From assembly GCA_025370075.1 (NCBI GenBank), contig CP073016.1:464830-528829 (forward strand): a stretch of 64,000 bases of DNA, given 5' to 3'. Shown in pieces: positions 1 to 64,000 of this stretch (position 1 is its first letter; every line of letters begins with the position of its first letter). The stretch is from Chryseotalea sp. WA131a. GTDB lineage: Bacteria; Bacteroidota; Bacteroidia; Cytophagales; Cyclobacteriaceae. Made by a program: the position numbers and the translations under genes. Below the pieces are notes generated by a model. The model saw nothing but the letters and a program-made list of their open reading frames with translations, had not been told where the DNA came from and did not search any database.

Positions 1-450
1 GTTATATGCAAAACCATCACTGACTCCCCCAAAATAAATATTTGTGTTTACCAGTGGTGGACAAACCGAAGTGATTTTTGAATTATATGCAAAGCCATCG
101 CTAACTCCCCCAAAAAAAATACTTGTGTTTACCAGCGGTGGACAAACGGAAGTGATTTTTGAGTTATATGCAAAACCATCACTGTCTCCCCCAAAATAAA
201 TATTTGTGTTTACCAGTGGTGGACAAACCGAAGTGATTTTTGAATTATATGCAAAGCCATCACTGTTTCCCCCAAAATAAATATTTGTGTTTACCAGTGG
301 TGGACAAACCGAAGTGATTTTTGAGTTAACAGCTAAGCCATCTCCGTTTCCTCCATAGTAGATATTTGAGTTTGTAGCCACAGCGCATGATGATGATACA
401 AAGGATTGATACGCGGAAGCGTCTCCGCTACCGCCAATATATTGTGCTTT
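1..450. repeat. 81-bp tandem direct repeat array (coding, 27-aa period), truncated by the window edge
   Basis: The motif 'ttatatgca' recurs at 2, 83, 164 and 245, with a degenerate 'ttaacagc' at 326, giving an exact 81-bp period. Neighbouring units differ at roughly 8 of 81 positions by eye. Units become degenerate towards 450. Confidence 0.9.
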
Positions 451-513
451 GGCTACTACGTTTATTGCGCAAAAAGCGCAAATAGTAAAGATATGAAGAT
501 ACAATTTTTTCAT
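1..513 (-). CDS. Secreted tandem-repeat protein, N-terminal part (partial, continues beyond the left edge)
   Basis: It is absent from the ORF track because it has no in-window stop. The minus-strand ATG is at 513..511 and the frame stays open to base 1 (171 codons). My hand translation gives MKKLYLHIFTICAFCAINVVAKAQ (signal-peptide-like). This is followed by degenerate units YIGGSGDASAYQSFVSSSCAVATNS and NIYYGGNGDGLAVNSKITSVCPPLVNT. At least 3 near-identical 27-aa units NIYFGG(N/D/V)SDGFAYNSKITSVCPPLVNT come next. It starts 28 bp downstream of the FGE-fold gene on the same strand. Confidence 0.6.
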   Translation of the reverse strand, partial: MKKLYLHIFTICAFCAINVVAKAQYIGGSGDASAYQSFVSSSCAVATNSNIYYGGNGDGLAVNSKITSVCPPLVNTNIYFGGNSDGFAYNSKITSVCPPLVNTNIYFGGDSDGFAYNSKITSVCPPLVNTSIFFGGVSDGFAYNSKITSVCPPLVNTNIYFGGVSDGFAYN

Positions 514-541
514 CAAAAAATCAAGCCACGAATAAGTAGAA

Positions 542-2026
542 TCACCTTCCACCTCGCCCTCCAACCGAGAGGTTTCTACCTTGATTAAAATTAATTGTCG
601 TATTAGCACGATCACTTACGGCAGGAGTATTTATGGAATTTGTGAACCAATCGCCACCTCTTGTAATGCCGCCACCTTGCCCACCTCCGGTGGGTGGCCA
701 GCCAGCTGTATTAGCTGTCCCTGACGATGAAAGAGAACCATCACCGGGTAGATTGGTGAAATTTGAGTAATTAAAATTATTCCCACCTACGCATTGTTCC
801 ATTGCATTACCGGACATGTCCAAACAACCATAGAATGAAGCACCTGCCTGAGTCCTATTAGTGAGAGCCGTTGCAGCGAACCCACAGCGTAGTGGCCCTT
901 GGGCGGTGTTATTAATGCCATACGCACAAAGCCCTGAACCGGATGTGGACGATACCTCATTTGCGGCTCCCGAATTTGTTATCGCACCGGACTGAGCCTG
1001 TAGGATAGAGGATGTACCCCATGCAAATTCGCCTGGCAGGGCTGTATTTGTTCCTCTGCAAACCTTTTCAAATTCAAATTCTGTGATTGGTCGAAGTGCA
1101 GACCAATCTAAATAGGCTGTCAAATCGCTCCACTGAAGCCAGTTGCACGCAATATTTTGCCCATCTGCCGCTTCGTTGAATGTTCCATTGTTGTTTAAAT
1201 CATTTCCGTACACGGCAGGAATATTATTTAATGTACCTGAAGTTTGAATCCGAATGCCATTTCTGCTATTGGTAGCTGCGGCTATGGCCAACGTACCGGC
1301 TGCAGAATTAGGGCTGTTGGCAGTAACCGAAACCTGTTGGTCGTAGGTTAATGTATTTAAAAAAGCTACATATTGCTCTTGACTTATTTCGTATTTCATA
1401 CAGTAGAAACTATTCCAGCCTAAAGGATATGTAGAAGGTAAGGCAGAAGTACTTCCCAAAGAGTTCCATTGGTAATTGCTAGCTGCCCCTATCCCGGCTG
1501 TTTGAATAGCGTTTGTGATAAGTTTGGGAGGAAATGGATTTACATCTGAGAATCCATAAAGGTTTGTTCCTCTCGTTCCATCTCCGATATAAAAATCTCC
1601 TGAGGGGATGTTTACCATTTCAATGCCAAATACCCTATAATTATATCCTGCATCTATAAGTGTATTGAACTTTAGGGTTACCGTAGCACTTGATATATTA
1701 CCAACTCCATTTGCATTTTGGCGAAGATAAATACCTTTACCATCGGCTACAGCCAACACTTCTAGCTGGGCACCTGTAACAGAATGGTTAGCGACAACCG
1801 TACTTAAATCAACATGATTCCACAAATTGGTGGCACAATCCTGGTATTTTACAAACACCCAAATGGCATCCCAATTTGATGGAGCTGCTGCCACACGCCA
1901 ACTATTGTCCCACCGTATGGTAAACTGAATCGTTGATGTTGAGGGTAGCGATGGTACGCCTACCTGCACATTGTTTGCAAAGGCAGTGCTTGCTGCGAAT
2001 AAAGATAAAGCCATAAATTTTATCAT
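542..2026 (-). CDS. Secreted FGE-sulfatase (SUMF1/formylglycine-generating-enzyme) fold protein with an extra N-terminal domain
   Basis: The ORF track gives 542..2239. I prefer the internal ATG at 2026 because it is followed by the signal peptide MIKFMALSLFAASTAFA. FGE-fold hallmarks seen by eye are MVNIPSGDFYIGDG, YCMKYEISQEQYVAFLN, WSDLTAYLDWSALRPITEFEFEKVCRG, YGCLDMSGNAMEQCV, RGGDW and a C-terminal GGRGGR. Confidence 0.75.
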   Translation of the reverse strand: MIKFMALSLFAASTAFANNVQVGVPSLPSTSTIQFTIRWDNSWRVAAAPSNWDAIWVFVKYQDCATNLWNHVDLSTVVANHSVTGAQLEVLAVADGKGIYLRQNANGVGNISSATVTLKFNTLIDAGYNYRVFGIEMVNIPSGDFYIGDGTRGTNLYGFSDVNPFPPKLITNAIQTAGIGAASNYQWNSLGSTSALPSTYPLGWNSFYCMKYEISQEQYVAFLNTLTYDQQVSVTANSPNSAAGTLAIAAATNSRNGIRIQTSGTLNNIPAVYGNDLNNNGTFNEAADGQNIACNWLQWSDLTAYLDWSALRPITEFEFEKVCRGTNTALPGEFAWGTSSILQAQSGAITNSGAANEVSSTSGSGLCAYGINNTAQGPLRCGFAATALTNRTQAGASFYGCLDMSGNAMEQCVGGNNFNYSNFTNLPGDGSLSSSGTANTAGWPPTGGGQGGGITRGGDWFTNSINTPAVSDRANTTINFNQGRNLSVGGRGGR

Positions 2027-2582
2027 GATCTGCTCATTTATTAGTAAAACACAGTTTTTTAAAGCTTCAATATAATTAATTTTACAATAGCATCCAATGG
2101 TAAATGGCTGAGAATTTTGGCAGGTTGTAAATGAACCAATTATTCTTGTTGATCCCGACCAGACTGAGTATTCTTTAAAACATGTGATTATTGTTTTTGC
2201 GCTTCCGCAACCGAAGGATAAAAAGGAGCAAAACACCAATTTTGGACCAACTCTAATTTAAATGATATATGTTGTATCGGGTAAACCAAAGATAGGATCA
2301 GAACCAACCGATGATCCAAGGCCAGAATGATATATGTCTACTAAAATATCGTAAAAATATCTTGTACAGATGATTTATTTGGACTTGAATGGGATTGATT
2401 TAAAACTTTAGGATGCAAAACACGCTATAGATTTTTGCAAATACGCTATCTTGTCAGTGGTGCGGTGGGGATTGATTCTTGCTATTGTTGTTTCACTTGT
2501 CTAGGTGGCAATCTTTGCCGGTAGAGTGTCACCTGTTAGATGACCAAATTGTCCGCTTATTTTATGACGCCCGCCCATTCAG

Positions 2583-4624
2583 CTACTTCGTGACTTGTGA
2601 AGTGTGCTCCAATTCTCTAACAGGTTTTAGATATTCCTTCTCTTTTTGCGTCAATTTTTCTTCTAGAATCTTTATTGTTTCAGCCTGTTTTTGACATAGT
2701 TCTCGTATCTGTTTCTCTTTAGAAATATCTCTTGCCAGTTTAATCACTTTCATGGCTTTGCCTTGTGCATTGACGATTGTGCTGTAACTTGCCGAAAGCC
2801 AAACAGAAAATCCATCCTTTGCTTTTCTTTCAAATTCACCGGTTCTTGATTTGCCGTTTTTGAAAGATTCCCAGAACTCACGATACTCGGCTGATTCTAC
2901 ATAATCCCTTTCCACAAATATTCTATGATGCTTGCCTTTAATTTCATTGAACGAATATTTCATGGTTCTGCAGAAGATATCGTTGGCCTTGATAATATTT
3001 CCATCCAAGTCAAATTGTATAAATGCCTGTGAATTACTGATTGTATTCAAGGTGCCTAGCATTTCCGATTCTTTGCGCTGCATTTCTTCCTGAGTAGCAG
3101 TCAACTCCTCTATGTTTTTGACGCATTTCCTCTTCTTGTGCTTTCATTTCCTCTGCTTGCTGCTGAGATTGCTCCGGCAAGTGTTTGGTTCTTGTGTTTA
3201 TGCGCACGGTGCTAATCGCTGCGGCAAGATTTTCAGAAAGTTTAACTACGAAATCACGCTCATACTCCTCCAATGATTTGAACGATTCCAGTTCCAGCAC
3301 GCCAAAGATGCTTTCATTTACTTTGAGTGGAACAATGAAAATGTTACGAGGATTTGCCAGGCTTAGTCCACTTGTGATGCTTACGTAATTCTCGGGCACC
3401 TGCATAATGTAAACCGGTTCACCTTCTTGCCAGCATTGCCCGATAAGCCCGTCTCCGCGTTCTATTTTTTGTTCTACAAACTTCTTTTTATCCCATGCGT
3501 AGCAGGCTATCATCTGCAAGCACTCGTGGTTCTTATTGTCATCATTTACCACATAAAGTCGCCCTTGATTTGAGTTGGTGTACTTTACAAATAAACGATA
3601 GCACCTGTTCGCCAAATTTCTCTAGGTTCTGATCTTGATTTCGCAGTATGTCGCCCAACCTGGCTAAGCCCGTAATTGACCAATTTCTTTTCCTTTCTTC
3701 CTCCGCATTTTGTTTCAAATTTTGCCTCATGGTAAGCAACGCCTTACCCATGCTGTCTTGCTCGCTCAATAGATCAAACGGCTCTTCATACTTACCGTTT
3801 CCGATCTGAGACGCAAAAATGGACTTGGCATTTATGCCCTTTATCAGACAAGCCATAGCACTTTGTATTTGTCCCACTTCGTCATCTCTATCTTCCGCTT
3901 TGGTCTCAATGATTTTGGCCTGCGACAGGTCAACCAACGAATCCTTTATAGCAACAATAGGAGTAACGATTCTCTTCTTTACGTTAACGTATGCGGCAAT
4001 TATAGTGACCACGAACGCCACAATCATTCCAACGAATAAGGTGGTAAGCAGCACGTAAGACGTTTCTTTCTCCAACTGCGCAAGAGCGATTTTTTGCTCT
4101 TGTACGTCAATGATTCTAGCTAGTGAGGCCATAAGCCGTGCTGTTGCCGGAGTGATCGATTTATTCAAAAGATCAATTGCCTTTTCAACCACCTCATCAT
4201 TGCTATACAAACTGTCAACACTTAACAGAGTGATAACGGTTCTTTCATCGGCAGAAATTTTGCCTAGCATGCTCAATGCAAAACGAACAGAATCAGTTGC
4301 TTCTCCATTAGAATTGTTGGTGAGATCGGATATTTTTTTGTTGATGGCGGCATATGATTCGGTAATTATCTCAGTAAGTTTTCTCTTATCGTCTGGGTTA
4401 GGTTGAAAAATCCAACTATTGGTTAGCTTATTCATTTCTCCAGCTAACGAACTCATCTCTTTTAGACTTATACAAATGGGAAGATTAACATTCGTAATGC
4501 GTTCGTCTAGCTCCTGATTGGAGCGAAGCGAAAAAATGCAAAACAACGAAGCTACTGTGGCTACCAAAATAATTACCGCATAGCCAGCTAATACCTGATT
4601 TGCCAAATTGAATTTAAGTTTCAT
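2583..4624 (-). pseudogene. Membrane sensor protein (4-helix sensor / TM / HAMP / GAF / coiled coil / PAS) split by two frameshifts
   Basis: Three overlapping minus-strand ORFs in three frames (3542..4624, 3034..3615, 2583..3104) read as one protein. The first carries the N-terminal TM, sensor, second TM (LLTTLFVGMIVAFVVTIIAAYV) and HAMP. The second is the GAF domain (YVVNDD...GLIGQCWQEGEPVY...VPLKVNESIFGVLEL). The third is the PAS domain (AFIQFDLDGNIIKANDIFCRTMKYSFNEIKGKHHRIF). Junction 1 lies within 3583..3598. Junction 2 is in the T5 run at 3115..3119; removing one base restores ...EEMRQNIEELTATQEEMQ.... No output domain follows the PAS domain. Confidence 0.7.
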
Positions 4625-4652
4625 AATTTTTTTAAAAGGAATTTTTTTCAGA

Positions 4653-5105
4653 CTAAAACTCCAGCACCACCTTTACCCTTGCCCTGACATCGGCAGTGAG
4701 CGATTTTAAATTCGCATAGCCAAAGCCGCCTGCCTCTTGGTCTACAAAGTCAATGATCTCTGCATCAGAGCTGAACTTATCTGGAAGTCCTTCTGCATTT
4801 TGAAACTGACGTTCCGCAAAATAGGCGCTTCCTTCTTCGTCTTCCATCTTTAAAATAATGCTATAGAATGTTTCTCTTTCAGTGCATTTTGCCTTGCGAT
4901 CAGCTGGACGTATGCCCTAATTGATACCGGGCCATCGCGATTTGAGCTTCTGCAGATAATAGAGCTTTGCTTCTCCCGCAGACAATGTGGTCAACGTATT
5001 TTCTTTATTAATGATGATGGCAAAATCGCTGGCAGAAGGTGTATTAAAAGAACTCAGCAATAGCACACTTGGCAGAATACAAAAAAGGACAAGTAATTTT
5101 TTCAT
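4653..5105 (-). pseudogene. Periplasmic substrate-binding (PstS/PBP-like) domain protein interrupted by an in-frame TAG
   Basis: ORFs 4917..5105 (signal peptide MKKLLVLFCILPSVLLLSS...LYYLQKLKSRWPGIN*) and 4653..4847 are in the same frame. The region between them translates without further stops (GIRPADRKAKCTERETFYSIILK-MEDEEGSAYFAERQFQNAEGLPDKF...GYANL...VKVVLEF). The only interruption is an amber codon at 4917..4919. Confidence 0.6.
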
Positions 5106-5136
5106 TGTTTCTTAGTTGAAGGCAACACTTATAATA

Positions 5137-5312
5137 TTAAAAGCGGGCTGCTACTTGTGCCGACAGCTCATCTTCATGGTAGACGATTTCATTACCTCTG
5201 TACTTGTACTCCAACTTAATGACGGCTGCTGGCGTTAAAGAATAGCGAGAACCGATCACCAATCCTGTCAAATCATTGGGCGTAAAGTATTTTTCGCTAT
5301 CAGCATATCTTA
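5137..5312 (-). pseudogene. C-terminal remnant of an outer-membrane porin (phosphate-selective porin O/P-like), 5' part removed at the IS boundary
   Basis: My hand translation of the minus strand gives ...GLRYADSEKYFTPNDLTGLVIGSRYSLTPAAVIKLEYKYRGNEIVYHEDELSAQVAARF*. It has an alternating beta-strand pattern and a terminal Phe. The reading frame runs straight into the left inverted repeat of the IS at 5313. Confidence 0.55.
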
Positions 5313-6709
5313 AACCCAGATTTTGGAGTAGAATAAAATAGTGACAAGGTGTCCTATATTTGAATATGGAACACCACTATACCGATAAGTTAGTAACAGC
5401 GTGGGGCGGGATGAAAGAGATGAAAATATTGATTGACCAAACTGGGATCAGCAAGAAGTTGGCCGAGCTTGGTTTGCCTGAGAGCAAGAGTAACAACCGG
5501 ATAGATGCCGTGGGAATAATAGAGAGTTTTTGGGTGGGCATCTGGATTGGTTGCTTTCGTTTTAGTCACACAGCGGTGGTGCGGGTTGATGAAGTGTTGC
5601 GCCAGATATTTGGATGGAAGCGGGTTGCTTCGGGGACCACCTTCGGGCGTTTCTTTAAAAAGTTTACGCCCTCAATGAACCACCAAATTTTCATTGAACT
5701 GTACACGTGGTTTTTTGAGCAGATCCAATTCGACAATTACACGTTGGATATGGACAGCAGTGTGATCACCCGTTACGGGGAACAGGAGGGCAGCAAAAAA
5801 GGGTACAACCCCAAGAAGCCTGGCCGTGGCAGCCATCATCCCTTGTTTGCTTTTGTCAATGACATACGCATGGTGGCCAATTGCTGGAACCGCAGCGGCA
5901 ATACAGGGAGCAACAGCAACTGCATCCATTTTTTAGAAGAGACCTTTGCCATCCTCAAAAACAAAACAGTAGGGTTGTTCAGGGCCGATAGTGGGTTTTG
6001 TACCGGTACAGTCTTGGATTTCATTGAGCAGAGAAATATCCCCTACGTCATTGCCTGTAAGCTGTATGCCAATTTACAAGCCAGCATTTATGGTATCACC
6101 CAATGGAATGCGATAGGCGAAGGCTTATGGGTATCGGAAATAAACTACCAGCAAGGCGGCTGGGGCAAAGCCCGTAGGATTGTGGTCATCAAACAAAGTG
6201 AAGAAATCAGGGCCAGGGCAACGGGTAAGAAGCTCAAGACATTATTCAGCAGCGTGGGCATAGCGGACGAAAAAGTGTACCGCAAAAGGTACCATGCCTT
6301 TGTCACTAACCAAGCCCTGCCGGCAACAGAAATATGGGAACAATATAAGCGCAGGGGTGATGCCGAAAACAGGATCAAGGAGTTGAAAGAAGATTTCGGT
6401 ACAGAAGGCTTTTGCATGGATAGTTTTTGTGCTACTGAAACAGCTATGCGCTTTGTGATGGTAGCCTATAATTTGATGAGCCTATTCCGGCAAATAACCC
6501 ATCAAAAACAGCCACAGCCCAAGCTTTCCACATTAAGGTTCAACTGCTTTGCAGTTGGAAGTTGGGTAGAGCAAGAAGCCCAAAAATGGGTACTGAAAAT
6601 GTCCGTCCAAATCAAAAGAAGGCAATGGTATGATGGATTATTCTCAAATCTCCAAAATATAAACCTGCCACTAAGTCTGACTGGATAGTTCTACTGCAAA
6701 ATCTGGGTT
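5313..6709 (+). mobile_element. IS1380-family-like insertion sequence, apparently intact
   Basis: The terminal inverted repeats are aacccagattttgGagtagaa (5313..5333) and the reverse complement of ttctactGcaaaatctgggtt (6689..6709), matching at 20 of 21 positions. They enclose a single transposase ORF. The flanking bases differ (tctta vs aaagc), so no target-site duplication is visible. Confidence 0.8.
5360..6688 (+). CDS. DDE transposase, IS1380 family-like
   Basis: This is a 442-aa ORF with the motifs [45 protein letters not shown] and [19 protein letters not shown]. These are typical of IS1380/IS4-superfamily transposases. Confidence 0.9.
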
Positions 6710-6710
6710 A

Positions 6711-6890
6711 AAGCAACTTGAACTTGATGGCTTGATAAGTCGAAAACAATACAATGAAATTCCACCAAGGGTCGAGTACTCGTTAACAGATTTCGGTAAA
6801 TCTGTTTTACCTATCCTTGATCGTATTTGTGAGTGGGGCAAACAATTTGTCCCCGACAAACCATTCAAAGAGGAAATGGAGTATAATTGA
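6711..6890 (+). pseudogene. C-terminal remnant of an HxlR-family transcriptional regulator
   Basis: It begins immediately after the right IS end and has no start codon. It reads [59 protein letters not shown]. This corresponds to the wing and C-terminal helix of HxlR-type wHTH proteins. Confidence 0.65.
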
Positions 6891-7107
6891 AGAGCTCCTC
6901 CCTCATAGCTCGCAAAGTCAATCTATGTCGTTCTTGGATGTATTCTCCACGAAGAATGCGAATGGCCTACAACGTAAATATTTGCGATCGGGCGGGATTT
7001 TGAAACTACGTCCTGTCCCCAGCACCGAACGCAATAAAGATAACAAAACTTTGAACTACACGTCACCCCCGCCTGGCGCAAATATATTGTTATAGCCAGT
7101 GCTTACT

Positions 7108-8025
7108 CTATTTTTCATAATAGTAGGTTCTCGTCAACCCGTAACCTGTTTTCTTATTATTTTCTTGTCCCCATTTTTCAAAATCACTGTGTCCAGACGT
7201 TTTCCAGTCAATGTAGTTTCTTACTAGTTCTAAATCTTCTTCCAGTTCTTTCGTCCAACGTTCTCTTTGTTCAGCGGTCGTTAATAGCCTTATTTGCTCT
7301 TTTATTTTCTCTCCGAGTTGAATGTCGTCAAAAGGTTTCCCAATATAGCCTTCTGGTAAGTGATGAACAGAATAATAAATGTTATATGTCCACCAACTTA
7401 AAATTGTCTGTCTTGCTAAGTCGTCCGCTGGATTAATTTCTAATGCTTTAAATAGATGCTCCTCACTTCGATAATATTTTCCGTACCAACGAAATGGGTT
7501 CCCGTCAGTCTCTTCTTTCTCACACCATTTTAGTAAAGTTGGTTTAATCAATTTCTCACTCAACGGTTGAGGAAAAGGTCCATAATCAGCATCTTCAACT
7601 GTCTCAAAGAATGGGAACAGAAATTTTACAAATTCAATTTTCTTTTCAATCGTCCAGTCTACGGTTGATTTCAAAAAATTGTCAAGATGTTTAAAAGCTT
7701 CTTTTCGTAAACCTTTTTCTCTGTCCAAGCAATAGTTAACATAGTCTGTCCAGTCGGAATTTTTCAAAGCCGCATTTCCTACTGTCACGAGAGCTATATT
7801 CTGGTCTTTTGCTATCATTGTTCGTGTCGTCCTAGCATTGGCTATAACATTAGTATATGCGCAACGGCTCAGTTCTATATTTTTGATGTCTTTTATTGAT
7901 ACTGCAAAAAAGGGGCTTTCTACAATGCGTGTCAACGGGGAAAACCACGTATTTTTGAACATGGTTTTCCCCGTATTTTTCTGAAATGGGCTAAAAAGGA
8001 TGGCACGGTGGGTATTTCGGATCAA
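7108..8025 (-). CDS. Hypothetical protein (W/Y-rich, no family recognised)
   Basis: This is a long uninterrupted ORF of 305 aa. A more likely start is MFKNTWF at 7962. I recognised no motifs. Confidence 0.5.
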   Translation of the reverse strand: MIRNTHRAILFSPFQKNTGKTMFKNTWFSPLTRIVESPFFAVSIKDIKNIELSRCAYTNVIANARTTRTMIAKDQNIALVTVGNAALKNSDWTDYVNYCLDREKGLRKEAFKHLDNFLKSTVDWTIEKKIEFVKFLFPFFETVEDADYGPFPQPLSEKLIKPTLLKWCEKEETDGNPFRWYGKYYRSEEHLFKALEINPADDLARQTILSWWTYNIYYSVHHLPEGYIGKPFDDIQLGEKIKEQIRLLTTAEQRERWTKELEEDLELVRNYIDWKTSGHSDFEKWGQENNKKTGYGLTRTYYYEK

Positions 8026-8117
8026 CTTTTTCAGGCGGGATTGGTAAGACCGACCAAGGGCTGTTTTTAATTCGTATCCAAATTCTGACGTTTTGGTTCT
8101 TGCCGTTACTATTTACC

Positions 8118-8744
8118 TCACTTAAGTTCTGAAAGTATCAACTTTTTCTGCTTAAGTGTATTCCTCATTGCCTTTTCTCTAACTTTTGGATCATTGCTGT
8201 TTATCAGATCAAAATATTCAACAGGAACAACCTGCCACGATAAACCATATTTGTCTTTACACCAACCGCAAGAGCCTTCTTGTCCACCATTTGCGGTCAA
8301 CGCGTTCCAATAATAATCTACTTCTGCCTGGTCTTTGCAATTAATAACAAACGAAACAGATTCATTGAACTTAAAGTATGGCCCGGCAGCCAAAATGCTA
8401 AATTCCATATCGCCAATTTGCATAATCGCTGTTTCAAAGCTGTCTTGACCTCCTTGCTCTTTTGCTTCTGGTGGATTCTCGTATCGGTGATACTCTTTCA
8501 TTTTGCCATCTTTGAAAATTGACAGATAGTAATCTACTACTGCTTTTGCATCACTGTCAACCCATAGACAAGGTGTTATTTTTTGTGTAATCATATCAGT
8601 CTTATTTTTTAACGTTTGATTGGAAGCTGTATCCATTTTATTGCCTTGACGAGAATCCTGTTGAGAATTGCCACAACCTATTGAGTTAACTATTACTAAT
8701 GTCGTCAAAAATTTATAGACATACGTTTTTGCAAGTGTATTCAT
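8118..8744 (-). CDS. VOC-superfamily lipoprotein with a PhnB / 3-demethylubiquinone-9 3-methyltransferase-like domain
   Basis: It has a lipoprotein-like N-terminus (LVIVNSIGCGN). Downstream motifs are ITPCLWVDSDAKAVVDYYLSIF...FSILAAGPYFKFNESVSFVINC...EVDYYWNALTANGGQEGSCGWCKDKYGLSWQVVP. Confidence 0.7.
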   Translation of the reverse strand: MNTLAKTYVYKFLTTLVIVNSIGCGNSQQDSRQGNKMDTASNQTLKNKTDMITQKITPCLWVDSDAKAVVDYYLSIFKDGKMKEYHRYENPPEAKEQGGQDSFETAIMQIGDMEFSILAAGPYFKFNESVSFVINCKDQAEVDYYWNALTANGGQEGSCGWCKDKYGLSWQVVPVEYFDLINSNDPKVREKAMRNTLKQKKLILSELK

Positions 8745-8746
8745 TT

Positions 8747-9268
8747 TTATTTTAGGTTACTTAACAATTCTTCTAACTGATTTAATCCCATACTGAAGCC
8801 TTCTCTGAAACCCATTTCAATAGTTTGTTCCAGGTCCTCTGGTTTATCAAAAGTGGACATAATCGTTACAAGCACACGATTGTTTGCTTCTGTGAACTTA
8901 GTTTCCCAAAAATTTTGCGCATAGACCGGATTGATTGTTCCGTTTTCATCGCAAAATCCGTCTTTAACCGTAAAGGATTGTTTTTCAGCGATAGAGATAT
9001 AACTCCACTTACTCCAGATTTCCTGGGCATTGAGTTTTATCCTTTCGCCATTCTCGTTGAGCATGGTATATAACCAATAACCGCCCTCGCGAAAATCCAA
9101 ATATTTTGTTTCATTTCGCAAAGGTGCAGGAGCCCACCATTGGTCAAGCAATTCAGCTGTTGTCCACGCTTCCCAAACTAAATCAAGGTCTGCGTTAAAC
9201 TCACGCTTGATGTGAATGGAACTGTTTTCCTTATCAACGATAAAGTCGAATAGTAATGCTGTTTTCAT
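8747..9268 (-). CDS. SRPBCC / AHSA1 (activator of Hsp90 ATPase-like) domain protein
   Basis: It is 173 aa and reads IHIKREFNADLDLVWEAWTTAELLDQWWAPAP...GGYWLY. It overlaps the upstream ArsR gene by 4 bp, which is a common ArsR-AHSA1 pairing. Confidence 0.75.
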   Translation of the reverse strand: MKTALLFDFIVDKENSSIHIKREFNADLDLVWEAWTTAELLDQWWAPAPLRNETKYLDFREGGYWLYTMLNENGERIKLNAQEIWSKWSYISIAEKQSFTVKDGFCDENGTINPVYAQNFWETKFTEANNRVLVTIMSTFDKPEDLEQTIEMGFREGFSMGLNQLEELLSNLK

Positions 9269-9624
9269 TTTCTTTTGTTTTTGGTAGTTAATAATACTTC
9301 ATCGAGTTGATTGAAACGTGTTTCCCAAATCTTACGTAATGGGTTGAGCCATTTGTCAATCTCCTTTATTTTGTTGATTTCAATTTGGTAATAGATTTCA
9401 CGCCCTTGTTGTTTTGTGGTTGCTAACTCGCACTCTGTCAAAATTTTTAAGTGTTTGGAAACCGCCTGTCGTGTTGTGTCAAAGTGTTCGGCAATGGCGT
9501 TTGGTGTCATTGCCTGTAATGCAATGAGTGTAATAATCGCCCTTCTGGTCGGGTCGGCTATAGCTTGAAAAATATCTCGTCTTGTTTGCATAATGCAACC
9601 ATATGGTTGCAAATATGTGTTCAA
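9265..9624 (-). CDS. ArsR/SmtB-family transcriptional regulator
   Basis: It reads IFQAIADPTRRAIITLIALQAMTPNAIAEHFDTTRQAVSKHLKILTECELATTKQQGREIYYQI. The start may be the internal MQTRRD at 9591. Confidence 0.8.
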   Translation of the reverse strand: MNTYLQPYGCIMQTRRDIFQAIADPTRRAIITLIALQAMTPNAIAEHFDTTRQAVSKHLKILTECELATTKQQGREIYYQIEINKIKEIDKWLNPLRKIWETRFNQLDEVLLTTKNKRK

Positions 9625-9751
9625 TTATTTAGTTGCGCAAATTATATTTAAGATATTTCGATCCTTTTAAGAGTTGAGTGCCAGCAGAGAGGTGGACAAA
9701 AAAGATAGCCGATACATTTAGTAAGCATCACATCAATTGGTGAAAGTTTTT

Positions 9752-9988
9752 TCACTTTATCTTTTCCTTACACATTCTAAGTATTTCAAGGTGCTCTTTC
9801 GATGTATACAAAGTAGCATCTATCCAACTTTTCAATTCCATATCCTCTCTTTTATCCGGCCGTCTTTCAAATAGTCGAATAAATCTTTCGTGTCGATCAG
9901 CTAATGCCTGACACCATTTTTTATTGAATTGTTGCCCTTGTAATTCTGATAGTTCATTATTGTCAATCTCCGCGCTACGTGTTTCCAC
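9752..9988 (-). CDS. Small hypothetical protein
   Basis: This is a 78-aa ORF with a GTG start and no recognised family. See the rejected list for a possible upstream extension. Confidence 0.3.
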   Translation of the reverse strand: METRSAEIDNNELSELQGQQFNKKWCQALADRHERFIRLFERRPDKREDMELKSWIDATLYTSKEHLEILRMCKEKIK

Positions 9989-10197
9989 AATTGGGGTATT
10001 CGTTGTGAATATATTTCTACAACTTGTTTACGACTGGGTAAGTTGTTTCTAAGCATACTCACAATCCGAGGCAAATTGGCATTTACCGTTTGGCTTCAAA
10101 GTTGTCATCTAAGTGACCGTATCAGTCATCAAACATCATGAGGGTAATCATTTATCTACTTCAAAAGTAGAATCACTTTTACGAAAAGATTAACACT

Positions 10198-10677
10198 ATG
10201 AACCACGTACACATTCATCTTTTAATAACCCATCTTCCGATTTTCGGATCGATCTTGGGTGGTCTTGTAATAGCGCACGGCATCGGTACCAAAAGCTATC
10301 AAACAGTAGTTGCCGCGTATTACGTAATAATTCTTTCCTGTGTAGGAGCAGTTATTGCCTATCTCACAGGCGAGGGAGCCGAAGAGGCTGTTGAGGATAT
10401 TCAGGGAGTTGCAAAAAACATGATTGAGCAGCACGAGGATTTTGCTTTGTATGCTTTAGTCGCATTGATCGCTGCCGGGGTTGTTTCCTTACTAGGCCTT
10501 TACCTCACAATAAAGAAATCATCGCTGGCAAATACAGTTGCGTTGGTCACTCTTTTTGTTGCTATCATCAGTTTTGGGTTAGTGGCAAGAACAGGCTATT
10601 TAGGTGGACAAATCAGACATACTGAAATTGGTACAACATCACCTGCACCGGTAGGTAGTGAAAAAGATGACGATTGA
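10198..10677 (+). CDS. Integral membrane protein (DUF2231-like, 4 TM)
   Basis: It has four hydrophobic segments. The N-terminus is HIHLLITHLPIFGSILGG and the C-terminal motif is GGQIRHTEI. Confidence 0.6.
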   Translation: MNHVHIHLLITHLPIFGSILGGLVIAHGIGTKSYQTVVAAYYVIILSCVGAVIAYLTGEGAEEAVEDIQGVAKNMIEQHEDFALYALVALIAAGVVSLLGLYLTIKKSSLANTVALVTLFVAIISFGLVARTGYLGGQIRHTEIGTTSPAPVGSEKDDD

Positions 10678-10703
10678 GTTCTTTAACAAGAAAATAAAGC
10701 AAA

Positions 10704-11231
10704 ATGAAAACAACATACTTACTTCCGGCCATTCTCATTATCGTACTTGGTGCATGCAACAGCAAGCCCAACAAGCAGGGCGAAATAGACGATCCGGAAT
10801 TTAACCCAAACACGACAACACTAAACCCATCAACCATGAAAGGATTTGCAGCAAATATTGAAAAGGATGTTTTGGAGAACAGTAATTTCAGAAAAGTGCT
10901 TTATACGGGGCAACACATGCAACTTGTATTAATGACGCTGACGCCTGGTGAAGAAATTGGTGAAGAGACCCATTTGAAAAGCGATCAATTCTTTCGGTTT
11001 GAAAGTGGAACCGGAAAATGTATAGTTAATGGAAAAGAATATGGAATAGAAGCTGGCGATGTGGTACTTGTGCCATCTGGTGCTAAACATAATGTGATTA
11101 ACACAGGAGCTATTGACTTGAAACTTTATACGATATATGCGTTGCCCAATCATAAAGATGGCATTGTAAGGGCAACTAAAGAAGACGCGTCAAAGCATGA
11201 AGCAAAATTTGATGGCAAGACAACAGAATAA
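10704..11231 (+). CDS. Cupin-domain lipoprotein
   Basis: It has a lipobox (LGACN). The cupin core reads LTPGEEIGEETHLKSDQFFRFESGTGKCIVNGKEYGIEAGDVVLVPSGAKHNVINTG. Confidence 0.75.
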   Translation: MKTTYLLPAILIIVLGACNSKPNKQGEIDDPEFNPNTTTLNPSTMKGFAANIEKDVLENSNFRKVLYTGQHMQLVLMTLTPGEEIGEETHLKSDQFFRFESGTGKCIVNGKEYGIEAGDVVLVPSGAKHNVINTGAIDLKLYTIYALPNHKDGIVRATKEDASKHEAKFDGKTTE

Positions 11232-11437
11232 ATCTCTTGCATGGTGATGATTTCGATTTCAGAAACAATGTTATGCTCTCCGCAGAAATCAAGCATCTCT
11301 TGTGTTTCAGCAATGCCACCAATGAGGGAACCGGCTACAGATTTTCTTCCCAAAATCAGTGTTGGTGGGGTATTTAAGTGGACTTGAACCAATTCTAAAC
11401 ACGGTTCCAAAAGAAACTAAAGGTTGCCGTACCTTTT
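11232..11437 (-). pseudogene. Remnant of a zinc-dependent (CAD-type) alcohol dehydrogenase, C-terminal region only
   Basis: The minus-strand translation LELVQVHLNTPPTLILGRKSVAGSLIGGIAETQEMLDFCGEHNIVSEIEIITMQEI matches the conserved ...GRKSIAGSxIGGIxETQEMLDFCAEHxI... block of CAD-type ADHs. The similarity stops at the cupin stop codon on one side. On the other side it stops at the glucan-synthase stop codon. Confidence 0.65.
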
Positions 11438-14400
11438 TTAGACATCAGTTGTCGCCAATGAGATTCTGATTTCTGTTTTAGCTTTTCTACCAATCTCAAT
11501 AGTTACTTCATGTTCTTTTTTATCGTTGGTCAACTGAAAAAACTGGCCGGGCTGCATTTCAGCGTCCATAAAAATCTCCGTTGTTTCCCTATCTGAACCC
11601 TGATTCACCATAATGTTGTACACTGTTTCTTCAAATCGATATTTCACCGAAAATGATTTCCATGTAACCGGAATACAGGGTTCAACTTTCAACGTGTTGC
11701 CTTCCCGCGTCAAACCAAGAAACGATTCCAAAATAAGTTGATACATCCAACCCGCAGAGCCTGTGTACCACGTCCATCCACCACGGCCAACATGTGGAGC
11801 CACGCCATACACATCTGCAGCCACCACGTAGGGTTCAACTTTATAGGTGGCTATCTCATTTGCAGTGGCACCATGTTGTATAGGGTTAATTAATCTCAAG
11901 AGCTCTTCCGTTTTTTCCACGTCACCCAGTTTCGCAAAAGCCATCACCGCCCAAATAGCTGCGTGCGTGTATTGTCCACCGTTTTCGCGTACACCCGGCA
12001 CGTAACCTTTGATGTAACCCGGGTCCATCTCAGACGTATCAAATGGTGGATCGAGCAATTGAATCAATCCCTTCTCTCTATTCACCAAAAATTTATCCAC
12101 AGCTTGCATTGCTGAGCGAGATCGCTCAGGTTCTCCGCCTTCCGACAGTATTGACCAGCTTTGCGAAATAGCATCGATTTTACATTCTATGTTATCTTTT
12201 GATCCCAGTGGCGTGCCGTCATCAAAATAAGCGCGCAGGTACCACTCTCCATCCCACGCATGGAGGGCAATATTTTTCTTCAACAACTTTGCGTTCGTTT
12301 CACAAGTTTCTACAAAGACCACATCTCCCCGAAGGGTTGCTACCTTTTTAAACCGCATTAGGGTATCGTACAGAAAAAAAGCAAGCCACACGCTTTCACC
12401 CTTGCCATCAATACCAATTCTGTTCATGCCATCATTCCAATCGCCCGAGCCTTTTAGTGGCAGGCCGTGTTCGCCAAATCGTAGCGCATGTACAATAGCT
12501 TGTTTGCAGTGATCATACACTGTAGCTTGCTGATCAGAGGTGATGGGCAAATCATAATACGATTCTTCGTGCGGGTTTAATATTCTTCCTTGAATGAAAG
12601 AAGTAGTTTCGTCAAGTAGTTGTATATCTCCTGTTGTTGAGATATATCTACTCGTTACATACGGAAGCCACACAAAATCATCTGAACATAATGTACGCAC
12701 ACCTCTGCCGTGTGGTGGATGCCACCAATGCTGTACATCGCCTTCGAGGAATTGATGCGATGCACAACGTACTATTTGTTCACGTGTTAAATGAGGTTGT
12801 GTATGCATAAGCGCCAGCACATCTTGCAATTGGTCGCGAAAGCCGTACGCTCCGCCCGACTGGTACAAACCACTTCTTCCCCACAATCTGCATGCAAGCA
12901 CTTGGTACAACAGCCATCCGTTTGCTAAAATATTGATGGACGCATCGGGTGTATCAACTTGTACGGCACTTAATGTATCGCTCCAAAATTGTTTTACCTG
13001 TTCCAATGACCGAGAAGCCGCAGCACTTCCTTGAAAACGTTTGATGGTAGCAACCGCCTCTGCTACATTTTGGCCAGCCCCTATCTTAAAAATAATTTTG
13101 CGTTCTTTTCCACTCTCCAATTCAAATGGAACTTGTATGGCTGCGCAACTATCCATGCCAGCACCAGATTTACCGGACAGCCGCGTGTGGCTCATTGCTT
13201 CCGGATTTTGAAGTGTGCCATTTCGCCCAATGAATTCTACACGATCGGTTGTATACGTGTAGGTTGGTTCGTCCACATCGAAGAAGGCAACATAGTTTTG
13301 AAATTCGGTGTTGTACGGATTTTTTGCAATGAGTGCCCCACTGGTAGAGTCCAACTCCGTTACCAGATGCATCACCGATTTAGATCGGAACTCGCCCATT
13401 ACCCATTCCACATAACCGGTTGCTGTCAGTTTGCGCCAGCGCCCCGATTGATTAGCAATATTGATAACGACAAATTTTATGGGTGATTCCGTATCTACAT
13501 AAACGCATACTTCTGATTTGATTCCATCTTCGATGTGTTCAAAACTACTATAACCAAATCCATGTTTAGTGATGTACGGAGATTGCCCAAGAGCAGGGCG
13601 GCCCATCGGTGACCAAAATTCTCCAGTCTCTTCATCGCGTAAGTAAAAAGCTTCTCCGCTTTGGTCGAGGATCGGATCGTTTTTCCAAGGTGTGATCCTA
13701 AACTCATGTGCATTTTCAAACCACGTGTAGGAAGAACCACGCTCCGATACGATGGTGCCAAAATGCGGATTCGCGATTACGTTTATCCAAGGCAGTGGCG
13801 TATGCTTTTTTTCATCGATGATGATGATGTATTCTTTACCATCCGCAGAAAATCCTCCCGTGCCATTAAAAAATTGAAGTCCTTGTGGCATTTCCAGCTT
13901 ACGATGGGTATGTGAATAAGATGTAGAATGAATTAACTTGGGCATCGGAGCTTTGACAGATATTCGTTTGTTTACCTGATCCTCCAGTGTTCCCTTCATA
14001 TCAGAAATGATAACACGAGCAACGGTCTGAAATAAAATTCGATCTTCGGCTGATACCTGATCGATAGGCCTTACAAAAATCCTCCCTCTTTTCTCTATCG
14101 CATGAATGCCAACGCTGGCAGCGATCAAACCTTGTATCTCTTCCTGTAACACATGGCGATAGACACTTGGGTCCTCGTTGAGTACAACCAGATCAACGGC
14201 CAAACCATTCATATTCCAGTAGGCTTGTGCTTTAATCAATTGTTTCACGATGGAAATATTTTCAGCATCGGTAATTTGCACAAGCACAATGGGTAAATCG
14301 CCCGATATAGAATAACTCCACAGGGCAGATTGACCGCGTTGGTTTTTCAACATCACACTGGGCTGTGTGCGCAAGGCATCATTTAGATAAAGTATAGAAC

Positions 14401-17400
14401 TCGCAAGTTTTCCATAGAGTTGTGCATTGGCTTCGGTCGCCCCAATTTGGCGCAGCACCACTTGGCTATGCGTCCACGATAACTCAAATGCCCGATCGCG
14501 TAAGTGGCTGTCCTGATATTTATCCACTAAACTTTGATTGGCTGATTGAGTGTCCGCTACGCCCGTTACTAAATCAATAGTGGCCGATTCGCCCGGCTGT
14601 AAGATGATCTGATACTGAATAGAAAACATTGGATCTAAAACAGAACCTTGCGAACCCGAAAGTGGTGTCGTCTGATCCATCACTTGTGGATGACTTATTG
14701 AATATCCACGCCCTATAAATTTGCTTCTATCGGTTTCGTACGAAATGCGATCTACTTTTGCGCCTTTTACTTTCATCAAGTGAAACATCCACGGTGGGCG
14801 CTCTTCCTTTGACCGCGCACGCCTGGTGCAGATGATGGCGTTTTGATGTTCGTTGATTTCTGTTTGAACAAACAGATTGCTAAAGGCGGGATGTGCCTCG
14901 TCAGCGGATGCAGCTGTCAACACCACTTCCCCGTAACTGGTAATTTCCAGTTTTCGTTTTGAGCGCGAGTGGTTGGTAAGTTGTGTACGCCTTACCTCTA
15001 CATCATCTTCGGGCGAAACTATTATAATAGTGTAAGTATCTATTCCATCATCGCGCCTGCGAAACTCTACGCGGCCTTGCGAAAATATGGCTTCGTAGTG
15101 ATCGGCTTGTTTTAATGTAGGCTGATGAGCGGTTGACCAGAACATATCTTTATCGCGATCATTGATGTAACAGAATGTTCCAAAATTATCGCATGTGCTA
15201 TCTTCGCGCCAGCGTGTGACAGCAATATCTTTCCACTTGCTATAGCCGCCACCTGCGTTGGAGATCATCACAAAATACTTTCCATTGGAAAGCAATTGCA
15301 CCTCAGGCACAGGTGTGTTGGATGTAGTGATGATCCGGATATCTGTAGTAGTAGAAGAAGCGACTATCTTCTCATTATCTGACCCTAGATAATACCCGGT
15401 TGACTTAGGCACGCGCTCTTGCAATAACAAAAGTGCGGTTTGAAAATTAGTATCGCTCTCAAACCTTTTTTGCATGGGTTGATCCAATAAAAGATATGCA
15501 AGCGAAAGAAGGCTCATGCCTTGGTGATGCGCCATAAACGTTTGTATGACAGCGTGTGGCTGATTGCGCGATAAACGAGATGCAGTAAAATCAATCGCTT
15601 CAAAAAAGCCATATTTTCCTTCATATCCCTTGTCTTGTAAATTTTCTAAGTTGGTGCATGCCGCTTGCGGATCGACCATTAATGCCAGAACAGTAGCGTA
15701 AGGTGCTATCACTAAATCTTGACCAAGCCCACGCTTAAAGCCAAGCCTGGGAATACCAAATGCTTTGTATTGGTAGGTAAGATGTGCATCCACCAGATTG
15801 TAGCATGATTCTGAGATCCCCCAAGGTATGTCGTTCTGTTCGCCATACTCGATTTGCTTTTTTACAGTGCCAATGTTCATTTCATCCAGCAATGTATTTT
15901 GATACGTGGGCATCACCAATCCCGGCATCAGGTATTCAAACATGGAGCCGCTCCACGAAAGCAAAACTGGAGTTGTCCCTGCGGTGGTCAATCTTCTGCC
16001 CAATGCAAACCAACTTTCTTGTGGCACTTTTCCCTGTGCAATGGCCACGAACAAACCCAATCTTGCTTCCGATGCCAGCAGATCATAGTAGCCCACATCA
16101 CGTTGTTGTTCCTCTACCTTATATCCAATTGTCAACAAGTGCTGCAATTTGTCATGCAGAAAATCGTACTCCATATCTGCCTGTTCATAGCATTGTGAAG
16201 CAAGTTGCTGAAAATTGGTTAAGCGCTCTCTGGCATACTTACTCGATTGATCAGTGGTTTGCTCAAAATGTTGAAGCCATTCATTTTCCGCTTCCGAATT
16301 TTCAAGTGCTTGAAGCCGGGTTAATTCAGGTTTTATTTCACGGTCCATTTTCGATAATTCCGCCAGTGTAGGTATTTCAAAAACCACTTTCCAGTTTTTA
16401 AATTTCTCTGGTATGGAAAACGCTTCCAGCCAAGGTGCAAGCACCAGTATTTCTTGAATGGTTGCCTCCAACTGGTTTTCAAAAGGAGCGAGCCACACCG
16501 TTTCTTTACCTGATGGCTCATGCGTATATAAAAGTGTGTGATAGCGTGTCAACAGATTTTCAAAATGATCTTTGAGTGCAGGCAGTTGAAATGCTTGGGT
16601 AGGGATACTATCGAGCAAGTCAATAAGTGCTTTAATCAATTCGGTTTCGGCTGCATCTGTTTGTTTGATGGCCAGCCGCAAGGTGTCTTGTAATCCGGTT
16701 AGAAATTTCACCTCAACTATTTTTTGATTAGGCAATGCCAACAATCCTTGACGCAGTGTGAGCAAGTGGCCAGCAAGGTTTCCACTATCTACTGTTGAAA
16801 TGTAACGAGGATTTAGTACGCTTAAATTTTGGGTATCATACCAATTGTAAAAATGTCCTTTATAACGTTCCAGTTTCTCCATGGTGGCAAGTGCGAGGGA
16901 AGTCCGCTCAATAAATTGAGAGGTGGTAGAATAGCCAAAATCATTCGCAGAAAGATTTGCCAACAAGGCAAGACCCATATTCGTGGGCGAGGTGCGGTGG
17001 GTGATAACGGGGATTGGATACTCCTGAAGATTGTCGGGTGGAAGCCAGTTATCTTCTACCGTTACCATATTTTCAAAATACGACCAGGTCTTTCTGGCCA
17101 GTTCACGCAAATAGACCTTTTGCTCCTCACGCAACTTTGATTTTGATGAAGCAGTTGGTTTGCCTAGCAAGTGTACGATAACAGGCGATGCTATCCACAA
17201 TAGAAGAAAGGGCGCTGCTATCAATAGTTCCATAGGCCATTGATAGTATAAATACGTACCGATGGCAAACGATACGGTTGGAGCAAACCACATCATGCGA
17301 TAGGTGGCGAATAAATTCTCTCCTTCTTTTAGCGTAAACCCGGATGGGTTCCATTCCAATAATTTTTTACCTGTGAAGGTAATGCGCCACACGGTTCTAG

Positions 17401-20152
17401 CGATGGCATCTACACTCACATATGCTTCGTACGGCAAGCAGGTTACAGTAAAGGCAGCCTGAAGAATATTTTTTGAAGTGAGACTGGTTGTATTAGTAAT
17501 GTGTTGCCGTATGGCAATTTCTTTTGGCTTCCACAATGCGTTCCATACGGATGAAATAAATGAAGGAATGAAAATGATGGCCATGACACTCAACGTCCAA
17601 AACCATGAATAAGAAAGTAGCGTCCACCCGGCAGTGAGTAAAAGTGTAAAAGCAATGGGTACAAAGCTGCGCCTGAGGTTATCGAATATTTTCCAACGCG
17701 ATAAGGCAGAGATAGAATTTTTTGTAAGGCGATTATCTGCACCTCCCACATACGGCAAAAACCAACTTCCTATCTGCCAGTCTCCGCGTATCCACCTGTG
17801 TCTTCGGCTAATGTCCATTTCATAGCGCGAAGGATAGTCTTCATAAAATTGCACATCGCTGGCAAACCCACATCGGGCATAGCAGCCTTCCAATAAATCG
17901 TGACTCAAAATTCTGTTTTCTGGAAAACGATTGTCCAATGCTTTTTCAAACGAATCAATTTCATAAATTCCTTTCCCAATAAAAGAACCTTCGCCAAATA
18001 CGTCTTGGTACACATCGGATGTGATGCGTGTATACGGATCAATGCCCGCATCATTTTCGTGCAAGCGGGTATAGCCAGATCGGGTTGCTCCATGCAAGCT
18101 GATAGCCAGGCGTGGTTGAATAATGGAATACCCTTCTATCACGCGTTTTTTCTCCTCATCATATACGGCACGGTTGAGCGGGTGCGCCATAAGTCCAATT
18201 AACTTCCAGGCAGCGTCTCGGGGCAATTGCGTATCGGTATCGAGTGTGATGATGTATTTTACCAATGTATACACCGTTTCTTCACCAACAATTAATGAGA
18301 AACTTTCTTTGCCTTTGCCACGAAGAAGATGATTGAGTGCTGAGAGTTTCCCCCGCTTGCGCTCGTAGCCCATCCAAATTTTATCAATGGCATTCCAAGC
18401 ACGTGGCCGATGGAAAAGGAAAAAGGTATCATTACTTATTCGCTTATATTTTTTGTTCAGCTCTTCTATTCCTCCTTGGGCAAGTTGCAGTAGCGCATCG
18501 TCTGATAGCATCGTTTGCGAAGACGCATCGCGAAAGTCAGTGACCAGCGCGAACAAAAGATTCGGGTCGCGGTTGGCAAGGAAGCGAACTTCCAATTCTT
18601 CTATCAGTTTTTCTACTTGCAATGGGTTAGCCAATAGCGTAGGCACAGCCACCAAGGTGAGGTGTTCAGTTGGAATGCCCAATGAAAAATCCATTCGTGG
18701 CAGCGGTTTGGGTTTTATCCAAAGCGTGGCCCACCAGTTGGTAAGTGCCAACGCCAAGTGACTTGCGCAACTAAGCGATACAATGGCTATCGCAATTAAC
18801 CACGCAGTATGCACACCATCGGCCATTACTTTTAGAAGCATACCGCCACCGATAAGTAATGTGAGTAAAATAGCGTTGATGATGTAAATAGCTTGGGCTG
18901 CCTGATCAATTTTTCTGCGAAGAACTTGATACATTGTTGATTTAAAACCAGCTATTTTTTCGGTTTCATCGGTGCCAGCACCTACCAAATAATAGCCAAC
19001 GTGTGCTTTGCGCTGGTCATTTTTATCTTTTACAAATCCTTGTTGGGCAAGTTCAATAACGAGCCGGGCGATTTCGTGTTCCTCTTTTCCGCTTGCTTTG
19101 GCAATGCCCTCTACTTTGTGGCGGTAGTCATCGCGCGAATAAAAATCCATGGACGCATATATACCACCTATATCAGCTAGAAGCGTCTGTTCAACAATGC
19201 TCATTGACTGAACAAATTCGCGCCAATCCATTTTTGCCAGAAAACGCAAACTGTTGATACTGTTGCTTACCGAAACCTGATCTGCAGCTTGTTTCTGATT
19301 CTCAAACAGTATCATGGAGTTAGTCGTATCTTTCGTTCCAGAAAGATGTTGCTCCACCCAGTTGAGCGGCAGTGTCAACTCGGGGCCTTTCCATTGCAAC
19401 TTGCGTGCAAACTCGGCAACAAACGCACTGACCATGGGCGGGTTTGACCGCGCCATATCGGCAATAATCAAGACCAAATCTTTCGGATTTCTTTCTACTG
19501 TTTCAAGTATTTGCTTCGCCCATCGGTTGGCCAAAGCAGAATCTTTTCTATCCACTGCTATGCGGGTTGCCACACGGCTCAGGTTTTCCAGCAACGCAAG
19601 CCGCAGCATAATGGGAATGGCCCACAACTCACCAAGAGTAAGATGGGTTACTTGTTGATAGGGGGCTATGAAATTAAGCAGGCTTTGAATGTCAATGTGG
19701 CCATCGCTATGGGAAACAATTTCAATGGCAATGTCATATACACGCGGGAAACCATTGCTCAATTTGGGCAATCCTTTGCTATAGCCTTTTGGTAGATAGC
19801 GCTTTGCAATACGTATCTGCTCCTCGATTAGATAGAAATTATCGAAGAGCCATTCTGCGGCAGGGCTGATCGATTTTTTATTGCGGATGCTCTCTTTCAG
19901 AAGTTCGTTTACATCCACCAGCACCTCTTGGTTGCTCGATAAATCTTTCAGTAAAAGCTCAGGTGACTTTTTTTTACTGATCAAATGTGTGCGAGCGAGG
20001 TGTTGCGCATGCTGCTCCATTTGCTCTTTACTTAAAAGCTCTGAACGCAGCGGTGGATTTTCATTTACTTCTTCGTGTGTGAACTTATCTTTCTTGAAGG
20101 TAGGCAGCAGCGGCAGCAACAATTTATCAATAACGGGTACGTTCACCTTCAT
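11438..20152 (-). CDS. ndvB: Cyclic beta-1,2-glucan synthase (GT84 glycosyltransferase + GH94 phosphorylase-like domains; Cgs/NdvB/ChvB type)
   Basis: It is a 2904-aa single ORF. The N-terminal motif is AAEWLFDNFYLIEEQIRIAKRYLP, followed by multiple TM segments. The GT region reads ITLDTDTQLPRDAAWKLIGLMAHPLN...RWIRGDWQ. The C-terminal GH94-like motifs are GGAYGFRDQLQDV, GSGDWNDGMNRIG and GESVWLAFF. Size and domain order match NdvB/Cgs (about 2800-2900 aa). Confidence 0.9.
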   Translation of the reverse strand: MKVNVPVIDKLLLPLLPTFKKDKFTHEEVNENPPLRSELLSKEQMEQHAQHLARTHLISKKKSPELLLKDLSSNQEVLVDVNELLKESIRNKKSISPAAEWLFDNFYLIEEQIRIAKRYLPKGYSKGLPKLSNGFPRVYDIAIEIVSHSDGHIDIQSLLNFIAPYQQVTHLTLGELWAIPIMLRLALLENLSRVATRIAVDRKDSALANRWAKQILETVERNPKDLVLIIADMARSNPPMVSAFVAEFARKLQWKGPELTLPLNWVEQHLSGTKDTTNSMILFENQKQAADQVSVSNSINSLRFLAKMDWREFVQSMSIVEQTLLADIGGIYASMDFYSRDDYRHKVEGIAKASGKEEHEIARLVIELAQQGFVKDKNDQRKAHVGYYLVGAGTDETEKIAGFKSTMYQVLRRKIDQAAQAIYIINAILLTLLIGGGMLLKVMADGVHTAWLIAIAIVSLSCASHLALALTNWWATLWIKPKPLPRMDFSLGIPTEHLTLVAVPTLLANPLQVEKLIEELEVRFLANRDPNLLFALVTDFRDASSQTMLSDDALLQLAQGGIEELNKKYKRISNDTFFLFHRPRAWNAIDKIWMGYERKRGKLSALNHLLRGKGKESFSLIVGEETVYTLVKYIITLDTDTQLPRDAAWKLIGLMAHPLNRAVYDEEKKRVIEGYSIIQPRLAISLHGATRSGYTRLHENDAGIDPYTRITSDVYQDVFGEGSFIGKGIYEIDSFEKALDNRFPENRILSHDLLEGCYARCGFASDVQFYEDYPSRYEMDISRRHRWIRGDWQIGSWFLPYVGGADNRLTKNSISALSRWKIFDNLRRSFVPIAFTLLLTAGWTLLSYSWFWTLSVMAIIFIPSFISSVWNALWKPKEIAIRQHITNTTSLTSKNILQAAFTVTCLPYEAYVSVDAIARTVWRITFTGKKLLEWNPSGFTLKEGENLFATYRMMWFAPTVSFAIGTYLYYQWPMELLIAAPFLLLWIASPVIVHLLGKPTASSKSKLREEQKVYLRELARKTWSYFENMVTVEDNWLPPDNLQEYPIPVITHRTSPTNMGLALLANLSANDFGYSTTSQFIERTSLALATMEKLERYKGHFYNWYDTQNLSVLNPRYISTVDSGNLAGHLLTLRQGLLALPNQKIVEVKFLTGLQDTLRLAIKQTDAAETELIKALIDLLDSIPTQAFQLPALKDHFENLLTRYHTLLYTHEPSGKETVWLAPFENQLEATIQEILVLAPWLEAFSIPEKFKNWKVVFEIPTLAELSKMDREIKPELTRLQALENSEAENEWLQHFEQTTDQSSKYARERLTNFQQLASQCYEQADMEYDFLHDKLQHLLTIGYKVEEQQRDVGYYDLLASEARLGLFVAIAQGKVPQESWFALGRRLTTAGTTPVLLSWSGSMFEYLMPGLVMPTYQNTLLDEMNIGTVKKQIEYGEQNDIPWGISESCYNLVDAHLTYQYKAFGIPRLGFKRGLGQDLVIAPYATVLALMVDPQAACTNLENLQDKGYEGKYGFFEAIDFTASRLSRNQPHAVIQTFMAHHQGMSLLSLAYLLLDQPMQKRFESDTNFQTALLLLQERVPKSTGYYLGSDNEKIVASSTTTDIRIITTSNTPVPEVQLLSNGKYFVMISNAGGGYSKWKDIAVTRWREDSTCDNFGTFCYINDRDKDMFWSTAHQPTLKQADHYEAIFSQGRVEFRRRDDGIDTYTIIIVSPEDDVEVRRTQLTNHSRSKRKLEITSYGEVVLTAASADEAHPAFSNLFVQTEINEHQNAIICTRRARSKEERPPWMFHLMKVKGAKVDRISYETDRSKFIGRGYSISHPQVMDQTTPLSGSQGSVLDPMFSIQYQIILQPGESATIDLVTGVADTQSANQSLVDKYQDSHLRDRAFELSWTHSQVVLRQIGATEANAQLYGKLASSILYLNDALRTQPSVMLKNQRGQSALWSYSISGDLPIVLVQITDAENISIVKQLIKAQAYWNMNGLAVDLVVLNEDPSVYRHVLQEEIQGLIAASVGIHAIEKRGRIFVRPIDQVSAEDRILFQTVARVIISDMKGTLEDQVNKRISVKAPMPKLIHSTSYSHTHRKLEMPQGLQFFNGTGGFSADGKEYIIIIDEKKHTPLPWINVIANPHFGTIVSERGSSYTWFENAHEFRITPWKNDPILDQSGEAFYLRDEETGEFWSPMGRPALGQSPYITKHGFGYSSFEHIEDGIKSEVCVYVDTESPIKFVVINIANQSGRWRKLTATGYVEWVMGEFRSKSVMHLVTELDSTSGALIAKNPYNTEFQNYVAFFDVDEPTYTYTTDRVEFIGRNGTLQNPEAMSHTRLSGKSGAGMDSCAAIQVPFELESGKERKIIFKIGAGQNVAEAVATIKRFQGSAAASRSLEQVKQFWSDTLSAVQVDTPDASINILANGWLLYQVLACRLWGRSGLYQSGGAYGFRDQLQDVLALMHTQPHLTREQIVRCASHQFLEGDVQHWWHPPHGRGVRTLCSDDFVWLPYVTSRYISTTGDIQLLDETTSFIQGRILNPHEESYYDLPITSDQQATVYDHCKQAIVHALRFGEHGLPLKGSGDWNDGMNRIGIDGKGESVWLAFFLYDTLMRFKKVATLRGDVVFVETCETNAKLLKKNIALHAWDGEWYLRAYFDDGTPLGSKDNIECKIDAISQSWSILSEGGEPERSRSAMQAVDKFLVNREKGLIQLLDPPFDTSEMDPGYIKGYVPGVRENGGQYTHAAIWAVMAFAKLGDVEKTEELLRLINPIQHGATANEIATYKVEPYVVAADVYGVAPHVGRGGWTWYTGSAGWMYQLILESFLGLTREGNTLKVEPCIPVTWKSFSVKYRFEETVYNIMVNQGSDRETTEIFMDAEMQPGQFFQLTNDKKEHEVTIEIGRKAKTEIRISLATTDV

Positions 20153-20285
20153 GTTTTTTTAGAACTTTTAACTGTAAGCAATTCAATATCTTTATACCCA
20201 ATCAAGAACTTTTAACTCTTTCGGTTTTCCAAAACTGATGGCTTTCCCCTACTTGTTCCAGAGCCATCGGGATCAATTCAAAAAA

Positions 20286-20621
20286 TCAAACGAATATCTT
20301 ATTCAGCTCGCCCGCTAGCATTGGTTTGTAGAGAATGCGAAAAGACGGAGAGTTAGTCGTAGGAACCTCCATCGCACTTATCAATATTAATTTTGTATTC
20401 GGATAGTTGGCAACAATAAATTCAGTTTTGCTCCAGCCAAAGCCATCGGGTAGGTTATTATCGAGTAGAAGATAATCTGGCCTTACTTGTTGCAATAAGC
20501 CAAGCCCAGTAGCAATCGAGTTAGCCACAAATACTTCACAGTCTTTTTTAGAAAAATATTCCTTCATCAAAAAGCCAAAATCTGCTTCATCATCAACAAT
20601 CAACACTTTTTTATTTTTCAT
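20286..20621 (-). CDS. Stand-alone response-regulator receiver domain (CheY-like)
   Basis: It is 111 aa and reads VLIVDDEADFG...DYLLLDNNLPDGFG...LILISA...YKP. It has no output domain. It lies 133 bp upstream of the glucan synthase on the same strand. Confidence 0.85.
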   Translation of the reverse strand: MKNKKVLIVDDEADFGFLMKEYFSKKDCEVFVANSIATGLGLLQQVRPDYLLLDNNLPDGFGWSKTEFIVANYPNTKLILISAMEVPTTNSPSFRILYKPMLAGELNKIFV

Positions 20622-20901
20622 CTTCTGACTCTGGTGTTTTCAACCCTATGAGTATAAAAACCTTACCAATAAACAAACACTCCCTAAAGGGTTAAACTGG
20701 GTCAAAAAGTAGTATTGAGGAATTAATGCGGAATTAGTGTAGAATAATTTCTACATCGCGCTTTTTATATCGAATCTATGCTTACATTGAGTGCTACCAA
20801 ATAGCAAGTAGAATAGCAAGGGGGCAGGGTTTGTATAGTCCAGATCAGGGCAATCGTCTATTAACATGTACCCATTTACACAGATTAATTAGCATTAAAC
20901 A

Positions 20902-21381
20902 ATGGCAAACAAAGCGTTCTCTATATTATTGGCCGATGATGATGAGGACGATTGTTTTCTGTTCATAGAGGCATTGGAAGAAATACAGGTAGCTACCAAG
21001 CTAACTACTGTGCAAAACGGGGAACAATTATTGTATCTACTTGAATCAATGGAAGAAGAACTCCCTCATGTTTTGTTTCTGGACCTCAACATGCCGCGCA
21101 AAAATGGCTGGCAATGCTTGGAAGAAATAAAGCGAAGTGAGAAACTAAAGAAACTTAAGGTGATTATTTTCTCTACCTCGTTTCAGCAAGATGTAGCTGA
21201 CCAGTTATTTAAAAATGGCGCGCTGCACTATATCCGCAAGCCAGGTGATTTCTCACAACTCAAAGAACTAATTCTTCAAGTACTGATGATCTTACAGAAT
21301 GAGCAACTTCACCCATCAGGCGATTACTCTTCAGGGCGAACAAAAGCCAACTACGTGCTTCTTCCAACTATTGCTTCGTGA
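20902..21381 (+). CDS. Response-regulator receiver domain protein (no recognisable output domain)
   Basis: It reads ILLADDDEDDCFLF...VLFLDLNMPRKNG...VIIFSTS...HYIRKP. Its stop overlaps the GTG start of the downstream kinase (GTGA at 21378..21381). Confidence 0.85.
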   Translation: MANKAFSILLADDDEDDCFLFIEALEEIQVATKLTTVQNGEQLLYLLESMEEELPHVLFLDLNMPRKNGWQCLEEIKRSEKLKKLKVIIFSTSFQQDVADQLFKNGALHYIRKPGDFSQLKELILQVLMILQNEQLHPSGDYSSGRTKANYVLLPTIAS

Positions 21382-24300
21382 AAAGGAATACCAAACCAAC
21401 CAAAGTACTTTCTTCCAATTTTTTTCCCGTGGTGGGCATTGGTGCTTCGGCTGGCGGCCTTGATGCTTTCAAAAAATTGCTGAAAGCTATACCAGAAAAC
21501 TCTGGAATGGCGTATGTACTTGTACAGCACTTAGACCCCAATCATGAAAGCCTGCTGCCCGATTTATTGCAAAAGGTGACTGTCATCCCTGTATTAGAGA
21601 TTACCGATGATATACGGGTGGAGCCCAATCACATCTATGTGATACCCAGCAACAAAATGATGGTGGCCAATGATGGTGTGTTGCAGCTCACTATGCGTCC
21701 ACTAAAAAATAAAAATGAGCGAAATCTGCCCATAGATCTTTTCTTTACCTCGTTGGCTGAAGTTCATCAAAGTCATGCTATTGGTGTGGTGTTATCAGGT
21801 ACGGCCTCCGATGGTACCTTTGGGTTGAAAGCTATTAAAGATCACGGTGGGCTTACTTTTGCACAAGATGAAAAATCTGCTGCCTATGGCAGCATGCCAA
21901 ACAGTGCCGTGCAGGCAGGTGTAGTAGACTTCGTTCTCTCGCCTGAAAAAATACCCAGCAAAATAATCGAGTTGACTAAAAGTATAAATGGCTTAGGCCA
22001 CGAGGCAGAAATCACCACTTCTTCTGACGAAGATACCTTTAGGCAAATTATTTTACTCCTTCGGATCAGAAGGGGAACTGACTTTACCTATTATAAAAAG
22101 AGTACCATTCGCAGAAGAATTCTTCGCAGAATGGCGCTAAGTAAAAGGGAAGCACTCAGTGACTATTTGAAATATCTTAGAGAAAATAAAACGGAACAAG
22201 ATGGGTTATATCAAGACATGCTCATTCCAGTCACCTCTTTTTTTCGCGATCAAAAATGTTTTGATAACCTCACCAAGATAGTATTTCCGCTTATTACTAA
22301 AAATAAGAAAGTCGGAGAACCTATTCGGGTATGGGTAGCTGGGTGCAGCACAGGCGAAGAGGCCTACTCCATTGCCATTTGTCTGGAAGAATTCTTTGGA
22401 GACCAAAAGGAAACGTATCAAATTTTTGCCACCGATATTAATGAACAGTGTATAGCCAAGGCGCGCACAGGCATTTACACCAAAAAGGAAATTGAAAAAT
22501 TAACGGTTCAGCAACTCAACCAATTTTTCACAAAGAAAGACGGAAACTACCAGATCAATAAAACCATACGCGATACGTTTGTTTTTGCTGTTCATAATTT
22601 CTTGAAAGATCCTCCCTTCGGCAAAATGGATTTGATCAGTTGCCGTAATGTGTTTATTTACATGGAGCCTTATCTACAAAAAAAGGCACTTACCCCTTTT
22701 CACTATGCGCTCAATAAAAAAGGATTTCTACTGCTCGGCAAATCCGAAACTATTAGTGGCGTCACCGATCTCTTTGCCTCGGCTGACAAGACAGATAAAT
22801 TGTTTACACGCAAAGATGTACCCTCAAAACTGACTCATTCCGCAAGCAGGCAGAGTGAGCACTACTTAGCTGATCTAACTCTAAACCTACGGAACGAACC
22901 CCCGCGAACCGATTTCCAAAAAACAGCTGACGACATCATACTAGGCAAGTACACCCCGGTGGGCGTAGTGGTGAATGAAGCCTTGGACATTGTTCACTTT
23001 CGCGGCAGCACAGGCAACTATTTAGAACAAGCACCAGGCAAACCCAGCTACCAAGTATTGAAAATGGCAAAGCATGGATTAGCTTTTGAACTTCGAAATC
23101 TTTTGCACAAAGCCAAGAAGGAGAATAAATCTGTTGCTAAGAATAACATTCCGTTCAAAATCGATGGCCATCCCAACCAGATAACTATCGAAGTGATTTC
23201 ATTGCCAAATATTGTAGAGCCTCATTACCTCATCCTCTTTCATGATGGTTCGGCAGCGCCACAACAACCAAAGTTGAATGGCAAAAAAGCATTCAAGGTA
23301 AAGGCTGATCAAAAGGACAAACGCATAGAACAGTTGGGGAACGAACTTGCGCAAACGCATGAAGACATGCGTAGCATTACCGAAGACCAAGAGGCTGCTA
23401 TTGAAGAACTGCAGAGCGCCAATGAGGAATTGCTAAGTAGTAGTGAAGAAGCGCAAAGTCTCAATGAAGAGCTGGAGACCAGCAAGGAAGAACTGCAAAG
23501 CACAAATGAAGAGCTCATTGTAGTAAACCAAGAACTGATCAACTTAAATGAGCACCTGACAGAGGCAAAAGAGTATGCTGAAGCCATCATAGCCACTATA
23601 CGTGAGCCTCTGCTTGTATTAGATAATACGCTACGTGTAAAAACAGCTAATCAAGCTTATTACACGGCATTTAATGTTAAGGAAACACAGGTAGAAGGCA
23701 AATTAATTTATGAGTTGGACAACCAGCGATGGAACATACAGGCTCTAAAAAAATTACTGGAAACAATCCTCCCTGAAAAATCGGTGTTCAATGATTTTGA
23801 AATAAAACAAACGTTTTCAACTATTGGGGAGCGCATTATGTTGCTGAATGCGCGCGAGATCATAAAGGCCAACAGTGAAGAGAAACTGATTTTACTTGCC
23901 ATCAAAGACATTACGGATAGAAAAAATCACGAGCGGCAAATTCAAGAGCTCTTGCATCGATTTCAGAGTATGGTAGCCCAAGCACCCGTCTCCATTTGTA
24001 TTATAAGAAAAGAAGGGTACTATGTAGAGTTGGCCAACGATGCCTACTTGCAGTTGCTTAATAGGGGAAGAGAATTTGTTAATAAACCCCTTTTCGAATC
24101 AATACCTGAATTGATACCTCAAGGTTTCAAAGATCTTCTTGATGAGGTAATGCGAACAGGTGTTCCGTTTTATGCCGATGAAATGGAAGTGCCATTTATA
24201 AGAAAGGATAGAAAGGAAAGCGGATTTTTTAGTTTTTGCTATCAGCCTCTGGTCGAACAAGATGGAAGTATATCAGGAGTGATTGCAGTAGGCTATGAGG

Positions 24301-25280
24301 TGACCGAGCAAGTGATTGCAAAAAGAAAAAACTTGGAAGATCAAGCCATCCGTTCAGCAGAATTGGAAGAAAAAGTTAAAGAACGTACGGCTGCACTTAA
24401 AACGTTGAACGAAATACTAAAGCAAGAGAATGAAGAAAAAGAAAAACGCGAAGCCGAATTGGTGGCGGCCAACGAGCAACTTGCTATTCAAAATATAGAA
24501 AGAGAAAAAAGAGGAACGGAGTTAGTAACTGCTAACCAAGAGCTGGAATCGTTTACGTATGTAGCTAGTCACGATTTGCAAGAGCCCCTGCGCAAGATAC
24601 AGACGTTTGCTAAAATGATCGAGGAGAAAGAAGGGGCTACTCTTAGTGAAACAGGCAAAGACTATTTTCAGCGTATGGGCAATGCAGCCAACCGTATGCA
24701 AGTCCTTATTGATGATTTGCTTTCCTATTCACGCAACAACACCAAGGTGCATAAGTTTGAAAACGATGACCTCACGAAAATTGTACAGGAAGTTATTACT
24801 GATTTCAAAGAGACAATTGAAGAAAAGAAAGCAACTCTTGAAACGGGTGATCTTGGCACGGCTAATGTTATTCCTTTTCAGTTTCGTCAGCTCATTCAGA
24901 ACCTAATTGGCAATGCGCTCAAGTTTTCCAGCAGCAAAAGGTTACCCCACATTATTATTAAGAGTGAAATGCTAAAAGGGAGTAATATTCCCAATAAAAC
25001 GGAATTTGCTCAAGGAAAAATACTGTCAGAATCAATCTATCATCATATTTCTGTAGCTGACAATGGTATTGGCTTTGAACCAAAATTTGAAAAAAAGATT
25101 TTTGATTTGTTCCAAAGGCTTCATGGAAAAGAGGTGTATGCAGGAACGGGAATTGGCTTAGCCATTGTGAAGAAAATTGTAGAGAACCACAATGGCATCA
25201 TAACTGCAAAGGGTGAACTAGATAAGGGTGCCACGTTTGACGTCTATTTCCCTGAACTTGGTGCTAACAATAGTATTTAA
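21378..25280 (+). CDS. CheB methylesterase / CheR methyltransferase / coiled-coil / PAS / histidine kinase fusion protein
   Basis: It is 1300 aa. The CheB-like part reads VVGIGASAGGLDAF...VLVQHLDPNHES...GTASDGTFGLKAIKDHGG. The CheR-like part reads TSFFRD...RVWVAGCSTGEEAYSIAI...IFATDIN...DLISCRNVFIYM. An NEEL-rich coiled coil (SANEELLSSSEEAQSLNEELETSKEELQSTNEEL) and PAS domains follow. HisKA is present (SFTYVASHDLQEPLRKI), as is HATPase (DNGIGF...GTGIGLAIVKKIVENHNG). Confidence 0.9.
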   Translation: MKRNTKPTKVLSSNFFPVVGIGASAGGLDAFKKLLKAIPENSGMAYVLVQHLDPNHESLLPDLLQKVTVIPVLEITDDIRVEPNHIYVIPSNKMMVANDGVLQLTMRPLKNKNERNLPIDLFFTSLAEVHQSHAIGVVLSGTASDGTFGLKAIKDHGGLTFAQDEKSAAYGSMPNSAVQAGVVDFVLSPEKIPSKIIELTKSINGLGHEAEITTSSDEDTFRQIILLLRIRRGTDFTYYKKSTIRRRILRRMALSKREALSDYLKYLRENKTEQDGLYQDMLIPVTSFFRDQKCFDNLTKIVFPLITKNKKVGEPIRVWVAGCSTGEEAYSIAICLEEFFGDQKETYQIFATDINEQCIAKARTGIYTKKEIEKLTVQQLNQFFTKKDGNYQINKTIRDTFVFAVHNFLKDPPFGKMDLISCRNVFIYMEPYLQKKALTPFHYALNKKGFLLLGKSETISGVTDLFASADKTDKLFTRKDVPSKLTHSASRQSEHYLADLTLNLRNEPPRTDFQKTADDIILGKYTPVGVVVNEALDIVHFRGSTGNYLEQAPGKPSYQVLKMAKHGLAFELRNLLHKAKKENKSVAKNNIPFKIDGHPNQITIEVISLPNIVEPHYLILFHDGSAAPQQPKLNGKKAFKVKADQKDKRIEQLGNELAQTHEDMRSITEDQEAAIEELQSANEELLSSSEEAQSLNEELETSKEELQSTNEELIVVNQELINLNEHLTEAKEYAEAIIATIREPLLVLDNTLRVKTANQAYYTAFNVKETQVEGKLIYELDNQRWNIQALKKLLETILPEKSVFNDFEIKQTFSTIGERIMLLNAREIIKANSEEKLILLAIKDITDRKNHERQIQELLHRFQSMVAQAPVSICIIRKEGYYVELANDAYLQLLNRGREFVNKPLFESIPELIPQGFKDLLDEVMRTGVPFYADEMEVPFIRKDRKESGFFSFCYQPLVEQDGSISGVIAVGYEVTEQVIAKRKNLEDQAIRSAELEEKVKERTAALKTLNEILKQENEEKEKREAELVAANEQLAIQNIEREKRGTELVTANQELESFTYVASHDLQEPLRKIQTFAKMIEEKEGATLSETGKDYFQRMGNAANRMQVLIDDLLSYSRNNTKVHKFENDDLTKIVQEVITDFKETIEEKKATLETGDLGTANVIPFQFRQLIQNLIGNALKFSSSKRLPHIIIKSEMLKGSNIPNKTEFAQGKILSESIYHHISVADNGIGFEPKFEKKIFDLFQRLHGKEVYAGTGIGLAIVKKIVENHNGIITAKGELDKGATFDVYFPELGANNSI

Positions 25281-25558
25281 GTATGATCAAACTATAGAAC
25301 TTTGTAAACAAGAGTATCTGTTATCAAACCAAGAACGAAGGCAAGCGAAGCATGCTACCTAAGAGACTTTCCTCTCGGTATCTGCATTACCCTCAAATAC
25401 ACTAGAAATATGGAAATGACGGGGAGATAATTCCATATGCTGATGGACGTACGCTACGCATTCTTTGCTGATACTGAAATCTACCCGTGGTGTCCTAGAT
25501 GTAGTATTTGCTCAATAATATTTACCTTAGATGCCAATCTGGAATTGCGTTAACTTTC

Positions 25559-26731
25559 ATGACGAAGAACATATTTAAAAATACACAGCCTGTTTTTACA
25601 AATCAAAATTGCGTTCGTTTAGTAAAAGGTGGAAGAGCCTATTTTGAATTGCTTGAAAACATGATTGATCAAGCAAAAGATTCCATTAGCTTTCAAATCT
25701 ATATTTTTGATGAAGATGCAACAGGTAAGACCATTGCCACCGCTTTAATAAGGGCTGCCAAACGAAACGTGTCAGTACATCTATTGATCGATGGTTACGC
25801 GTCACAAAACTTTTCAACTGAATTGGTTAATGAAATGAAAAGTGTTGGAATCCATTTTAAATGGTTTACTTCCTTTATCAAAAATAAAAAGGTGTATTTG
25901 GGCAGGCGCCTTCATCATAAAATTGTGGTAGTCGATAGCTTTCGAAGTTTGGTTGGAGGTCTAAACATTAGCGATCGATACAACGATTTTCCAGAAAGTG
26001 TAGCTTGGTTGGATTGGGCTGTTTATTCTGAAGGGGAAGTTTCTGAAGAATTGGAGTTGGTTTGTAAGAAACGAATGATGGATTATTCTCTCCGCTTTCA
26101 AAACCATCGCACCCCAACCGTCAACCTAAGCAATAAGCAGACTTGTTCAATCAAAGTAAATATAAATGATTGGGGTGCACGCAAATCAGACGTTACCAAG
26201 AGTTACTTGGCCATGTTGAAGAGAGCATCTTCTCGTGTCATCATTATGTCTCCTTATTTTTTACCAGGGCATTCTTTTCGAAGAAAACTTCGACAAGCTA
26301 CGCAGCGAGGCGTTAGCGTGCAGGTGATATTGACAGGAATTTCGGATGTGTTGTTGGCGAAACTCGCTGAACGATACTTATACGATTGGCTCATGCGCTA
26401 TAATATTCAAATTTATGAATATCAGCGCAGCGTGTTGCATGGAAAGATTGCCACCTGCGATAGCAAATGGGCAACCGTGGGTTCTTATAATGTCAATAAC
26501 TTAAGTGCGTATGCAAGCATTGAGCTAAACTTGGAAATTTTGAATGATGCATTTGTGCTACAGACAGAAGGAACTTTAGAAACTATTATCGAAACCGAAT
26601 GTGTTCAAATTACAAAAGATTCCTACCAACGGGAAATAAATTTTGCCAAGCGCGTTTTACAAGGGATTGCTTACAATCTTTTGCGGTTTATGCTTGTGTT
26701 ATTCACGTTTAGAAAAAGTCAGCAGGAATAG
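25559..26731 (+). CDS. Phospholipase D / cardiolipin synthase-like protein (two HKD motifs)
   Basis: The HKD motifs are HHKIVVVDSFRSLVGGLNISD and LHGKIATCDSKWATVGSYNVN. I prefer the ATG at 25559 over the TTG at 25508. Confidence 0.8.
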   Translation: MTKNIFKNTQPVFTNQNCVRLVKGGRAYFELLENMIDQAKDSISFQIYIFDEDATGKTIATALIRAAKRNVSVHLLIDGYASQNFSTELVNEMKSVGIHFKWFTSFIKNKKVYLGRRLHHKIVVVDSFRSLVGGLNISDRYNDFPESVAWLDWAVYSEGEVSEELELVCKKRMMDYSLRFQNHRTPTVNLSNKQTCSIKVNINDWGARKSDVTKSYLAMLKRASSRVIIMSPYFLPGHSFRRKLRQATQRGVSVQVILTGISDVLLAKLAERYLYDWLMRYNIQIYEYQRSVLHGKIATCDSKWATVGSYNVNNLSAYASIELNLEILNDAFVLQTEGTLETIIETECVQITKDSYQREINFAKRVLQGIAYNLLRFMLVLFTFRKSQQE

Positions 26732-26809
26732 GTGAAGGCACTTCGGCAGCATTTTAAGAATAGATAATCCCCTTAAGAGTTCCCTGCCAAAAAAATAAGT
26801 AAAGGCTCG

Positions 26810-27820
26810 TTAATCACCCCCCATTCGTTTGACCAACGACTTTAGTGATACCCAATTCCATTCAGCAAACCGTCCACGTTGCACAACCAACAGATTTTCA
26901 GTTGGCTTTTCTAAATAATAATGAAACGTGAAGCGGGTGGATGTTTTTTCCCAGCCTCCAATTCGGCCAAACCTCAGATCATTAAAGATCAAGCCATCAC
27001 TTAATTTCTCTGCGGTATAGTATCCATTTGAAAATTGTAATAAATTCTTCACCTCAGAATTTTGTAAAAGGCCATTTAGCAACCACTGCTTGCGATCGAA
27101 ATAAGTAAAATGAATACCTGCTGAGTGATCAAGGATCGATCGATAGCCAATGTAATAGCCGGAGTCGCTCTTGGCTACACAGTACCATAATAAATTATTA
27201 AGTGCTGTGGGTGTTGTAATATACCCTTCATAGGATATTTTTTGATTTTTTAGGGAACTCTCCACTTGCTGATTGATGGATAATTTATTTTTTATACAAA
27301 AGCCTAAATAAAAGAAGCTCAAAAGCAAAGCCCCGCTTGCCCAAAATTTTCTGTTGGGATGACTGCCACGCAAGATCAATAGTGCAATACATGAAATGCC
27401 CAATCCCACGGAAAAAAGAGGATCAATAACAAAGATTACATTAAACGAAAAGCGCTGGTTACTGAACGGCTCCAGCCATCCAATGCCATAGGCATTCAAG
27501 CTGTCAATCAATAAGTGTGTAAATATTTCCAATCCGATAAACATCATCCAATGTGTAAGTCCAAAATTATCTATTCGTCTCCACCGGTGGGCACAATATG
27601 CGATAACAAGCGACATGAGTACAGCAAAGAGAAATGAATGACTAATGCCCCGATGGAATAGAATATTCTCAGTGGGAGACAAAAACAATCCAGCTATGAT
27701 ATCAATATCCGGCAGGCTTTGATAAACGGCACCCACTAGCATAGCACGTTTGCCCATTACCTTTCCGGCATAGGCTTGACCTATTAATGCGCCAAGGGCT
27801 ATGTGCGTCAATGAATCCAT
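26810..27820 (-). CDS. Membrane-bound metal-dependent hydrolase (YdjM/DUF457-like) with a C-terminal extension
   Basis: It reads MDSLTHIALGALIGQ...LPDIDII...HRGISHSF plus several TM segments. The internal ATG at 27820 fits the family N-terminus better than the track start at 27907. Confidence 0.7.
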   Translation of the reverse strand: MDSLTHIALGALIGQAYAGKVMGKRAMLVGAVYQSLPDIDIIAGLFLSPTENILFHRGISHSFLFAVLMSLVIAYCAHRWRRIDNFGLTHWMMFIGLEIFTHLLIDSLNAYGIGWLEPFSNQRFSFNVIFVIDPLFSVGLGISCIALLILRGSHPNRKFWASGALLLSFFYLGFCIKNKLSINQQVESSLKNQKISYEGYITTPTALNNLLWYCVAKSDSGYYIGYRSILDHSAGIHFTYFDRKQWLLNGLLQNSEVKNLLQFSNGYYTAEKLSDGLIFNDLRFGRIGGWEKTSTRFTFHYYLEKPTENLLVVQRGRFAEWNWVSLKSLVKRMGGD

Positions 27821-27967
27821 ATTGTGTAACCGAGTTGTAAATATACCAGATTTGCAAATGATCTTTGTCAGGCAATTTCTCACACTTGTGTAGAATTTTC
27901 TACTCAACTGTTAAGGATAAGTCACGATTAAAGAGCGCATCAAATCGATTCGAGAAGCATCAGTATC

Positions 27968-28180
27968 TTGTGCATGCTAATGGCCGTTTTTGTTTTGTTG
28001 TTTGTAGGGTTAGGAGCAGCGTGGTGGTTGGGCGAATCACTCCATAACATGAAACTTGGATTCTTTATGGTGAGTGGGATTTATCTCCTTCTATTCATTG
28101 GGGTGCTCATTGCCTCCCGAAAACTGATTATCCCACGTATCCGAGATGCCATCATTAAAAAGATTTATGAACAAGATTAG
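27968..28180 (+). CDS. Small two-TM membrane protein (phage-holin-family/DUF-like)
   Basis: It is a 70-aa ORF with a TTG start and two hydrophobic helices (AVFVLLFVGLGAAWWLG, GFFMVSGIYLLLFIGVLIA). The start is uncertain. Confidence 0.35.
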   Translation: MCMLMAVFVLLFVGLGAAWWLGESLHNMKLGFFMVSGIYLLLFIGVLIASRKLIIPRIRDAIIKKIYEQD

Positions 28181-28499
28181 CAACTATACTGAATTGATGG
28201 CCGAGCAAAAGCTGATAGAGGCAAGAATTGCTGAACAAAAAGCGATTCTCAACAAAGGTATTTCGGCCTTAAAAGACAAGGTAGAGCCATTTTTGTATCT
28301 ATTGCCCATTCTAAACATCTTTAAAAAGAAAGACAGCAACACCTCTCTGTTAAAGTTCGCCACCTCTGCCGGAATTGATTTATTGGTAGGACAAAAGTTT
28401 TTGTCTAAATCAAATTGGTTGATGCGATTGATTGTGCCCATGCTCGTAAAAACATTCTCTTCGAAAGCAATTGTTGGACGAGGGGAGGATAAATTGTAA
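28146..28499 (+). CDS. Hypothetical protein
   Basis: It is a 117-aa ORF overlapping the previous one. The likely start is MNKISNY at 28167. I recognised no family. Confidence 0.35.
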   Translation: MPSLKRFMNKISNYTELMAEQKLIEARIAEQKAILNKGISALKDKVEPFLYLLPILNIFKKKDSNTSLLKFATSAGIDLLVGQKFLSKSNWLMRLIVPMLVKTFSSKAIVGRGEDKL

Positions 28500-28602
28500 A
28501 ACGTAGAGTAGTATGTTTCTTAATTAGCAATAAAGAAATAAACTATTTCACTTTCCACGTTCCGAATCTATTGAATGGGTAAATCACTTTTGTAAGAGAA
28601 GG

Positions 28603-28634
28603 AAAAAAAGATACCGTTTCCAGTATCTTTTTTA
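28603..28634. terminator. Bidirectional rho-independent terminator candidate
   Basis: It has a perfect 10-bp stem, aaaaagatac (28605..28614) pairing with gtatcttttt (28623..28632), and an 8-nt loop. It is flanked by A-runs on one side and T-runs on the other. It lies between convergent genes. Confidence 0.6.
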
Positions 28635-28638
28635 GAAA

Positions 28639-28824
28639 CTATAATGCGGAAATTATTTTATGCAATTCGTCTTTTGTTTTTCCCAGTTTTACTTGAAGCT
28701 TTCCCATCATTTCTTCTTTTTTGCCTTCGGCAAACATTAAGTCGTTGTCAGTCAGCATGGCAAACTTTTTTTTAAGTTTTCCTTTCTGTTCGTTCCAGTT
28801 TCCTTTCACTTCTGTTGTGTTCAT
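28639..28824 (-). CDS. CsbD-family general stress protein
   Basis: It is 61 aa and reads VKGNWNEQKGKLKKKFAMLTDNDLMFAEGKKEEMMGKLQVKLGKTKDE. Confidence 0.8.
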   Translation of the reverse strand: MNTTEVKGNWNEQKGKLKKKFAMLTDNDLMFAEGKKEEMMGKLQVKLGKTKDELHKIISAL

Positions 28825-28898
28825 TGTTATTGGTTTTAAAATCCCGCATCTGGCGGTTCAGCTATAAATAAAATCTTTTATCGACCTGTACTTGTTAA

Positions 28899-29492
28899 TT
28901 AAAAAGTGACTTCTTGATGCTTTATTGGTTCACATCCCTCGCTTGATTTAGGAGTGATGGCGTGAATCAATTCCACCTCACACGCGATTGACACTTCCTC
29001 GCCCACCATCATTCCACCCGTTTCGATAGTTGCGTTCCAGTTTAGACCCCAATCACTTCGGTTGATTTTTCCTGTTAGCGTAAAACCAGCCCTTTCATTT
29101 CCCCAAGGATCTTTTATGATCCCTCCAAATTCAACCTCTAGTTTTACGTTTTTGGTTACACCAATCATCATGAGTTCACCCCAAAGTTCATGGATGCCAT
29201 CTGCCCCTTTTTTTGCAATTGTGCTTGACGTAAAGGTGATTTGCTTATGCCTCTCAAGATCAAAAAACTCCGAACTTTTTAAATGATCATCTCTCTTTTG
29301 GTCGCCAGTGGATATGGAGGATACATCTATCCATAGATTGATTTCGGCCGTTGTGAAATCTTTGCCCGTTGTAAATATGTTCGCATCAAAAACTTTAAAC
29401 GAGCCTTTTACAGAGGCAATCATCAGATGCCGCACTTTAAATGAGATTTCGCTATGCGATTGGTCAACAGTCCATTTAATTTCTTTTGTCAT
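28899..29492 (-). CDS. YceI-family (polyisoprenoid-binding-like) protein
   Basis: It reads WTVDQSHSEISFKVRHLMIASVKGSFKVFDANI...TFTSS...ELMMIGVTKNVKLEVEFGG. Confidence 0.85.
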   Translation of the reverse strand: MTKEIKWTVDQSHSEISFKVRHLMIASVKGSFKVFDANIFTTGKDFTTAEINLWIDVSSISTGDQKRDDHLKSSEFFDLERHKQITFTSSTIAKKGADGIHELWGELMMIGVTKNVKLEVEFGGIIKDPWGNERAGFTLTGKINRSDWGLNWNATIETGGMMVGEEVSIACEVELIHAITPKSSEGCEPIKHQEVTF

Positions 29493-29716
29493 TATGTTTT
29501 ATTTTAAAGTTCTCGTTTAATAATTATGTCGTTACCTAAATGCCTGTATTGGGTCTCATAAATCCGCCTCAATACTGGCTTAATCGAAACCAGCGCGCCT
29601 GACTACGCATCAAATGTGGTACTGTTTACTTAGTTGAGTATTACAGAATTCTTCAGATTGGTTACATGATTCGCATATACCGAGCAGGTATTGGTCGATA
29701 TTCATAACTTGTAGCC

Positions 29717-30190
29717 ATGTTATCGACAGACACTAATCGTCTTGCTTCATTTTGGAATTTGTCCAAAGAAGATGCCCTCAATAAAATTTCAAGTTCTACT
29801 ACTGGGCTTACGTCCTTTTGGCAAGAAAAAGGAGCAACAAATTCAGTAGAGGCGTTGTTAAAAATGGTGCAAATAAAATGTCTCGTTCTGCGGACGAGAA
29901 AGAAGTAGAGGTACAGATTGAGAATCTAGTTTTAGATGATGTTACCTTGCTGTCTGCAGGATATGTAGTACCAGCAGGCTGTTTGTTGATGGAGTCTAAA
30001 GATCTCTATATTGATGAAGCTGCGTTTACGGGCGAAACTTTTCCTGTAGAAAAAATTGTGTTGTAGTTTCGGCAAATGCTCCGTTAGCGAAGAGAACCAA
30101 TTCGCTCTTGATGGGTTCGAATGTCCTCAAAGGCAAAGCAAAAGCCTTGGTAATGGCCACAGGCCCCCAAGTTTATATCGGCTTTGTTTT
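29717..30190 (+). pseudogene. Decayed N-terminal fragment of an MgtA-like P-type ATPase
   Basis: Pieces lie in three frames. These are NLSKEDALNKISSSTTGLTS; WQEK..NSVEALLKMV; EVEVQIENLVLDDVTLLSAGYVVPAGCLLMESKDLYIDEAAFTGETFPVEK; and PLAKRTNSLLMGSNVLKGKAKALVMATGPQ. These match the A-domain/TGES region (here TGET) of Mg/Ca-type P-type ATPases. The phosphorylation and nucleotide-binding domains are absent. The fragment ends where the convergent intact ATPase gene ends. Confidence 0.65.
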
Positions 30191-32677
30191 TCTTTTTCTC
30201 CACTTCACCAACTCAAACCACACTACCGATACAAACCCAACTACTATGCTCATACCTAGCTGCGACAAATTCAGTTGTTCAAATTCAAAGAATTTGGTCA
30301 AAGGTTTTACGTACAGTAAAAGGGCAGTCAATAAAATGGTTACACCGATGATCAATGGAACTAGATTGTTTTTGTATTTCATCGTAGCACTAATTGAATA
30401 GTAAAATGAGCGGTTGACCAATGTTAAAAATATATTGGCCGTCACTAACGCAGCAAAAACCATTGTCCTTGTGTGCGGCTCACTATATCCCTGGTTCACC
30501 GCGTATTGATAGATGAACAATGTTCCTAAGGTTATCACCAATCCTTGAATGATGCTGGTAGTTAATTCTTTCCAACTGAAAAATGTAGTGGTGAAGGGCC
30601 TCGGTTTTTGAACCATGGTATTTTTCTCCATGGGTTCGTTTTCATAAATAATAGAGCAGGTAGGTCCCATGATCAGCTCTAAAAAGATAATATGGATAGG
30701 CGAAAATATATTGGGATAAATCCATCCCAATGCCAACGGAATAAAAACGGTAAGAATGATGGGTATATGAATGGAAATAACAAATTGAATGGCTTTTTTG
30801 AGATTGCCATAGATTTTTCTACCCATCGCCACGGCATCAACCATTTTAGAGAGGTCATCTTCTAAGAGAACCAACGAAGCGGCTTGTTTGGCAATCTCCG
30901 TTCCTTTTTTTCCCATCGCTATGCCAATATGTGCGGCCTTTAGTGCGGGGCCATCATTGACACCATCACCTGTCATGGCCACAATTTGATTTTTTGCTTT
31001 CAGCGCATTAATGATCTTAAGTTTTGCGTCAGGAAACATCCGCACAAATACGCTCGTACTTAAAACTACTTCTTGTAATTCAGACTCTGGCAATTTTATG
31101 AGTTCATCGCCTGTAATGCTCTTTTCAAAGCCTTTAAATTCAACTTGTTTTGCAATGGCCAATGTGGTGGCTGAATTATCGCCTGTAATAATTTTTACGG
31201 CAATGCCAGCTTTATAGAAATTTTCTAGCACGGCCTTAATATTTTTCTTTGGCGGATCAGAAAATGCCACAAGACCCTTGAATGCAAATTGAAATTCTTG
31301 TTGAGCATTAGGAAAATTGTTATCCTTAAGATTTGCTTCTCCAACCGCTAATAATCGGTATCCATCGCTGGCCAGTGTTTTTATGGCTTCTTCAATCTGT
31401 TGTTTCTGAATTACAGTAAGTTTGGATAACGCCATTAATGCCTCCGGTGCACCCTTGGCAGCAATAATGCGGTTGCTCGAGTCATTTTCAAAAATGTGTG
31501 TCATCATCGGAGGTTTTCCTCCTAACGGATATTCATGAACCATTTTATAATGAGGCCTTTCATCTGCAGCCATTGAGGTTGTGTATGCTTGATGAATGGC
31601 TACCTCCATCGGGTCAAATGGAATCGGTTCACTCGCCCACATGGCCAAGCGGATGAGTGCTCTATCATCGTCATTGAATTTTTCTTCTGGATTCGAAATG
31701 GAATTGGTAGAGAGCACAAAGAGTTTTGCTAGGCTCATTTTATTCTCGGTTATCGTACCTGTTTTGTCCGTACAGATAACCGAAGCACTGCCCAAGGTCT
31801 CCACTGTTTTCATTTGCTTTACCACAATGCCCATCTTCATCATTCGCCATGCACCCAGTGCCATAAATGTGGTGAACGCAATTGGAATTTCCTCAGGTAA
31901 AATACTCATGGCTAACGTAAGCGCTTGTAACAAGCTACCCAGTACATTGTAGGAATGGAAGTAGTTTATTGCCCAAACGATAAGGAAGATAGCACCACCA
32001 ACAATGGCCATCTTCTTTACGAAATTGTTTATTTGCAATTCAAGAGGCGTCTTCTCTTCCTTTATTTCCTCCAAACTTTTTCCTATTTTACCTAGCTTAG
32101 TTTGGCTACCGATAGCGGTGATGGTGGCAATCGCTAACCCACTAGCCACCGTTGTTCCTTGATAGATTAACTTGTTTTCTGCTGTTTCGTCTTTGTGGAC
32201 AGATAATGCTTCACCCGTCAGTATAGACTCATTTGCCGAAAAATCATTGGCGTGCACAATTAATCCATCTGCAGCGATAGCTGATCCTTCTTCAACGACT
32301 AAACTATCGCCCACTACTAGTTCTTCACTCTTTATCTCTTCTGTTTTTCCATTGCGAATGACTTTACACTTGGGTTGGGTAAAGTCTTTCAATTTCTCTA
32401 ATGCATTTCTACTTCTGGAATCTTGAAAAGAGGAAATGAGTGAAACCAGTACGATCGCAGAGGCGAGGAAGATCCCATCGGTAGTTTTTCCGCTGATGAA
32501 GTAAATGGAAGAGGCCACCAATAACAGAATAATCATTGGGTCCTTCGCATACTTAGCCAAAGCACTAAGAAATCTATTTTCTTTTTTATACTCTGCTTTG
32601 TTGAGGCCAAATTTCTTTCTCGACTCAAGAACTTGGTCTGCCGTTAGGCCTTGTATATTGAAATGATTTGTTGGCAT
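30173..32677 (-). CDS. Cation-translocating P-type ATPase (type II, Ca2+/cation-like; not a CPx heavy-metal pump)
   Basis: It is 834 aa with TGEALSV, ICTDKTGTITENKM, MTGDGVNDGPALKAAHIGIAMG and PEEIP in TM4. I saw no CPC/CPx motif. Confidence 0.9.
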   Translation of the reverse strand: MPTNHFNIQGLTADQVLESRKKFGLNKAEYKKENRFLSALAKYAKDPMIILLLVASSIYFISGKTTDGIFLASAIVLVSLISSFQDSRSRNALEKLKDFTQPKCKVIRNGKTEEIKSEELVVGDSLVVEEGSAIAADGLIVHANDFSANESILTGEALSVHKDETAENKLIYQGTTVASGLAIATITAIGSQTKLGKIGKSLEEIKEEKTPLELQINNFVKKMAIVGGAIFLIVWAINYFHSYNVLGSLLQALTLAMSILPEEIPIAFTTFMALGAWRMMKMGIVVKQMKTVETLGSASVICTDKTGTITENKMSLAKLFVLSTNSISNPEEKFNDDDRALIRLAMWASEPIPFDPMEVAIHQAYTTSMAADERPHYKMVHEYPLGGKPPMMTHIFENDSSNRIIAAKGAPEALMALSKLTVIQKQQIEEAIKTLASDGYRLLAVGEANLKDNNFPNAQQEFQFAFKGLVAFSDPPKKNIKAVLENFYKAGIAVKIITGDNSATTLAIAKQVEFKGFEKSITGDELIKLPESELQEVVLSTSVFVRMFPDAKLKIINALKAKNQIVAMTGDGVNDGPALKAAHIGIAMGKKGTEIAKQAASLVLLEDDLSKMVDAVAMGRKIYGNLKKAIQFVISIHIPIILTVFIPLALGWIYPNIFSPIHIIFLELIMGPTCSIIYENEPMEKNTMVQKPRPFTTTFFSWKELTTSIIQGLVITLGTLFIYQYAVNQGYSEPHTRTMVFAALVTANIFLTLVNRSFYYSISATMKYKNNLVPLIIGVTILLTALLLYVKPLTKFFEFEQLNLSQLGMSIVVGFVSVVWFELVKWRKRKTKPI

Positions 32678-32823
32678 GGTTTGAGCATCTATTGCATCGA
32701 TCTAACTGATCAACTGTTTGTTGCTAGAAATAAGTTGCCCCCTTTTTATGTAGTCAATAAATGTATGCATAAACCAATGTTTACTGTATTCGAGCAAGAT
32801 ACAAAATCCTTACCAATGCCCGT

Positions 32824-33042
32824 TTACCCAAGCAACCCCTCTTCTTGATTTTCTCCAATAACCTGGGCTATAAGCTCTCCCTCTTCGTGGCATTGCCCAC
32901 TAGCCATTGCGCTGCACATAGTTGCGCGAAGGTCTTTCATATACCCAGCCATCCATTGACCCAAATAGGTACAGTGCTCGGTTGCTGAGGCCTTGGCATT
33001 TGTACCTGAACAGGTTCTAATGATACATAATCTAGTTGGCAA
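32824..33042 (-). CDS. Small hypothetical Cys/Met/His-containing protein
   Basis: It is a 72-aa ORF with a TTG start (ATG alternative at MAGYMKD). It lies between the DUF326 gene and the ATPase on the same strand. I recognised no family. Confidence 0.25.
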   Translation of the reverse strand: MPTRLCIIRTCSGTNAKASATEHCTYLGQWMAGYMKDLRATMCSAMASGQCHEEGELIAQVIGENQEEGLLG

Positions 33043-33103
33043 CTGACACAGATAATATTACAGCCAATAAACTGAGCGATAGGGAAGGTCTCCTAGTTTT
33101 CAA

Positions 33104-33442
33104 TTACATTTTATCACACTCTGCCGCGCATTTAAGACAAGCCTCCGCGCATTTTTTGCAATGATCCATGTGTGTATGTTTTTCACACTCTGATGCACAA
33201 TCGGTACAGATTTCTGCGCATAGCTTACAAAACTTCTTGGTAAAATAGAGTGGGTGTTCGTCAGACCTTGCCAAGAATGCTGCCGCCATACGGCACATAT
33301 CAGCACAGTAGCGATCTAGCTCCACGCATTTCGCTAATATTTGCACCTCTTTTTCATGGATACAAGAAGTAGCGCAATGCTCACAGGCTGCTGCACAATC
33401 GTTGCAGGCATCAATACATGCTTTAAATTTTTCGTGACTCAT
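33104..33442 (-). CDS. Four-helix-bundle cysteine-rich copper-binding protein (DUF326 / Csp-like), no signal peptide
   Basis: It is 112 aa with 19 Cys counted by hand, in a regular CxxxC/CxxC spacing (ACIDACNDCAAACEHCATSC...FCKLCAEICTDCASECEKH...HCKKCAEACLKCAAEC). Confidence 0.8.
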   Translation of the reverse strand: MSHEKFKACIDACNDCAAACEHCATSCIHEKEVQILAKCVELDRYCADMCRMAAAFLARSDEHPLYFTKKFCKLCAEICTDCASECEKHTHMDHCKKCAEACLKCAAECDKM

Positions 33443-33485
33443 ATCATCCGCTATTTAGTTGCCAGTTTAAAATCCACCTAAAATC

Positions 33486-34115
33486 CTATTTCTTCATATC
33501 CCAATCTATGCCAACAATTATTTCATTTTTTCTTCCCATCAGTTGATAAGGAGGATTGTACCCCAGAAAACGAAAATTGCCATTGTAAGAAATGCCTTTT
33601 TCCTTCAATGAGTTTTCTAATTTTTCCGTATAAAACTTTATATCCTTTTCTGAGGCAAAGCCTTCAAATTTAATGGCCGCTACATATTCATCCGGGGCCG
33701 TGTCAATCTTTACCGCAGGGTCATTGGGCAATGGCAAGCTATCTTTTGTGTCAACCGCGGGCATGATAAAACTCATAGAAGATAGTGAATCCGAGACCTT
33801 CATGCGAACAGGTGTGGTCATCGCGATTTGCTTTCCGTCTTTATTGCCTCCAAAGATGTAGTTGGCTAGTTTCTTAAATCCAGAGTTGCCCAACTCTTTA
33901 TGTGATTTTAAAGAGCTTGTGATGGTTGCCATAGCGACAGCAGGGTAGAAGCGTATTTCAAAATCCTTTTCAGTGCGCAATACATCATACTTTTGTGACT
34001 CCGATTTATTGGTTGACATAACAACGTAGGTTTGAAAAATAAAGAAAAGGCCAGTTAGAACAGCAATAATGATCATAGGGATTTTTGATTTTACGTGCCA
34101 CCATTTTTCCATCAC
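33486..34115 (-). CDS. SOUL heme-binding family protein with an N-terminal membrane anchor
   Basis: It reads YDVLRTEKDFEIRFYPAVAMATI...GFKKLANYIFGGN...IAMTTPV...YVAAIKFEGFASE...LGYNPPYQLMGRKNEI. Confidence 0.75.
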   Translation of the reverse strand: MMEKWWHVKSKIPMIIIAVLTGLFFIFQTYVVMSTNKSESQKYDVLRTEKDFEIRFYPAVAMATITSSLKSHKELGNSGFKKLANYIFGGNKDGKQIAMTTPVRMKVSDSLSSMSFIMPAVDTKDSLPLPNDPAVKIDTAPDEYVAAIKFEGFASEKDIKFYTEKLENSLKEKGISYNGNFRFLGYNPPYQLMGRKNEIIVGIDWDMKK

Positions 34116-34215
34116 GTAAACCTGCTACTTTGGAATTGAAAAGACATTACACAACTTTTTGAATAAGTTATGGAATTCACATCTCTAGTCGAATCCAGCA
34201 TCGGTTTAACGAATA

Positions 34216-34899
34216 CTATTGTTTGATAATTCTCCCGTCTTCCATTTCTATAGTGCGGTGGGTTCGTTTAGCAAATTCAGTATCGTGGGTAACAATTAGG
34301 AGGGATTGTTTATCTACCTCTGCTAGTTCTTTGAAAATTGTAAAAACAATCTCGCTGTTCTTTTTATCAAGATTACCAGTAGGTTCATCACCCATAATAA
34401 TGCGTGGGCTATTGATCAATGCCCGGGCAATAGCCACTCGTTGCTTTTCTCCACCCGACAATTGGTTTGCTTTCTTATCGCCCAATTTTTCGATGTCCAA
34501 TCGCTTTAACTTTTCTAAGGCCTTTAGCCTTACTTGTTCTTCTGGTAATTTGTTTAATTTCAAACCAGGTAGCATGACGTTTTCTAAAACTGTAAATTCG
34601 TTTAATAGATAATGGAACTGAAAAACAAATCCAATCTGCTCGTTGCGTACACGCGCTAACTCCTTTTCTGTTTTGCTGTGCATTTGCTCTCCACTTAATA
34701 GCAATTCACCTTCATAGTCAGTGTCCATTGTGGAAAGTATATAGAGCAGCGTAGATTTCCCACAACCAGATTTCCCAATGATGGAAACAAAATCACCTTT
34801 ATCTATTGAGAACGTAATGTCTTTTAGTACGCTGATGGTAACAGGGTCGTGAAAACTTTTGTTGATGTGATTGGCCTGAAGAACGATGTTCGAGTCCAT
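34216..34899 (-). CDS. ABC transporter ATP-binding protein (LolD/MacB-type)
   Basis: The motifs are Walker A GKSGCGKST, signature LSGGEKQRVAIARAL, and Walker B IIMGDEPTGNLD. Confidence 0.9.
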   Translation of the reverse strand: MDSNIVLQANHINKSFHDPVTISVLKDITFSIDKGDFVSIIGKSGCGKSTLLYILSTMDTDYEGELLLSGEQMHSKTEKELARVRNEQIGFVFQFHYLLNEFTVLENVMLPGLKLNKLPEEQVRLKALEKLKRLDIEKLGDKKANQLSGGEKQRVAIARALINSPRIIMGDEPTGNLDKKNSEIVFTIFKELAEVDKQSLLIVTHDTEFAKRTHRTIEMEDGRIIKQ

Positions 34900-36159
34900 C
34901 TATTTACCACGAATAATAACGACTGGATCTACCTTGCTAGCCTTTCTTGCAGGTGCCCAACCTGCCAAGTAAGTAGTGACTAGAGAAAAGGAAGAACCAA
35001 TCAAGTAAAACACAGGGCTGTAATTGATCGGATACGTTTTGATAGTTGGGAGGGATGCCGTATTAAAAGGTATTTGATCAATACCAAAGGAAACCAAAAA
35101 ACCAAAGAGTAGACCTAGCACTCCACCAAACACACCAATACTGAGTGCGATCACCAAAAAAATTCTATTCACATCTTTACCAGAAAACCCCGTAGCTTTT
35201 AAGATGGCAATGGAGTCCATCTTTTCATAGATCATCATATTTAAAATATTGTAAATGCCAAAACCAGCTACCACTAAGAGCGTAATGCCAACGGCATATG
35301 AAATAAGCGATCTTACAAAAGAGCCTGTTTCAAATTGAGCGTTGGCTGTTTGTATATCTTCCGCATCTGTTTGAAACAACTGCATGTACTCTTTCGCTAT
35401 CTGTGGAGCTTCACTCATGTCGGTAAGTTTAATTGAAATATCGGTGATATAGTTGTTCGGTTTACCGAGTATCTTTTGTGTAGTGCCAATAGATGCATAG
35501 CTCTGTACTTTGTCCAGATCTTTCAAACCGGATTCAAAAAAACCTACAACTTTTAAGGAAAACCGCTCTTGCTTTACCGTGGTTACTTGCACTACGTCTC
35601 CAATGTTCGCCAATAGTTTATCTGCCAATCCTTTTCCTAAGATGAGGCTATTGGAAACATTCTGAATATCCAATGGTTTGCCGGTAGTCACATAATCACT
35701 AAAATGAAAAAGGTTACTTTCGGATTCTGCGTCAATGCCATTGACAACACCCGTAATATCAATGGCACCGTCATTAAAGAAAACTTGTGCCGTAATTTTA
35801 GGAGCAATACCTGTTACACGGCCATCCTTTCTTAAGGCTTGAATAATGGCTCCGCTATTATAGATTTCTTCACGGCTACTGCCGGACTTTATCGACCTGA
35901 TAAAATTGTGGCTTTTTTTGAATTCACTAAAGTAATTGATCGGTTGATGGATGTTGGGCTTTATCTCATTGAATAATCGGATGTGAGCCGTGCGGTTCAG
36001 TATCAACCCATCCAATAAGTCATTGAGCCCAGTCATAAAACTTAAGAGCGCAATGAACATGGTGATGCTGAAGGTAACACCAATGGCGGCCACGAGAGTT
36101 TGTTTCCATCTGGCCAGCAGAAGTGATTGAGCAATTCTAAAAATCAGGCGGATGTTCAT
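34900..36159 (-). CDS. ABC transporter permease, FtsX/MacB-like
   Basis: It is 419 aa with an N-terminal TM, a large periplasmic domain and a C-terminal FtsX-type 3-TM bundle. It abuts the ATPase gene and overlaps the adaptor gene by 4 bp. Confidence 0.85.
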   Translation of the reverse strand: MNIRLIFRIAQSLLLARWKQTLVAAIGVTFSITMFIALLSFMTGLNDLLDGLILNRTAHIRLFNEIKPNIHQPINYFSEFKKSHNFIRSIKSGSSREEIYNSGAIIQALRKDGRVTGIAPKITAQVFFNDGAIDITGVVNGIDAESESNLFHFSDYVTTGKPLDIQNVSNSLILGKGLADKLLANIGDVVQVTTVKQERFSLKVVGFFESGLKDLDKVQSYASIGTTQKILGKPNNYITDISIKLTDMSEAPQIAKEYMQLFQTDAEDIQTANAQFETGSFVRSLISYAVGITLLVVAGFGIYNILNMMIYEKMDSIAILKATGFSGKDVNRIFLVIALSIGVFGGVLGLLFGFLVSFGIDQIPFNTASLPTIKTYPINYSPVFYLIGSSFSLVTTYLAGWAPARKASKVDPVVIIRGK

Positions 36160-37238
36160 AAAGCTGGTTTATAGATTACATCGCTTGCTTTTAATCCAGA
36201 TTTTATCTCTACCTTTTGATAATCCTTCAGGCCGATCACTACCTTTCTTTTTTCATTTTTGTTTACAAGTACCAAAGAATCTCCCATCAAATAACTTCTT
36301 GGAATCGTCATAGCCTTTTCTTTGGATTGAATGACAATGTTTGCTTCCACCGAAAGGTTTGGGTAAAGTACGGATGGCTTTGTTATAAAAATCGAATTGA
36401 CTGTAAACGATCTGGATTGTTCGTTCATTAGCGGCTCTATGGTTGCTACTTTCGCTTGAAAAACTTTGCCTTTGTAACTATCCATGGTGAGCAAGATTTT
36501 TTGGTTTTCGCGAATACGTGCCACATCATACTCATCTACTTTCAATTCAATCAAAAAATCAGTAGCATCGCCCACTACTGCCACCGGATTTATTGTATTT
36601 GTGAATTCGCCCTTTTCTTTCAGAATTTTAAAAACCTTACCATTAACTTCACTTTTAATAATATAGTCGCCCGCAATAGCATTGGTGATTTTCAGGTTTG
36701 TCTTTGATTGACTGGCAGTGAATTCAAGCTGCTTTATTAAATTTCGATAGCTGAGATAGGCCGTTTCATAATTCGTCTTGGAGGTTTTATAGGTAAGCTT
36801 ACGTTGTTCTAACTCAACCAGTGTGCCTACATTTTGCGCCCATAAGTTTTCTTGACGAAATAAAAGGAGCGAATCATTTTCCTTTTTGCTAAATGCAAGA
36901 TCAATAGCAATTTTTGCTTCTTTCAATTTGTCAGCATTGGTATGCAAGTCTGCATAGTCAGCGGCAAGTTTAGCGTTTTGTGCATTTAGCCTGGATGGCT
37001 CGTTTACAACGCTCATCAACGGTGTGCCAATTTTTACGGAATCGCCTTCCGTAACAAATATTTCTTCAATCAAGCCGTTTACAGTTGAGTAGACTTGATA
37101 TTGATTTTTGCTTTTAACCACTCCGGAGGCATAAACGGATTCTGAGATGGCTTCAATAGTTGGTTTGGTTTTTTCCGAACCTCCTTTACAGGAAGCTACT
37201 AGTATGACTAACGAAAAGATATTGATTTTCATGGTCAA
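36156..37238 (-). CDS. HlyD-family periplasmic adaptor (efflux membrane-fusion protein)
   Basis: It has a lipoprotein-like N-terminus (LVASCKG), a coiled-coil central region and a beta-barrel C-terminus. Its operon position matches the MacAB type. Confidence 0.8.
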   Translation of the reverse strand: MTMKINIFSLVILVASCKGGSEKTKPTIEAISESVYASGVVKSKNQYQVYSTVNGLIEEIFVTEGDSVKIGTPLMSVVNEPSRLNAQNAKLAADYADLHTNADKLKEAKIAIDLAFSKKENDSLLLFRQENLWAQNVGTLVELEQRKLTYKTSKTNYETAYLSYRNLIKQLEFTASQSKTNLKITNAIAGDYIIKSEVNGKVFKILKEKGEFTNTINPVAVVGDATDFLIELKVDEYDVARIRENQKILLTMDSYKGKVFQAKVATIEPLMNEQSRSFTVNSIFITKPSVLYPNLSVEANIVIQSKEKAMTIPRSYLMGDSLVLVNKNEKRKVVIGLKDYQKVEIKSGLKASDVIYKPAL

Positions 37239-37254
37239 CTCGATAAATAGAGAA

Positions 37255-37797
37255 TTAATTTTTGTTAGGAGGAAACTCTTTTAAAATTTTATACACGGCA
37301 TCGTTGATTTTTTCTTCTGTAAGATTAATATCGCCATTGTCCAATATGGCTGTTCCCCAACCTCGCCAAATAAGATTATTGTTATTGGCATCCATCAAAT
37401 CAATGATCAAGGTCCCTTCTCGGTATTGGTACACATCCATCTGATTGCGAATCCAATACTGACTGTAGTTGTAACCATACATAGATGGGCGTACCATCGA
37501 CTTACTATCGATGACAATGTGGTAGTGAACACGCAAGTCGGGCGCATCTTTGGTGTTTTGAATTGTCTTACTTTTCAACTGCGCGTCCACTGCTCTTTTA
37601 ATCCGCTTATCGGTAAGTTCGTTATACACCAACGGATTATTTTTTGATTCAATCTCCTTTACAGGAAGCCACGAATATGTTTTATACAGATTCAGATTAA
37701 TGTCTTTATCGTAGTCAGACCTTACCCTCAATCGTTCGCTACAACCAACAGTCAGTAGAACTAAAATTGGTAGGAAATTCGCATTATTAATCTTCAT
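37255..37797 (-). CDS. DUF4136-domain lipoprotein
   Basis: It has a lipobox (LLTVGCS) followed by RSDYDKDINLNLYKTYSWLP...LRVHYHIV...EGTLIIDLMDANNNNLIWRGWG. Confidence 0.7.
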   Translation of the reverse strand: MKINNANFLPILVLLTVGCSERLRVRSDYDKDINLNLYKTYSWLPVKEIESKNNPLVYNELTDKRIKRAVDAQLKSKTIQNTKDAPDLRVHYHIVIDSKSMVRPSMYGYNYSQYWIRNQMDVYQYREGTLIIDLMDANNNNLIWRGWGTAILDNGDINLTEEKINDAVYKILKEFPPNKN

Positions 37798-38064
37798 CTG
37801 AGAATTATGTCTTTTTTAATCCAAGCAAATCTATAGTACGTTTTCGCTTAAAAATATGACTTCCGTCATTGCATCAAGTGACTTTATTTTCTGTTTACAG
37901 CAGATGAAAACAAATTTTGCGGTATATGTTACAAGGAAGATGTTTTCCCTTCACTTTTATTTCTGCGTTCTCATGCAAACTATGTTGGCGAATAAGTCTC
38001 AATAGGCTAACCATGCAGATTTCTACCGGTTTTTATCATTCAAAAAACGGAAAGGAAAGGTAAT

Positions 38065-38223
38065 CTAGTCTTTTAATGATGGCAATAGGTACTTCATCAC
38101 TTGATGAATAATCCAAGATGGTTTAGGCGGATTAGGTTTTTCTAAACCTATGTCTACAGTTTCAATCGATTCCTCACCTTTTATTAAAACTGATTCCTCC
38201 ATTATTGCTTGATCTGTTTTCAT
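38065..38223 (-). CDS. Small hypothetical protein
   Basis: It is a 52-aa ORF from MKTDQAIMEE, directly downstream of the SOD gene. I recognised no family. Confidence 0.25.
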   Translation of the reverse strand: MKTDQAIMEESVLIKGEESIETVDIGLEKPNPPKPSWIIHQVMKYLLPSLKD

Positions 38224-38293
38224 TTTGAATATGGTTTTGAGTTGGCTACCTAGAATATATTTGTGCTTTCTGTGATTAGACGCTACTGACGCA

Positions 38294-39000
38294 CTAGGCA
38301 TGGAACAACGTGTCTGCGTAATCCCAATTCAGAACATTCCACCAAGCCTCAATGTAGGCAGCTCGTTTGTTTTGATATTTTAGGTAGTAGGCATGTTCCC
38401 ATACATCCAATGCTATTATGGGAGAACCTTTGACGGGAACATCTTCCATCAAGGGATTATCTTGATTAGGTGTTGAAATGATTTGCAATTTATCATTAGG
38501 TGTATTAATAAGCCAGACCCATCCACTTCCAAATCTACTGGTGGCAGCTTCAGTAAATAGCTTTTTGAAATTTTCCATGGAAGTAAACTCTTTTTCGATA
38601 GCAGCTTCAAGTTTTGATGTAGGAGTTGTTTTTTTGAAAATCCTAATAACTTCCAAAACAATGAGTGATTGTAGTGCCCACCTGCATTGTTGCGAACTGC
38701 TATAGAGTACTTACCGATGTGAGTAAGAATTTCCTCGAGCGTTTCATTTTTGTAATCCATCTTGGTCAAAGCGTTGTTAAGATTGTCCACATACGCCTTG
38801 TGATGTTTGTCATGGTGAATTTCCATGGTGGAAGCATCTATGAAGGGTTCTAACGCTGCAAAAGCATAATCCAGTGCAGGTAATTTAAAATCCGGTGAAT
38901 CATTTTTCATACTCAATACATCGAAAGGTTTGATAATAGTTGATAATATGGTAGCACTAACTAGTTGAGCAGTTTGGTAAATGAATTTTTTACGTTTCAT
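38294..39000 (-). pseudogene. sodA: Fe/Mn superoxide dismutase with N-terminal export-like extension, frameshifted
   Basis: The N-terminal ORF 38449..39000 reads [36 protein letters not shown]...[16 protein letters not shown]. The C-terminal ORF 38294..38656 reads FGSGWVWL...IIALDVWEHAYYLKYQNKRAAYIEAWWNVLNW. The frames join at the T7 run 38629..38635; one extra base would give ...[20 protein letters not shown].... Confidence 0.8.
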
Positions 39001-39559
39001 TTTAACTTTTAAATCTTGACTTAGTAAAATTACTTTATGCTATAAAGGTCAAATCTTTTGATCCTTATCCTTTACACGATTTTTTTAAAATGTTACATCA
39101 TTTACAGGTCAAGTCATTTTGATAGGAATATGATAGTGTACAGGAGATGTCTTACGCACATTTAAGTACCATTATTTACAAAGTAGTATCATGAGAGCAT
39201 GGTCATCATGCTAACGTTGATTCGTCACCGGCAATCCACAAAGGTGGCATACCAACTGGCACACAAAGGGAATACTTCTTAGACCATCATCTAAAAGTTA
39301 AGAGCTTAACCTATTTGTGATATTTATTATTGATGAAAAATAAAAATTGGGGAATTCACTGTTGAGCTGATTTGCTGAATGACCCTTTTGTGAAAGACCG
39401 CTTCAATGGTAGAATGGTGAATAGAGCAAAGAGCCAATGCCATGGAAATCGCTTTTAAGGAATTTTGAGATAACAAAACGATCGTGTAGTATTTGGGGTA
39501 CTGCCTCTGAGGCTCTATTAGTGATTTATCGAAATTGAGTTACGTGAAAAAAAATGCGT

Positions 39560-39824
39560 AGCTCGAATCCCCTTAGCGATAACAACTCGGTTTTCCATAC
39601 ATCCTTCAGCTTCTTGCCCAACCCTGGCGGAACCACCAAAGATCACTTTAAATATCCCTTGGACGCCATCCTGTTTTTAGTGATTTCGGCCCGTGCAAAG
39701 CGAGGCCGATAGTTGGTGCCCAATACTCGTTTTTTGGAAAACCAAACTGAACTGGTTACGTCACTTCCTTCCCTACGCAAATGGGATACCTTCCCATGAT
39801 TTGTTGGGAAAAGTTTTTTCTTAA
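39560..39824 (+). pseudogene. ISAs1-family transposase remnant (N-terminal region only, frameshifted and truncated)
   Basis: My hand translation gives SFLPNPGGTTKDHFKYPLDAILFLVISA, then a frameshift, then VQSEADSWCPILVFWKTKLNWLRHFLPYANGIPSHDLLGKVFS*. The block WLRxFLxxxNGIPSHDxxxRVF is characteristic of ISAs1 transposase N-termini. No DDE domain follows. Confidence 0.55.
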
Positions 39825-40037
39825 TTGAAGTTTGCATATAGAATTGGCTCATTTGTCTTACCATCCTTTAATTTTTCCGATTACTTTTGTTTTTTGGCCA
39901 TAACTGCTAACTGAAAGTGCAATCAAAAAGAACAAGCTAAAAACCTGAGTAAATGTTGGCGAATGCATCTTTTAGGGTGGTGGGTGAGTTAATTTTATTA
40001 AACAAGCGTAGTATGGTTTTATTAAAATAATATTGAT

Positions 40038-41231
40038 ATGCAGCAAGTAAATCAAATAGGCACGCCCCTCACTTCTAATGCCATCAAAGTAATGATGCTC
40101 GGCTCGGGCGAGTTAGGCAAAGAAGTAGTGATTGAATTTCAGCGCTATGGGGTAGAGGTAATTGCTGTTGACCGCTATGACCATGCACCTGCCATGCAAG
40201 TCGCGCATCGGTCGTACACCATTTCTATGCTGGATGGCACGGCTCTTCGAGCGGTGATCGAAAAAGAAAAACCCACATACATCGTGCCCGAAGTAGAAGC
40301 CATTTCTACCGCCACGTTGATTGAACTTGAGAAAGAAGGCTTTCGCGTGATTCCCACAGCCAACGCAACAAAATTGACTATGAATCGCGAAGGCATCCGC
40401 ACATTGGCAGCAGAAACACTGCAACTCAAAACGTCACCTTACCGATTTGCCGAAACGTTTGATGAATTCAAATCTGCTATCCAAGCGATCGGCATACCTT
40501 GCGTGGTGAAACCAATCATGAGCTCATCGGGCAAAGGGCAGAGCGTGGTAAAGTCGGCTGCCGATATTGAAAATGCGTGGCGCTACGGGCAAGAAGGAGG
40601 CAGGACTGAAGGCGGACGTATGATCATAGAAGGCTTTATCGATTTTGACTACGAGATCACCTTGCTTACCATTCGTCATAAAAAGGGCGTATCATTTTGC
40701 GAGCCAATCGGTCACCGGCAAGAGCATGGCGACTATCAAGAATCGTGGCAGCCTCACCCCATGCCGGCCAAGGCATTGCAAGAAGCGCAGACCATCGCAA
40801 AAAAAGTTGTCGATGCGCTAGGTGGCGTGGGCATTTTTGGTGTGGAATTTTTTGTGAAAGGCGAGACGGTTTATTTTAGCGAACTATCGCCTCGCCCACA
40901 TGATACAGGCATGGTCACCATGATTTCGCAAGATCTCTCCGAATTTGCGTTGCACGTGCGCGCGATTTTAGGTTTACCCATCCCCGTCATCCAACAATTG
41001 GGACCGTCTGCCTCGTCTGTAATCTTAGTGAAAGGCCAATCGAAAAATATTTCTTATTCTGGATTGGAAGAGGCGTTGGCTGAACCGGACACACAATTAA
41101 GATTGTTCGGCAAACCAGAAGTGAATGGCGAGCGCAGGATGGGCGTTTGTTTGGCCAAAGGTGCAACCATTGAAGAGGCTAGAAGGAAGGCGAATGGATC
41201 TGCACAGAAGATTCGATTTGAACTAAAATAG
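40038..41231 (+). CDS. purT: Formate-dependent phosphoribosylglycinamide formyltransferase (GAR transformylase 2)
   Basis: It is 397 aa and reads [45 protein letters not shown]...[14 protein letters not shown]...[13 protein letters not shown]. Confidence 0.9.
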
Positions 41232-41623
41232 TTTTGATTTTGCACCCTGAACCACTTTATTTCTGACCCTATATGGGATTGGTTTTTGGTCAGCGACCGG
41301 ACGACTGGTGAATTCCACAAACTGGTTCAAGGTTTAGGAGCGATGGATGATGAAATCTGTTGTTAATACCCCGTTTTATGTTGAAATAGGCTCAGTTGTT
41401 AAAAGTGTACTTGAGCCTATAACTATTGCCGAGCACGAATCAACTAATTTATAATTTGACCAACTTCGTGTTAACATGTACGCTTGATGGTAGGGAAGGA
41501 ACTGCCCAATGTGTGGCGCTGCTGAGTTGAAGTTAAACCAAACTGACAAATTGATAAAATCGTAATCTGTCTACAGTACCCCACAAAAATGGAAGAGGAA
41601 AGAACCATAGTGCACAACAAAAG

Positions 41624-42577
41624 TTAATTCATTATTATAAAAGAGTCATTTAATATCTCAAGCCTGTAGCCTTTGCCATGTATATTGGTTATCCGAAGAT
41701 CAGGGTCAGCGCTTAACTTTTTTCTAAGCTTGGAGATGAACATATCAAGGCTGCGCCCTGTAATAACACCTTCATCGGTCCATACATGCTGAATCAGTTC
41801 TTCACGCAGCGTTAGTTGTTCGATATTTCTATTGAGCAACGTCAATATGCTAGATTCTTTATCGGTCAATGAAATGGTTTCTTCACCTATTCTCAAACGC
41901 TGATGGAGGCTGTCAAACACAAATCTTCCTATTTTTTTATGTACCGGGTTGCTTTCATGTTGAGTTGAAGCATGCTGCGCCACGTGTGGCCCTGATTCTT
42001 TAGACCTAAAGCTCTTGCCTACTAATACAAAAGCTAACACTGATAGTACACCACTAATCATCATGGCAGTTTTTGAATGTAGAACAGTAGGGGAAGGGAA
42101 ATCAGCAAAAACAATTTCAATCGTGTAACACGCTTTCGGTTGACTCCTGCCGCGACATGCTATAATGTTGTTGGTCGGAGGATTGATTTCAAAACCATAC
42201 ACAACAACATCAGGTCTGTAACATTCCTGAACCGTAACGGTATAGTGGGATAACTCCGTTTTGACGAGAGACCGCTGAACGATCTCAACTAAGGTGTCAG
42301 GCTGAAATGCAAACTCATTTTCAAATTCAAGCAAAAACACACCGTTTGATTTTTCAATGACAGGACGAACCAACGAACTAGAGTCACCGGCTTGAAGAAG
42401 CAAATCATGCCCAATGGCTCGCACCGCTATAATCACGCGTTTTGAAAGTACTTCATCTTCTGAACTGAACGTAATGAGAGTGACCAAAAATAAGATACCG
42501 GAAAAAGCAATCACCATTGCAGTGAAAAATTTAACAGTTGGGCTTTTAAGTGCCTTATTGAAAGAATTTACATTCAT
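41624..42577 (-). CDS. Membrane-anchored transcriptional regulator with C-terminal OmpR/PhoB-type winged helix
   Basis: It has two TM segments (FFTAMVIAFSGILFLVTLITF; AMMISGVLSVLAFVLVG) bracketing a loop of about 130 aa. The C-terminus reads LTDKESSILTLLNRNIEQLTLREELIQHVWTDEGVITGRSLDMFISKLRKKL...ITNIHGKGYRLE. Confidence 0.7.
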   Translation of the reverse strand: MNVNSFNKALKSPTVKFFTAMVIAFSGILFLVTLITFSSEDEVLSKRVIIAVRAIGHDLLLQAGDSSSLVRPVIEKSNGVFLLEFENEFAFQPDTLVEIVQRSLVKTELSHYTVTVQECYRPDVVVYGFEINPPTNNIIACRGRSQPKACYTIEIVFADFPSPTVLHSKTAMMISGVLSVLAFVLVGKSFRSKESGPHVAQHASTQHESNPVHKKIGRFVFDSLHQRLRIGEETISLTDKESSILTLLNRNIEQLTLREELIQHVWTDEGVITGRSLDMFISKLRKKLSADPDLRITNIHGKGYRLEILNDSFIIMN

Positions 42578-42671
42578 TTACATTTCTTTTTACAAGCTGT
42601 TAACGAACTGTTAACAAGTGCCAGCAATTTCGAGGCATACATTTGTTTATCAAAATAAAACTAATTTTTTT

Positions 42672-43826
42672 ATGAAGCATTTGAAAAAATCTCCTGCCAG
42701 ACCGGTGGGCAAGTACATCCTACTGTTGGTGCTACTAACGGTAATCATTGGCTCATGGACATTTGCCGATGGTTTTTCCATCTGGAACTTCTTGGGTAAA
42801 GTGCAACATGCTGATCAGACCCAAGAAATAAGTCAAGACAGTGCGTACATAGGGGCTGGAGAAGAACAGAGAGTAAAGTCCATTACGAACATCATTTTAC
42901 AATCAAATGATGGTGGACAGACATGGCAAGACATCAGTCGGGGTTTACCTGAACAGCCCGAAGATTTTTTTGCAGGAGACTCAGAACTCTATGTGCGTTT
43001 AAAAGATGGAATGTATCGCAGTAAGAGTAATCTTAAAACGCCTGTTTGGGAAAAAGAGAATGCTCTCGATCCACGATGTACTTCTATAGCCTTCAATCGT
43101 TCGGGCGTAATGGCGTTCACTAATGAAGGAGAAATTTTTCAAAAAACACCTTCCGGCATCTGGTTGCCTATCTATACAAATTTCAAAAACCATTTGATAC
43201 AATCTATCTTTGAAACATCGGATGGAACATTATTCATCGGTAGCGATAACGGACATTACAAATCTGCCGACAGGGGGGAAACCTGGAAAAAAGTACATGA
43301 TGGGGTTATGGGTATGGTGGAGTCAGGCGGTGTTCTTCTCGCGACCTATTCAAAAGGTATCATGCGTTCGAGGGACAATGGTGAACCAGGTATCATGCGT
43401 TCGGCAGACTATGGCGAACATTGGGAATCCGTAATCAGCGAGGGGGGAGTGGGTATCTCGGTTGAACGTATCGATGGAGGATTTGCTGCGATATCCTATA
43501 GCTACAATAGCAAATCCAGAAGGATTCGCATTTCAAGGGATAGTGGAAAAACCTGGAATGCCATTGATGGAGGACTCCAGCCTTCGATGAACATTTCATC
43601 CATCAAGCAAATAGGTAAGTATTTAGTATGTGGCCATCCAGATGGAATATTTCGATCATCTGACATGGGTAAAACATGGAATCTTGTTCATCCAAGTGTT
43701 GACAACGCATTTAAGTTATCTGAAATAACCCAGAATCTTGTTCCCTTCAGAGATAATAGAAAAGTATTTAAGATTTATGTTTCCGGAAATGTGTTGTATG
43801 CTGTGGCGCGAAATTCTGGATGTTGA
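42672..43826 (+). CDS. BNR/Asp-box repeat (sialidase-fold-like beta-propeller) protein with N-terminal anchor
   Basis: It has repeated SxDxGxTW motifs: SNDGGQTWQDI, SADRGETWKKV, SADYGEHWESV, SRDSGKTWNAI and SSDMGKTWNLV. I prefer the start MKHLKK at 42672. Confidence 0.7.
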   Translation: MKHLKKSPARPVGKYILLLVLLTVIIGSWTFADGFSIWNFLGKVQHADQTQEISQDSAYIGAGEEQRVKSITNIILQSNDGGQTWQDISRGLPEQPEDFFAGDSELYVRLKDGMYRSKSNLKTPVWEKENALDPRCTSIAFNRSGVMAFTNEGEIFQKTPSGIWLPIYTNFKNHLIQSIFETSDGTLFIGSDNGHYKSADRGETWKKVHDGVMGMVESGGVLLATYSKGIMRSRDNGEPGIMRSADYGEHWESVISEGGVGISVERIDGGFAAISYSYNSKSRRIRISRDSGKTWNAIDGGLQPSMNISSIKQIGKYLVCGHPDGIFRSSDMGKTWNLVHPSVDNAFKLSEITQNLVPFRDNRKVFKIYVSGNVLYAVARNSGC

Positions 43827-43901
43827 AAAGTGTTGGTATTTTTAGAATTGGCCAAGGATGATTTGTAAATAATACAAATCAATTGTTAGCAAGATATGAG
43901 T

Positions 43902-43940
43902 AAACAACCCTAACCACGATGGCAAGGGTTGTTTTAACTT
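43902..43940 (+). terminator. Rho-independent terminator candidate
   Basis: It has a 10-bp perfect stem, aaacaaccct (43902..43911) pairing with agggttgttt (43925..43934), and a 13-nt loop. It is followed by taactttt. It lies between convergent genes. Confidence 0.5.
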
Positions 43941-43962
43941 TTGAATTCGAAAAAGAATCCTC

Positions 43963-44700
43963 TCATCCCAGCTTTTTCTCCAACTCATCAATTTTATTTT
44001 GAGCTTTCATGTTTCCCATTGATAAGGATAATCGATACAGTTCAAGTGCCTCCCGTCTGGTTTCTTTCTTTTTCCGTGGTGCAAAGTGTGTACGGTTGGC
44101 GGCTTTTTCCAATGCTTCGGCTTGCGCAAAATATAGATTGGCAATTGCAATTTTGTTTTCTGATTGGGTTTCATTTAACAGTTTTTCCAATGATACGATG
44201 TCACGTTCGTTCAGCTTGATCGTTTCATCTCGTAATGATAACAAGGAGTCTGTGCTATTTAATTTTGCCCACATCACTAGATTTTGATTGTGTTGGTTTG
44301 CCAATTTTAATTCTAGATCTAAAATTTCATTGGTGCGATTGGCAAGGTCTGCTTTTAATCTTCGGATAGAGGAAGCAGAGGATTTCGTTGCATTTTTGTT
44401 CGATTTTTCTAATTGAGAAAGTTTTGCCTCGGTTTGTTGAACATAAGCATTGATGTTCTTTAAACGTGATATATAATCACTATACGATGTCCCTTCTACC
44501 ATCTTTAGTTGAAGCGTTTTTCGGCTGGCATCAATTGAATCGATTAACATACCAACCTCATTGAGGTTTTTCTCCGCATCTTTGCTGTTGTTAAGCTCGA
44601 TGCTGAGGGAATCTATACGCTGCTGCAACACGGCTTTTTCTTTTGTTTCGCAGCTAGCAAGTGCAAACACGATGGTGATTCCAATAATGAAATTTTTCAT
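43963..44700 (-). CDS. Coiled-coil lipoprotein, hypothetical
   Basis: It has a lipobox (FALASCE). The rest is heptad-rich and K/E/L/N-rich. I recognised no family. Confidence 0.5.
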   Translation of the reverse strand: MKNFIIGITIVFALASCETKEKAVLQQRIDSLSIELNNSKDAEKNLNEVGMLIDSIDASRKTLQLKMVEGTSYSDYISRLKNINAYVQQTEAKLSQLEKSNKNATKSSASSIRRLKADLANRTNEILDLELKLANQHNQNLVMWAKLNSTDSLLSLRDETIKLNERDIVSLEKLLNETQSENKIAIANLYFAQAEALEKAANRTHFAPRKKKETRREALELYRLSLSMGNMKAQNKIDELEKKLG

Positions 44701-44868
44701 GGTAGGGTTGTTGGTTTTGTTATTGTGGAGGGAAAGAAAAAATGATGCCGAGATGGTGCAATCACTATTGACTCTGAAATGACACTAAGCCGTCAAGGAT
44801 TGGAGTCGTATGTGTAAAAATTTCCTCACTTTAAATTGAAAATAGAAGCATTTCCCCCACAACCTAGT

Positions 44869-45274
44869 TTACAACCAAATCAAATATAATTTCTTTTTAC
44901 GATCGGCAGCTTTCTTCTGTCTTTTAAAATAACCTCTGAATAAGAAATTGTGCTTGAGCGCCTCTATATTTTCGTCAAGTTTACTGGATGCTAACTTTAC
45001 ATTTTCCATTGTGCCTTTTAGCTGATGCGCAAATGCAATGTCGCTTAGTAGAATGATCAAGGCATTTTCTTGGTCGTTTATTTTACCAACCGATGTTTGT
45101 AGATCTACCGACATTCTTTTGAGTTGGCACCATCATTAGAGATGTCTTGTAACATTTATCGGAATGATTTACAACTGCTGCTTGCCGTTGCTTTGCCAGG
45201 GCGCAGCCAAGCATTGCCACCATTCTTGTTTGGCTAACAAAAGCTGCTTTCCGTACCATTATAATGGGGTACAA
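44869..45274 (-). pseudogene. Possible C-terminal remnant of an MlaD/MCE-family protein
   Basis: The 81-aa ORF ends ...LKGTMENVKLASSKLDENIEALKHNFLFRGYFKRQKKAADRKKK. This resembles the C-terminal tail of Bacteroidota MCE-family proteins. The upstream sequence is broken across frames, and no TM or MCE domain is present. Confidence 0.4.
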
Positions 45275-45503
45275 CCTGATGAGTTTATTTCGACAATTAG
45301 TACTTCAAAGCAAGTCCCGGGCTACTTTAAGCACCTTAAAATCCAAACTTCTTTAACCAAGATAAAGATGTTCAATTATCCATTCGCTAAACATTGGCAT
45401 GGGCTATACCTTCCAAAACTTTGCTGATAAAAAAATAGAGATTTAAAAAATCTAATTCAAAAACCAAATCCGAAAAGTGGGGTCTTTTTTTTATTTTCGG
45501 GCA

Positions 45504-46016
45504 ATGATTCAAATTCGACTTGCCAATTATGATGATATTTCCGATGTTCGAGAAGTAGCCATTCAGTCGTACGAGGCTACGTTTGCAGCATTCAACACCC
45601 GCGAAAACATGGATGCTTTTTACAGTGAGTCGTATGCGCTCAAGGTAATGCAACGTGAATTTTACGAACCCCATTCTTATTTGTTTGTTGCCACCGAAGG
45701 AGATTCAATTCTTGGATTTGTTCGTCTTCGCAAAAACGATGAAGCTAACGATAAATTGGGCGATAATACCCTTGAACTTCAGCGGCTCTACATTCATCCT
45801 CAACACCAGGGACGAAACATTGGCAAGCAATTAATGGAGGCAGCGCTGCAACAAGCCAGCGAATTGAAGGTTGAATACATTTGGCTAGGGGTGTGGGAAA
45901 GAAACTTTAAGGCTCAAAAGTTTTATTCTCATTGGGGATTCGAACGGTTTGGCGAGCATGTGTTCCAAATGGGGGATGATCCGCAGATTGATTGGCTGCT
46001 GAAACGAAAGTTGTGA
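45504..46016 (+). CDS. GNAT-family N-acetyltransferase
   Basis: It reads LQRLYIHPQHQGRNIGKQLMEAALQQA...YIWLGVWERNFKAQKFYSHWGFERFGEH. I prefer the start MIQIRLANYDD. Confidence 0.85.
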   Translation: MIQIRLANYDDISDVREVAIQSYEATFAAFNTRENMDAFYSESYALKVMQREFYEPHSYLFVATEGDSILGFVRLRKNDEANDKLGDNTLELQRLYIHPQHQGRNIGKQLMEAALQQASELKVEYIWLGVWERNFKAQKFYSHWGFERFGEHVFQMGDDPQIDWLLKRKL

Positions 46017-46065
46017 GCAACTGTCTAGGAATTCTCTTACTTTTAAAAGGCTAATTTTAATCAGT

Positions 46066-47619
46066 ATGTCAAAGGATAAATTTATTGTATCAATTAACAC
46101 TTCTTATAGCGTTGCAGGCTCATCGATTTATTTGGGAGCGGGAGTTTTAGGCGGTGAAATCATAGCAGAAGCAAAGGTCAATCTTTCATTGAAGATGATG
46201 AACCGGCATGGATTAGTGAGCGGTGCTACGGGCTCTGGTAAAACCAGAACATTGCAACTTCTGGCCGAGCAGTTATCAGCAGCAGGTGTTTCTGTTTTTA
46301 TGCCTGATATGAAGGGCGATGTAAGCGGGATGGCGAAACAAGGTGCTGTAAATGATAAAATCAACGACCGCGTAAAAGCGTTGGGTATTTCGGGCTATCA
46401 ACCAAAAGGCTTTCCAGTCGAACTGTATTCATTGAGCGGAAAGCTAGGCGCACAAATGCGAGCTACGGTTACCGAGTTTGGCCCTGTGTTGCTTAGCAAG
46501 ATTTTAGAATTGAACGAAGTGCAGAGCGGTGTGCTGATGGTATTGTTCAAATATGCCGATGACAAACATTTGCCGATTGTTGATTTGAATGATTTAAAGA
46601 AGGTATTGAATTATTTGTCGGAAGGAGAGGGGGCAGCAGAGATAAAGGAAGCCTATGGAAAAATTTCTTCGGCCACGGCCAGTACTATTTTGCGCAAGAT
46701 TGTGGCCATGGAGCAGCAAGGCGTGAGCCAATTGTTTGGTGAAAAGTCTTTTGATATAGAAGACCTTATGGAAAAAGTAGATGGTCAAGGAATCATCAGT
46801 TTGCTCAATGTATCAGATGTGCAAAGTCAGCCAGCCATTTTCTCTACCTTTATGCTTTCACTGTTGGCCGAGTTGTACCAAAAACTTCCAGAGGCAGGCG
46901 ACCTCGATAAACCCAAATTGATTTTCTTTTTGGATGAAGCCCACTTGCTGTTTAAAGATGCGCCAAAGGCTTTCATGGACCAGATTGAACAAGTGATCCG
47001 ATTGATCCGCTCAAAAGGTGTTGGGGTTTTCTTTTGCTCGCAGATGGTGCAAGACATTCCCGCGTCTGTCCTATCGCAACTGGGCAACCGTGTGAGTCAC
47101 GTTATCCGCGCCTTCACGCCAAACGATGTAAAGGCTTTGAAAGAAACGGTTAAGACTTTTCCGAAATCTGAATTTTACTATATGGAAGAGCAGTTTACAA
47201 AATTGGGTATCGGCCAGGCATTTGTCACGGTGCTGAATGAAAAAGGTATACCCACCGAAACGGCAACGGTTCACTTGGCGCCTCCTGCCTCTTTTATGGG
47301 TCCATTATCCGATACAGAATATAAATCACATCTCGATGGTTCAGATATGTACAAAAAGTACAAAGAAACGGTTAACCCTGAAAGTGCTTTTGAGATGTTG
47401 ACAGAAAAAGTAAAGTCAAGCCAGGCCAAGCAAGAAGAAGAAACCCAACAAACGGAAGAGGCCAAGCCAACCAAAAGCGGCAGACCTGAGAAAAGTACCC
47501 TCGAAAAAGTAATGACCTCGCCCGTTGCCAATCAAATTGGAAAAGAATTGGTTCGTGGTGTGTTCGGAATGTTGTTTGGCTCTGCTCCAAGGCGAACTAC
47601 CTCAAGGAGAAAGTGGTAG
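46066..47619 (+). CDS. DUF853-family NTPase (HerA/FtsK-like P-loop, YjgR-type)
   Basis: It reads HGLVSGATGSGKTRTLQLLAEQLSAAGVSVFMPDMKGDVSGM, followed by LIFFLDEAHLLF. The C-terminus is a basic tail. Confidence 0.85.
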   Translation: MSKDKFIVSINTSYSVAGSSIYLGAGVLGGEIIAEAKVNLSLKMMNRHGLVSGATGSGKTRTLQLLAEQLSAAGVSVFMPDMKGDVSGMAKQGAVNDKINDRVKALGISGYQPKGFPVELYSLSGKLGAQMRATVTEFGPVLLSKILELNEVQSGVLMVLFKYADDKHLPIVDLNDLKKVLNYLSEGEGAAEIKEAYGKISSATASTILRKIVAMEQQGVSQLFGEKSFDIEDLMEKVDGQGIISLLNVSDVQSQPAIFSTFMLSLLAELYQKLPEAGDLDKPKLIFFLDEAHLLFKDAPKAFMDQIEQVIRLIRSKGVGVFFCSQMVQDIPASVLSQLGNRVSHVIRAFTPNDVKALKETVKTFPKSEFYYMEEQFTKLGIGQAFVTVLNEKGIPTETATVHLAPPASFMGPLSDTEYKSHLDGSDMYKKYKETVNPESAFEMLTEKVKSSQAKQEEETQQTEEAKPTKSGRPEKSTLEKVMTSPVANQIGKELVRGVFGMLFGSAPRRTTSRRKW

Positions 47620-47715
47620 TTGATATGCGGATGCCCGTGTTACTTAGTTGGTCATTCGCATTTGCCGTTGGTAGTAGATGTTATTGTTCAAGTGAAAAGC
47701 ATGTGACTTACAGCA

Positions 47716-48420
47716 TTAATAGTTTTCTTGGCGATAATTTAACAATCGCTTATAAGCTTGTTTTATTTTTTCAGGATGCATACCTCCTTTAAACATAAAC
47801 ATCGCTACACCGTTGGCAATTTGTACACGAAGCCACGAATTAGAGTCGTATTTGCGCGTAGAAATAACAACATCCTTTTGGATCAATTCAAACGGGACTT
47901 TGGCTTCCTGCAATCGCCTCAGCAAATCGTAGTCTTCCATAATCGTGTAATATTCGTTATAACCTCCTAGTGCCTGAAATGCTTTTTTTGTAATGAACAG
48001 CGTTTGGTCTCCTCCGCGAAAGCTCAACAAGTTAAAGCGGGTCAGGTAAGCGTTAATCCGCATCAAGCCCGGGTATCGATCATATCCCGAGCGGTAGCAT
48101 CCAGCTTCGTATCCATTCCGAACTGATTTTTGAATATCGTCTTGGTACGAAGCGGGAACAATGACATCTGCGTGTACAAAAAATAAGATGCCGTGTTTTG
48201 CCTTCGAAGCACCTAAATTTAGTTGAGCTGCTCGTGAGCGAATCGGACATGGAATCACGATGGCGCCTACTTCCGCAGCCATTGATGCTGTGTTATCCTT
48301 ACTGCCTCCATCCACCACCACTACCTCTAGGTTTTCTGAGTCTTTAAATTGACGAATTGTTTTTTGAATGATGGCAGCCTCGTCTACTGCGGGGATAATG
48401 ATGGAAATACCGGACGTCAT
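47716..48420 (-). CDS. Family-2 glycosyltransferase (TIGR04283-like)
   Basis: It reads ISIIIPAVDEAAII...VVVVDGGSKDNT...FFVHADV...GGDQTLFI. Confidence 0.8.
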   Translation of the reverse strand: MTSGISIIIPAVDEAAIIQKTIRQFKDSENLEVVVVDGGSKDNTASMAAEVGAIVIPCPIRSRAAQLNLGASKAKHGILFFVHADVIVPASYQDDIQKSVRNGYEAGCYRSGYDRYPGLMRINAYLTRFNLLSFRGGDQTLFITKKAFQALGGYNEYYTIMEDYDLLRRLQEAKVPFELIQKDVVISTRKYDSNSWLRVQIANGVAMFMFKGGMHPEKIKQAYKRLLNYRQENY

Positions 48421-48519
48421 TGAAATTTAAAGTTAACCACTAATTTCAAAAAGTAAGTGCCATCGATGCTTCTTTTCAAACCATTGAATTACATTTACAA
48501 TTCAACTCAACAGAAATCC

Positions 48520-49098
48520 ATGACCATTCAAGAAAAAGTAGAAGCAGTTGAGAAAGTTTTCAAAAAACTGGATGAACAAATCGCTGAACTCCAATCATGG
48601 TCAGGCTTGCACTGCAAATGGGGCTGTGGCAAATGCTGTTTCAAACCCGATATTGAATCCACCATTTTGGAATTTTTACCCTTTGCTTTTTATCTGTATC
48701 AAAACAAGTTGGCCGAGCAGTGGCTACGTAAACTAAAAGCCTCTGATTCTTCCATTTGCTTGATTTTAAATCCGACCCAAGCCACCGCTGGACTTTGTTC
48801 GGAATATCAATACCGTGGATTGATTTGCAGATTGTTTGGGTATTCGGCACGCACCAATAAGTACGATAAAAAAGAATTGGTGACGTGCCAAATCATTAAA
48901 ACAGAGCAGCAAGCAGATTTTGAAAGAGCAGAGTTGGGAATTGCCAATGGCAGAGAAGTGCCCGTCATGAATCAATACTACATGCAATTGCACGGCATCG
49001 ATTTTGAGTTGACACGTGATTTTTATCCAATCAATAAAGCAATTGAAAAGGCCATTGAAACGGTTTTGGGGTATTTTGCTTATCGTGATGTAACCTAA
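48520..49098 (+). CDS. YkgJ-family cysteine-cluster protein (UPF0153)
   Basis: It carries the motif CKWGCGKCCFKP and a later C...C cluster. I prefer the start MTIQEKV. Confidence 0.7.
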   Translation: MTIQEKVEAVEKVFKKLDEQIAELQSWSGLHCKWGCGKCCFKPDIESTILEFLPFAFYLYQNKLAEQWLRKLKASDSSICLILNPTQATAGLCSEYQYRGLICRLFGYSARTNKYDKKELVTCQIIKTEQQADFERAELGIANGREVPVMNQYYMQLHGIDFELTRDFYPINKAIEKAIETVLGYFAYRDVT

Positions 49099-49134
49099 CG
49101 AAGCGATTAAAGTATATTGAATTAAGAATTTACC

Positions 49135-49575
49135 ATGAATAGGATGTTAATTATATCTATTTTGATTCTAGGATTTTTTAGAAGTTTTAGCCAAACCAAC
49201 GAAAGACAATACATATTCAATCAATTGGAAAAAATCTATTCTCAAGAGGTAGACGAAAAATTTGAAAGATTCACTCCAACTATTGATGAAATTAAGATAG
49301 CAGACAGTCTCATTCAGTTTCACGTTACGGAGAAAGCACATGAATATTCTTGGGCTGAAAAGATTTCCAACTACAGTTCTTACTATAGGCAGTATGTAGG
49401 ACACATAAATGAAAAAGGTGAAAAAATATTATTCACTAACAGTTTTTGCAAATGGGAAAGTAATTGGAGAAGTGAAATCATTAGCTACATGGGCGGAGGT
49501 TCTTGCTTTTTTACGATTAAAGTTAATGTTGATAAGAAATTGACCTATGACTTAAAAGTAAATGCGCCAAAATGA
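49135..49575 (+). CDS. Hypothetical secreted protein
   Basis: It is 146 aa with an N-terminal signal-like segment. I recognised no family. Confidence 0.4.
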   Translation: MNRMLIISILILGFFRSFSQTNERQYIFNQLEKIYSQEVDEKFERFTPTIDEIKIADSLIQFHVTEKAHEYSWAEKISNYSSYYRQYVGHINEKGEKILFTNSFCKWESNWRSEIISYMGGGSCFFTIKVNVDKKLTYDLKVNAPK

Positions 49576-49689
49576 TAGTTTATGTAACCCTTGGCTATTA
49601 GGGTTACTTCATTGGCACTTTTGTTGATTAAAGCCGATTGAGATTAGGCTAAAAATATTATCTAACTTTGCCTTCTCATAAGAATCTGT

Positions 49690-50268
49690 ATGAAAAATGC
49701 CCTTCTGATTTTTTTAGTGCTTAGTTCAAATCTGCTGTTCGCTCAATCGGAGCAGCCCGCAGTGTCTGCTAAAGTGAATTGGCTTACTTTTGAACAAGCG
49801 GTGGAAAAATCCAAAACGGAAAAGCGGAAACTTTTTGTAGATGTTTATACAGATTGGTGTGGCTGGTGCAAGGTGATGGATAAAAACACGTTTGCAGAGC
49901 CTACCATTGCCAAATTATTGAACGAAAAATTCTATCCTGTAAAGTTTAATGCCGAGCAACGTGAGGATGTAGTGTTTCAAGGAACTACCTTTAAATTTAT
50001 TCAGCAAGGCAATAATGGAGCGCATCAATTAGCGGCTGCTCTTTTGAACAATCAATTGAGCTATCCAACCGTTACTTTTATGGAAGAAGATTATTCAGGG
50101 GTATACCCCATTCCTGGGTATCGCAAGCCAGAAGAATTTCACCCTCTCTTGGTTTTCTTTTTAGAGAATCAACATAAAAAAGGAGGAAATGCGTATGCTG
50201 ATTTTTTGAAGACCTACAAGTCGCCTTACACTGCCACTGTTGTTAAGCAAGAAGGTTCGCGCCATTGA
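49690..50268 (+). CDS. Thioredoxin-fold protein (DUF255/thioredoxin-like), secreted
   Basis: It has a signal peptide followed by KLFVDVYTDWCGWCKVMDKNTF. Confidence 0.75.
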   Translation: MKNALLIFLVLSSNLLFAQSEQPAVSAKVNWLTFEQAVEKSKTEKRKLFVDVYTDWCGWCKVMDKNTFAEPTIAKLLNEKFYPVKFNAEQREDVVFQGTTFKFIQQGNNGAHQLAAALLNNQLSYPTVTFMEEDYSGVYPIPGYRKPEEFHPLLVFFLENQHKKGGNAYADFLKTYKSPYTATVVKQEGSRH

Positions 50269-50309
50269 AGATTCTAAAAAAAACGATAGAAGGATCTGCT
50301 AATTACTCC

Positions 50310-50810
50310 TTAATTGCTAGCGCAAACGGCCACTCCAATCCTTCCATTCGGATTAGCCACAGCAGAACCGATATTACCCGCTGCTAAAACAATATCTTTG
50401 GCTGGTCCCGTATCTGACAAATGTACTTTTATGCTGGCCTTTAGCTTCAGGAAATCGGCATAGCTGATTTTTGTCTCATCAGCCAACTGATTTACCACTG
50501 TTTCACTTTTCCCTGTGTTTCCAGTTAAAGGAGTTAACAAAGCTGCTACAGGCGCGCCAGAGGTGCTCATATCGCCTAAGTGTAAATGAACGGGGTATTT
50601 AGCATCGCCACTGGTGCCTGTAAGTTCCACCTGCACCACGGCATTGCCGTCCCGCTTTTCTTGTAAAGTTACCGTCCCCGAAATAGCATAGGTAGAGCCA
50701 GGTTGAAGTGCATAGGTAACTTGGTTGCCCGTAAATTCACTTATTTGCTCGCTTTTTTGGCAAGAACTAATAATTAAAACAGCTACTGCCAGAACACCCC
50801 ATGTTTTCAT
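50310..50810 (-). CDS. Hypothetical lipoprotein
   Basis: It starts MKTWGVLAVAVLIISSCQ (lipobox). The body looks beta-rich and contains the motif YPVHLHLGD. The family is uncertain. Confidence 0.45.
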   Translation of the reverse strand: MKTWGVLAVAVLIISSCQKSEQISEFTGNQVTYALQPGSTYAISGTVTLQEKRDGNAVVQVELTGTSGDAKYPVHLHLGDMSTSGAPVAALLTPLTGNTGKSETVVNQLADETKISYADFLKLKASIKVHLSDTGPAKDIVLAAGNIGSAVANPNGRIGVAVCASN

Positions 50811-50945
50811 AGTCAAGCGTTTAATTCGCAATAAAGTTAAATAAAAAATTATTCATTGCACCAATTAGCCATTAGCTTTGCTTACCGTTTTTGGCACGAG
50901 AAATGATTCGATTAAAAAAAACGAGCTAATTAGACCATTTATTCT

Positions 50946-52322
50946 GTGAAACGCACTTTATTTTTATTGCTGATTGCCGCTGGCTGTAGCCCATCGGTAA
51001 CCAATACTTCCCTTAAAACCGACCTTCAAGACTCTAAACCTGCTTGGCTTAGCGCGAAGCCAGATCAATCGTTTTATTATATCGGAATTGGTAGAGGTAT
51101 TAAAACTGGGACTGCTAATTATCTGCAAGCGGCAAAAAAAAGCGCTTTAGAGGATTTAGTTTCTGAAATCAAAGTTAATGTTTCGGGCACTTCTACCTTG
51201 AGCCAGATCGATGCCAACAAAGAATTTCAAGAGAAGTATGAGCAAATTATTAAGACCACCGCTGCTGATGAAATTGAAGAATTTGAACTAGTAGATTCTT
51301 GGCAAGACGAACGCAACTATTGGGTGTATTATCGTCTATCCAAGCAACGCTACAAAGAAATTAAAGACGAACAGAAAAGGAATGCCGTAAGCATTGGGTT
51401 GGATTTTTTCACCAAAGCCAAACAAGCCGAGCGAAACAACGATCCGGTATTGGCGTTGGGATTTTATTACCAAGGCTTTCGCGCCATTGAAAAATATTTA
51501 GCGGAGCCCATTCGGTTAGAGTTTGAAGGAAGGGAAATTTTATTGACCAGCGAAGTAGTAGCCAACATGCAGTTGCTATTGGATAAAATGGAGATTTCAA
51601 TAACACCAGCAGAAGTTTCTCTCAATAGAAGAGTTTCCATCGATGACCAATCCTTTATCGCAAAAGCCTATGATAAAAAATCGAGAAAGATAATTTCAGA
51701 TTTGCCGTTGCGGGCTTCTTTCGAAAAAGGTTCTGGCATTGTGTTTCCAGATTACAAAACAAATGCTGAAGGCTTGGCCAAAATATTGTTGACCAAAATC
51801 AGCTCGCGCGATTTGGAGCAAACGGTTTCAATTAAAGTAAACCCACTGAGTTTTGCTGGAGGCTCGGCTACTAAGATTGATTCGTTGGTAGTTCAAAAAT
51901 TGGTAGTGCCACGTGCTACTATTTTATTGAAGGTACAGCGGCCGTTGGTTTATGTGGCTTCGATTGAAAAAAGCTTGGGCAATCCAAAAGCCAACCAGCA
52001 AATTACCAACCGCATCAAAAACTATCTAACGAATGCAGGTTTTGAATTCACCGACCAAAAGGGGAAGGCCGAACTGGCTTTGGATGTTGACGCTAACTCT
52101 GAAAAGGGAGCCGTTTCGGGCAGTATTTTTATAACCTATGTTACAGCCGTTATTCGGGTTTCTTCCGTTAAAGACAACAAAGAGATTTATGCCACCACCC
52201 TCGATCGGATTAAAGGATTTAGCCTGGATTACGAACGGTCAAGTCAGGAGGCTTATAATAAATCGCTGGACGTATTGGAAAAAGAGAAACTTCCTGAATT
52301 GTTGAACTCAATTTTACAATGA
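50946..52322 (+). CDS. LPP20-like lipoprotein
   Basis: It has a GTG start and a lipobox (LIAAGCS). The N-terminal region reads PAWLSAKPDQSFYYIGIGRG...AKKSALEDLVSEIKVNVS, which is LPP20-like. Confidence 0.55.
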   Translation: MKRTLFLLLIAAGCSPSVTNTSLKTDLQDSKPAWLSAKPDQSFYYIGIGRGIKTGTANYLQAAKKSALEDLVSEIKVNVSGTSTLSQIDANKEFQEKYEQIIKTTAADEIEEFELVDSWQDERNYWVYYRLSKQRYKEIKDEQKRNAVSIGLDFFTKAKQAERNNDPVLALGFYYQGFRAIEKYLAEPIRLEFEGREILLTSEVVANMQLLLDKMEISITPAEVSLNRRVSIDDQSFIAKAYDKKSRKIISDLPLRASFEKGSGIVFPDYKTNAEGLAKILLTKISSRDLEQTVSIKVNPLSFAGGSATKIDSLVVQKLVVPRATILLKVQRPLVYVASIEKSLGNPKANQQITNRIKNYLTNAGFEFTDQKGKAELALDVDANSEKGAVSGSIFITYVTAVIRVSSVKDNKEIYATTLDRIKGFSLDYERSSQEAYNKSLDVLEKEKLPELLNSILQ

Positions 52323-52402
52323 TTTAATAATCAAGAAAACAGGTTAAAAAGTATGGCCTATAAATTGCATTAACTAAATTGCTAACCAAATAACTAACAA
52401 AT

Positions 52403-52972
52403 ATGAAAAGAATAGCAAATTATTCGCTCGTGATAGTAGCTGCTGCGGCTGCAATAATCAGCGGCTGTAAAGCCAAACAAAAAACACCTGATGGCGAAAA
52501 AGAAGTGATCGTACCTTGCTCGGGACCAGATTTCTTTACCAACAACAAAGTATTTCGCGCCAATTCTATTGGTGAGAGCATGGATCAGGTGACTTCTAAA
52601 AAGAAAGCTCTGACCAATGCGCGTAACGAACTAGCTCAATCTATTCAGACTACTGTTAAAACAGTTACAGATAATTATACCAATTCTCGCTCAATGAATC
52701 GTAAAGAAGAATTGGAGCAAAAATTTGAGCAGTTGAACCGTGAGGTGGTAGAGCAAACTTTACAAGGCGTGCGCACCATTTGCGAAAAGTTAGTTCAAAC
52801 AAAAGACGGTAACTACAAAACCTATATCGCCATTGAACTTTCGGCTGATGATTTAGTAAAGCAATATAACCAACGCTTATCTACCGATGACCGTTTGAAA
52901 ATCGACTACGATTACGAAAAATTTAAGGATACCTTCAATCAAGAAATGGAAAAGAGATCAAAAGGAAACTAA
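52403..52972 (+). CDS. Lipoprotein, LPP20-like/hypothetical
   Basis: It has a lipobox (IISGCK) and the helical segment SKKKALTNARNELAQSIQTTVKTV. Confidence 0.5.
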   Translation: MKRIANYSLVIVAAAAAIISGCKAKQKTPDGEKEVIVPCSGPDFFTNNKVFRANSIGESMDQVTSKKKALTNARNELAQSIQTTVKTVTDNYTNSRSMNRKEELEQKFEQLNREVVEQTLQGVRTICEKLVQTKDGNYKTYIAIELSADDLVKQYNQRLSTDDRLKIDYDYEKFKDTFNQEMEKRSKGN

Positions 52973-52993
52973 GTCTCTGCTTCAGTCATTCGT

Positions 52994-53026
52994 AAAATCC
53001 CGACCTAAAATCGGGATTTTTTATTT
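52994..53026 (+). terminator. Rho-independent terminator
   Basis: It has a perfect 10-bp stem, aaaatcccga (52994..53003) pairing with tcgggatttt (53011..53020), and a 7-nt loop. It is followed by ttatttt. Confidence 0.75.
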
Positions 53027-53041
53027 TACTATTTTTGATAC

Positions 53042-53448
53042 ATGCCTGGCTATTCAGGTACACCGTTGCTCAAGAAATTAGGTCTTAAAGAAGGAGATAG
53101 CATTTATCTTTTCAATGAGCCCAAAGAATACCTCAATTGGATTTCACCGCTGCCCAAGAATGTTCAAGTGAAGCAACGGCCTCAGAAAGATTCAGTCCAA
53201 TTTGCTCATGTTTTTGCTTTAGACAGCAAAATATTTCAAGCGCAATTTCTGAAAGCAAGAGACGGCCTCGCCAAAACAGGCATGCTCTGGATATCATGGC
53301 CAAAAAGGCTTCCAAGATTGCAACGGATCTAGATGAAAACATTATTCGCGATTTTGGTTTGAAGAATGGTTTGGTAGATGTGAAGGTCTGCGCAGTGAGC
53401 GAGGTATGGTCAGGATTGAAGTTTGTGTATCGCGTGAAGGACCGATAA
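53042..53448 (+). pseudogene. DUF3052-family protein, frameshifted
   Basis: ORF 53042..53332 reads MPGYSGTPLLKKLGLKEGD...GMLWISWPK. The tail of ORF 53137..53448 reads KASKIATDLDENIIRDFGLKNGLVDVKVCAVSEVWSGLKFVYR. Together they form one DUF3052-like protein. The frames join at the A5 run 53302..53306; one extra A restores WPKKASKIATD. Confidence 0.7.
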
Positions 53449-54009
53449 TTAGAATTTCTCTGCAAAGTCCATGACACAATTGAATCCGTATTTTTTGTGT
53501 TTTTCGATAGCAATCCCAATGTAATGCAGGCGAGGCTCAAGTATATTTTTTCGATGCCCCAAATTTTCGATTCCGTCATCAATCAATAGCGACATCACAA
53601 TGTCGATTGGTTCAACATTCCCGTAGTCACAATTTTCAGCAACTGCGCCTTTGGCTTTGGCCCGTTCGCGTAAGCGCTTATCAAAGGTTACTCCGTTGCT
53701 GCTGGTGTGCCCTACTTTGTTTTTGGTACCCATATCGATAGCGTGAGCTTCGGCCGTTGCCGTTAAAGCTGAAGAAAGTTGCAAACTTTCTACTTTGTCC
53801 CTGGTTTTTAAATCATTCACCAATGAAATGGCAAAACGATTTTTTGTTAGCTCATGCTTTTCAATATAAGGATTTAGGTATTCCGTAAGAAAAGATTGTG
53901 GATTCGTTCGCGCAATGTTTAATAGCTCTAGTACTTTTTCAATCTTATCTTGGCCGAAACAAGAGGAGGCAAGCAACATCAAGAAGCAAATAGATAGTGC
54001 TCTTTTCAT
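53449..54009 (-). CDS. CAP (SCP/PR-1-like) domain secreted protein
   Basis: It starts MKRALSICFLMLLASSCFG. Downstream motifs are LNIARTNPQ...HAIDMG...GHTSSNG...AENCDYG...GHRKNIL. Confidence 0.75.
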   Translation of the reverse strand: MKRALSICFLMLLASSCFGQDKIEKVLELLNIARTNPQSFLTEYLNPYIEKHELTKNRFAISLVNDLKTRDKVESLQLSSALTATAEAHAIDMGTKNKVGHTSSNGVTFDKRLRERAKAKGAVAENCDYGNVEPIDIVMSLLIDDGIENLGHRKNILEPRLHYIGIAIEKHKKYGFNCVMDFAEKF

Positions 54010-54082
54010 ATTTAACAACCTTGTTCGAATTAGGTGTTGGAGGATTAAGGCAACAAAGAGCCAGAAACTAGTGAGAACCACA

Positions 54083-54730
54083 TTACTTCCAATTGGCTGG
54101 ATCCAACCGCCACGATTTTACATAAATCAATTGATCTTCGTCTAAATATTTTTGTTGAATTGCTTCAGGCAACAAATGGCTGAAGTCACTTAGACATATC
54201 AATGGCACTTTTTCTTCGGCAAATGCTTTCTCACTAGCCTCAAAGCCATAAGTAAAAATGGCGACCATCCCAATTACTTTAAACCCTGCCTCGCGCATGG
54301 CCTGAGCCGCTTTTAATGAACTTCCTCCTGTGGAGATCAGATCTTCGATCAACACTACCTTTTGGCCTTTCTCAATCTTTCCTTCAATTAAATTGCCCAT
54401 GCCGTGTTCCTTTGGTTTAGGACGAACGTAAACAAAGGGCAAGCCCATCTCTTCAGCCACCAGCGCGCCTTGCGGTATGCCGGCTGTGGCTACCCCAGCA
54501 ATACATTCCGCTTGCGGAAAATGTTCGCGTATAGCTTGTACCAAACTGTGCTTGATATAGGTACGAATGAGTGGGTAGGAAAGCGCCAACCGATTATCGC
54601 AATAGATGGGGGATTTCCAACCTGAACTCCATGTAAAGGGGGTTTTGATGTTTAGTTTGATGGCGCCAATCTGCAGCAGCTTGCTGGCAATTTCGGTGGC
54701 CGTTTTTTCTTGAATAGTAATCATGCTCAT
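54083..54730 (-). CDS. pyrE: Orotate phosphoribosyltransferase
   Basis: It reads GAIKLN...FTWSSGWKSPIYCDNR...VVLIEDLISTGGSSL. I prefer the start MSMITIQEK. Confidence 0.9.
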   Translation of the reverse strand: MSMITIQEKTATEIASKLLQIGAIKLNIKTPFTWSSGWKSPIYCDNRLALSYPLIRTYIKHSLVQAIREHFPQAECIAGVATAGIPQGALVAEEMGLPFVYVRPKPKEHGMGNLIEGKIEKGQKVVLIEDLISTGGSSLKAAQAMREAGFKVIGMVAIFTYGFEASEKAFAEEKVPLICLSDFSHLLPEAIQQKYLDEDQLIYVKSWRLDPANWK

Positions 54731-54877
54731 AGGGCGGCAAGTTAGAATGAAAGCATTACTCCTCAAATATGAGCCACTAATGATTTTTAAGTAATGTGAT
54801 GTTTTGGTTGTTTTTTAGTTGTGAGATTGCGAATAATTTATGTTTTTGCGCTGTTAAAAACCTGATTGAGCAGTTGA

Positions 54878-55558
54878 ATGAATTTGTTCGTAAATGACAT
54901 ACCCGTCCGCATTCTAAAAGCCAATGAAAAGGCACTTTCAGGTCATTATAACTATGAAATTGATGCTTCCAAAGAGGCGATTTCAAAAGCTAAGCTGATC
55001 AACCATGTTTGGCTACACCATGCTGCCATAAAAGATATGGACAATGTATTTGACCTACTCAATTCAAAAGTGCCCACCAATCTGTTGTCTTTAACCATCA
55101 GCATCAATGATTACTTGGGTTTTATGGAGTACTTAAAAGACAGGTATAAAGTAATTAAAGCGGCCGGTGGGTTGGTGCGAAAGAAAGATAAATTTTTGAT
55201 TATTTATCGGATGAAGAAGTGGGATTTGCCAAAAGGGAAAAAAGAAAGCGGAGAGCGCTCATCCGAAACCGCTGTACGCGAAGTAGAGGAGGAGTGCAAT
55301 GTGAAGGTAAAACTAGGCTCTAAAATTTGCACTACGTGGCACACCTACACCATGGGCAAGAGCAACATGCTCAAAAAAACAAAATGGTATAAAATGGATT
55401 TGATTGATGACTCGAACAGCAAGCCGAGTTTAGAGGAGGATATTGAAGAGCTTCGTTGGATGACGGAGAAGGAAGTATATCACGCCCTCGAGAATTCGTA
55501 TAAATCCATTCGTTTCGTTTTTGAAGAATACTACCGAAAGCGCGAGAAGGTTTCTTAG
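54878..55558 (+). CDS. NUDIX hydrolase with an N-terminal extension
   Basis: The Nudix box reads LPKGKKESGERSSETAVREVEEECNV. Confidence 0.75.
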   Translation: MNLFVNDIPVRILKANEKALSGHYNYEIDASKEAISKAKLINHVWLHHAAIKDMDNVFDLLNSKVPTNLLSLTISINDYLGFMEYLKDRYKVIKAAGGLVRKKDKFLIIYRMKKWDLPKGKKESGERSSETAVREVEEECNVKVKLGSKICTTWHTYTMGKSNMLKKTKWYKMDLIDDSNSKPSLEEDIEELRWMTEKEVYHALENSYKSIRFVFEEYYRKREKVS

Positions 55559-55580
55559 GTCAGTTTCTTAAGCCAATTAG

Positions 55581-56039
55581 TCATTCTAATTTATAAGGCA
55601 AAAAGCCTGACACATCACCGTTGTATCGATGTACTTCTCTTATTATGGAAGAACTGAGCGATGCCCATTCGGGTGAGGTTATCAAAAAAACAGATTCAAG
55701 CGATTTGTTTAAATGGCGGTTTACTTGCGCGATGCTGTTTTCATACTCAAAATCGGTGGTGTTGCGCAACCCTCTTAATAAATAATTTGCGCCATTTCTT
55801 TTGGCATACTCGGCTGTTAACTCTGAATAGGTTTGAACTTTTATTTGAGGATGCTTTTGAAAGGTCTCTTGTATTTTGCTGATCATAAAATCAATCGGGA
55901 AATAGCGATTGCTTTTGCCGCTGTTGTACCCGATGGCAATGATGATCTCATCAAACAAAGTTAATCCTCGCAGCACGATATCATGATGGCCATTGGTAAA
56001 AGGATCGAATGAGCCTGGAAACAAAGCAACTTTTTTCAT
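55581..56039 (-). CDS. coaD: Pantetheine-phosphate adenylyltransferase
   Basis: It reads KVALFPGSFDPFTNGHHDIV...RGLRNTTDFEYE. Confidence 0.9.
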   Translation of the reverse strand: MKKVALFPGSFDPFTNGHHDIVLRGLTLFDEIIIAIGYNSGKSNRYFPIDFMISKIQETFQKHPQIKVQTYSELTAEYAKRNGANYLLRGLRNTTDFEYENSIAQVNRHLNKSLESVFLITSPEWASLSSSIIREVHRYNGDVSGFLPYKLE

Positions 56040-56046
56040 TCACCAA

Positions 56047-56934
56047 TCAGCTGAGCAGGTCAAGCGAATATAAATCGAAAAACTGATGCTCTTGCACATC
56101 GTCAAACATGTAGCCAAAACTCATGTGAGTTGGTCTTCCACCAAACGAAACATTGCGTACGTATTTTACAAATTCAAGGTAGTGCGGAGAGTTCTTTCCG
56201 ATGTATCCCCACAGCATTACTTCGCTGGTTTGCTGATCCATGCCCACTGTTTTCATCACCAACATGATGTATTTTACGTAATCAGCGAATTGGTGAATAA
56301 TGAATTGGTTGTAGTAAATCAATTTCCCTTTGTCGGCCGAGATCAAGTGCATTTTAAAGCGATCGACATAGACATACAAAGGAGTTGATGTTGATGATTT
56401 GCTGATTTGGATCACGCCCTCAATCAAAGCAGCCGACTGATGAAAAATTTTTAATTGCGTATTTTGATAGCTGGATTGAAGCCATTCTAAAATCAACTTT
56501 TGCATGGAAAACACCGTAGTGATCGCCAATGAATTGTTTTCGCAATGCAAAATGTTTTCGAGTGCTGAGTCAACCGAAGCATTAAACTTTAAATACTCAG
56601 CCGAATTTTCTTCAAGAAACAGAGCTTTCGGCAACTGAATGAACTTATTATTCTTGATCGAGATTTTTACCTCCCTCCAAAAACCAGCTTGTAAAAACTC
56701 ATGCGCATCGAACAGTGCTTTTAAGAGATTAAGCAGCTCGTGATAAGAATTCAATTCGCTCAGAACATAGTCTTCAAAAAAAAGTAGCCGGTTATCGTTT
56801 TCAGCGACAACGGCTACTTGAAAATCTCTAATCCCTAGTTGTATCAACAGCCTGTATTGATGAAGGTTATCTTCATCAAACCGGTCGTCTTTGACCTTCT
56901 TTATTAACTTATAATTCGCTCCGGTGGTTTGCAA
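56047..56934 (-). CDS. DUF3822-family protein
   Basis: It is 295 aa and sits downstream of the next gene and upstream of coaD, as in many Bacteroidota. The family call is from memory of the family, not from a search. Confidence 0.55.
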   Translation of the reverse strand: MQTTGANYKLIKKVKDDRFDEDNLHQYRLLIQLGIRDFQVAVVAENDNRLLFFEDYVLSELNSYHELLNLLKALFDAHEFLQAGFWREVKISIKNNKFIQLPKALFLEENSAEYLKFNASVDSALENILHCENNSLAITTVFSMQKLILEWLQSSYQNTQLKIFHQSAALIEGVIQISKSSTSTPLYVYVDRFKMHLISADKGKLIYYNQFIIHQFADYVKYIMLVMKTVGMDQQTSEVMLWGYIGKNSPHYLEFVKYVRNVSFGGRPTHMSFGYMFDDVQEHQFFDLYSLDLLS

Positions 56935-57768
56935 TCAATTCGATTCCCAGTTTCCAGAAGTAGACACATCCAAACGCGAACCAAATTGAAGTGGTTTGCG
57001 GTTTTTGGCTTCGTTGCTTTCCTTGCGTTGAGGATTGTCAGGTTTAGGATCTTTTACTTCAATAGTCTGAACCAGCACTCCGTTTTTATCAACTTTGCCC
57101 ACATAGATGCTAAACATTTGATCAGCATCTTCTTCCTTTAGTTTAGGTTTTCTGCCAATATTCTTTGTATCGATAGAAGGGTTGAAGGCATAATCCCAAA
57201 AGGCAACCAATTGTTGGCCTTTTTTCACAGGATCACCCACTTTTAAGTCTGCCAAAGTGGTAACAATGCCTTGGTCTTTAAAAGGAGGCTCTTGATTTTT
57301 TTCTCCTACTTTAATGACATACCCTTTTTGGTTTTTAATAATACGGTCGCCTATTTTTATTCTGAAGCCCATAAAAGTTCCACTCTCGGGCGCATTTTCA
57401 GCATAATTCTTTTTGAAAATTTTATCGTGTGCTGGCGCGTAGCCCAAGGTATCGTAAAACACCTTCACTTCTTCTTGGCCATAGCCAATTTGCTTGATTT
57501 CTTCTCTTCGGTTGATGATCGGCACCCGGCCATTTTGAATGAAATTGCTTAATGAGTCCCAATTGGCAGTATATCTTTTGTGTACTTCAAAAAACACAAT
57601 TTCTGCCTCCCGAATCAGCTTTAATTTTTCAATCACTGCTTCTTCGGCTTTTTTGATGTTTTCCTTTTCGTCAATAGTGTTTTGAACCCCAAAATATAGT
57701 TTAGCGGCAAGCCCAGCACTGCCTGCAAACAATAGTATGGTAATGATTCGGGTTACGGTTGTATTCAT
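56935..57768 (-). CDS. Hypothetical membrane-anchored protein
   Basis: It is 277 aa with an N-terminal TM (IITILLFAGSAGLAAKLYF). I recognised no family. Confidence 0.5.
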   Translation of the reverse strand: MNTTVTRIITILLFAGSAGLAAKLYFGVQNTIDEKENIKKAEEAVIEKLKLIREAEIVFFEVHKRYTANWDSLSNFIQNGRVPIINRREEIKQIGYGQEEVKVFYDTLGYAPAHDKIFKKNYAENAPESGTFMGFRIKIGDRIIKNQKGYVIKVGEKNQEPPFKDQGIVTTLADLKVGDPVKKGQQLVAFWDYAFNPSIDTKNIGRKPKLKEEDADQMFSIYVGKVDKNGVLVQTIEVKDPKPDNPQRKESNEAKNRKPLQFGSRLDVSTSGNWESN

Positions 57769-57910
57769 GTGTTAATAATTTTTTTTAGTGGTCACATGCG
57801 ATGGACTAGATGATCATCTAAATTGGAGTAGAGCATCTTAATGGCCATTTCATGCAGTTACAAGGTTTAGTGTGCAATAATAGGTATTTTAAGCGGTTCG
57901 ATGCAACCAA

Positions 57911-58384
57911 TTAGAGTTTAAAATAGCCTTTTAAATCAACTATTTGGGCAGGTTTGGTTACCAATCCAAACATTCCGTGAAGTTGGCGTTTGTTCATCCT
58001 TTCTAATTCTTGCCAAGAATGAAATCGAAGCCCCTGCAACAAACTGGGTGCCCCGGGTTCTGGATCCTTGCCCAGACTCAGGACGCCTCCTATTTTTTCC
58101 ACTCTAAAAAATAGCTCCACGGCATGTAGTGCCAATTGAATAAATTCGCAAGCGAACAAAAAGTCACAAACTTTAATCTCTAGTCCGGTCTCTTCCATCC
58201 ATTCTCTCTTTAAGCAATCAATGGCCGATTCTCGCCATTCGATGCTTCCCCCGGGTGGATTCCAAAAGTCACCATCGGCTATCCCTCGGTGATTGACCAA
58301 TAGTATGGAATTGTTTTCAACCAATAGTCCGCATACCCGCGTCCTCAATCGATTTCCGTAAAATTGATGAACCGATTCTTGCAT
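57911..58384 (-). CDS. NUDIX hydrolase
   Basis: The Nudix box reads PGGSIEWRESAIDCLKREWMEETGLEI. Confidence 0.75.
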   Translation of the reverse strand: MQESVHQFYGNRLRTRVCGLLVENNSILLVNHRGIADGDFWNPPGGSIEWRESAIDCLKREWMEETGLEIKVCDFLFACEFIQLALHAVELFFRVEKIGGVLSLGKDPEPGAPSLLQGLRFHSWQELERMNKRQLHGMFGLVTKPAQIVDLKGYFKL

Positions 58385-58478
58385 CTATTCGTTAAAAAAG
58401 TTGATCTTGTAGAGTTGCCTGCTTTTAGCACTAAATGTAAATGGTTGGCTTCTAATTTTTTATCTTTTCCATATCTAT

Positions 58479-58883
58479 ATGAGATATTTTTTCTCGGTTG
58501 CGTTGGTCTTTTGCTTTGCATCAGTGAAAGCTCAAATAACCACCAACACAAAAGGTGCGGTTATTTCTTGGGAGAAAACCTCATTCGATTTTGGTGATAT
58601 TGTTCAAGGTGAAAAGGTGATGCACACCTTTAAATTTGTGAACACAGGTACTGAGCCTCTTATCATCACCAATATAGAAGTAACGTGTGGCTGCACCATC
58701 CCTAAGGGGTGGCCTCGCGATCCCATCTTGCCGGGCGGCAAGGGAGAAATTGAAGTTCAGTTTAATAGCTCAGGTAAGTTTGGCAGGCAAAATAAAGTAG
58801 TTACGATGGTATCTAATGCCACCTTGGGCAATAGCCAAATTACTTTTTCGGCCAATATTCTAGAGAAGAAAATGCCTAATTGA
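58479..58883 (+). CDS. DUF1573-domain secreted protein
   Basis: It has a signal peptide followed by FDFGDIVQGEKVMHTFKFVNTGTEPLIITNIEVTCGCT. Confidence 0.75.
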   Translation: MRYFFSVALVFCFASVKAQITTNTKGAVISWEKTSFDFGDIVQGEKVMHTFKFVNTGTEPLIITNIEVTCGCTIPKGWPRDPILPGGKGEIEVQFNSSGKFGRQNKVVTMVSNATLGNSQITFSANILEKKMPN

Positions 58884-58960
58884 TAATTTTAGGTTTAGAA
58901 CGATTTTTTAACCTCTGATTGTAGGGTCTAAATAAGACAATTGCTGGTGAGTCAAACCGA

Positions 58961-59344
58961 TTACTTCTTATAGAACCCATAAGCGGCCAGTGCCCAGCCG
59001 GCAATCAAAAACAATCCGCCAAAAGGTGTGACAATCGCTACAGCGGTTTGGTTAAAGATAGCCAAAACATATAAGCTCCCTGAGAAGAGCAAGATGCCCA
59101 CCAGCAACAAGTTAGCACTCCATTTCAGAAAAGTCACATTGCCTAATTGAAAGGTTGCCCCAATTGTCATTAATGATAGTAAGTGGTAAAAATGATAACG
59201 TACAGCAAGTTCAAACGTATCGAGCCGATTATTGGCCATTAATATCCCTTTAAGCGCATGAGCCCCGAACGCACCTATACCAACGCCCAACATTCCCAAA
59301 ATGCAGGCAACAACGATAATGTCTTTTTGTGTTTTCATCATCAA
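58961..59344 (-). CDS. DUF423-domain membrane protein
   Basis: It has four TM segments and the motif GAFGAHALK. It overlaps yggS by 4 bp. Confidence 0.75.
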   Translation of the reverse strand: MMMKTQKDIIVVACILGMLGVGIGAFGAHALKGILMANNRLDTFELAVRYHFYHLLSLMTIGATFQLGNVTFLKWSANLLLVGILLFSGSLYVLAIFNQTAVAIVTPFGGLFLIAGWALAAYGFYKK

Positions 59345-60015
59345 GCACTATAATCTCTTTCTCCAAAAATTGCCGTACCTATTCGCACCAATGTGCTGCC
59401 TTCTTCCACCGCAATAGTATAATCCGCACTCATGCCCATCGATAGTTCTTTCATTTCAATCCTTAGGTCAGTATTTTTTTGTTTGATTTTTTCAAACAGA
59501 TTTTTTAAAAATTTAAACTCTTTTCGGATTTGCCCTTTGCTCTCAGTTAAAGAAGCCATGCCCATCAGCCCTTTCACCTTTACATGTGTCAATTCAGGTG
59601 GAAAATGGTCAACCAATTGAATTACCTCCGCTTCATCCAAACCAAACTTGGTTTCTTCTTGGGCAATGTATACTTGTAACAGGCAGTTGATGGTGCGGTT
59701 GATTTTCTTTCCTTGCTTGTTGATTTCTTCCAGCAACTTCAGGCTATCCACCGAATGGATGAGTGAAACGAAAGGGGCGAGGTATTTGACTTTATTGGTT
59801 TGCAAATGCCCAATCATGTTCCATTCAATATCTTTTGGAAGGGCTTCGTATTTGGTCTGCATTTCTTGGGCTTTATTCTCCCCAAATATTCTTTGACCAG
59901 CGGCATAGGCTTCTTCTAACTTGGCAATCGGTTGGGTTTTGCTTACCGCGATCAGCCGGGCGGAAGTACCCTGTAAGTTGTTATTAAAAAACTTAATATT
60001 ATTTTCGATGCTCAT
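59341..60015 (-). CDS. yggS: YggS-family pyridoxal-phosphate homeostasis protein
   Basis: It reads LIAVSKTQP...IFGENKAQE...WNMIGHLQTNKVKY...HSVDS...LSMGMSADY. Confidence 0.9.
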   Translation of the reverse strand: MSIENNIKFFNNNLQGTSARLIAVSKTQPIAKLEEAYAAGQRIFGENKAQEMQTKYEALPKDIEWNMIGHLQTNKVKYLAPFVSLIHSVDSLKLLEEINKQGKKINRTINCLLQVYIAQEETKFGLDEAEVIQLVDHFPPELTHVKVKGLMGMASLTESKGQIRKEFKFLKNLFEKIKQKNTDLRIEMKELSMGMSADYTIAVEEGSTLVRIGTAIFGERDYSA

Positions 60016-60052
60016 TGCCTAATTTTAAAGATTAAATAACCCGCGCAAAGGT

Positions 60053-61585
60053 ATGGCCATCTTAGGTACGTTGCTCAAAAAAGGAATAAAATTAAGGGAG
60101 AATCTTCAACAAGAATATTCTTCACCACTGGAGTTGCAGAAGAATGAATTAAAGGAATTGCTGATTGCGGCCAGCAGCACAGAGTTTGGCAAGTACTACG
60201 ATTTCCATAAGACACTATCGCAATTTAGAAGAGGGGGCAAAGCATTCTACCAAGCCTACAAAAAATCGGTGCCCATTCACGATTACAACAAAATTTACAA
60301 AGATTGGTGGCAACTATCGCTAAAGGGAGCAAAGAACATTGCTTGGCCTGGCCGCATCAAATATTTTGCCTTGAGTTCGGGAACATCCGAGGCCGCCTCC
60401 AAGCATATTCCGGTCACCAAAGAAATGACCAAGGCGATTCAAAAGACGAGCGTACGTCAGATTATTTCTTTGTCAAAATATGATTTGCCGCCTCAAGTTT
60501 TTGAAGCCGGCATTTTAATGATCGGAGGCAGTACCCACCTCAATAAAAAAGGTAGCTACTTTGAAGGGGACCTAAGTGGAATACAGGCTGCCCGGTTGCC
60601 CTTTTGGTTTCAGCATTTTTATAAACCGGGAAGAAAAATCGCCAAAACCCGAAATTGGGATAACAAACTCAATGACATCGTAAAGAAAGCACGGGATTGG
60701 GATATTGGAATTATCGTTGGGGTCCCCGCGTGGATCCAGATTTTAATAGAAAAGATTATTGATTTTTATAAAGTAGAAAACATTCATGAGATATGGCCAA
60801 ACCTTTTGGTTTATGTGCATGGGGGCGTTTCGATGGACCCTTATCGAAAGGGATTTGAAAAATTGATGGGTCGCCCTATTTATTACATTGAAACCTATTT
60901 AGCCTCAGAAGGATTTATTGCATACCAAGCGCAACCCAACCACAAAACCATGAAGTTGGTATTGAACAATGGTATTTTTTATGAGTTTGTGCCATTTGAT
61001 GATGATAATTTTTTGCCCTCGGGTGAAATAAAATCAACAGCAGAGGCCATTGCCATTGATGAAGTGGAGGAAGGAAAAGAATATGCATTATTACTTTCCA
61101 CCTGTGCAGGAGCATGGCGATACTTAATAGGAGATATAATCAAATTTACTTCAATAGAAGATTCAGAGATTGTTATTACTGGACGCACCAAGCACTTCTT
61201 GAGTTTGTGTGGCGAGCATTTGTCGGTAGACAATATGAACAAGGCCATTGAACTTGTTTCCAATGAATTGAACATTAGCATCAAAGAGTTTACGGTAGCT
61301 GGCATTCCGTATCAAAATTTGTTTGCGCACCAGTGGTATATTGGCACCAATGATAAAGTGGATAAGAAGAAATTGAAAGAGCGGTTGGATTTTCATTTAA
61401 AAGAACTCAATGACGACTATGCCGTGGAGCGCAGTGCCGCGTTAAAGGAAGTGATGGTAGATGTTTTGCCCTTGCATAAGTTTTACGATTGGATGCAGTC
61501 GAAAGGTAAAGTGGGTGGTCAAAATAAATTTCCACGCGTGATGAAAAGCACCCAACATGAAGAGTGGAAGAAGTTTGTTGGGTAG
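60053..61585 (+). CDS. GH3 auxin-responsive-promoter family protein (acyl-acid amido synthetase-like)
   Basis: It is 510 aa and reads YFALSSGTSEAASKHIPVT...YLASEGFIAYQ...RYLIGDIIKFT...ITGRTKHFLSLCGEHLS. Confidence 0.85.
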   Translation: MAILGTLLKKGIKLRENLQQEYSSPLELQKNELKELLIAASSTEFGKYYDFHKTLSQFRRGGKAFYQAYKKSVPIHDYNKIYKDWWQLSLKGAKNIAWPGRIKYFALSSGTSEAASKHIPVTKEMTKAIQKTSVRQIISLSKYDLPPQVFEAGILMIGGSTHLNKKGSYFEGDLSGIQAARLPFWFQHFYKPGRKIAKTRNWDNKLNDIVKKARDWDIGIIVGVPAWIQILIEKIIDFYKVENIHEIWPNLLVYVHGGVSMDPYRKGFEKLMGRPIYYIETYLASEGFIAYQAQPNHKTMKLVLNNGIFYEFVPFDDDNFLPSGEIKSTAEAIAIDEVEEGKEYALLLSTCAGAWRYLIGDIIKFTSIEDSEIVITGRTKHFLSLCGEHLSVDNMNKAIELVSNELNISIKEFTVAGIPYQNLFAHQWYIGTNDKVDKKKLKERLDFHLKELNDDYAVERSAALKEVMVDVLPLHKFYDWMQSKGKVGGQNKFPRVMKSTQHEEWKKFVG

Positions 61586-61721
61586 TGGGTGTGATTAGTA
61601 AGTTGTATTTGATAAGGGGTGGTTGGTGAGTGGTGCTAGGTATTCAGTATTCGATAATTTATACTTTCTAACTTCAATCTCCTGACTCCCTTCTCCTAAA
61701 TTCTAACTCCTACTAGCATAC

Positions 61722-62354
61722 ATGGATATCCTCTTCAACGGTTTTAAGGTAGGCATCGTCCTCACGTTTTTAATAGGGCCTGTTTTTTTTACCATTATTC
61801 AAACCAGTATTGAAAGAGGTTTTTGGAATGGCGTATTGGTTGCATTGGGGGTTTCGTTAAGTGATATTGTCTATGTGGCCATTTGTTACTTTGGTATTTT
61901 TCAATTTTTGAACGAACCCAAATGGCGAACAACCATGGCGTATATAGGGGGTGCCATTTTGATTTTGTTTGGTTTGTATCACCTGCTCGTTAAAAGTAGG
62001 CGTGCCATGCAACCGGTAAAGGCTGCTTCTGAATCAAGCGGATTCAAATATTTTGTGAAAGGTTTTGTTATCAACGGTATCACACCCATGGTTTTGATTT
62101 TTTGGATTGGTACAGTGAGCGTTGCCACCCTTGATTTTGGCTATGAAAAGGGATATGAGCTGTTTTGGTTTTTTCTAGCTCTATTGCTCACGGTATTAAG
62201 TACTGATGTTTTAAAGGCTTACCTAGCAGGAAAGCTTCGCAAGCTGATTACAAATCGATTTTTAATGATTGTCAACGTGGTAGTTGGCATTTGCTTGATT
62301 GCGTTTGGCATTCAGTTGATTACTATGGCCAAGACGGTATTTGCTATAAATTGA
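61722..62354 (+). CDS. LysE-family amino-acid translocator
   Basis: It is a six-TM protein of 210 aa. Its N-terminus reads GFKVGIVLTFLIGPVFFTIIQTSIERG. Confidence 0.8.
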   Translation: MDILFNGFKVGIVLTFLIGPVFFTIIQTSIERGFWNGVLVALGVSLSDIVYVAICYFGIFQFLNEPKWRTTMAYIGGAILILFGLYHLLVKSRRAMQPVKAASESSGFKYFVKGFVINGITPMVLIFWIGTVSVATLDFGYEKGYELFWFFLALLLTVLSTDVLKAYLAGKLRKLITNRFLMIVNVVVGICLIAFGIQLITMAKTVFAIN

Positions 62355-62388
62355 AACCCTTTTGCTCCATTTTTAGTTTATTTGCATA

Positions 62389-62766
62389 GTGAAACGAGTG
62401 TTGCCCATATTATTTGCCGCCATCTACCTGATTTTAAGCATTGGGGTGGCCAAATCCACCCATTTTTGTAAGGGCAAGGCACGTCACACCTCCGTTTTTT
62501 CTTTTGAAGCAAAAAAGTGTGCTTGTTCAAAATACAACCCGACCAATAATTGTTGCGATGATGAGCGCGAATTGGTTCAATTGAAAGATGATCAGACCGG
62601 CAGTCAGTCATTGGTTGCTCCAATCCCTACCTACAATTTAATCAGTGAAATATTCACTCCAACTTTTGGTGTTTCTGAGTACAAGGCGTTTATAGCTTCT
62701 GATTTAGAAGTTCGGCCTCCTCCCAAAGTACCTATCTATCAGCACATACGCAGTCTTATCATTTGA
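62389..62766 (+). CDS. Small secreted/membrane protein, HYC_CC_PP-like
   Basis: It has a GTG start and an N-terminal TM. The motifs H-F-C (STHFCKG), C-C (NNCCDDE) and P-P-P (RPPPKVP) appear in the order typical of this family. It sits upstream of an HMA protein and a TonB receptor. Confidence 0.45.
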   Translation: MKRVLPILFAAIYLILSIGVAKSTHFCKGKARHTSVFSFEAKKCACSKYNPTNNCCDDERELVQLKDDQTGSQSLVAPIPTYNLISEIFTPTFGVSEYKAFIASDLEVRPPPKVPIYQHIRSLII

Positions 62767-62839
62767 TTCTTTTCGGATTACTTAGAGCATTTTAAGCTCT
62801 TGTTTGAGTTCTATTTCTTACTTCTAAATTCTTAATCAA

Positions 62840-63178
62840 ATGAAAACTGCATTCGCTTTCGTATTACTATTACTGATTACATCAACCAGTTGGTCGCAAT
62901 TATCAGTTGTAACCACGTCCATAAAAGTCTTTGGCAACTGTGCCATGTGTAAAGCCCGCATCGAAAAGGTACTCGATCACAAGGGCATCAAAAAGGCCGA
63001 ATGGAACAAAACCAGTAAGCAACTTTCGGTGGTGTACAATTCAGAAAAAATTACGGAACAAAAAATCCACGAATTGATTGCATCAATCGGGCATGATACC
63101 GAAAAGGTAAAGGCCAAAGATGAAGTGTATGCATCGCTGCCGTTTTGCTGCCTATACCGCGATCATGAACATGACTAA
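62840..63178 (+). CDS. Heavy-metal-associated (HMA) domain protein, secreted
   Basis: It has a signal peptide followed by FGNCAMCKARIEKVL (a CxxC metal-binding loop). It also has a C-terminal CC...HEHD tail. Confidence 0.7.
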   Translation: MKTAFAFVLLLLITSTSWSQLSVVTTSIKVFGNCAMCKARIEKVLDHKGIKKAEWNKTSKQLSVVYNSEKITEQKIHELIASIGHDTEKVKAKDEVYASLPFCCLYRDHEHD

Positions 63179-63252
63179 GTTGCCAAGAGCAATTAGGCAG
63201 TAGCCAATCCACGGGCAACTCACGTTATTCTTTTAATCGTTAACCATTGATT

Positions 63253-64000
63253 ATGAAATTATTTTCGATCCTAGCTTTTATTTTGCTTGCAAGTTTGCCG
63301 ATACAAGCGCAGAAATTATTAGGTGTAGTTTTTGAAAAAGATGAAAAAGGAAAAGATCAACCCATGGCTGGAGCGAATGTGTATTGGCTTGGCACTACCA
63401 TTGGCACTGCCACCAAAGACAACGGTGTATTTCTCATCGATCGGATTGAAGGATACAACAAACTCCTGATCAGTTTTGCGGGCTACCAAACGGACACGGT
63501 TTCCATCACCGATCAAACAAGTATCAAAGTTGAGTTAAAATCCGAGCGCTACTTGCAAGAAGTAACGGTGCAGGGCTGGAGGCCTTCCACCTATGTAGAT
63601 ATTACTTCTGGGATCAATACCGTAACGATGAATGAGAAAGAATTATTCAAAGCGGCCTGTTGCAATTTGTCTGAAAGCTTTGAAACCAATCCTTCGGTGG
63701 ATGTAGCATTTACAGATGCCCTAACAGGTACCAAGCAAATTCAAATGCTCGGACTGTCCGGAGCCAATACATTGATTTCGCTGGAGAACATGCCGGGTGT
63801 GCGCGGATTGGCCGCAAGTCAGGGCATTCAATTTATTCCTGGCACGTGGATCAATTCCATTCAAGTGACGAAAGGGGTAGGCTCAGTGGTGAACAGTCAC
63901 GAAAGCATTGCCGGGCAAATCAATGTGGAATTAAAGAAGCCCCAAGAGAGTGACAAACTTTATCTGAACGGATATATAAACAATACAGGGCGAGCAGAGG
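63253..64000 (+). CDS. TonB-dependent receptor, N-terminal part (CarboxypepD_reg-like domain + plug), partial at the right edge
   Basis: It is not in the ORF track because it has no in-window stop. The ATG is at 63253. My hand translation gives MKLFSILAFILLASLPIQAQKLLGVVFEKDEKGKDQPMAGANVYWLGTTIGTATKDNGVFLI...ISFAGYQTDTV... It continues NEKELFKAACCNLSESFETNPSVDVAFTDALTGTKQIQMLGLSG...VTKGVGSVVNSHESIAGQINVELKK. Confidence 0.85.
   Translation, partial: MKLFSILAFILLASLPIQAQKLLGVVFEKDEKGKDQPMAGANVYWLGTTIGTATKDNGVFLIDRIEGYNKLLISFAGYQTDTVSITDQTSIKVELKSERYLQEVTVQGWRPSTYVDITSGINTVTMNEKELFKAACCNLSESFETNPSVDVAFTDALTGTKQIQMLGLSGANTLISLENMPGVRGLAASQGIQFIPGTWINSIQVTKGVGSVVNSHESIAGQINVELKKPQESDKLYLNGYINNTGRAE

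Follow-up and report, generated by a model that had tools for sequence, protein, structure and literature searches.

We find that a gene encoding an exported protein with the fold of formylglycine-generating enzymes (FGEs) stands next to a gene encoding a protein made of tandem units with one Cys each, and that this arrangement recurs across Bacteroidota; sequence comparison supports the view that the two genes form a real functional pair that is widespread in the phylum. The explanation that we favor, to which we assign a probability of roughly 45%, is that the FGE-like protein serves the repeat protein as a dedicated partner in the periplasm, either as a pseudo-enzyme or as a divergent enzyme, and would act on the unit Cys by thiol chemistry before the repeat protein is exported by the T9SS. 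A search of the literature returned no description of the pair, and we found no functional name for either protein.

The two genes lie at the beginning of the window, the whole stretch of 64,000 nucleotides that we analyzed, and their features are as follows:

542..2026, minus strand: coding sequence of the FGE-like protein, ATG at 2026, TGA stop at 544-542, 494 residues
1976..2026, minus strand: signal peptide of the FGE-like protein, residues 1-17, cut between AFA and NN, no lipobox cysteine
1622..1975, minus strand: family-specific N-terminal beta-sandwich of the FGE-like protein, about residues 18-135, with W39, W43, N51, D53, K60 and C64 invariant
1835..1837, minus strand: Cys64 codon (TGT) of the FGE-like gene, the sole cysteine kept in every family member
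545..1621, minus strand: FGE/SUMF1-fold domain of the FGE-like protein, about residues 136-494, from Pfam, PDB profile and Foldseek
608..661, minus strand: vestigial active-site segment R456-R473 (RGGDWFTNSINTPAVSDR) of the FGE-like protein, in the place of the C-x4-C copper site of true FGEs and cysteine-free here
514..541, minus strand: spacer between the FGE-like gene and the repeat gene, 28 bp
1..513, minus strand: 5' part of the Cys-repeat protein gene, 171 codons, start at 513, running off the window at base 1
445..513, minus strand: signal peptide of the repeat protein, residues 1-23, cut between AKA and Q
367..444, minus strand: repeat unit 1, degenerate (QYIGGSGDASAYQSFVSSSCAVATNS), Cys43 codon at 385-387
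43..366, minus strand: repeat units 2-5, 27 residues each, Cys codons at 304-306, 223-225, 142-144 and 61-63, from Tandem Repeats Finder and unit extraction
1..42, minus strand: repeat unit 6, beginning only, the rest lying beyond the window edge

The coordinates and the sequence confirm the layout given in the original prediction: co-directional genes, a gap of 28 bp, and a signal peptide on each protein. Both signal peptides, read by eye from the sequence, are of type I: MIKFMALSLFAASTAFA followed by NN in the FGE-like protein, and MKKLYLHIFTICAFCAINVVAKA followed by QY in the repeat protein. The mature start N18 N19 of the former is kept in 99.6% of 244 family members (family consensus A before the cut and NN after it); the mature N-terminus of the latter is Gln, fitting the Bacteroidota 'Q-rule' described in PMC10653852.

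Co-occurrence of the two genes is near-exceptionless in both directions. We recovered 77 genome loci, from Bacteroidales, Flavobacteriales, Cytophagales, Chitinophagales, Sphingobacteriales and Saprospira. In 64 of them the next same-strand downstream ORF contains at least three strict GG-x14-C units, and four further loci have relaxed, degenerate or two-unit repeats; in total, a Cys-repeat gene follows the FGE-like homologue in 68 of the 69 genome loci with enough downstream sequence. For the reverse direction, we scanned metagenome contigs with a hand-built two-unit DNA pattern made from the repeat alone. An FGE-like gene lies directly upstream, on the same strand, in 89 of the 94 metagenome loci with at least 400 nt of upstream sequence. 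The repeat itself is far beyond chance, with at least 120 metagenome loci recovered by this repeat-only pattern, most of them with the same neighbor gene. The gap varies among related loci: the ORF that follows, started by ATG, begins -4 to 114 nt past the stop codon everywhere except at a single locus (L021), where it is 339 nt.

Many loci carry two or three tandem FGE-like paralogues, and two MAGs carry two modules each (L019 and L027 in one, L014 and L024 in the other). The unit sequences and periods of L019 and L027 differ, and from the MAGs with two modules it seems possible that modules co-diversify. In loci from Flavobacterium, Pedobacter and Chitinophagaceae, the pair sits in a same-strand cluster with a fibrous protein of 800-1700 residues, a possible small outer-membrane barrel and a small T9SS-CTD protein. 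We looked for these additional genes in the window and found none; in the window's clade, the pair has no other conserved neighbor.

An exact look-up of the window's FGE-like protein sequence returned no record, and its relatives are numerous: there are more than 1,800 full-length homologues at 53-92% identity, one search that scored 8,000 candidates gave 3,329 protein clusters with E <= 0.001, and the 244-sequence set spans 37-84% full-length identity. Pfam FGE-sulfatase (PF03781) matches residues 204-464 with 39.5 bits (E 6.6e-10; cut-off 23.3 bits), bearing out the predicted fold. Using a 148-sequence alignment that includes a distant Saprospira-centered set, AlphaFold2 gave a model with a mean pLDDT of 92.9, compared to 40.8 with 25 close homologues alone. 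DSSP analysis of this model shows a strand-rich region at about residues 20-140, N-terminal to the FGE fold, with pLDDT of about 86-98, where the original prediction had placed an extra domain. This sandwich is unmatched in Pfam and NCBIfam, and in Foldseek gives only weak fold matches to generic beta-sandwiches.

The full model matches bacterial FGEs (6XTQ/5NYY/6MUJ/2Q17) in Foldseek with E 7.5e-7 and a target TM-score of 0.52-0.57, and the family profile matches T. curvata FGE among solved structures with E 1.7e-8; TvpA appears in this profile search as a weak match. The best 50 fold matches are true FGEs, OvsA and generic beta-sandwiches, with OvsA-type sulfoxide/selenoxide synthases in second place. 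Identity to real FGEs is remote (16-17%), and the FGE-fold domain is much elaborated compared to theirs.

The active site of FGEs, however, is lost. In T. curvata FGE, the two catalytic cysteines lie in …GGSFLCHESYCNRYR… (verified); at the aligned position the window protein reads RGGDWFT-NSINT-PAV and lacks the functional-FGE motif …GGS[FY]LC-x4-C-x-RYR… with its two copper-binding cysteines. A C-x4-C of any kind is present in only 3 of 209 family tails, and the vestigial segment falls in the block of 20 residues that the family conserves least (residues 461-480, 0.35). On the side of the repeat, 149 of 399 units (37%) contain C-x-P and none of the 399 contains C-x-P-x-R; likeness to the FGE motif is thus confined to the window's clade, and the motif argument of the original prediction is not supported. 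The window was also said to hold no sulfatase gene; indeed, a PROSITE PS00523-type pattern finds no sulfatase signature in its six frames, and none of the annotated clusters of conserved neighbors at the 77 loci, in the part of the clusters that was scanned, is a sulfatase. What survives of the proposed enzyme-substrate pair is the functional pairing, through the two-way linkage; the formylglycine chemistry does not survive the missing C-x4-C and C-x-P-x-R. Missing catalytic residues combined with missing co-occurrence had been named as the outcome that would sink the idea, and we found the former together with clear co-occurrence.

In the repeat gene, Tandem Repeats Finder reports a period of 81 nt, with 4.6 copies and 89% matches, at positions 2-373. 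Units 2-5 read N-I-[YF]-[YF]-G-G-x-[GS]-D-G-[FL]-A-[YV]-N-S-K-I-T-S-V-C-P-P-L-V-N-T, unit 5 beginning with S. The S-V-C-P-P-L motif, predicted to be invariant, is present in units 2-5 and replaced in the degenerate unit 1 (…SSSCAVATNS), whereas the predicted single Cys per unit turns out to be the most constant feature of the repeat. Across the family the unit consensus is [FY]-x-G-G-x3-G-x5-[LI]-x-(Q)-x2-C, with a short and frequently Pro-rich linker after it; GG and C are 14 residues apart in 90% of units, and the linker has 8 residues in 88%. The partner proteins have 3-19 units. Little sequence is kept beyond GG, G and C, apart from conserved hydrophobic positions at -3, -2, +11 and +15, and the Cys is never substituted in aligned units. 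We considered a Gln-Cys thioester inside each unit and dropped it for this locus: Q occupies position -3 from the Cys in 73% of units, but in the window's clade this position is T, A or V.

The repeat tract begins 2-3 residues past the signal-peptide cut, and the start '…AQ[YF]xGG' recurs in related proteins. At the other end, the orthologues at L001/L004 and L003, whose neighboring gene is 75% and 72% identical, have an Ig-like domain and then Por_Secre_tail after the repeats. Of 64 representatives of the repeat family, 46 carry this type A T9SS sorting domain. The T9SS C-terminal domain that the original prediction expected is therefore found in orthologues and in much of the family, while the window copy ends at 171 codons; a JGI contig (L002) likewise ends within the repeats. 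In about a fifth of repeat proteins (36 of 161), the chain is short, has no CTD and ends 0-5 residues past the last Cys. The family comprises 271 clusters at 50% identity and was collected through neighbor analysis and an exhaustive representative search; a word-indexed homologue search with a repeat fragment gave three matches. No Pfam or NCBIfam model matches the repeat, its profile finds only chance matches in the PDB (pyranose oxidase at E 0.5) and no related solved structure, and existing names of the proteins are limited to 'hypothetical' or 'T9SS sorting domain'.

Among the cysteines of the FGE-like family, Cys64 stands apart. It is conserved in 104 of 104 sequences, invariant in the 148-sequence alignment, and present in 244 of 244. 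The others in the 244-sequence set are C323 (88%), C412 (60%), C381 (57%) and C367 (45%), and every Cys column except that of C64 has S, A or V instead in 12-60% of members. In family members with the fewest cysteines, the companion of C64 is C323 in some and C209 in others, which leaves no fixed partner to name. An R-C-G-F motif has R380 and G382 at 100% and its Cys, C381, at 57%; we dropped C367-C381 and the R-C-G-F Cys as candidates for the functional thiol, because a Cys occupies these positions in just 45% and 57% of members. A universal Cys64/His71 catalytic dyad was likewise dropped, H71 being conserved in 94% of the family with T or S otherwise.

These features suggest the following course of events. 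The FGE-fold protein, having lost the copper Cys pair and gained a beta-sandwich with Cys64, would be exported by Sec without lipidation, and so would its cognate client, whose tandem 27-residue units start straight after the signal peptide. The two would meet in the periplasm, where the FGE-fold protein may dock on each unit through the habit of its fold to bind peptide cysteines. Cys64 could then work on the unit Cys, either in a mixed disulfide that caps or holds it or in a Cys modification other than formylglycine, after which the T9SS would export the client for display on the surface. Our data show the anatomy of the genes, their linkage in both directions, the lost FGE active site, the lack of C-x-P-x-R, the invariant Cys64 and the T9SS domain of orthologues; direct contact, periplasmic timing, a role for Cys64 and the nature of the chemistry are inferred. 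Since the cargo must pass the translocon, the complex would more likely be transient than permanent.

Several observations count against this reading. The parity of cysteines in 244 mature proteins (121 odd, 123 even) carries no signal and lends no support to a free thiol; H71 at 94% means that a Cys/His dyad is not universal; and at one locus (L079), the FGE-like protein retains C64 though its partner is a single unit without Cys. The regular spacing of the units would also fit a folded beta-solenoid with structural cysteines, and action before T9SS export does not explain the 36 of 161 short repeat proteins without a CTD. A bolder form of the proposal, which we hold doubtful, is that the pair is an unrecognized periplasmic maturation system in which the relocated thiol Cys64 would act covalently on one Cys per unit of a T9SS surface protein. 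The outcome might be a new cysteine modification, or reactive disulfide 'handles' for later covalent attachment of the surface protein.

Other explanations draw on much of the same evidence. The pair could be a permanent structure, with the FGE-fold protein (one to three paralogues) as an envelope building block and the Cys units as covalent disulfide docking sites, in the way that the tails of PorG and SprF dock on PorK and GldK, yielding 'beads on a string' or an anchored fiber. FGE-fold pseudoenzymes of the phylum have structural roles and are joined by disulfides to the tails of their partners (PMC12635249, PMC12365241), tandem paralogues recall the heteromeric GldJ/GldK assembly, short CTD-less repeat proteins would remain periplasmic, and the R-C-G-F motif with its invariant R380 and G382 is like the R-G-C-F loop of PorK; the same-strand clusters with a fibrous protein, a possible barrel and a T9SS-CTD protein point the same way. 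We nonetheless judge a permanent structure unlikely. A lipobox is missing from the FGE-like protein, neither the profile search of solved structures that includes R-C-G-F nor the single-sequence searches turn up a PorK chain, the 50 best fold matches lie elsewhere, and C381 is Cys in only 57% of members. Moreover, most partners, including close orthologues of the window gene, are T9SS cargo that has to exit the periplasm while the FGE-like protein has no sorting domain, and the window has none of the extra cluster genes. The GldJ/GldK-like non-catalytic alternative raised in the original prediction is closer to the evidence than formylglycine formation, but falls short for lack of a lipobox, of a PorK match in the sequence searches of solved structures and of gldLMN among the window ORFs scanned. 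It is less likely still that the proteins are linked without touching, the repeats folding into the distal part of a surface adhesin, a stalk of beta-solenoid or hairpin type in which a Cys ladder is buried, and the FGE-fold protein contributing to this surface structure as an accessory, lectin-like or other, that does not act directly on the repeats. The very regular unit geometry with its conserved hydrophobic positions and the wide use of the FGE/C-type-lectin-like fold in ligand binding (as in TvpA, a weak match) fit such an arrangement. Near-perfect two-way adjacency across the phylum, with no other conserved neighbor in the window's clade, would be unusual without interaction, however; units that start 2-3 residues past the signal cut and chains that end 0-5 residues after the last Cys leave no capping elements; and the unit Cys is never replaced in aligned units, whereas buried cysteines of the FGE-like family are freely replaced by S, A or V.

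An upstream oxidase that turns each unit Cys into formylglycine, or into another oxidized or cross-linked form, through a non-canonical active site and on a multi-site substrate resembling a multi-core precursor, strikes us as improbable. Strict two-way linkage, an 'enzyme' far better conserved (37-84% identity) than its 'substrate', one enzyme gene for 3-19 units, an invariant Cys64 adjoining invariant K60 and D53, and nearest solved folds (catalytic FGEs and OvsA) that are all engaged in Cys/Sec sulfur/selenium chemistry speak for it. But both copper-ligand cysteines are gone and their segment is the least conserved, there is neither a DinB domain nor a His at 97%, C-x-P-x-R is never seen in the units, and the published argument that PorK, lacking the two cysteines, cannot make formylglycine (PMC12365241) applies equally here. 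Finally, the FGE-fold protein might be the variable target of a diversity-generating retroelement (DGR), given that FGE-type C-type-lectin folds are common among DGR variable proteins (TvpA, 2Y3C), whose ligand surface is in the variable C-terminal segment; here too orthologues differ most in their C-terminal segment, and TvpA is a weak profile match. This idea is refuted in practice. The 3' 359 nt of the gene match only themselves in the window, which leaves no template repeat, no reverse-transcriptase-like family is found in the conserved neighbor clusters of the 77 loci, and orthologues of the gene form an ordinary conserved family. As a separate observation, one Y-x-DD match lies within a long ORF of the window.

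The findings have consequences for annotation. Public names of the FGE-like homologues are 'formylglycine-generating enzyme required for sulfatase activity' or 'SUMF1/EgtB/PvdO family nonheme iron enzyme'; on present evidence the family is neither type of enzyme, so sulfatase-maturation capacity is over-counted in Bacteroidota genomes. Work from 2025 reports that GldK and PorK, two proteins of the FGE fold, function by way of disulfides with single cysteines in their partners. Our pair adds a second, independent FGE-fold family, coupled to a protein with single-Cys units, which suggests that 'dead' FGE folds serve as handlers of cysteine peptides, perhaps as a general theme of the Bacteroidota envelope; this idea is testable in cultivated carriers. 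If covalent maturation were true, the FGE fold would gain a new enzyme activity, and the surface proteins of bacteria a new kind of modification at multiple sites.

Compared to known systems, the FGE-like family shares with FGEs (SUMF1/FGE, PF03781; 1Y1E, 2Q17, 5NXL, 6MUJ) its fold, the motifs MVxIPxGxF, W-x-D-A-x-A-Y, R-L/P-x-T-E-x-E-[WF]-E and G-N-x-x-E, and the acting on, or pairing with, a Cys-containing peptide. Unlike FGEs, it has no C-x4-C copper site and carries an N-terminal beta-sandwich with an invariant Cys64, and unlike FGE targets, its partner is tandem-repeat T9SS cargo without C-x-P-x-R. EgtB, OvoA and OvsA have an FGE-like domain that places a Cys or Sec substrate for C-S or C-Se bond formation; these are cytoplasmic proteins with an N-terminal DinB domain and a 3-His iron site, whereas the FGE-like protein is exported and its N-domain is strand-rich in the model rather than a DinB helical bundle. 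No His reaches 97% conservation in the family; together with the missing DinB domain, this makes an EgtB/OvoA-type iron site unlikely. PvdO, of pyoverdine maturation, is an exported periplasmic FGE-fold protein without FGE catalytic residues and with a peptide-derived substrate. It differs in phylum, substrate and neighbors and has no N-terminal sandwich or repeat partner.

GldK/PorK and GldJ are of the same phylum and fold, have also lost both FGE catalytic cysteines (PMC12635249, PMC12365241 for GldK and PorK), and likewise have paralogues that work together. The FGE-like protein is not a member of their family. They are lipoproteins, while it has a type I signal peptide without a lipobox; the addition in PorK is an internal insertion, while here it is the N-terminal sandwich. 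GldK/PorK assemble with GldN/PorN and are driven by GldLM/PorLM, and no gldLMN/porLMN family or other gld/por gene was identified among the ten window ORFs scanned, nor any gldLMN/porLMN family among the conserved neighbor clusters. The R-C-G-F motif recalls the R-G-C-F loop that holds the partner-reactive Cys of PorK, with Cys in only 57% of our family. GldK and PorK form functional disulfides to a single Cys in the flexible tails of PorG and SprF (PMC12635249; PMC12365241), where our partner offers 3-19 Cys units. In our best reading, by analogy, the proposed thiol chemistry would echo these disulfides.

The two genes lie on the minus strand at one end of the window, and both products open with type I signal peptides, judged by eye from the sequence: the FGE-like protein is cut after …STAFA, before NN, and the repeat protein after …VVAKA, before QY.

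Genes of the pair
542-2026, minus strand: FGE-like gene, ATG at 2026 to TGA at 544-542, translated to 494 residues
514-541: intergenic gap of 28 bp between the FGE-like and Cys-repeat genes
1-513, minus strand: Cys-repeat gene, start at 513, running off the window edge after 171 codons

At 2-373, Tandem Repeats Finder detects a repeat with a period of 81 nt (4.6 copies, 89% matches), and each complete unit of the repeat protein contains exactly one Cys. The original prediction described two co-directional signal-peptide genes, 28 bp apart, encoding an FGE fold and 27-residue units with one Cys apiece; the translations, the tandem repeat, and a Pfam match to FGE-sulfatase (PF03781) on residues 204-464 of the FGE-like protein (39.5 bits, E 6.6e-10) bear this out. 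Its statement that the units are near-identical holds for the four that follow unit 1 (N-I-Y-[YF]-G-G-x-[GS]-D-G-[FL]-A-[YV]-N-S-K-I-T-S-V-C-P-P-L-V-N-T), after which a sixth begins, but not for unit 1 itself, which is degenerate (QYIGGSGDASAYQSFVSSSCAVATNS). NCBIfam gave no significant match for either protein, and Pfam gave none for the window repeat protein.

The FGE-like protein has the fold of an FGE without its chemistry. An AlphaFold2 model built from a 148-sequence alignment (mean pLDDT 92.9, pTM 0.93) best matches the bacterial FGEs 6XTQ, 5NYY, 6MUJ, and 2Q17 in the PDB (E 7.5e-7 to 7e-5, target TM-score 0.52-0.57, identity 15-17%), followed by the selenoxide synthase OvsA; at the sequence level, the family profile recovers these FGE chains too (E 1.7e-8). 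T. curvata FGE contains …KGGSFLCHESYCNRYRVAAR… in its C-terminal sequence, which we checked against PDB 5NXL_A and found to match exactly; in a MAFFT alignment with the T. curvata and S. coelicolor enzymes, the window protein reads RGGDWFT-NSINT-PAVSDR there, and neither of the two catalytic positions is a Cys. The catalytic Cys pair, whose conservation the original prediction had left to be checked, is therefore absent, and any C-x4-C occurs in only 3/209 family tails. Block 461-480 is the least conserved in the family, with a mean top-residue frequency of 0.35 compared to 0.73-0.83 in the best 20-residue blocks. The same missing-Cys argument has already been published for PorK (PMC12365241). 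Because neither a DinB domain nor a conserved His triad was found in the FGE-like family, an EgtB/OvoA-type enzyme is ruled out. Public records name family members 'formylglycine-generating enzyme required for sulfatase activity' or 'SUMF1/EgtB/PvdO family nonheme iron enzyme'; the residues needed for either activity are absent.

The invariant thiol lies in the added N-terminal domain (residue numbers are those of the 494-residue window protein). Across 244 non-identical sequences, 37-84% identical to the window protein, W39, W43, N51, D53, K60, and C64 are invariant, and C64 is the sole cysteine that is never replaced. The canonical fold cysteine, C323, is conserved in 88%, C412 in 60%, C381 in 57%, and C367 in 45%, each being replaced by S, A, or V. 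Members with just two cysteines combine C64 with C323 in some cases and C209 in others, which leaves no constant disulfide partner to name; whether the total number of cysteines is odd (121) or even (123) gives no information. Residues 18-135 (1622-1975, minus strand) have no Pfam match and are strand-rich in the AlphaFold2 model; from the DSSP output and fold matches, we read them as a probable beta-sandwich. These matches are weak and to generic sandwiches, among them the CLIPPER domain 9IFR (target TM-score 0.38) and AP2 mu2. Block 41-60 is among the three best conserved of the protein (0.73). The mature N-terminus (A, the cut, then N18 and N19), K60, D53, and E136 are 99.6-100% conserved. 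The CLIPPER domain is isopeptide-bonded and CnaA-like, and an intramolecular isopeptide bond in the modeled N-terminal domain is conceivable.

An exact look-up found no record of the window FGE-like protein, and the nearest contig (JGI), encoding an FGE-like protein 92% identical to ours, stops inside the repeats. Both the window (1-373) and this contig, the only close one in public data, end within 81-bp repeats, where short-read assembly seems to break. A complete gene is found in a Bacteroidia MAG, 24 bp downstream of the gene for a 75%-identical FGE-like protein; it encodes 359 residues, in which a signal peptide is followed by six to seven 27-residue units with one Cys each, then an Ig-like domain and a T9SS sorting domain (Por_Secre_tail). 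Searching exhaustively with the window fragment, we obtained 271 clusters at 50% identity (E <= 0.001). Among the 64 clusters scanned with Pfam, 46 have Por_Secre_tail; in some there are PKD, Ig, or LamG domains, and in none (0/64) does a model cover the repeats. The T9SS C-terminal domain that the original prediction proposed to look for is thus present in the orthologue and in most of the clusters scanned, the window copy being cut before that end. The majority of partners are cargo of the T9SS, while a sorting domain is absent from the FGE-like protein. Members are publicly named only 'hypothetical protein' or 'T9SS type A sorting domain-containing protein', and a comparison of the repeats with solved structures found nothing similar.

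The partner consists of short units in a row, with one Cys apiece as their constant feature. We derived a consensus from 399 units at 64 loci, with one weight per locus; GG (0, +1) and Cys (+16) are fixed by the extraction pattern. Position -3 is hydrophobic (I 56%), -2 is Y or F (96%), +5 is G (88%), +11 is L, I, or V (86%), and +13 is Q (73%); past the Cys the sequence varies and is frequently rich in Pro. Of the spacings between units, 257 have a period of 27 and 41 a period of 29. A relaxed extraction from 161 distinct proteins put 14 residues between GG and C in 830/921 units and gave 3-19 units per protein. The first unit usually opens 2-3 residues past the signal-peptide cut (…AQ, the cut, then [YF]xGG). 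A short form (about 140 residues) typical of Flavobacterium and Pedobacter has 4-5 units and no CTD, ending 0-5 residues past the last Cys. The C-P-P-L-V of the window, whose partial likeness to the FGE motif the original prediction pointed out, is a clade feature: C-x-P occurs in 149/399 units and C-x-P-x-R in 0/399. No sulfatase signature was found within the window, in line with the original prediction's statement that it has no sulfatase gene. We reject a functional FGE: the fold is present, but neither the catalytic Cys pair nor the substrate motif nor a linked sulfatase was found. A reading of the FGE-like protein as a DGR target was also rejected.

The two genes are an obligate pair, as scans in both directions show. 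A family profile of the FGE-like protein, run against one genome per species, identified 77 distinct loci spanning Bacteroidales, Flavobacteriales, Cytophagales, Chitinophagales, Sphingobacteriales, and Saprospira. Cultivable carriers include Flavobacterium fragile, F. franklandianum, Pedobacter psychrophilus, Sandaracinomonas limnophila, and Saprospira grandis. At 64/77, the next same-strand downstream ORF has at least three GG-x14-C units; eight end too soon downstream, leaving 69 with room. Of the five remaining loci, two differ from this repeat by an indel of one residue, another combines two units with a CTD, and the Saprospira locus has degenerate Cys repeats and a CTD-like end; the sole exception (L079) has a single downstream unit without Cys. 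The forward total is thus 68/69. In reverse, we searched metagenome contigs with a DNA pattern built only from two consecutive units (aromatic, GG, G, and Cys codons at fixed spacing), which found at least 120 stretches. Among the 120 listed, 110 have an ORF with at least three units; 94 of these have at least 400 nt upstream, and in 89/94 an FGE-like gene lies directly upstream on the same strand. Co-occurrence across Bacteroidota, proposed originally as a check, therefore holds both ways. A single repeat gene can have one, two, or three FGE-like paralogues in tandem ahead of it, and two MAGs carry two modules apiece. One Flavobacteriales MAG has two complete modules (L019 and L027) with clearly different unit sequences and periods of 25 and 27 residues, a sign that the FGE-like proteins may diversify in step with their repeat partners.

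Other features near the pair in the window
2583-4624, minus strand: three overlapping ORFs upstream of the pair (360 residues without Pfam match, GAF, PAS)
3034-3615, minus strand: the GAF-domain ORF
2583-3104, minus strand: the PAS-domain ORF
5360-6688, plus strand: IS-type DDE transposase (DDE_Tnp_1_4, E 1e-45), 3.3 kb upstream of the pair
11438-20152, minus strand: 2904-residue protein with GH94 supersandwich and catalytic domains, cyclic beta-1,2-glucan synthase-like
21378-25280, plus strand: 1300-residue CheB-CheR-PAS-HisKA-HATPase fusion protein, adjoining the GH94 gene

The three overlapping ORFs resemble a single sensor gene broken up by frame changes, and gene calls on the JGI contig show the same division into three. 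A transposase homologue (49% identical) directly follows the repeat gene at another locus (L008, 8751-9854). Nothing else in the first 27 kb of the window, which also include a gene for a PLD-like protein, bears on the pair. In Flavobacterium, Pedobacter, Sandaracinomonas, and Chitinophagaceae (L038-L077), the pair closes a longer same-strand cluster: a ~160-residue Por_Secre_tail protein, a ~205-residue possible small outer-membrane barrel, an 800-1700-residue fibrous protein (YadA_head/DUF5907 match it weakly, and its end, …VTAGDMQ, is conserved), in some cases a 240-residue LamG protein, then 1-3 FGE-like paralogues and the Cys-repeat protein.

Examples of the longer cluster
L049: 2376-8001
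L057: 225-7996
L038: 52-13502

We sought these extra genes in the window and none is present; in its clade the module is just two genes.

The two exported proteins are always encoded together, and we favor, at a probability of about 0.45, a reading in which the FGE-like protein is a periplasmic, transient thiol-chemistry partner acting on the unit Cys. The two would meet in the periplasm, and their contact should be transient because 6-19 copies of a 52-kDa protein on the cargo could hardly pass the translocon. With a lone essential thiol (C64) facing a lone unit thiol, disulfide exchange would be the simplest reaction, and could cap, hold, or prime each unit Cys; a Cys modification other than formylglycine would be the alternative. 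That the pair represents a new maturation chemistry seems doubtful.

A permanent disulfide-linked structure is unlikely: the two to three paralogues, the short forms without a CTD, and the fibre-type operons of other lineages speak for it, and the translocon argument speaks for transient contact instead. It is quite improbable that the genes are linked without direct contact between their products, for example as a Cys-ladder solenoid stalk with a lectin-like accessory, and we give still less credence to a genuine enzyme that modifies Cys oxidatively through a new active site.

A transient thiol partner would have a precedent in the same phylum. GldK and PorK are FGE-fold proteins that have likewise lost both FGE cysteines, and GldK Cys343 and PorK Cys356 form functional disulfides with the single Cys in the PorG and SprF tails (PMC12635249; PMC12365241). 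We reject membership of the GldK/PorK/GldJ family: these are lipoproteins, whereas the window protein has no lipobox, sequence searches of solved structures returned no PorK chain, and no gld/por neighbours were identified. Our literature search found no description of the pair. The family's R-C-G-F motif (R380 and G382 invariant, Cys in 57% of members) resembles the R-G-C-F loop of PorK. By analogy, the FGE-like protein may work like the GldK/PorK/GldJ family though it stands outside it, and we file the pair with the Bacteroidota FGE-fold pseudo-enzymes that handle Cys-bearing peptides.
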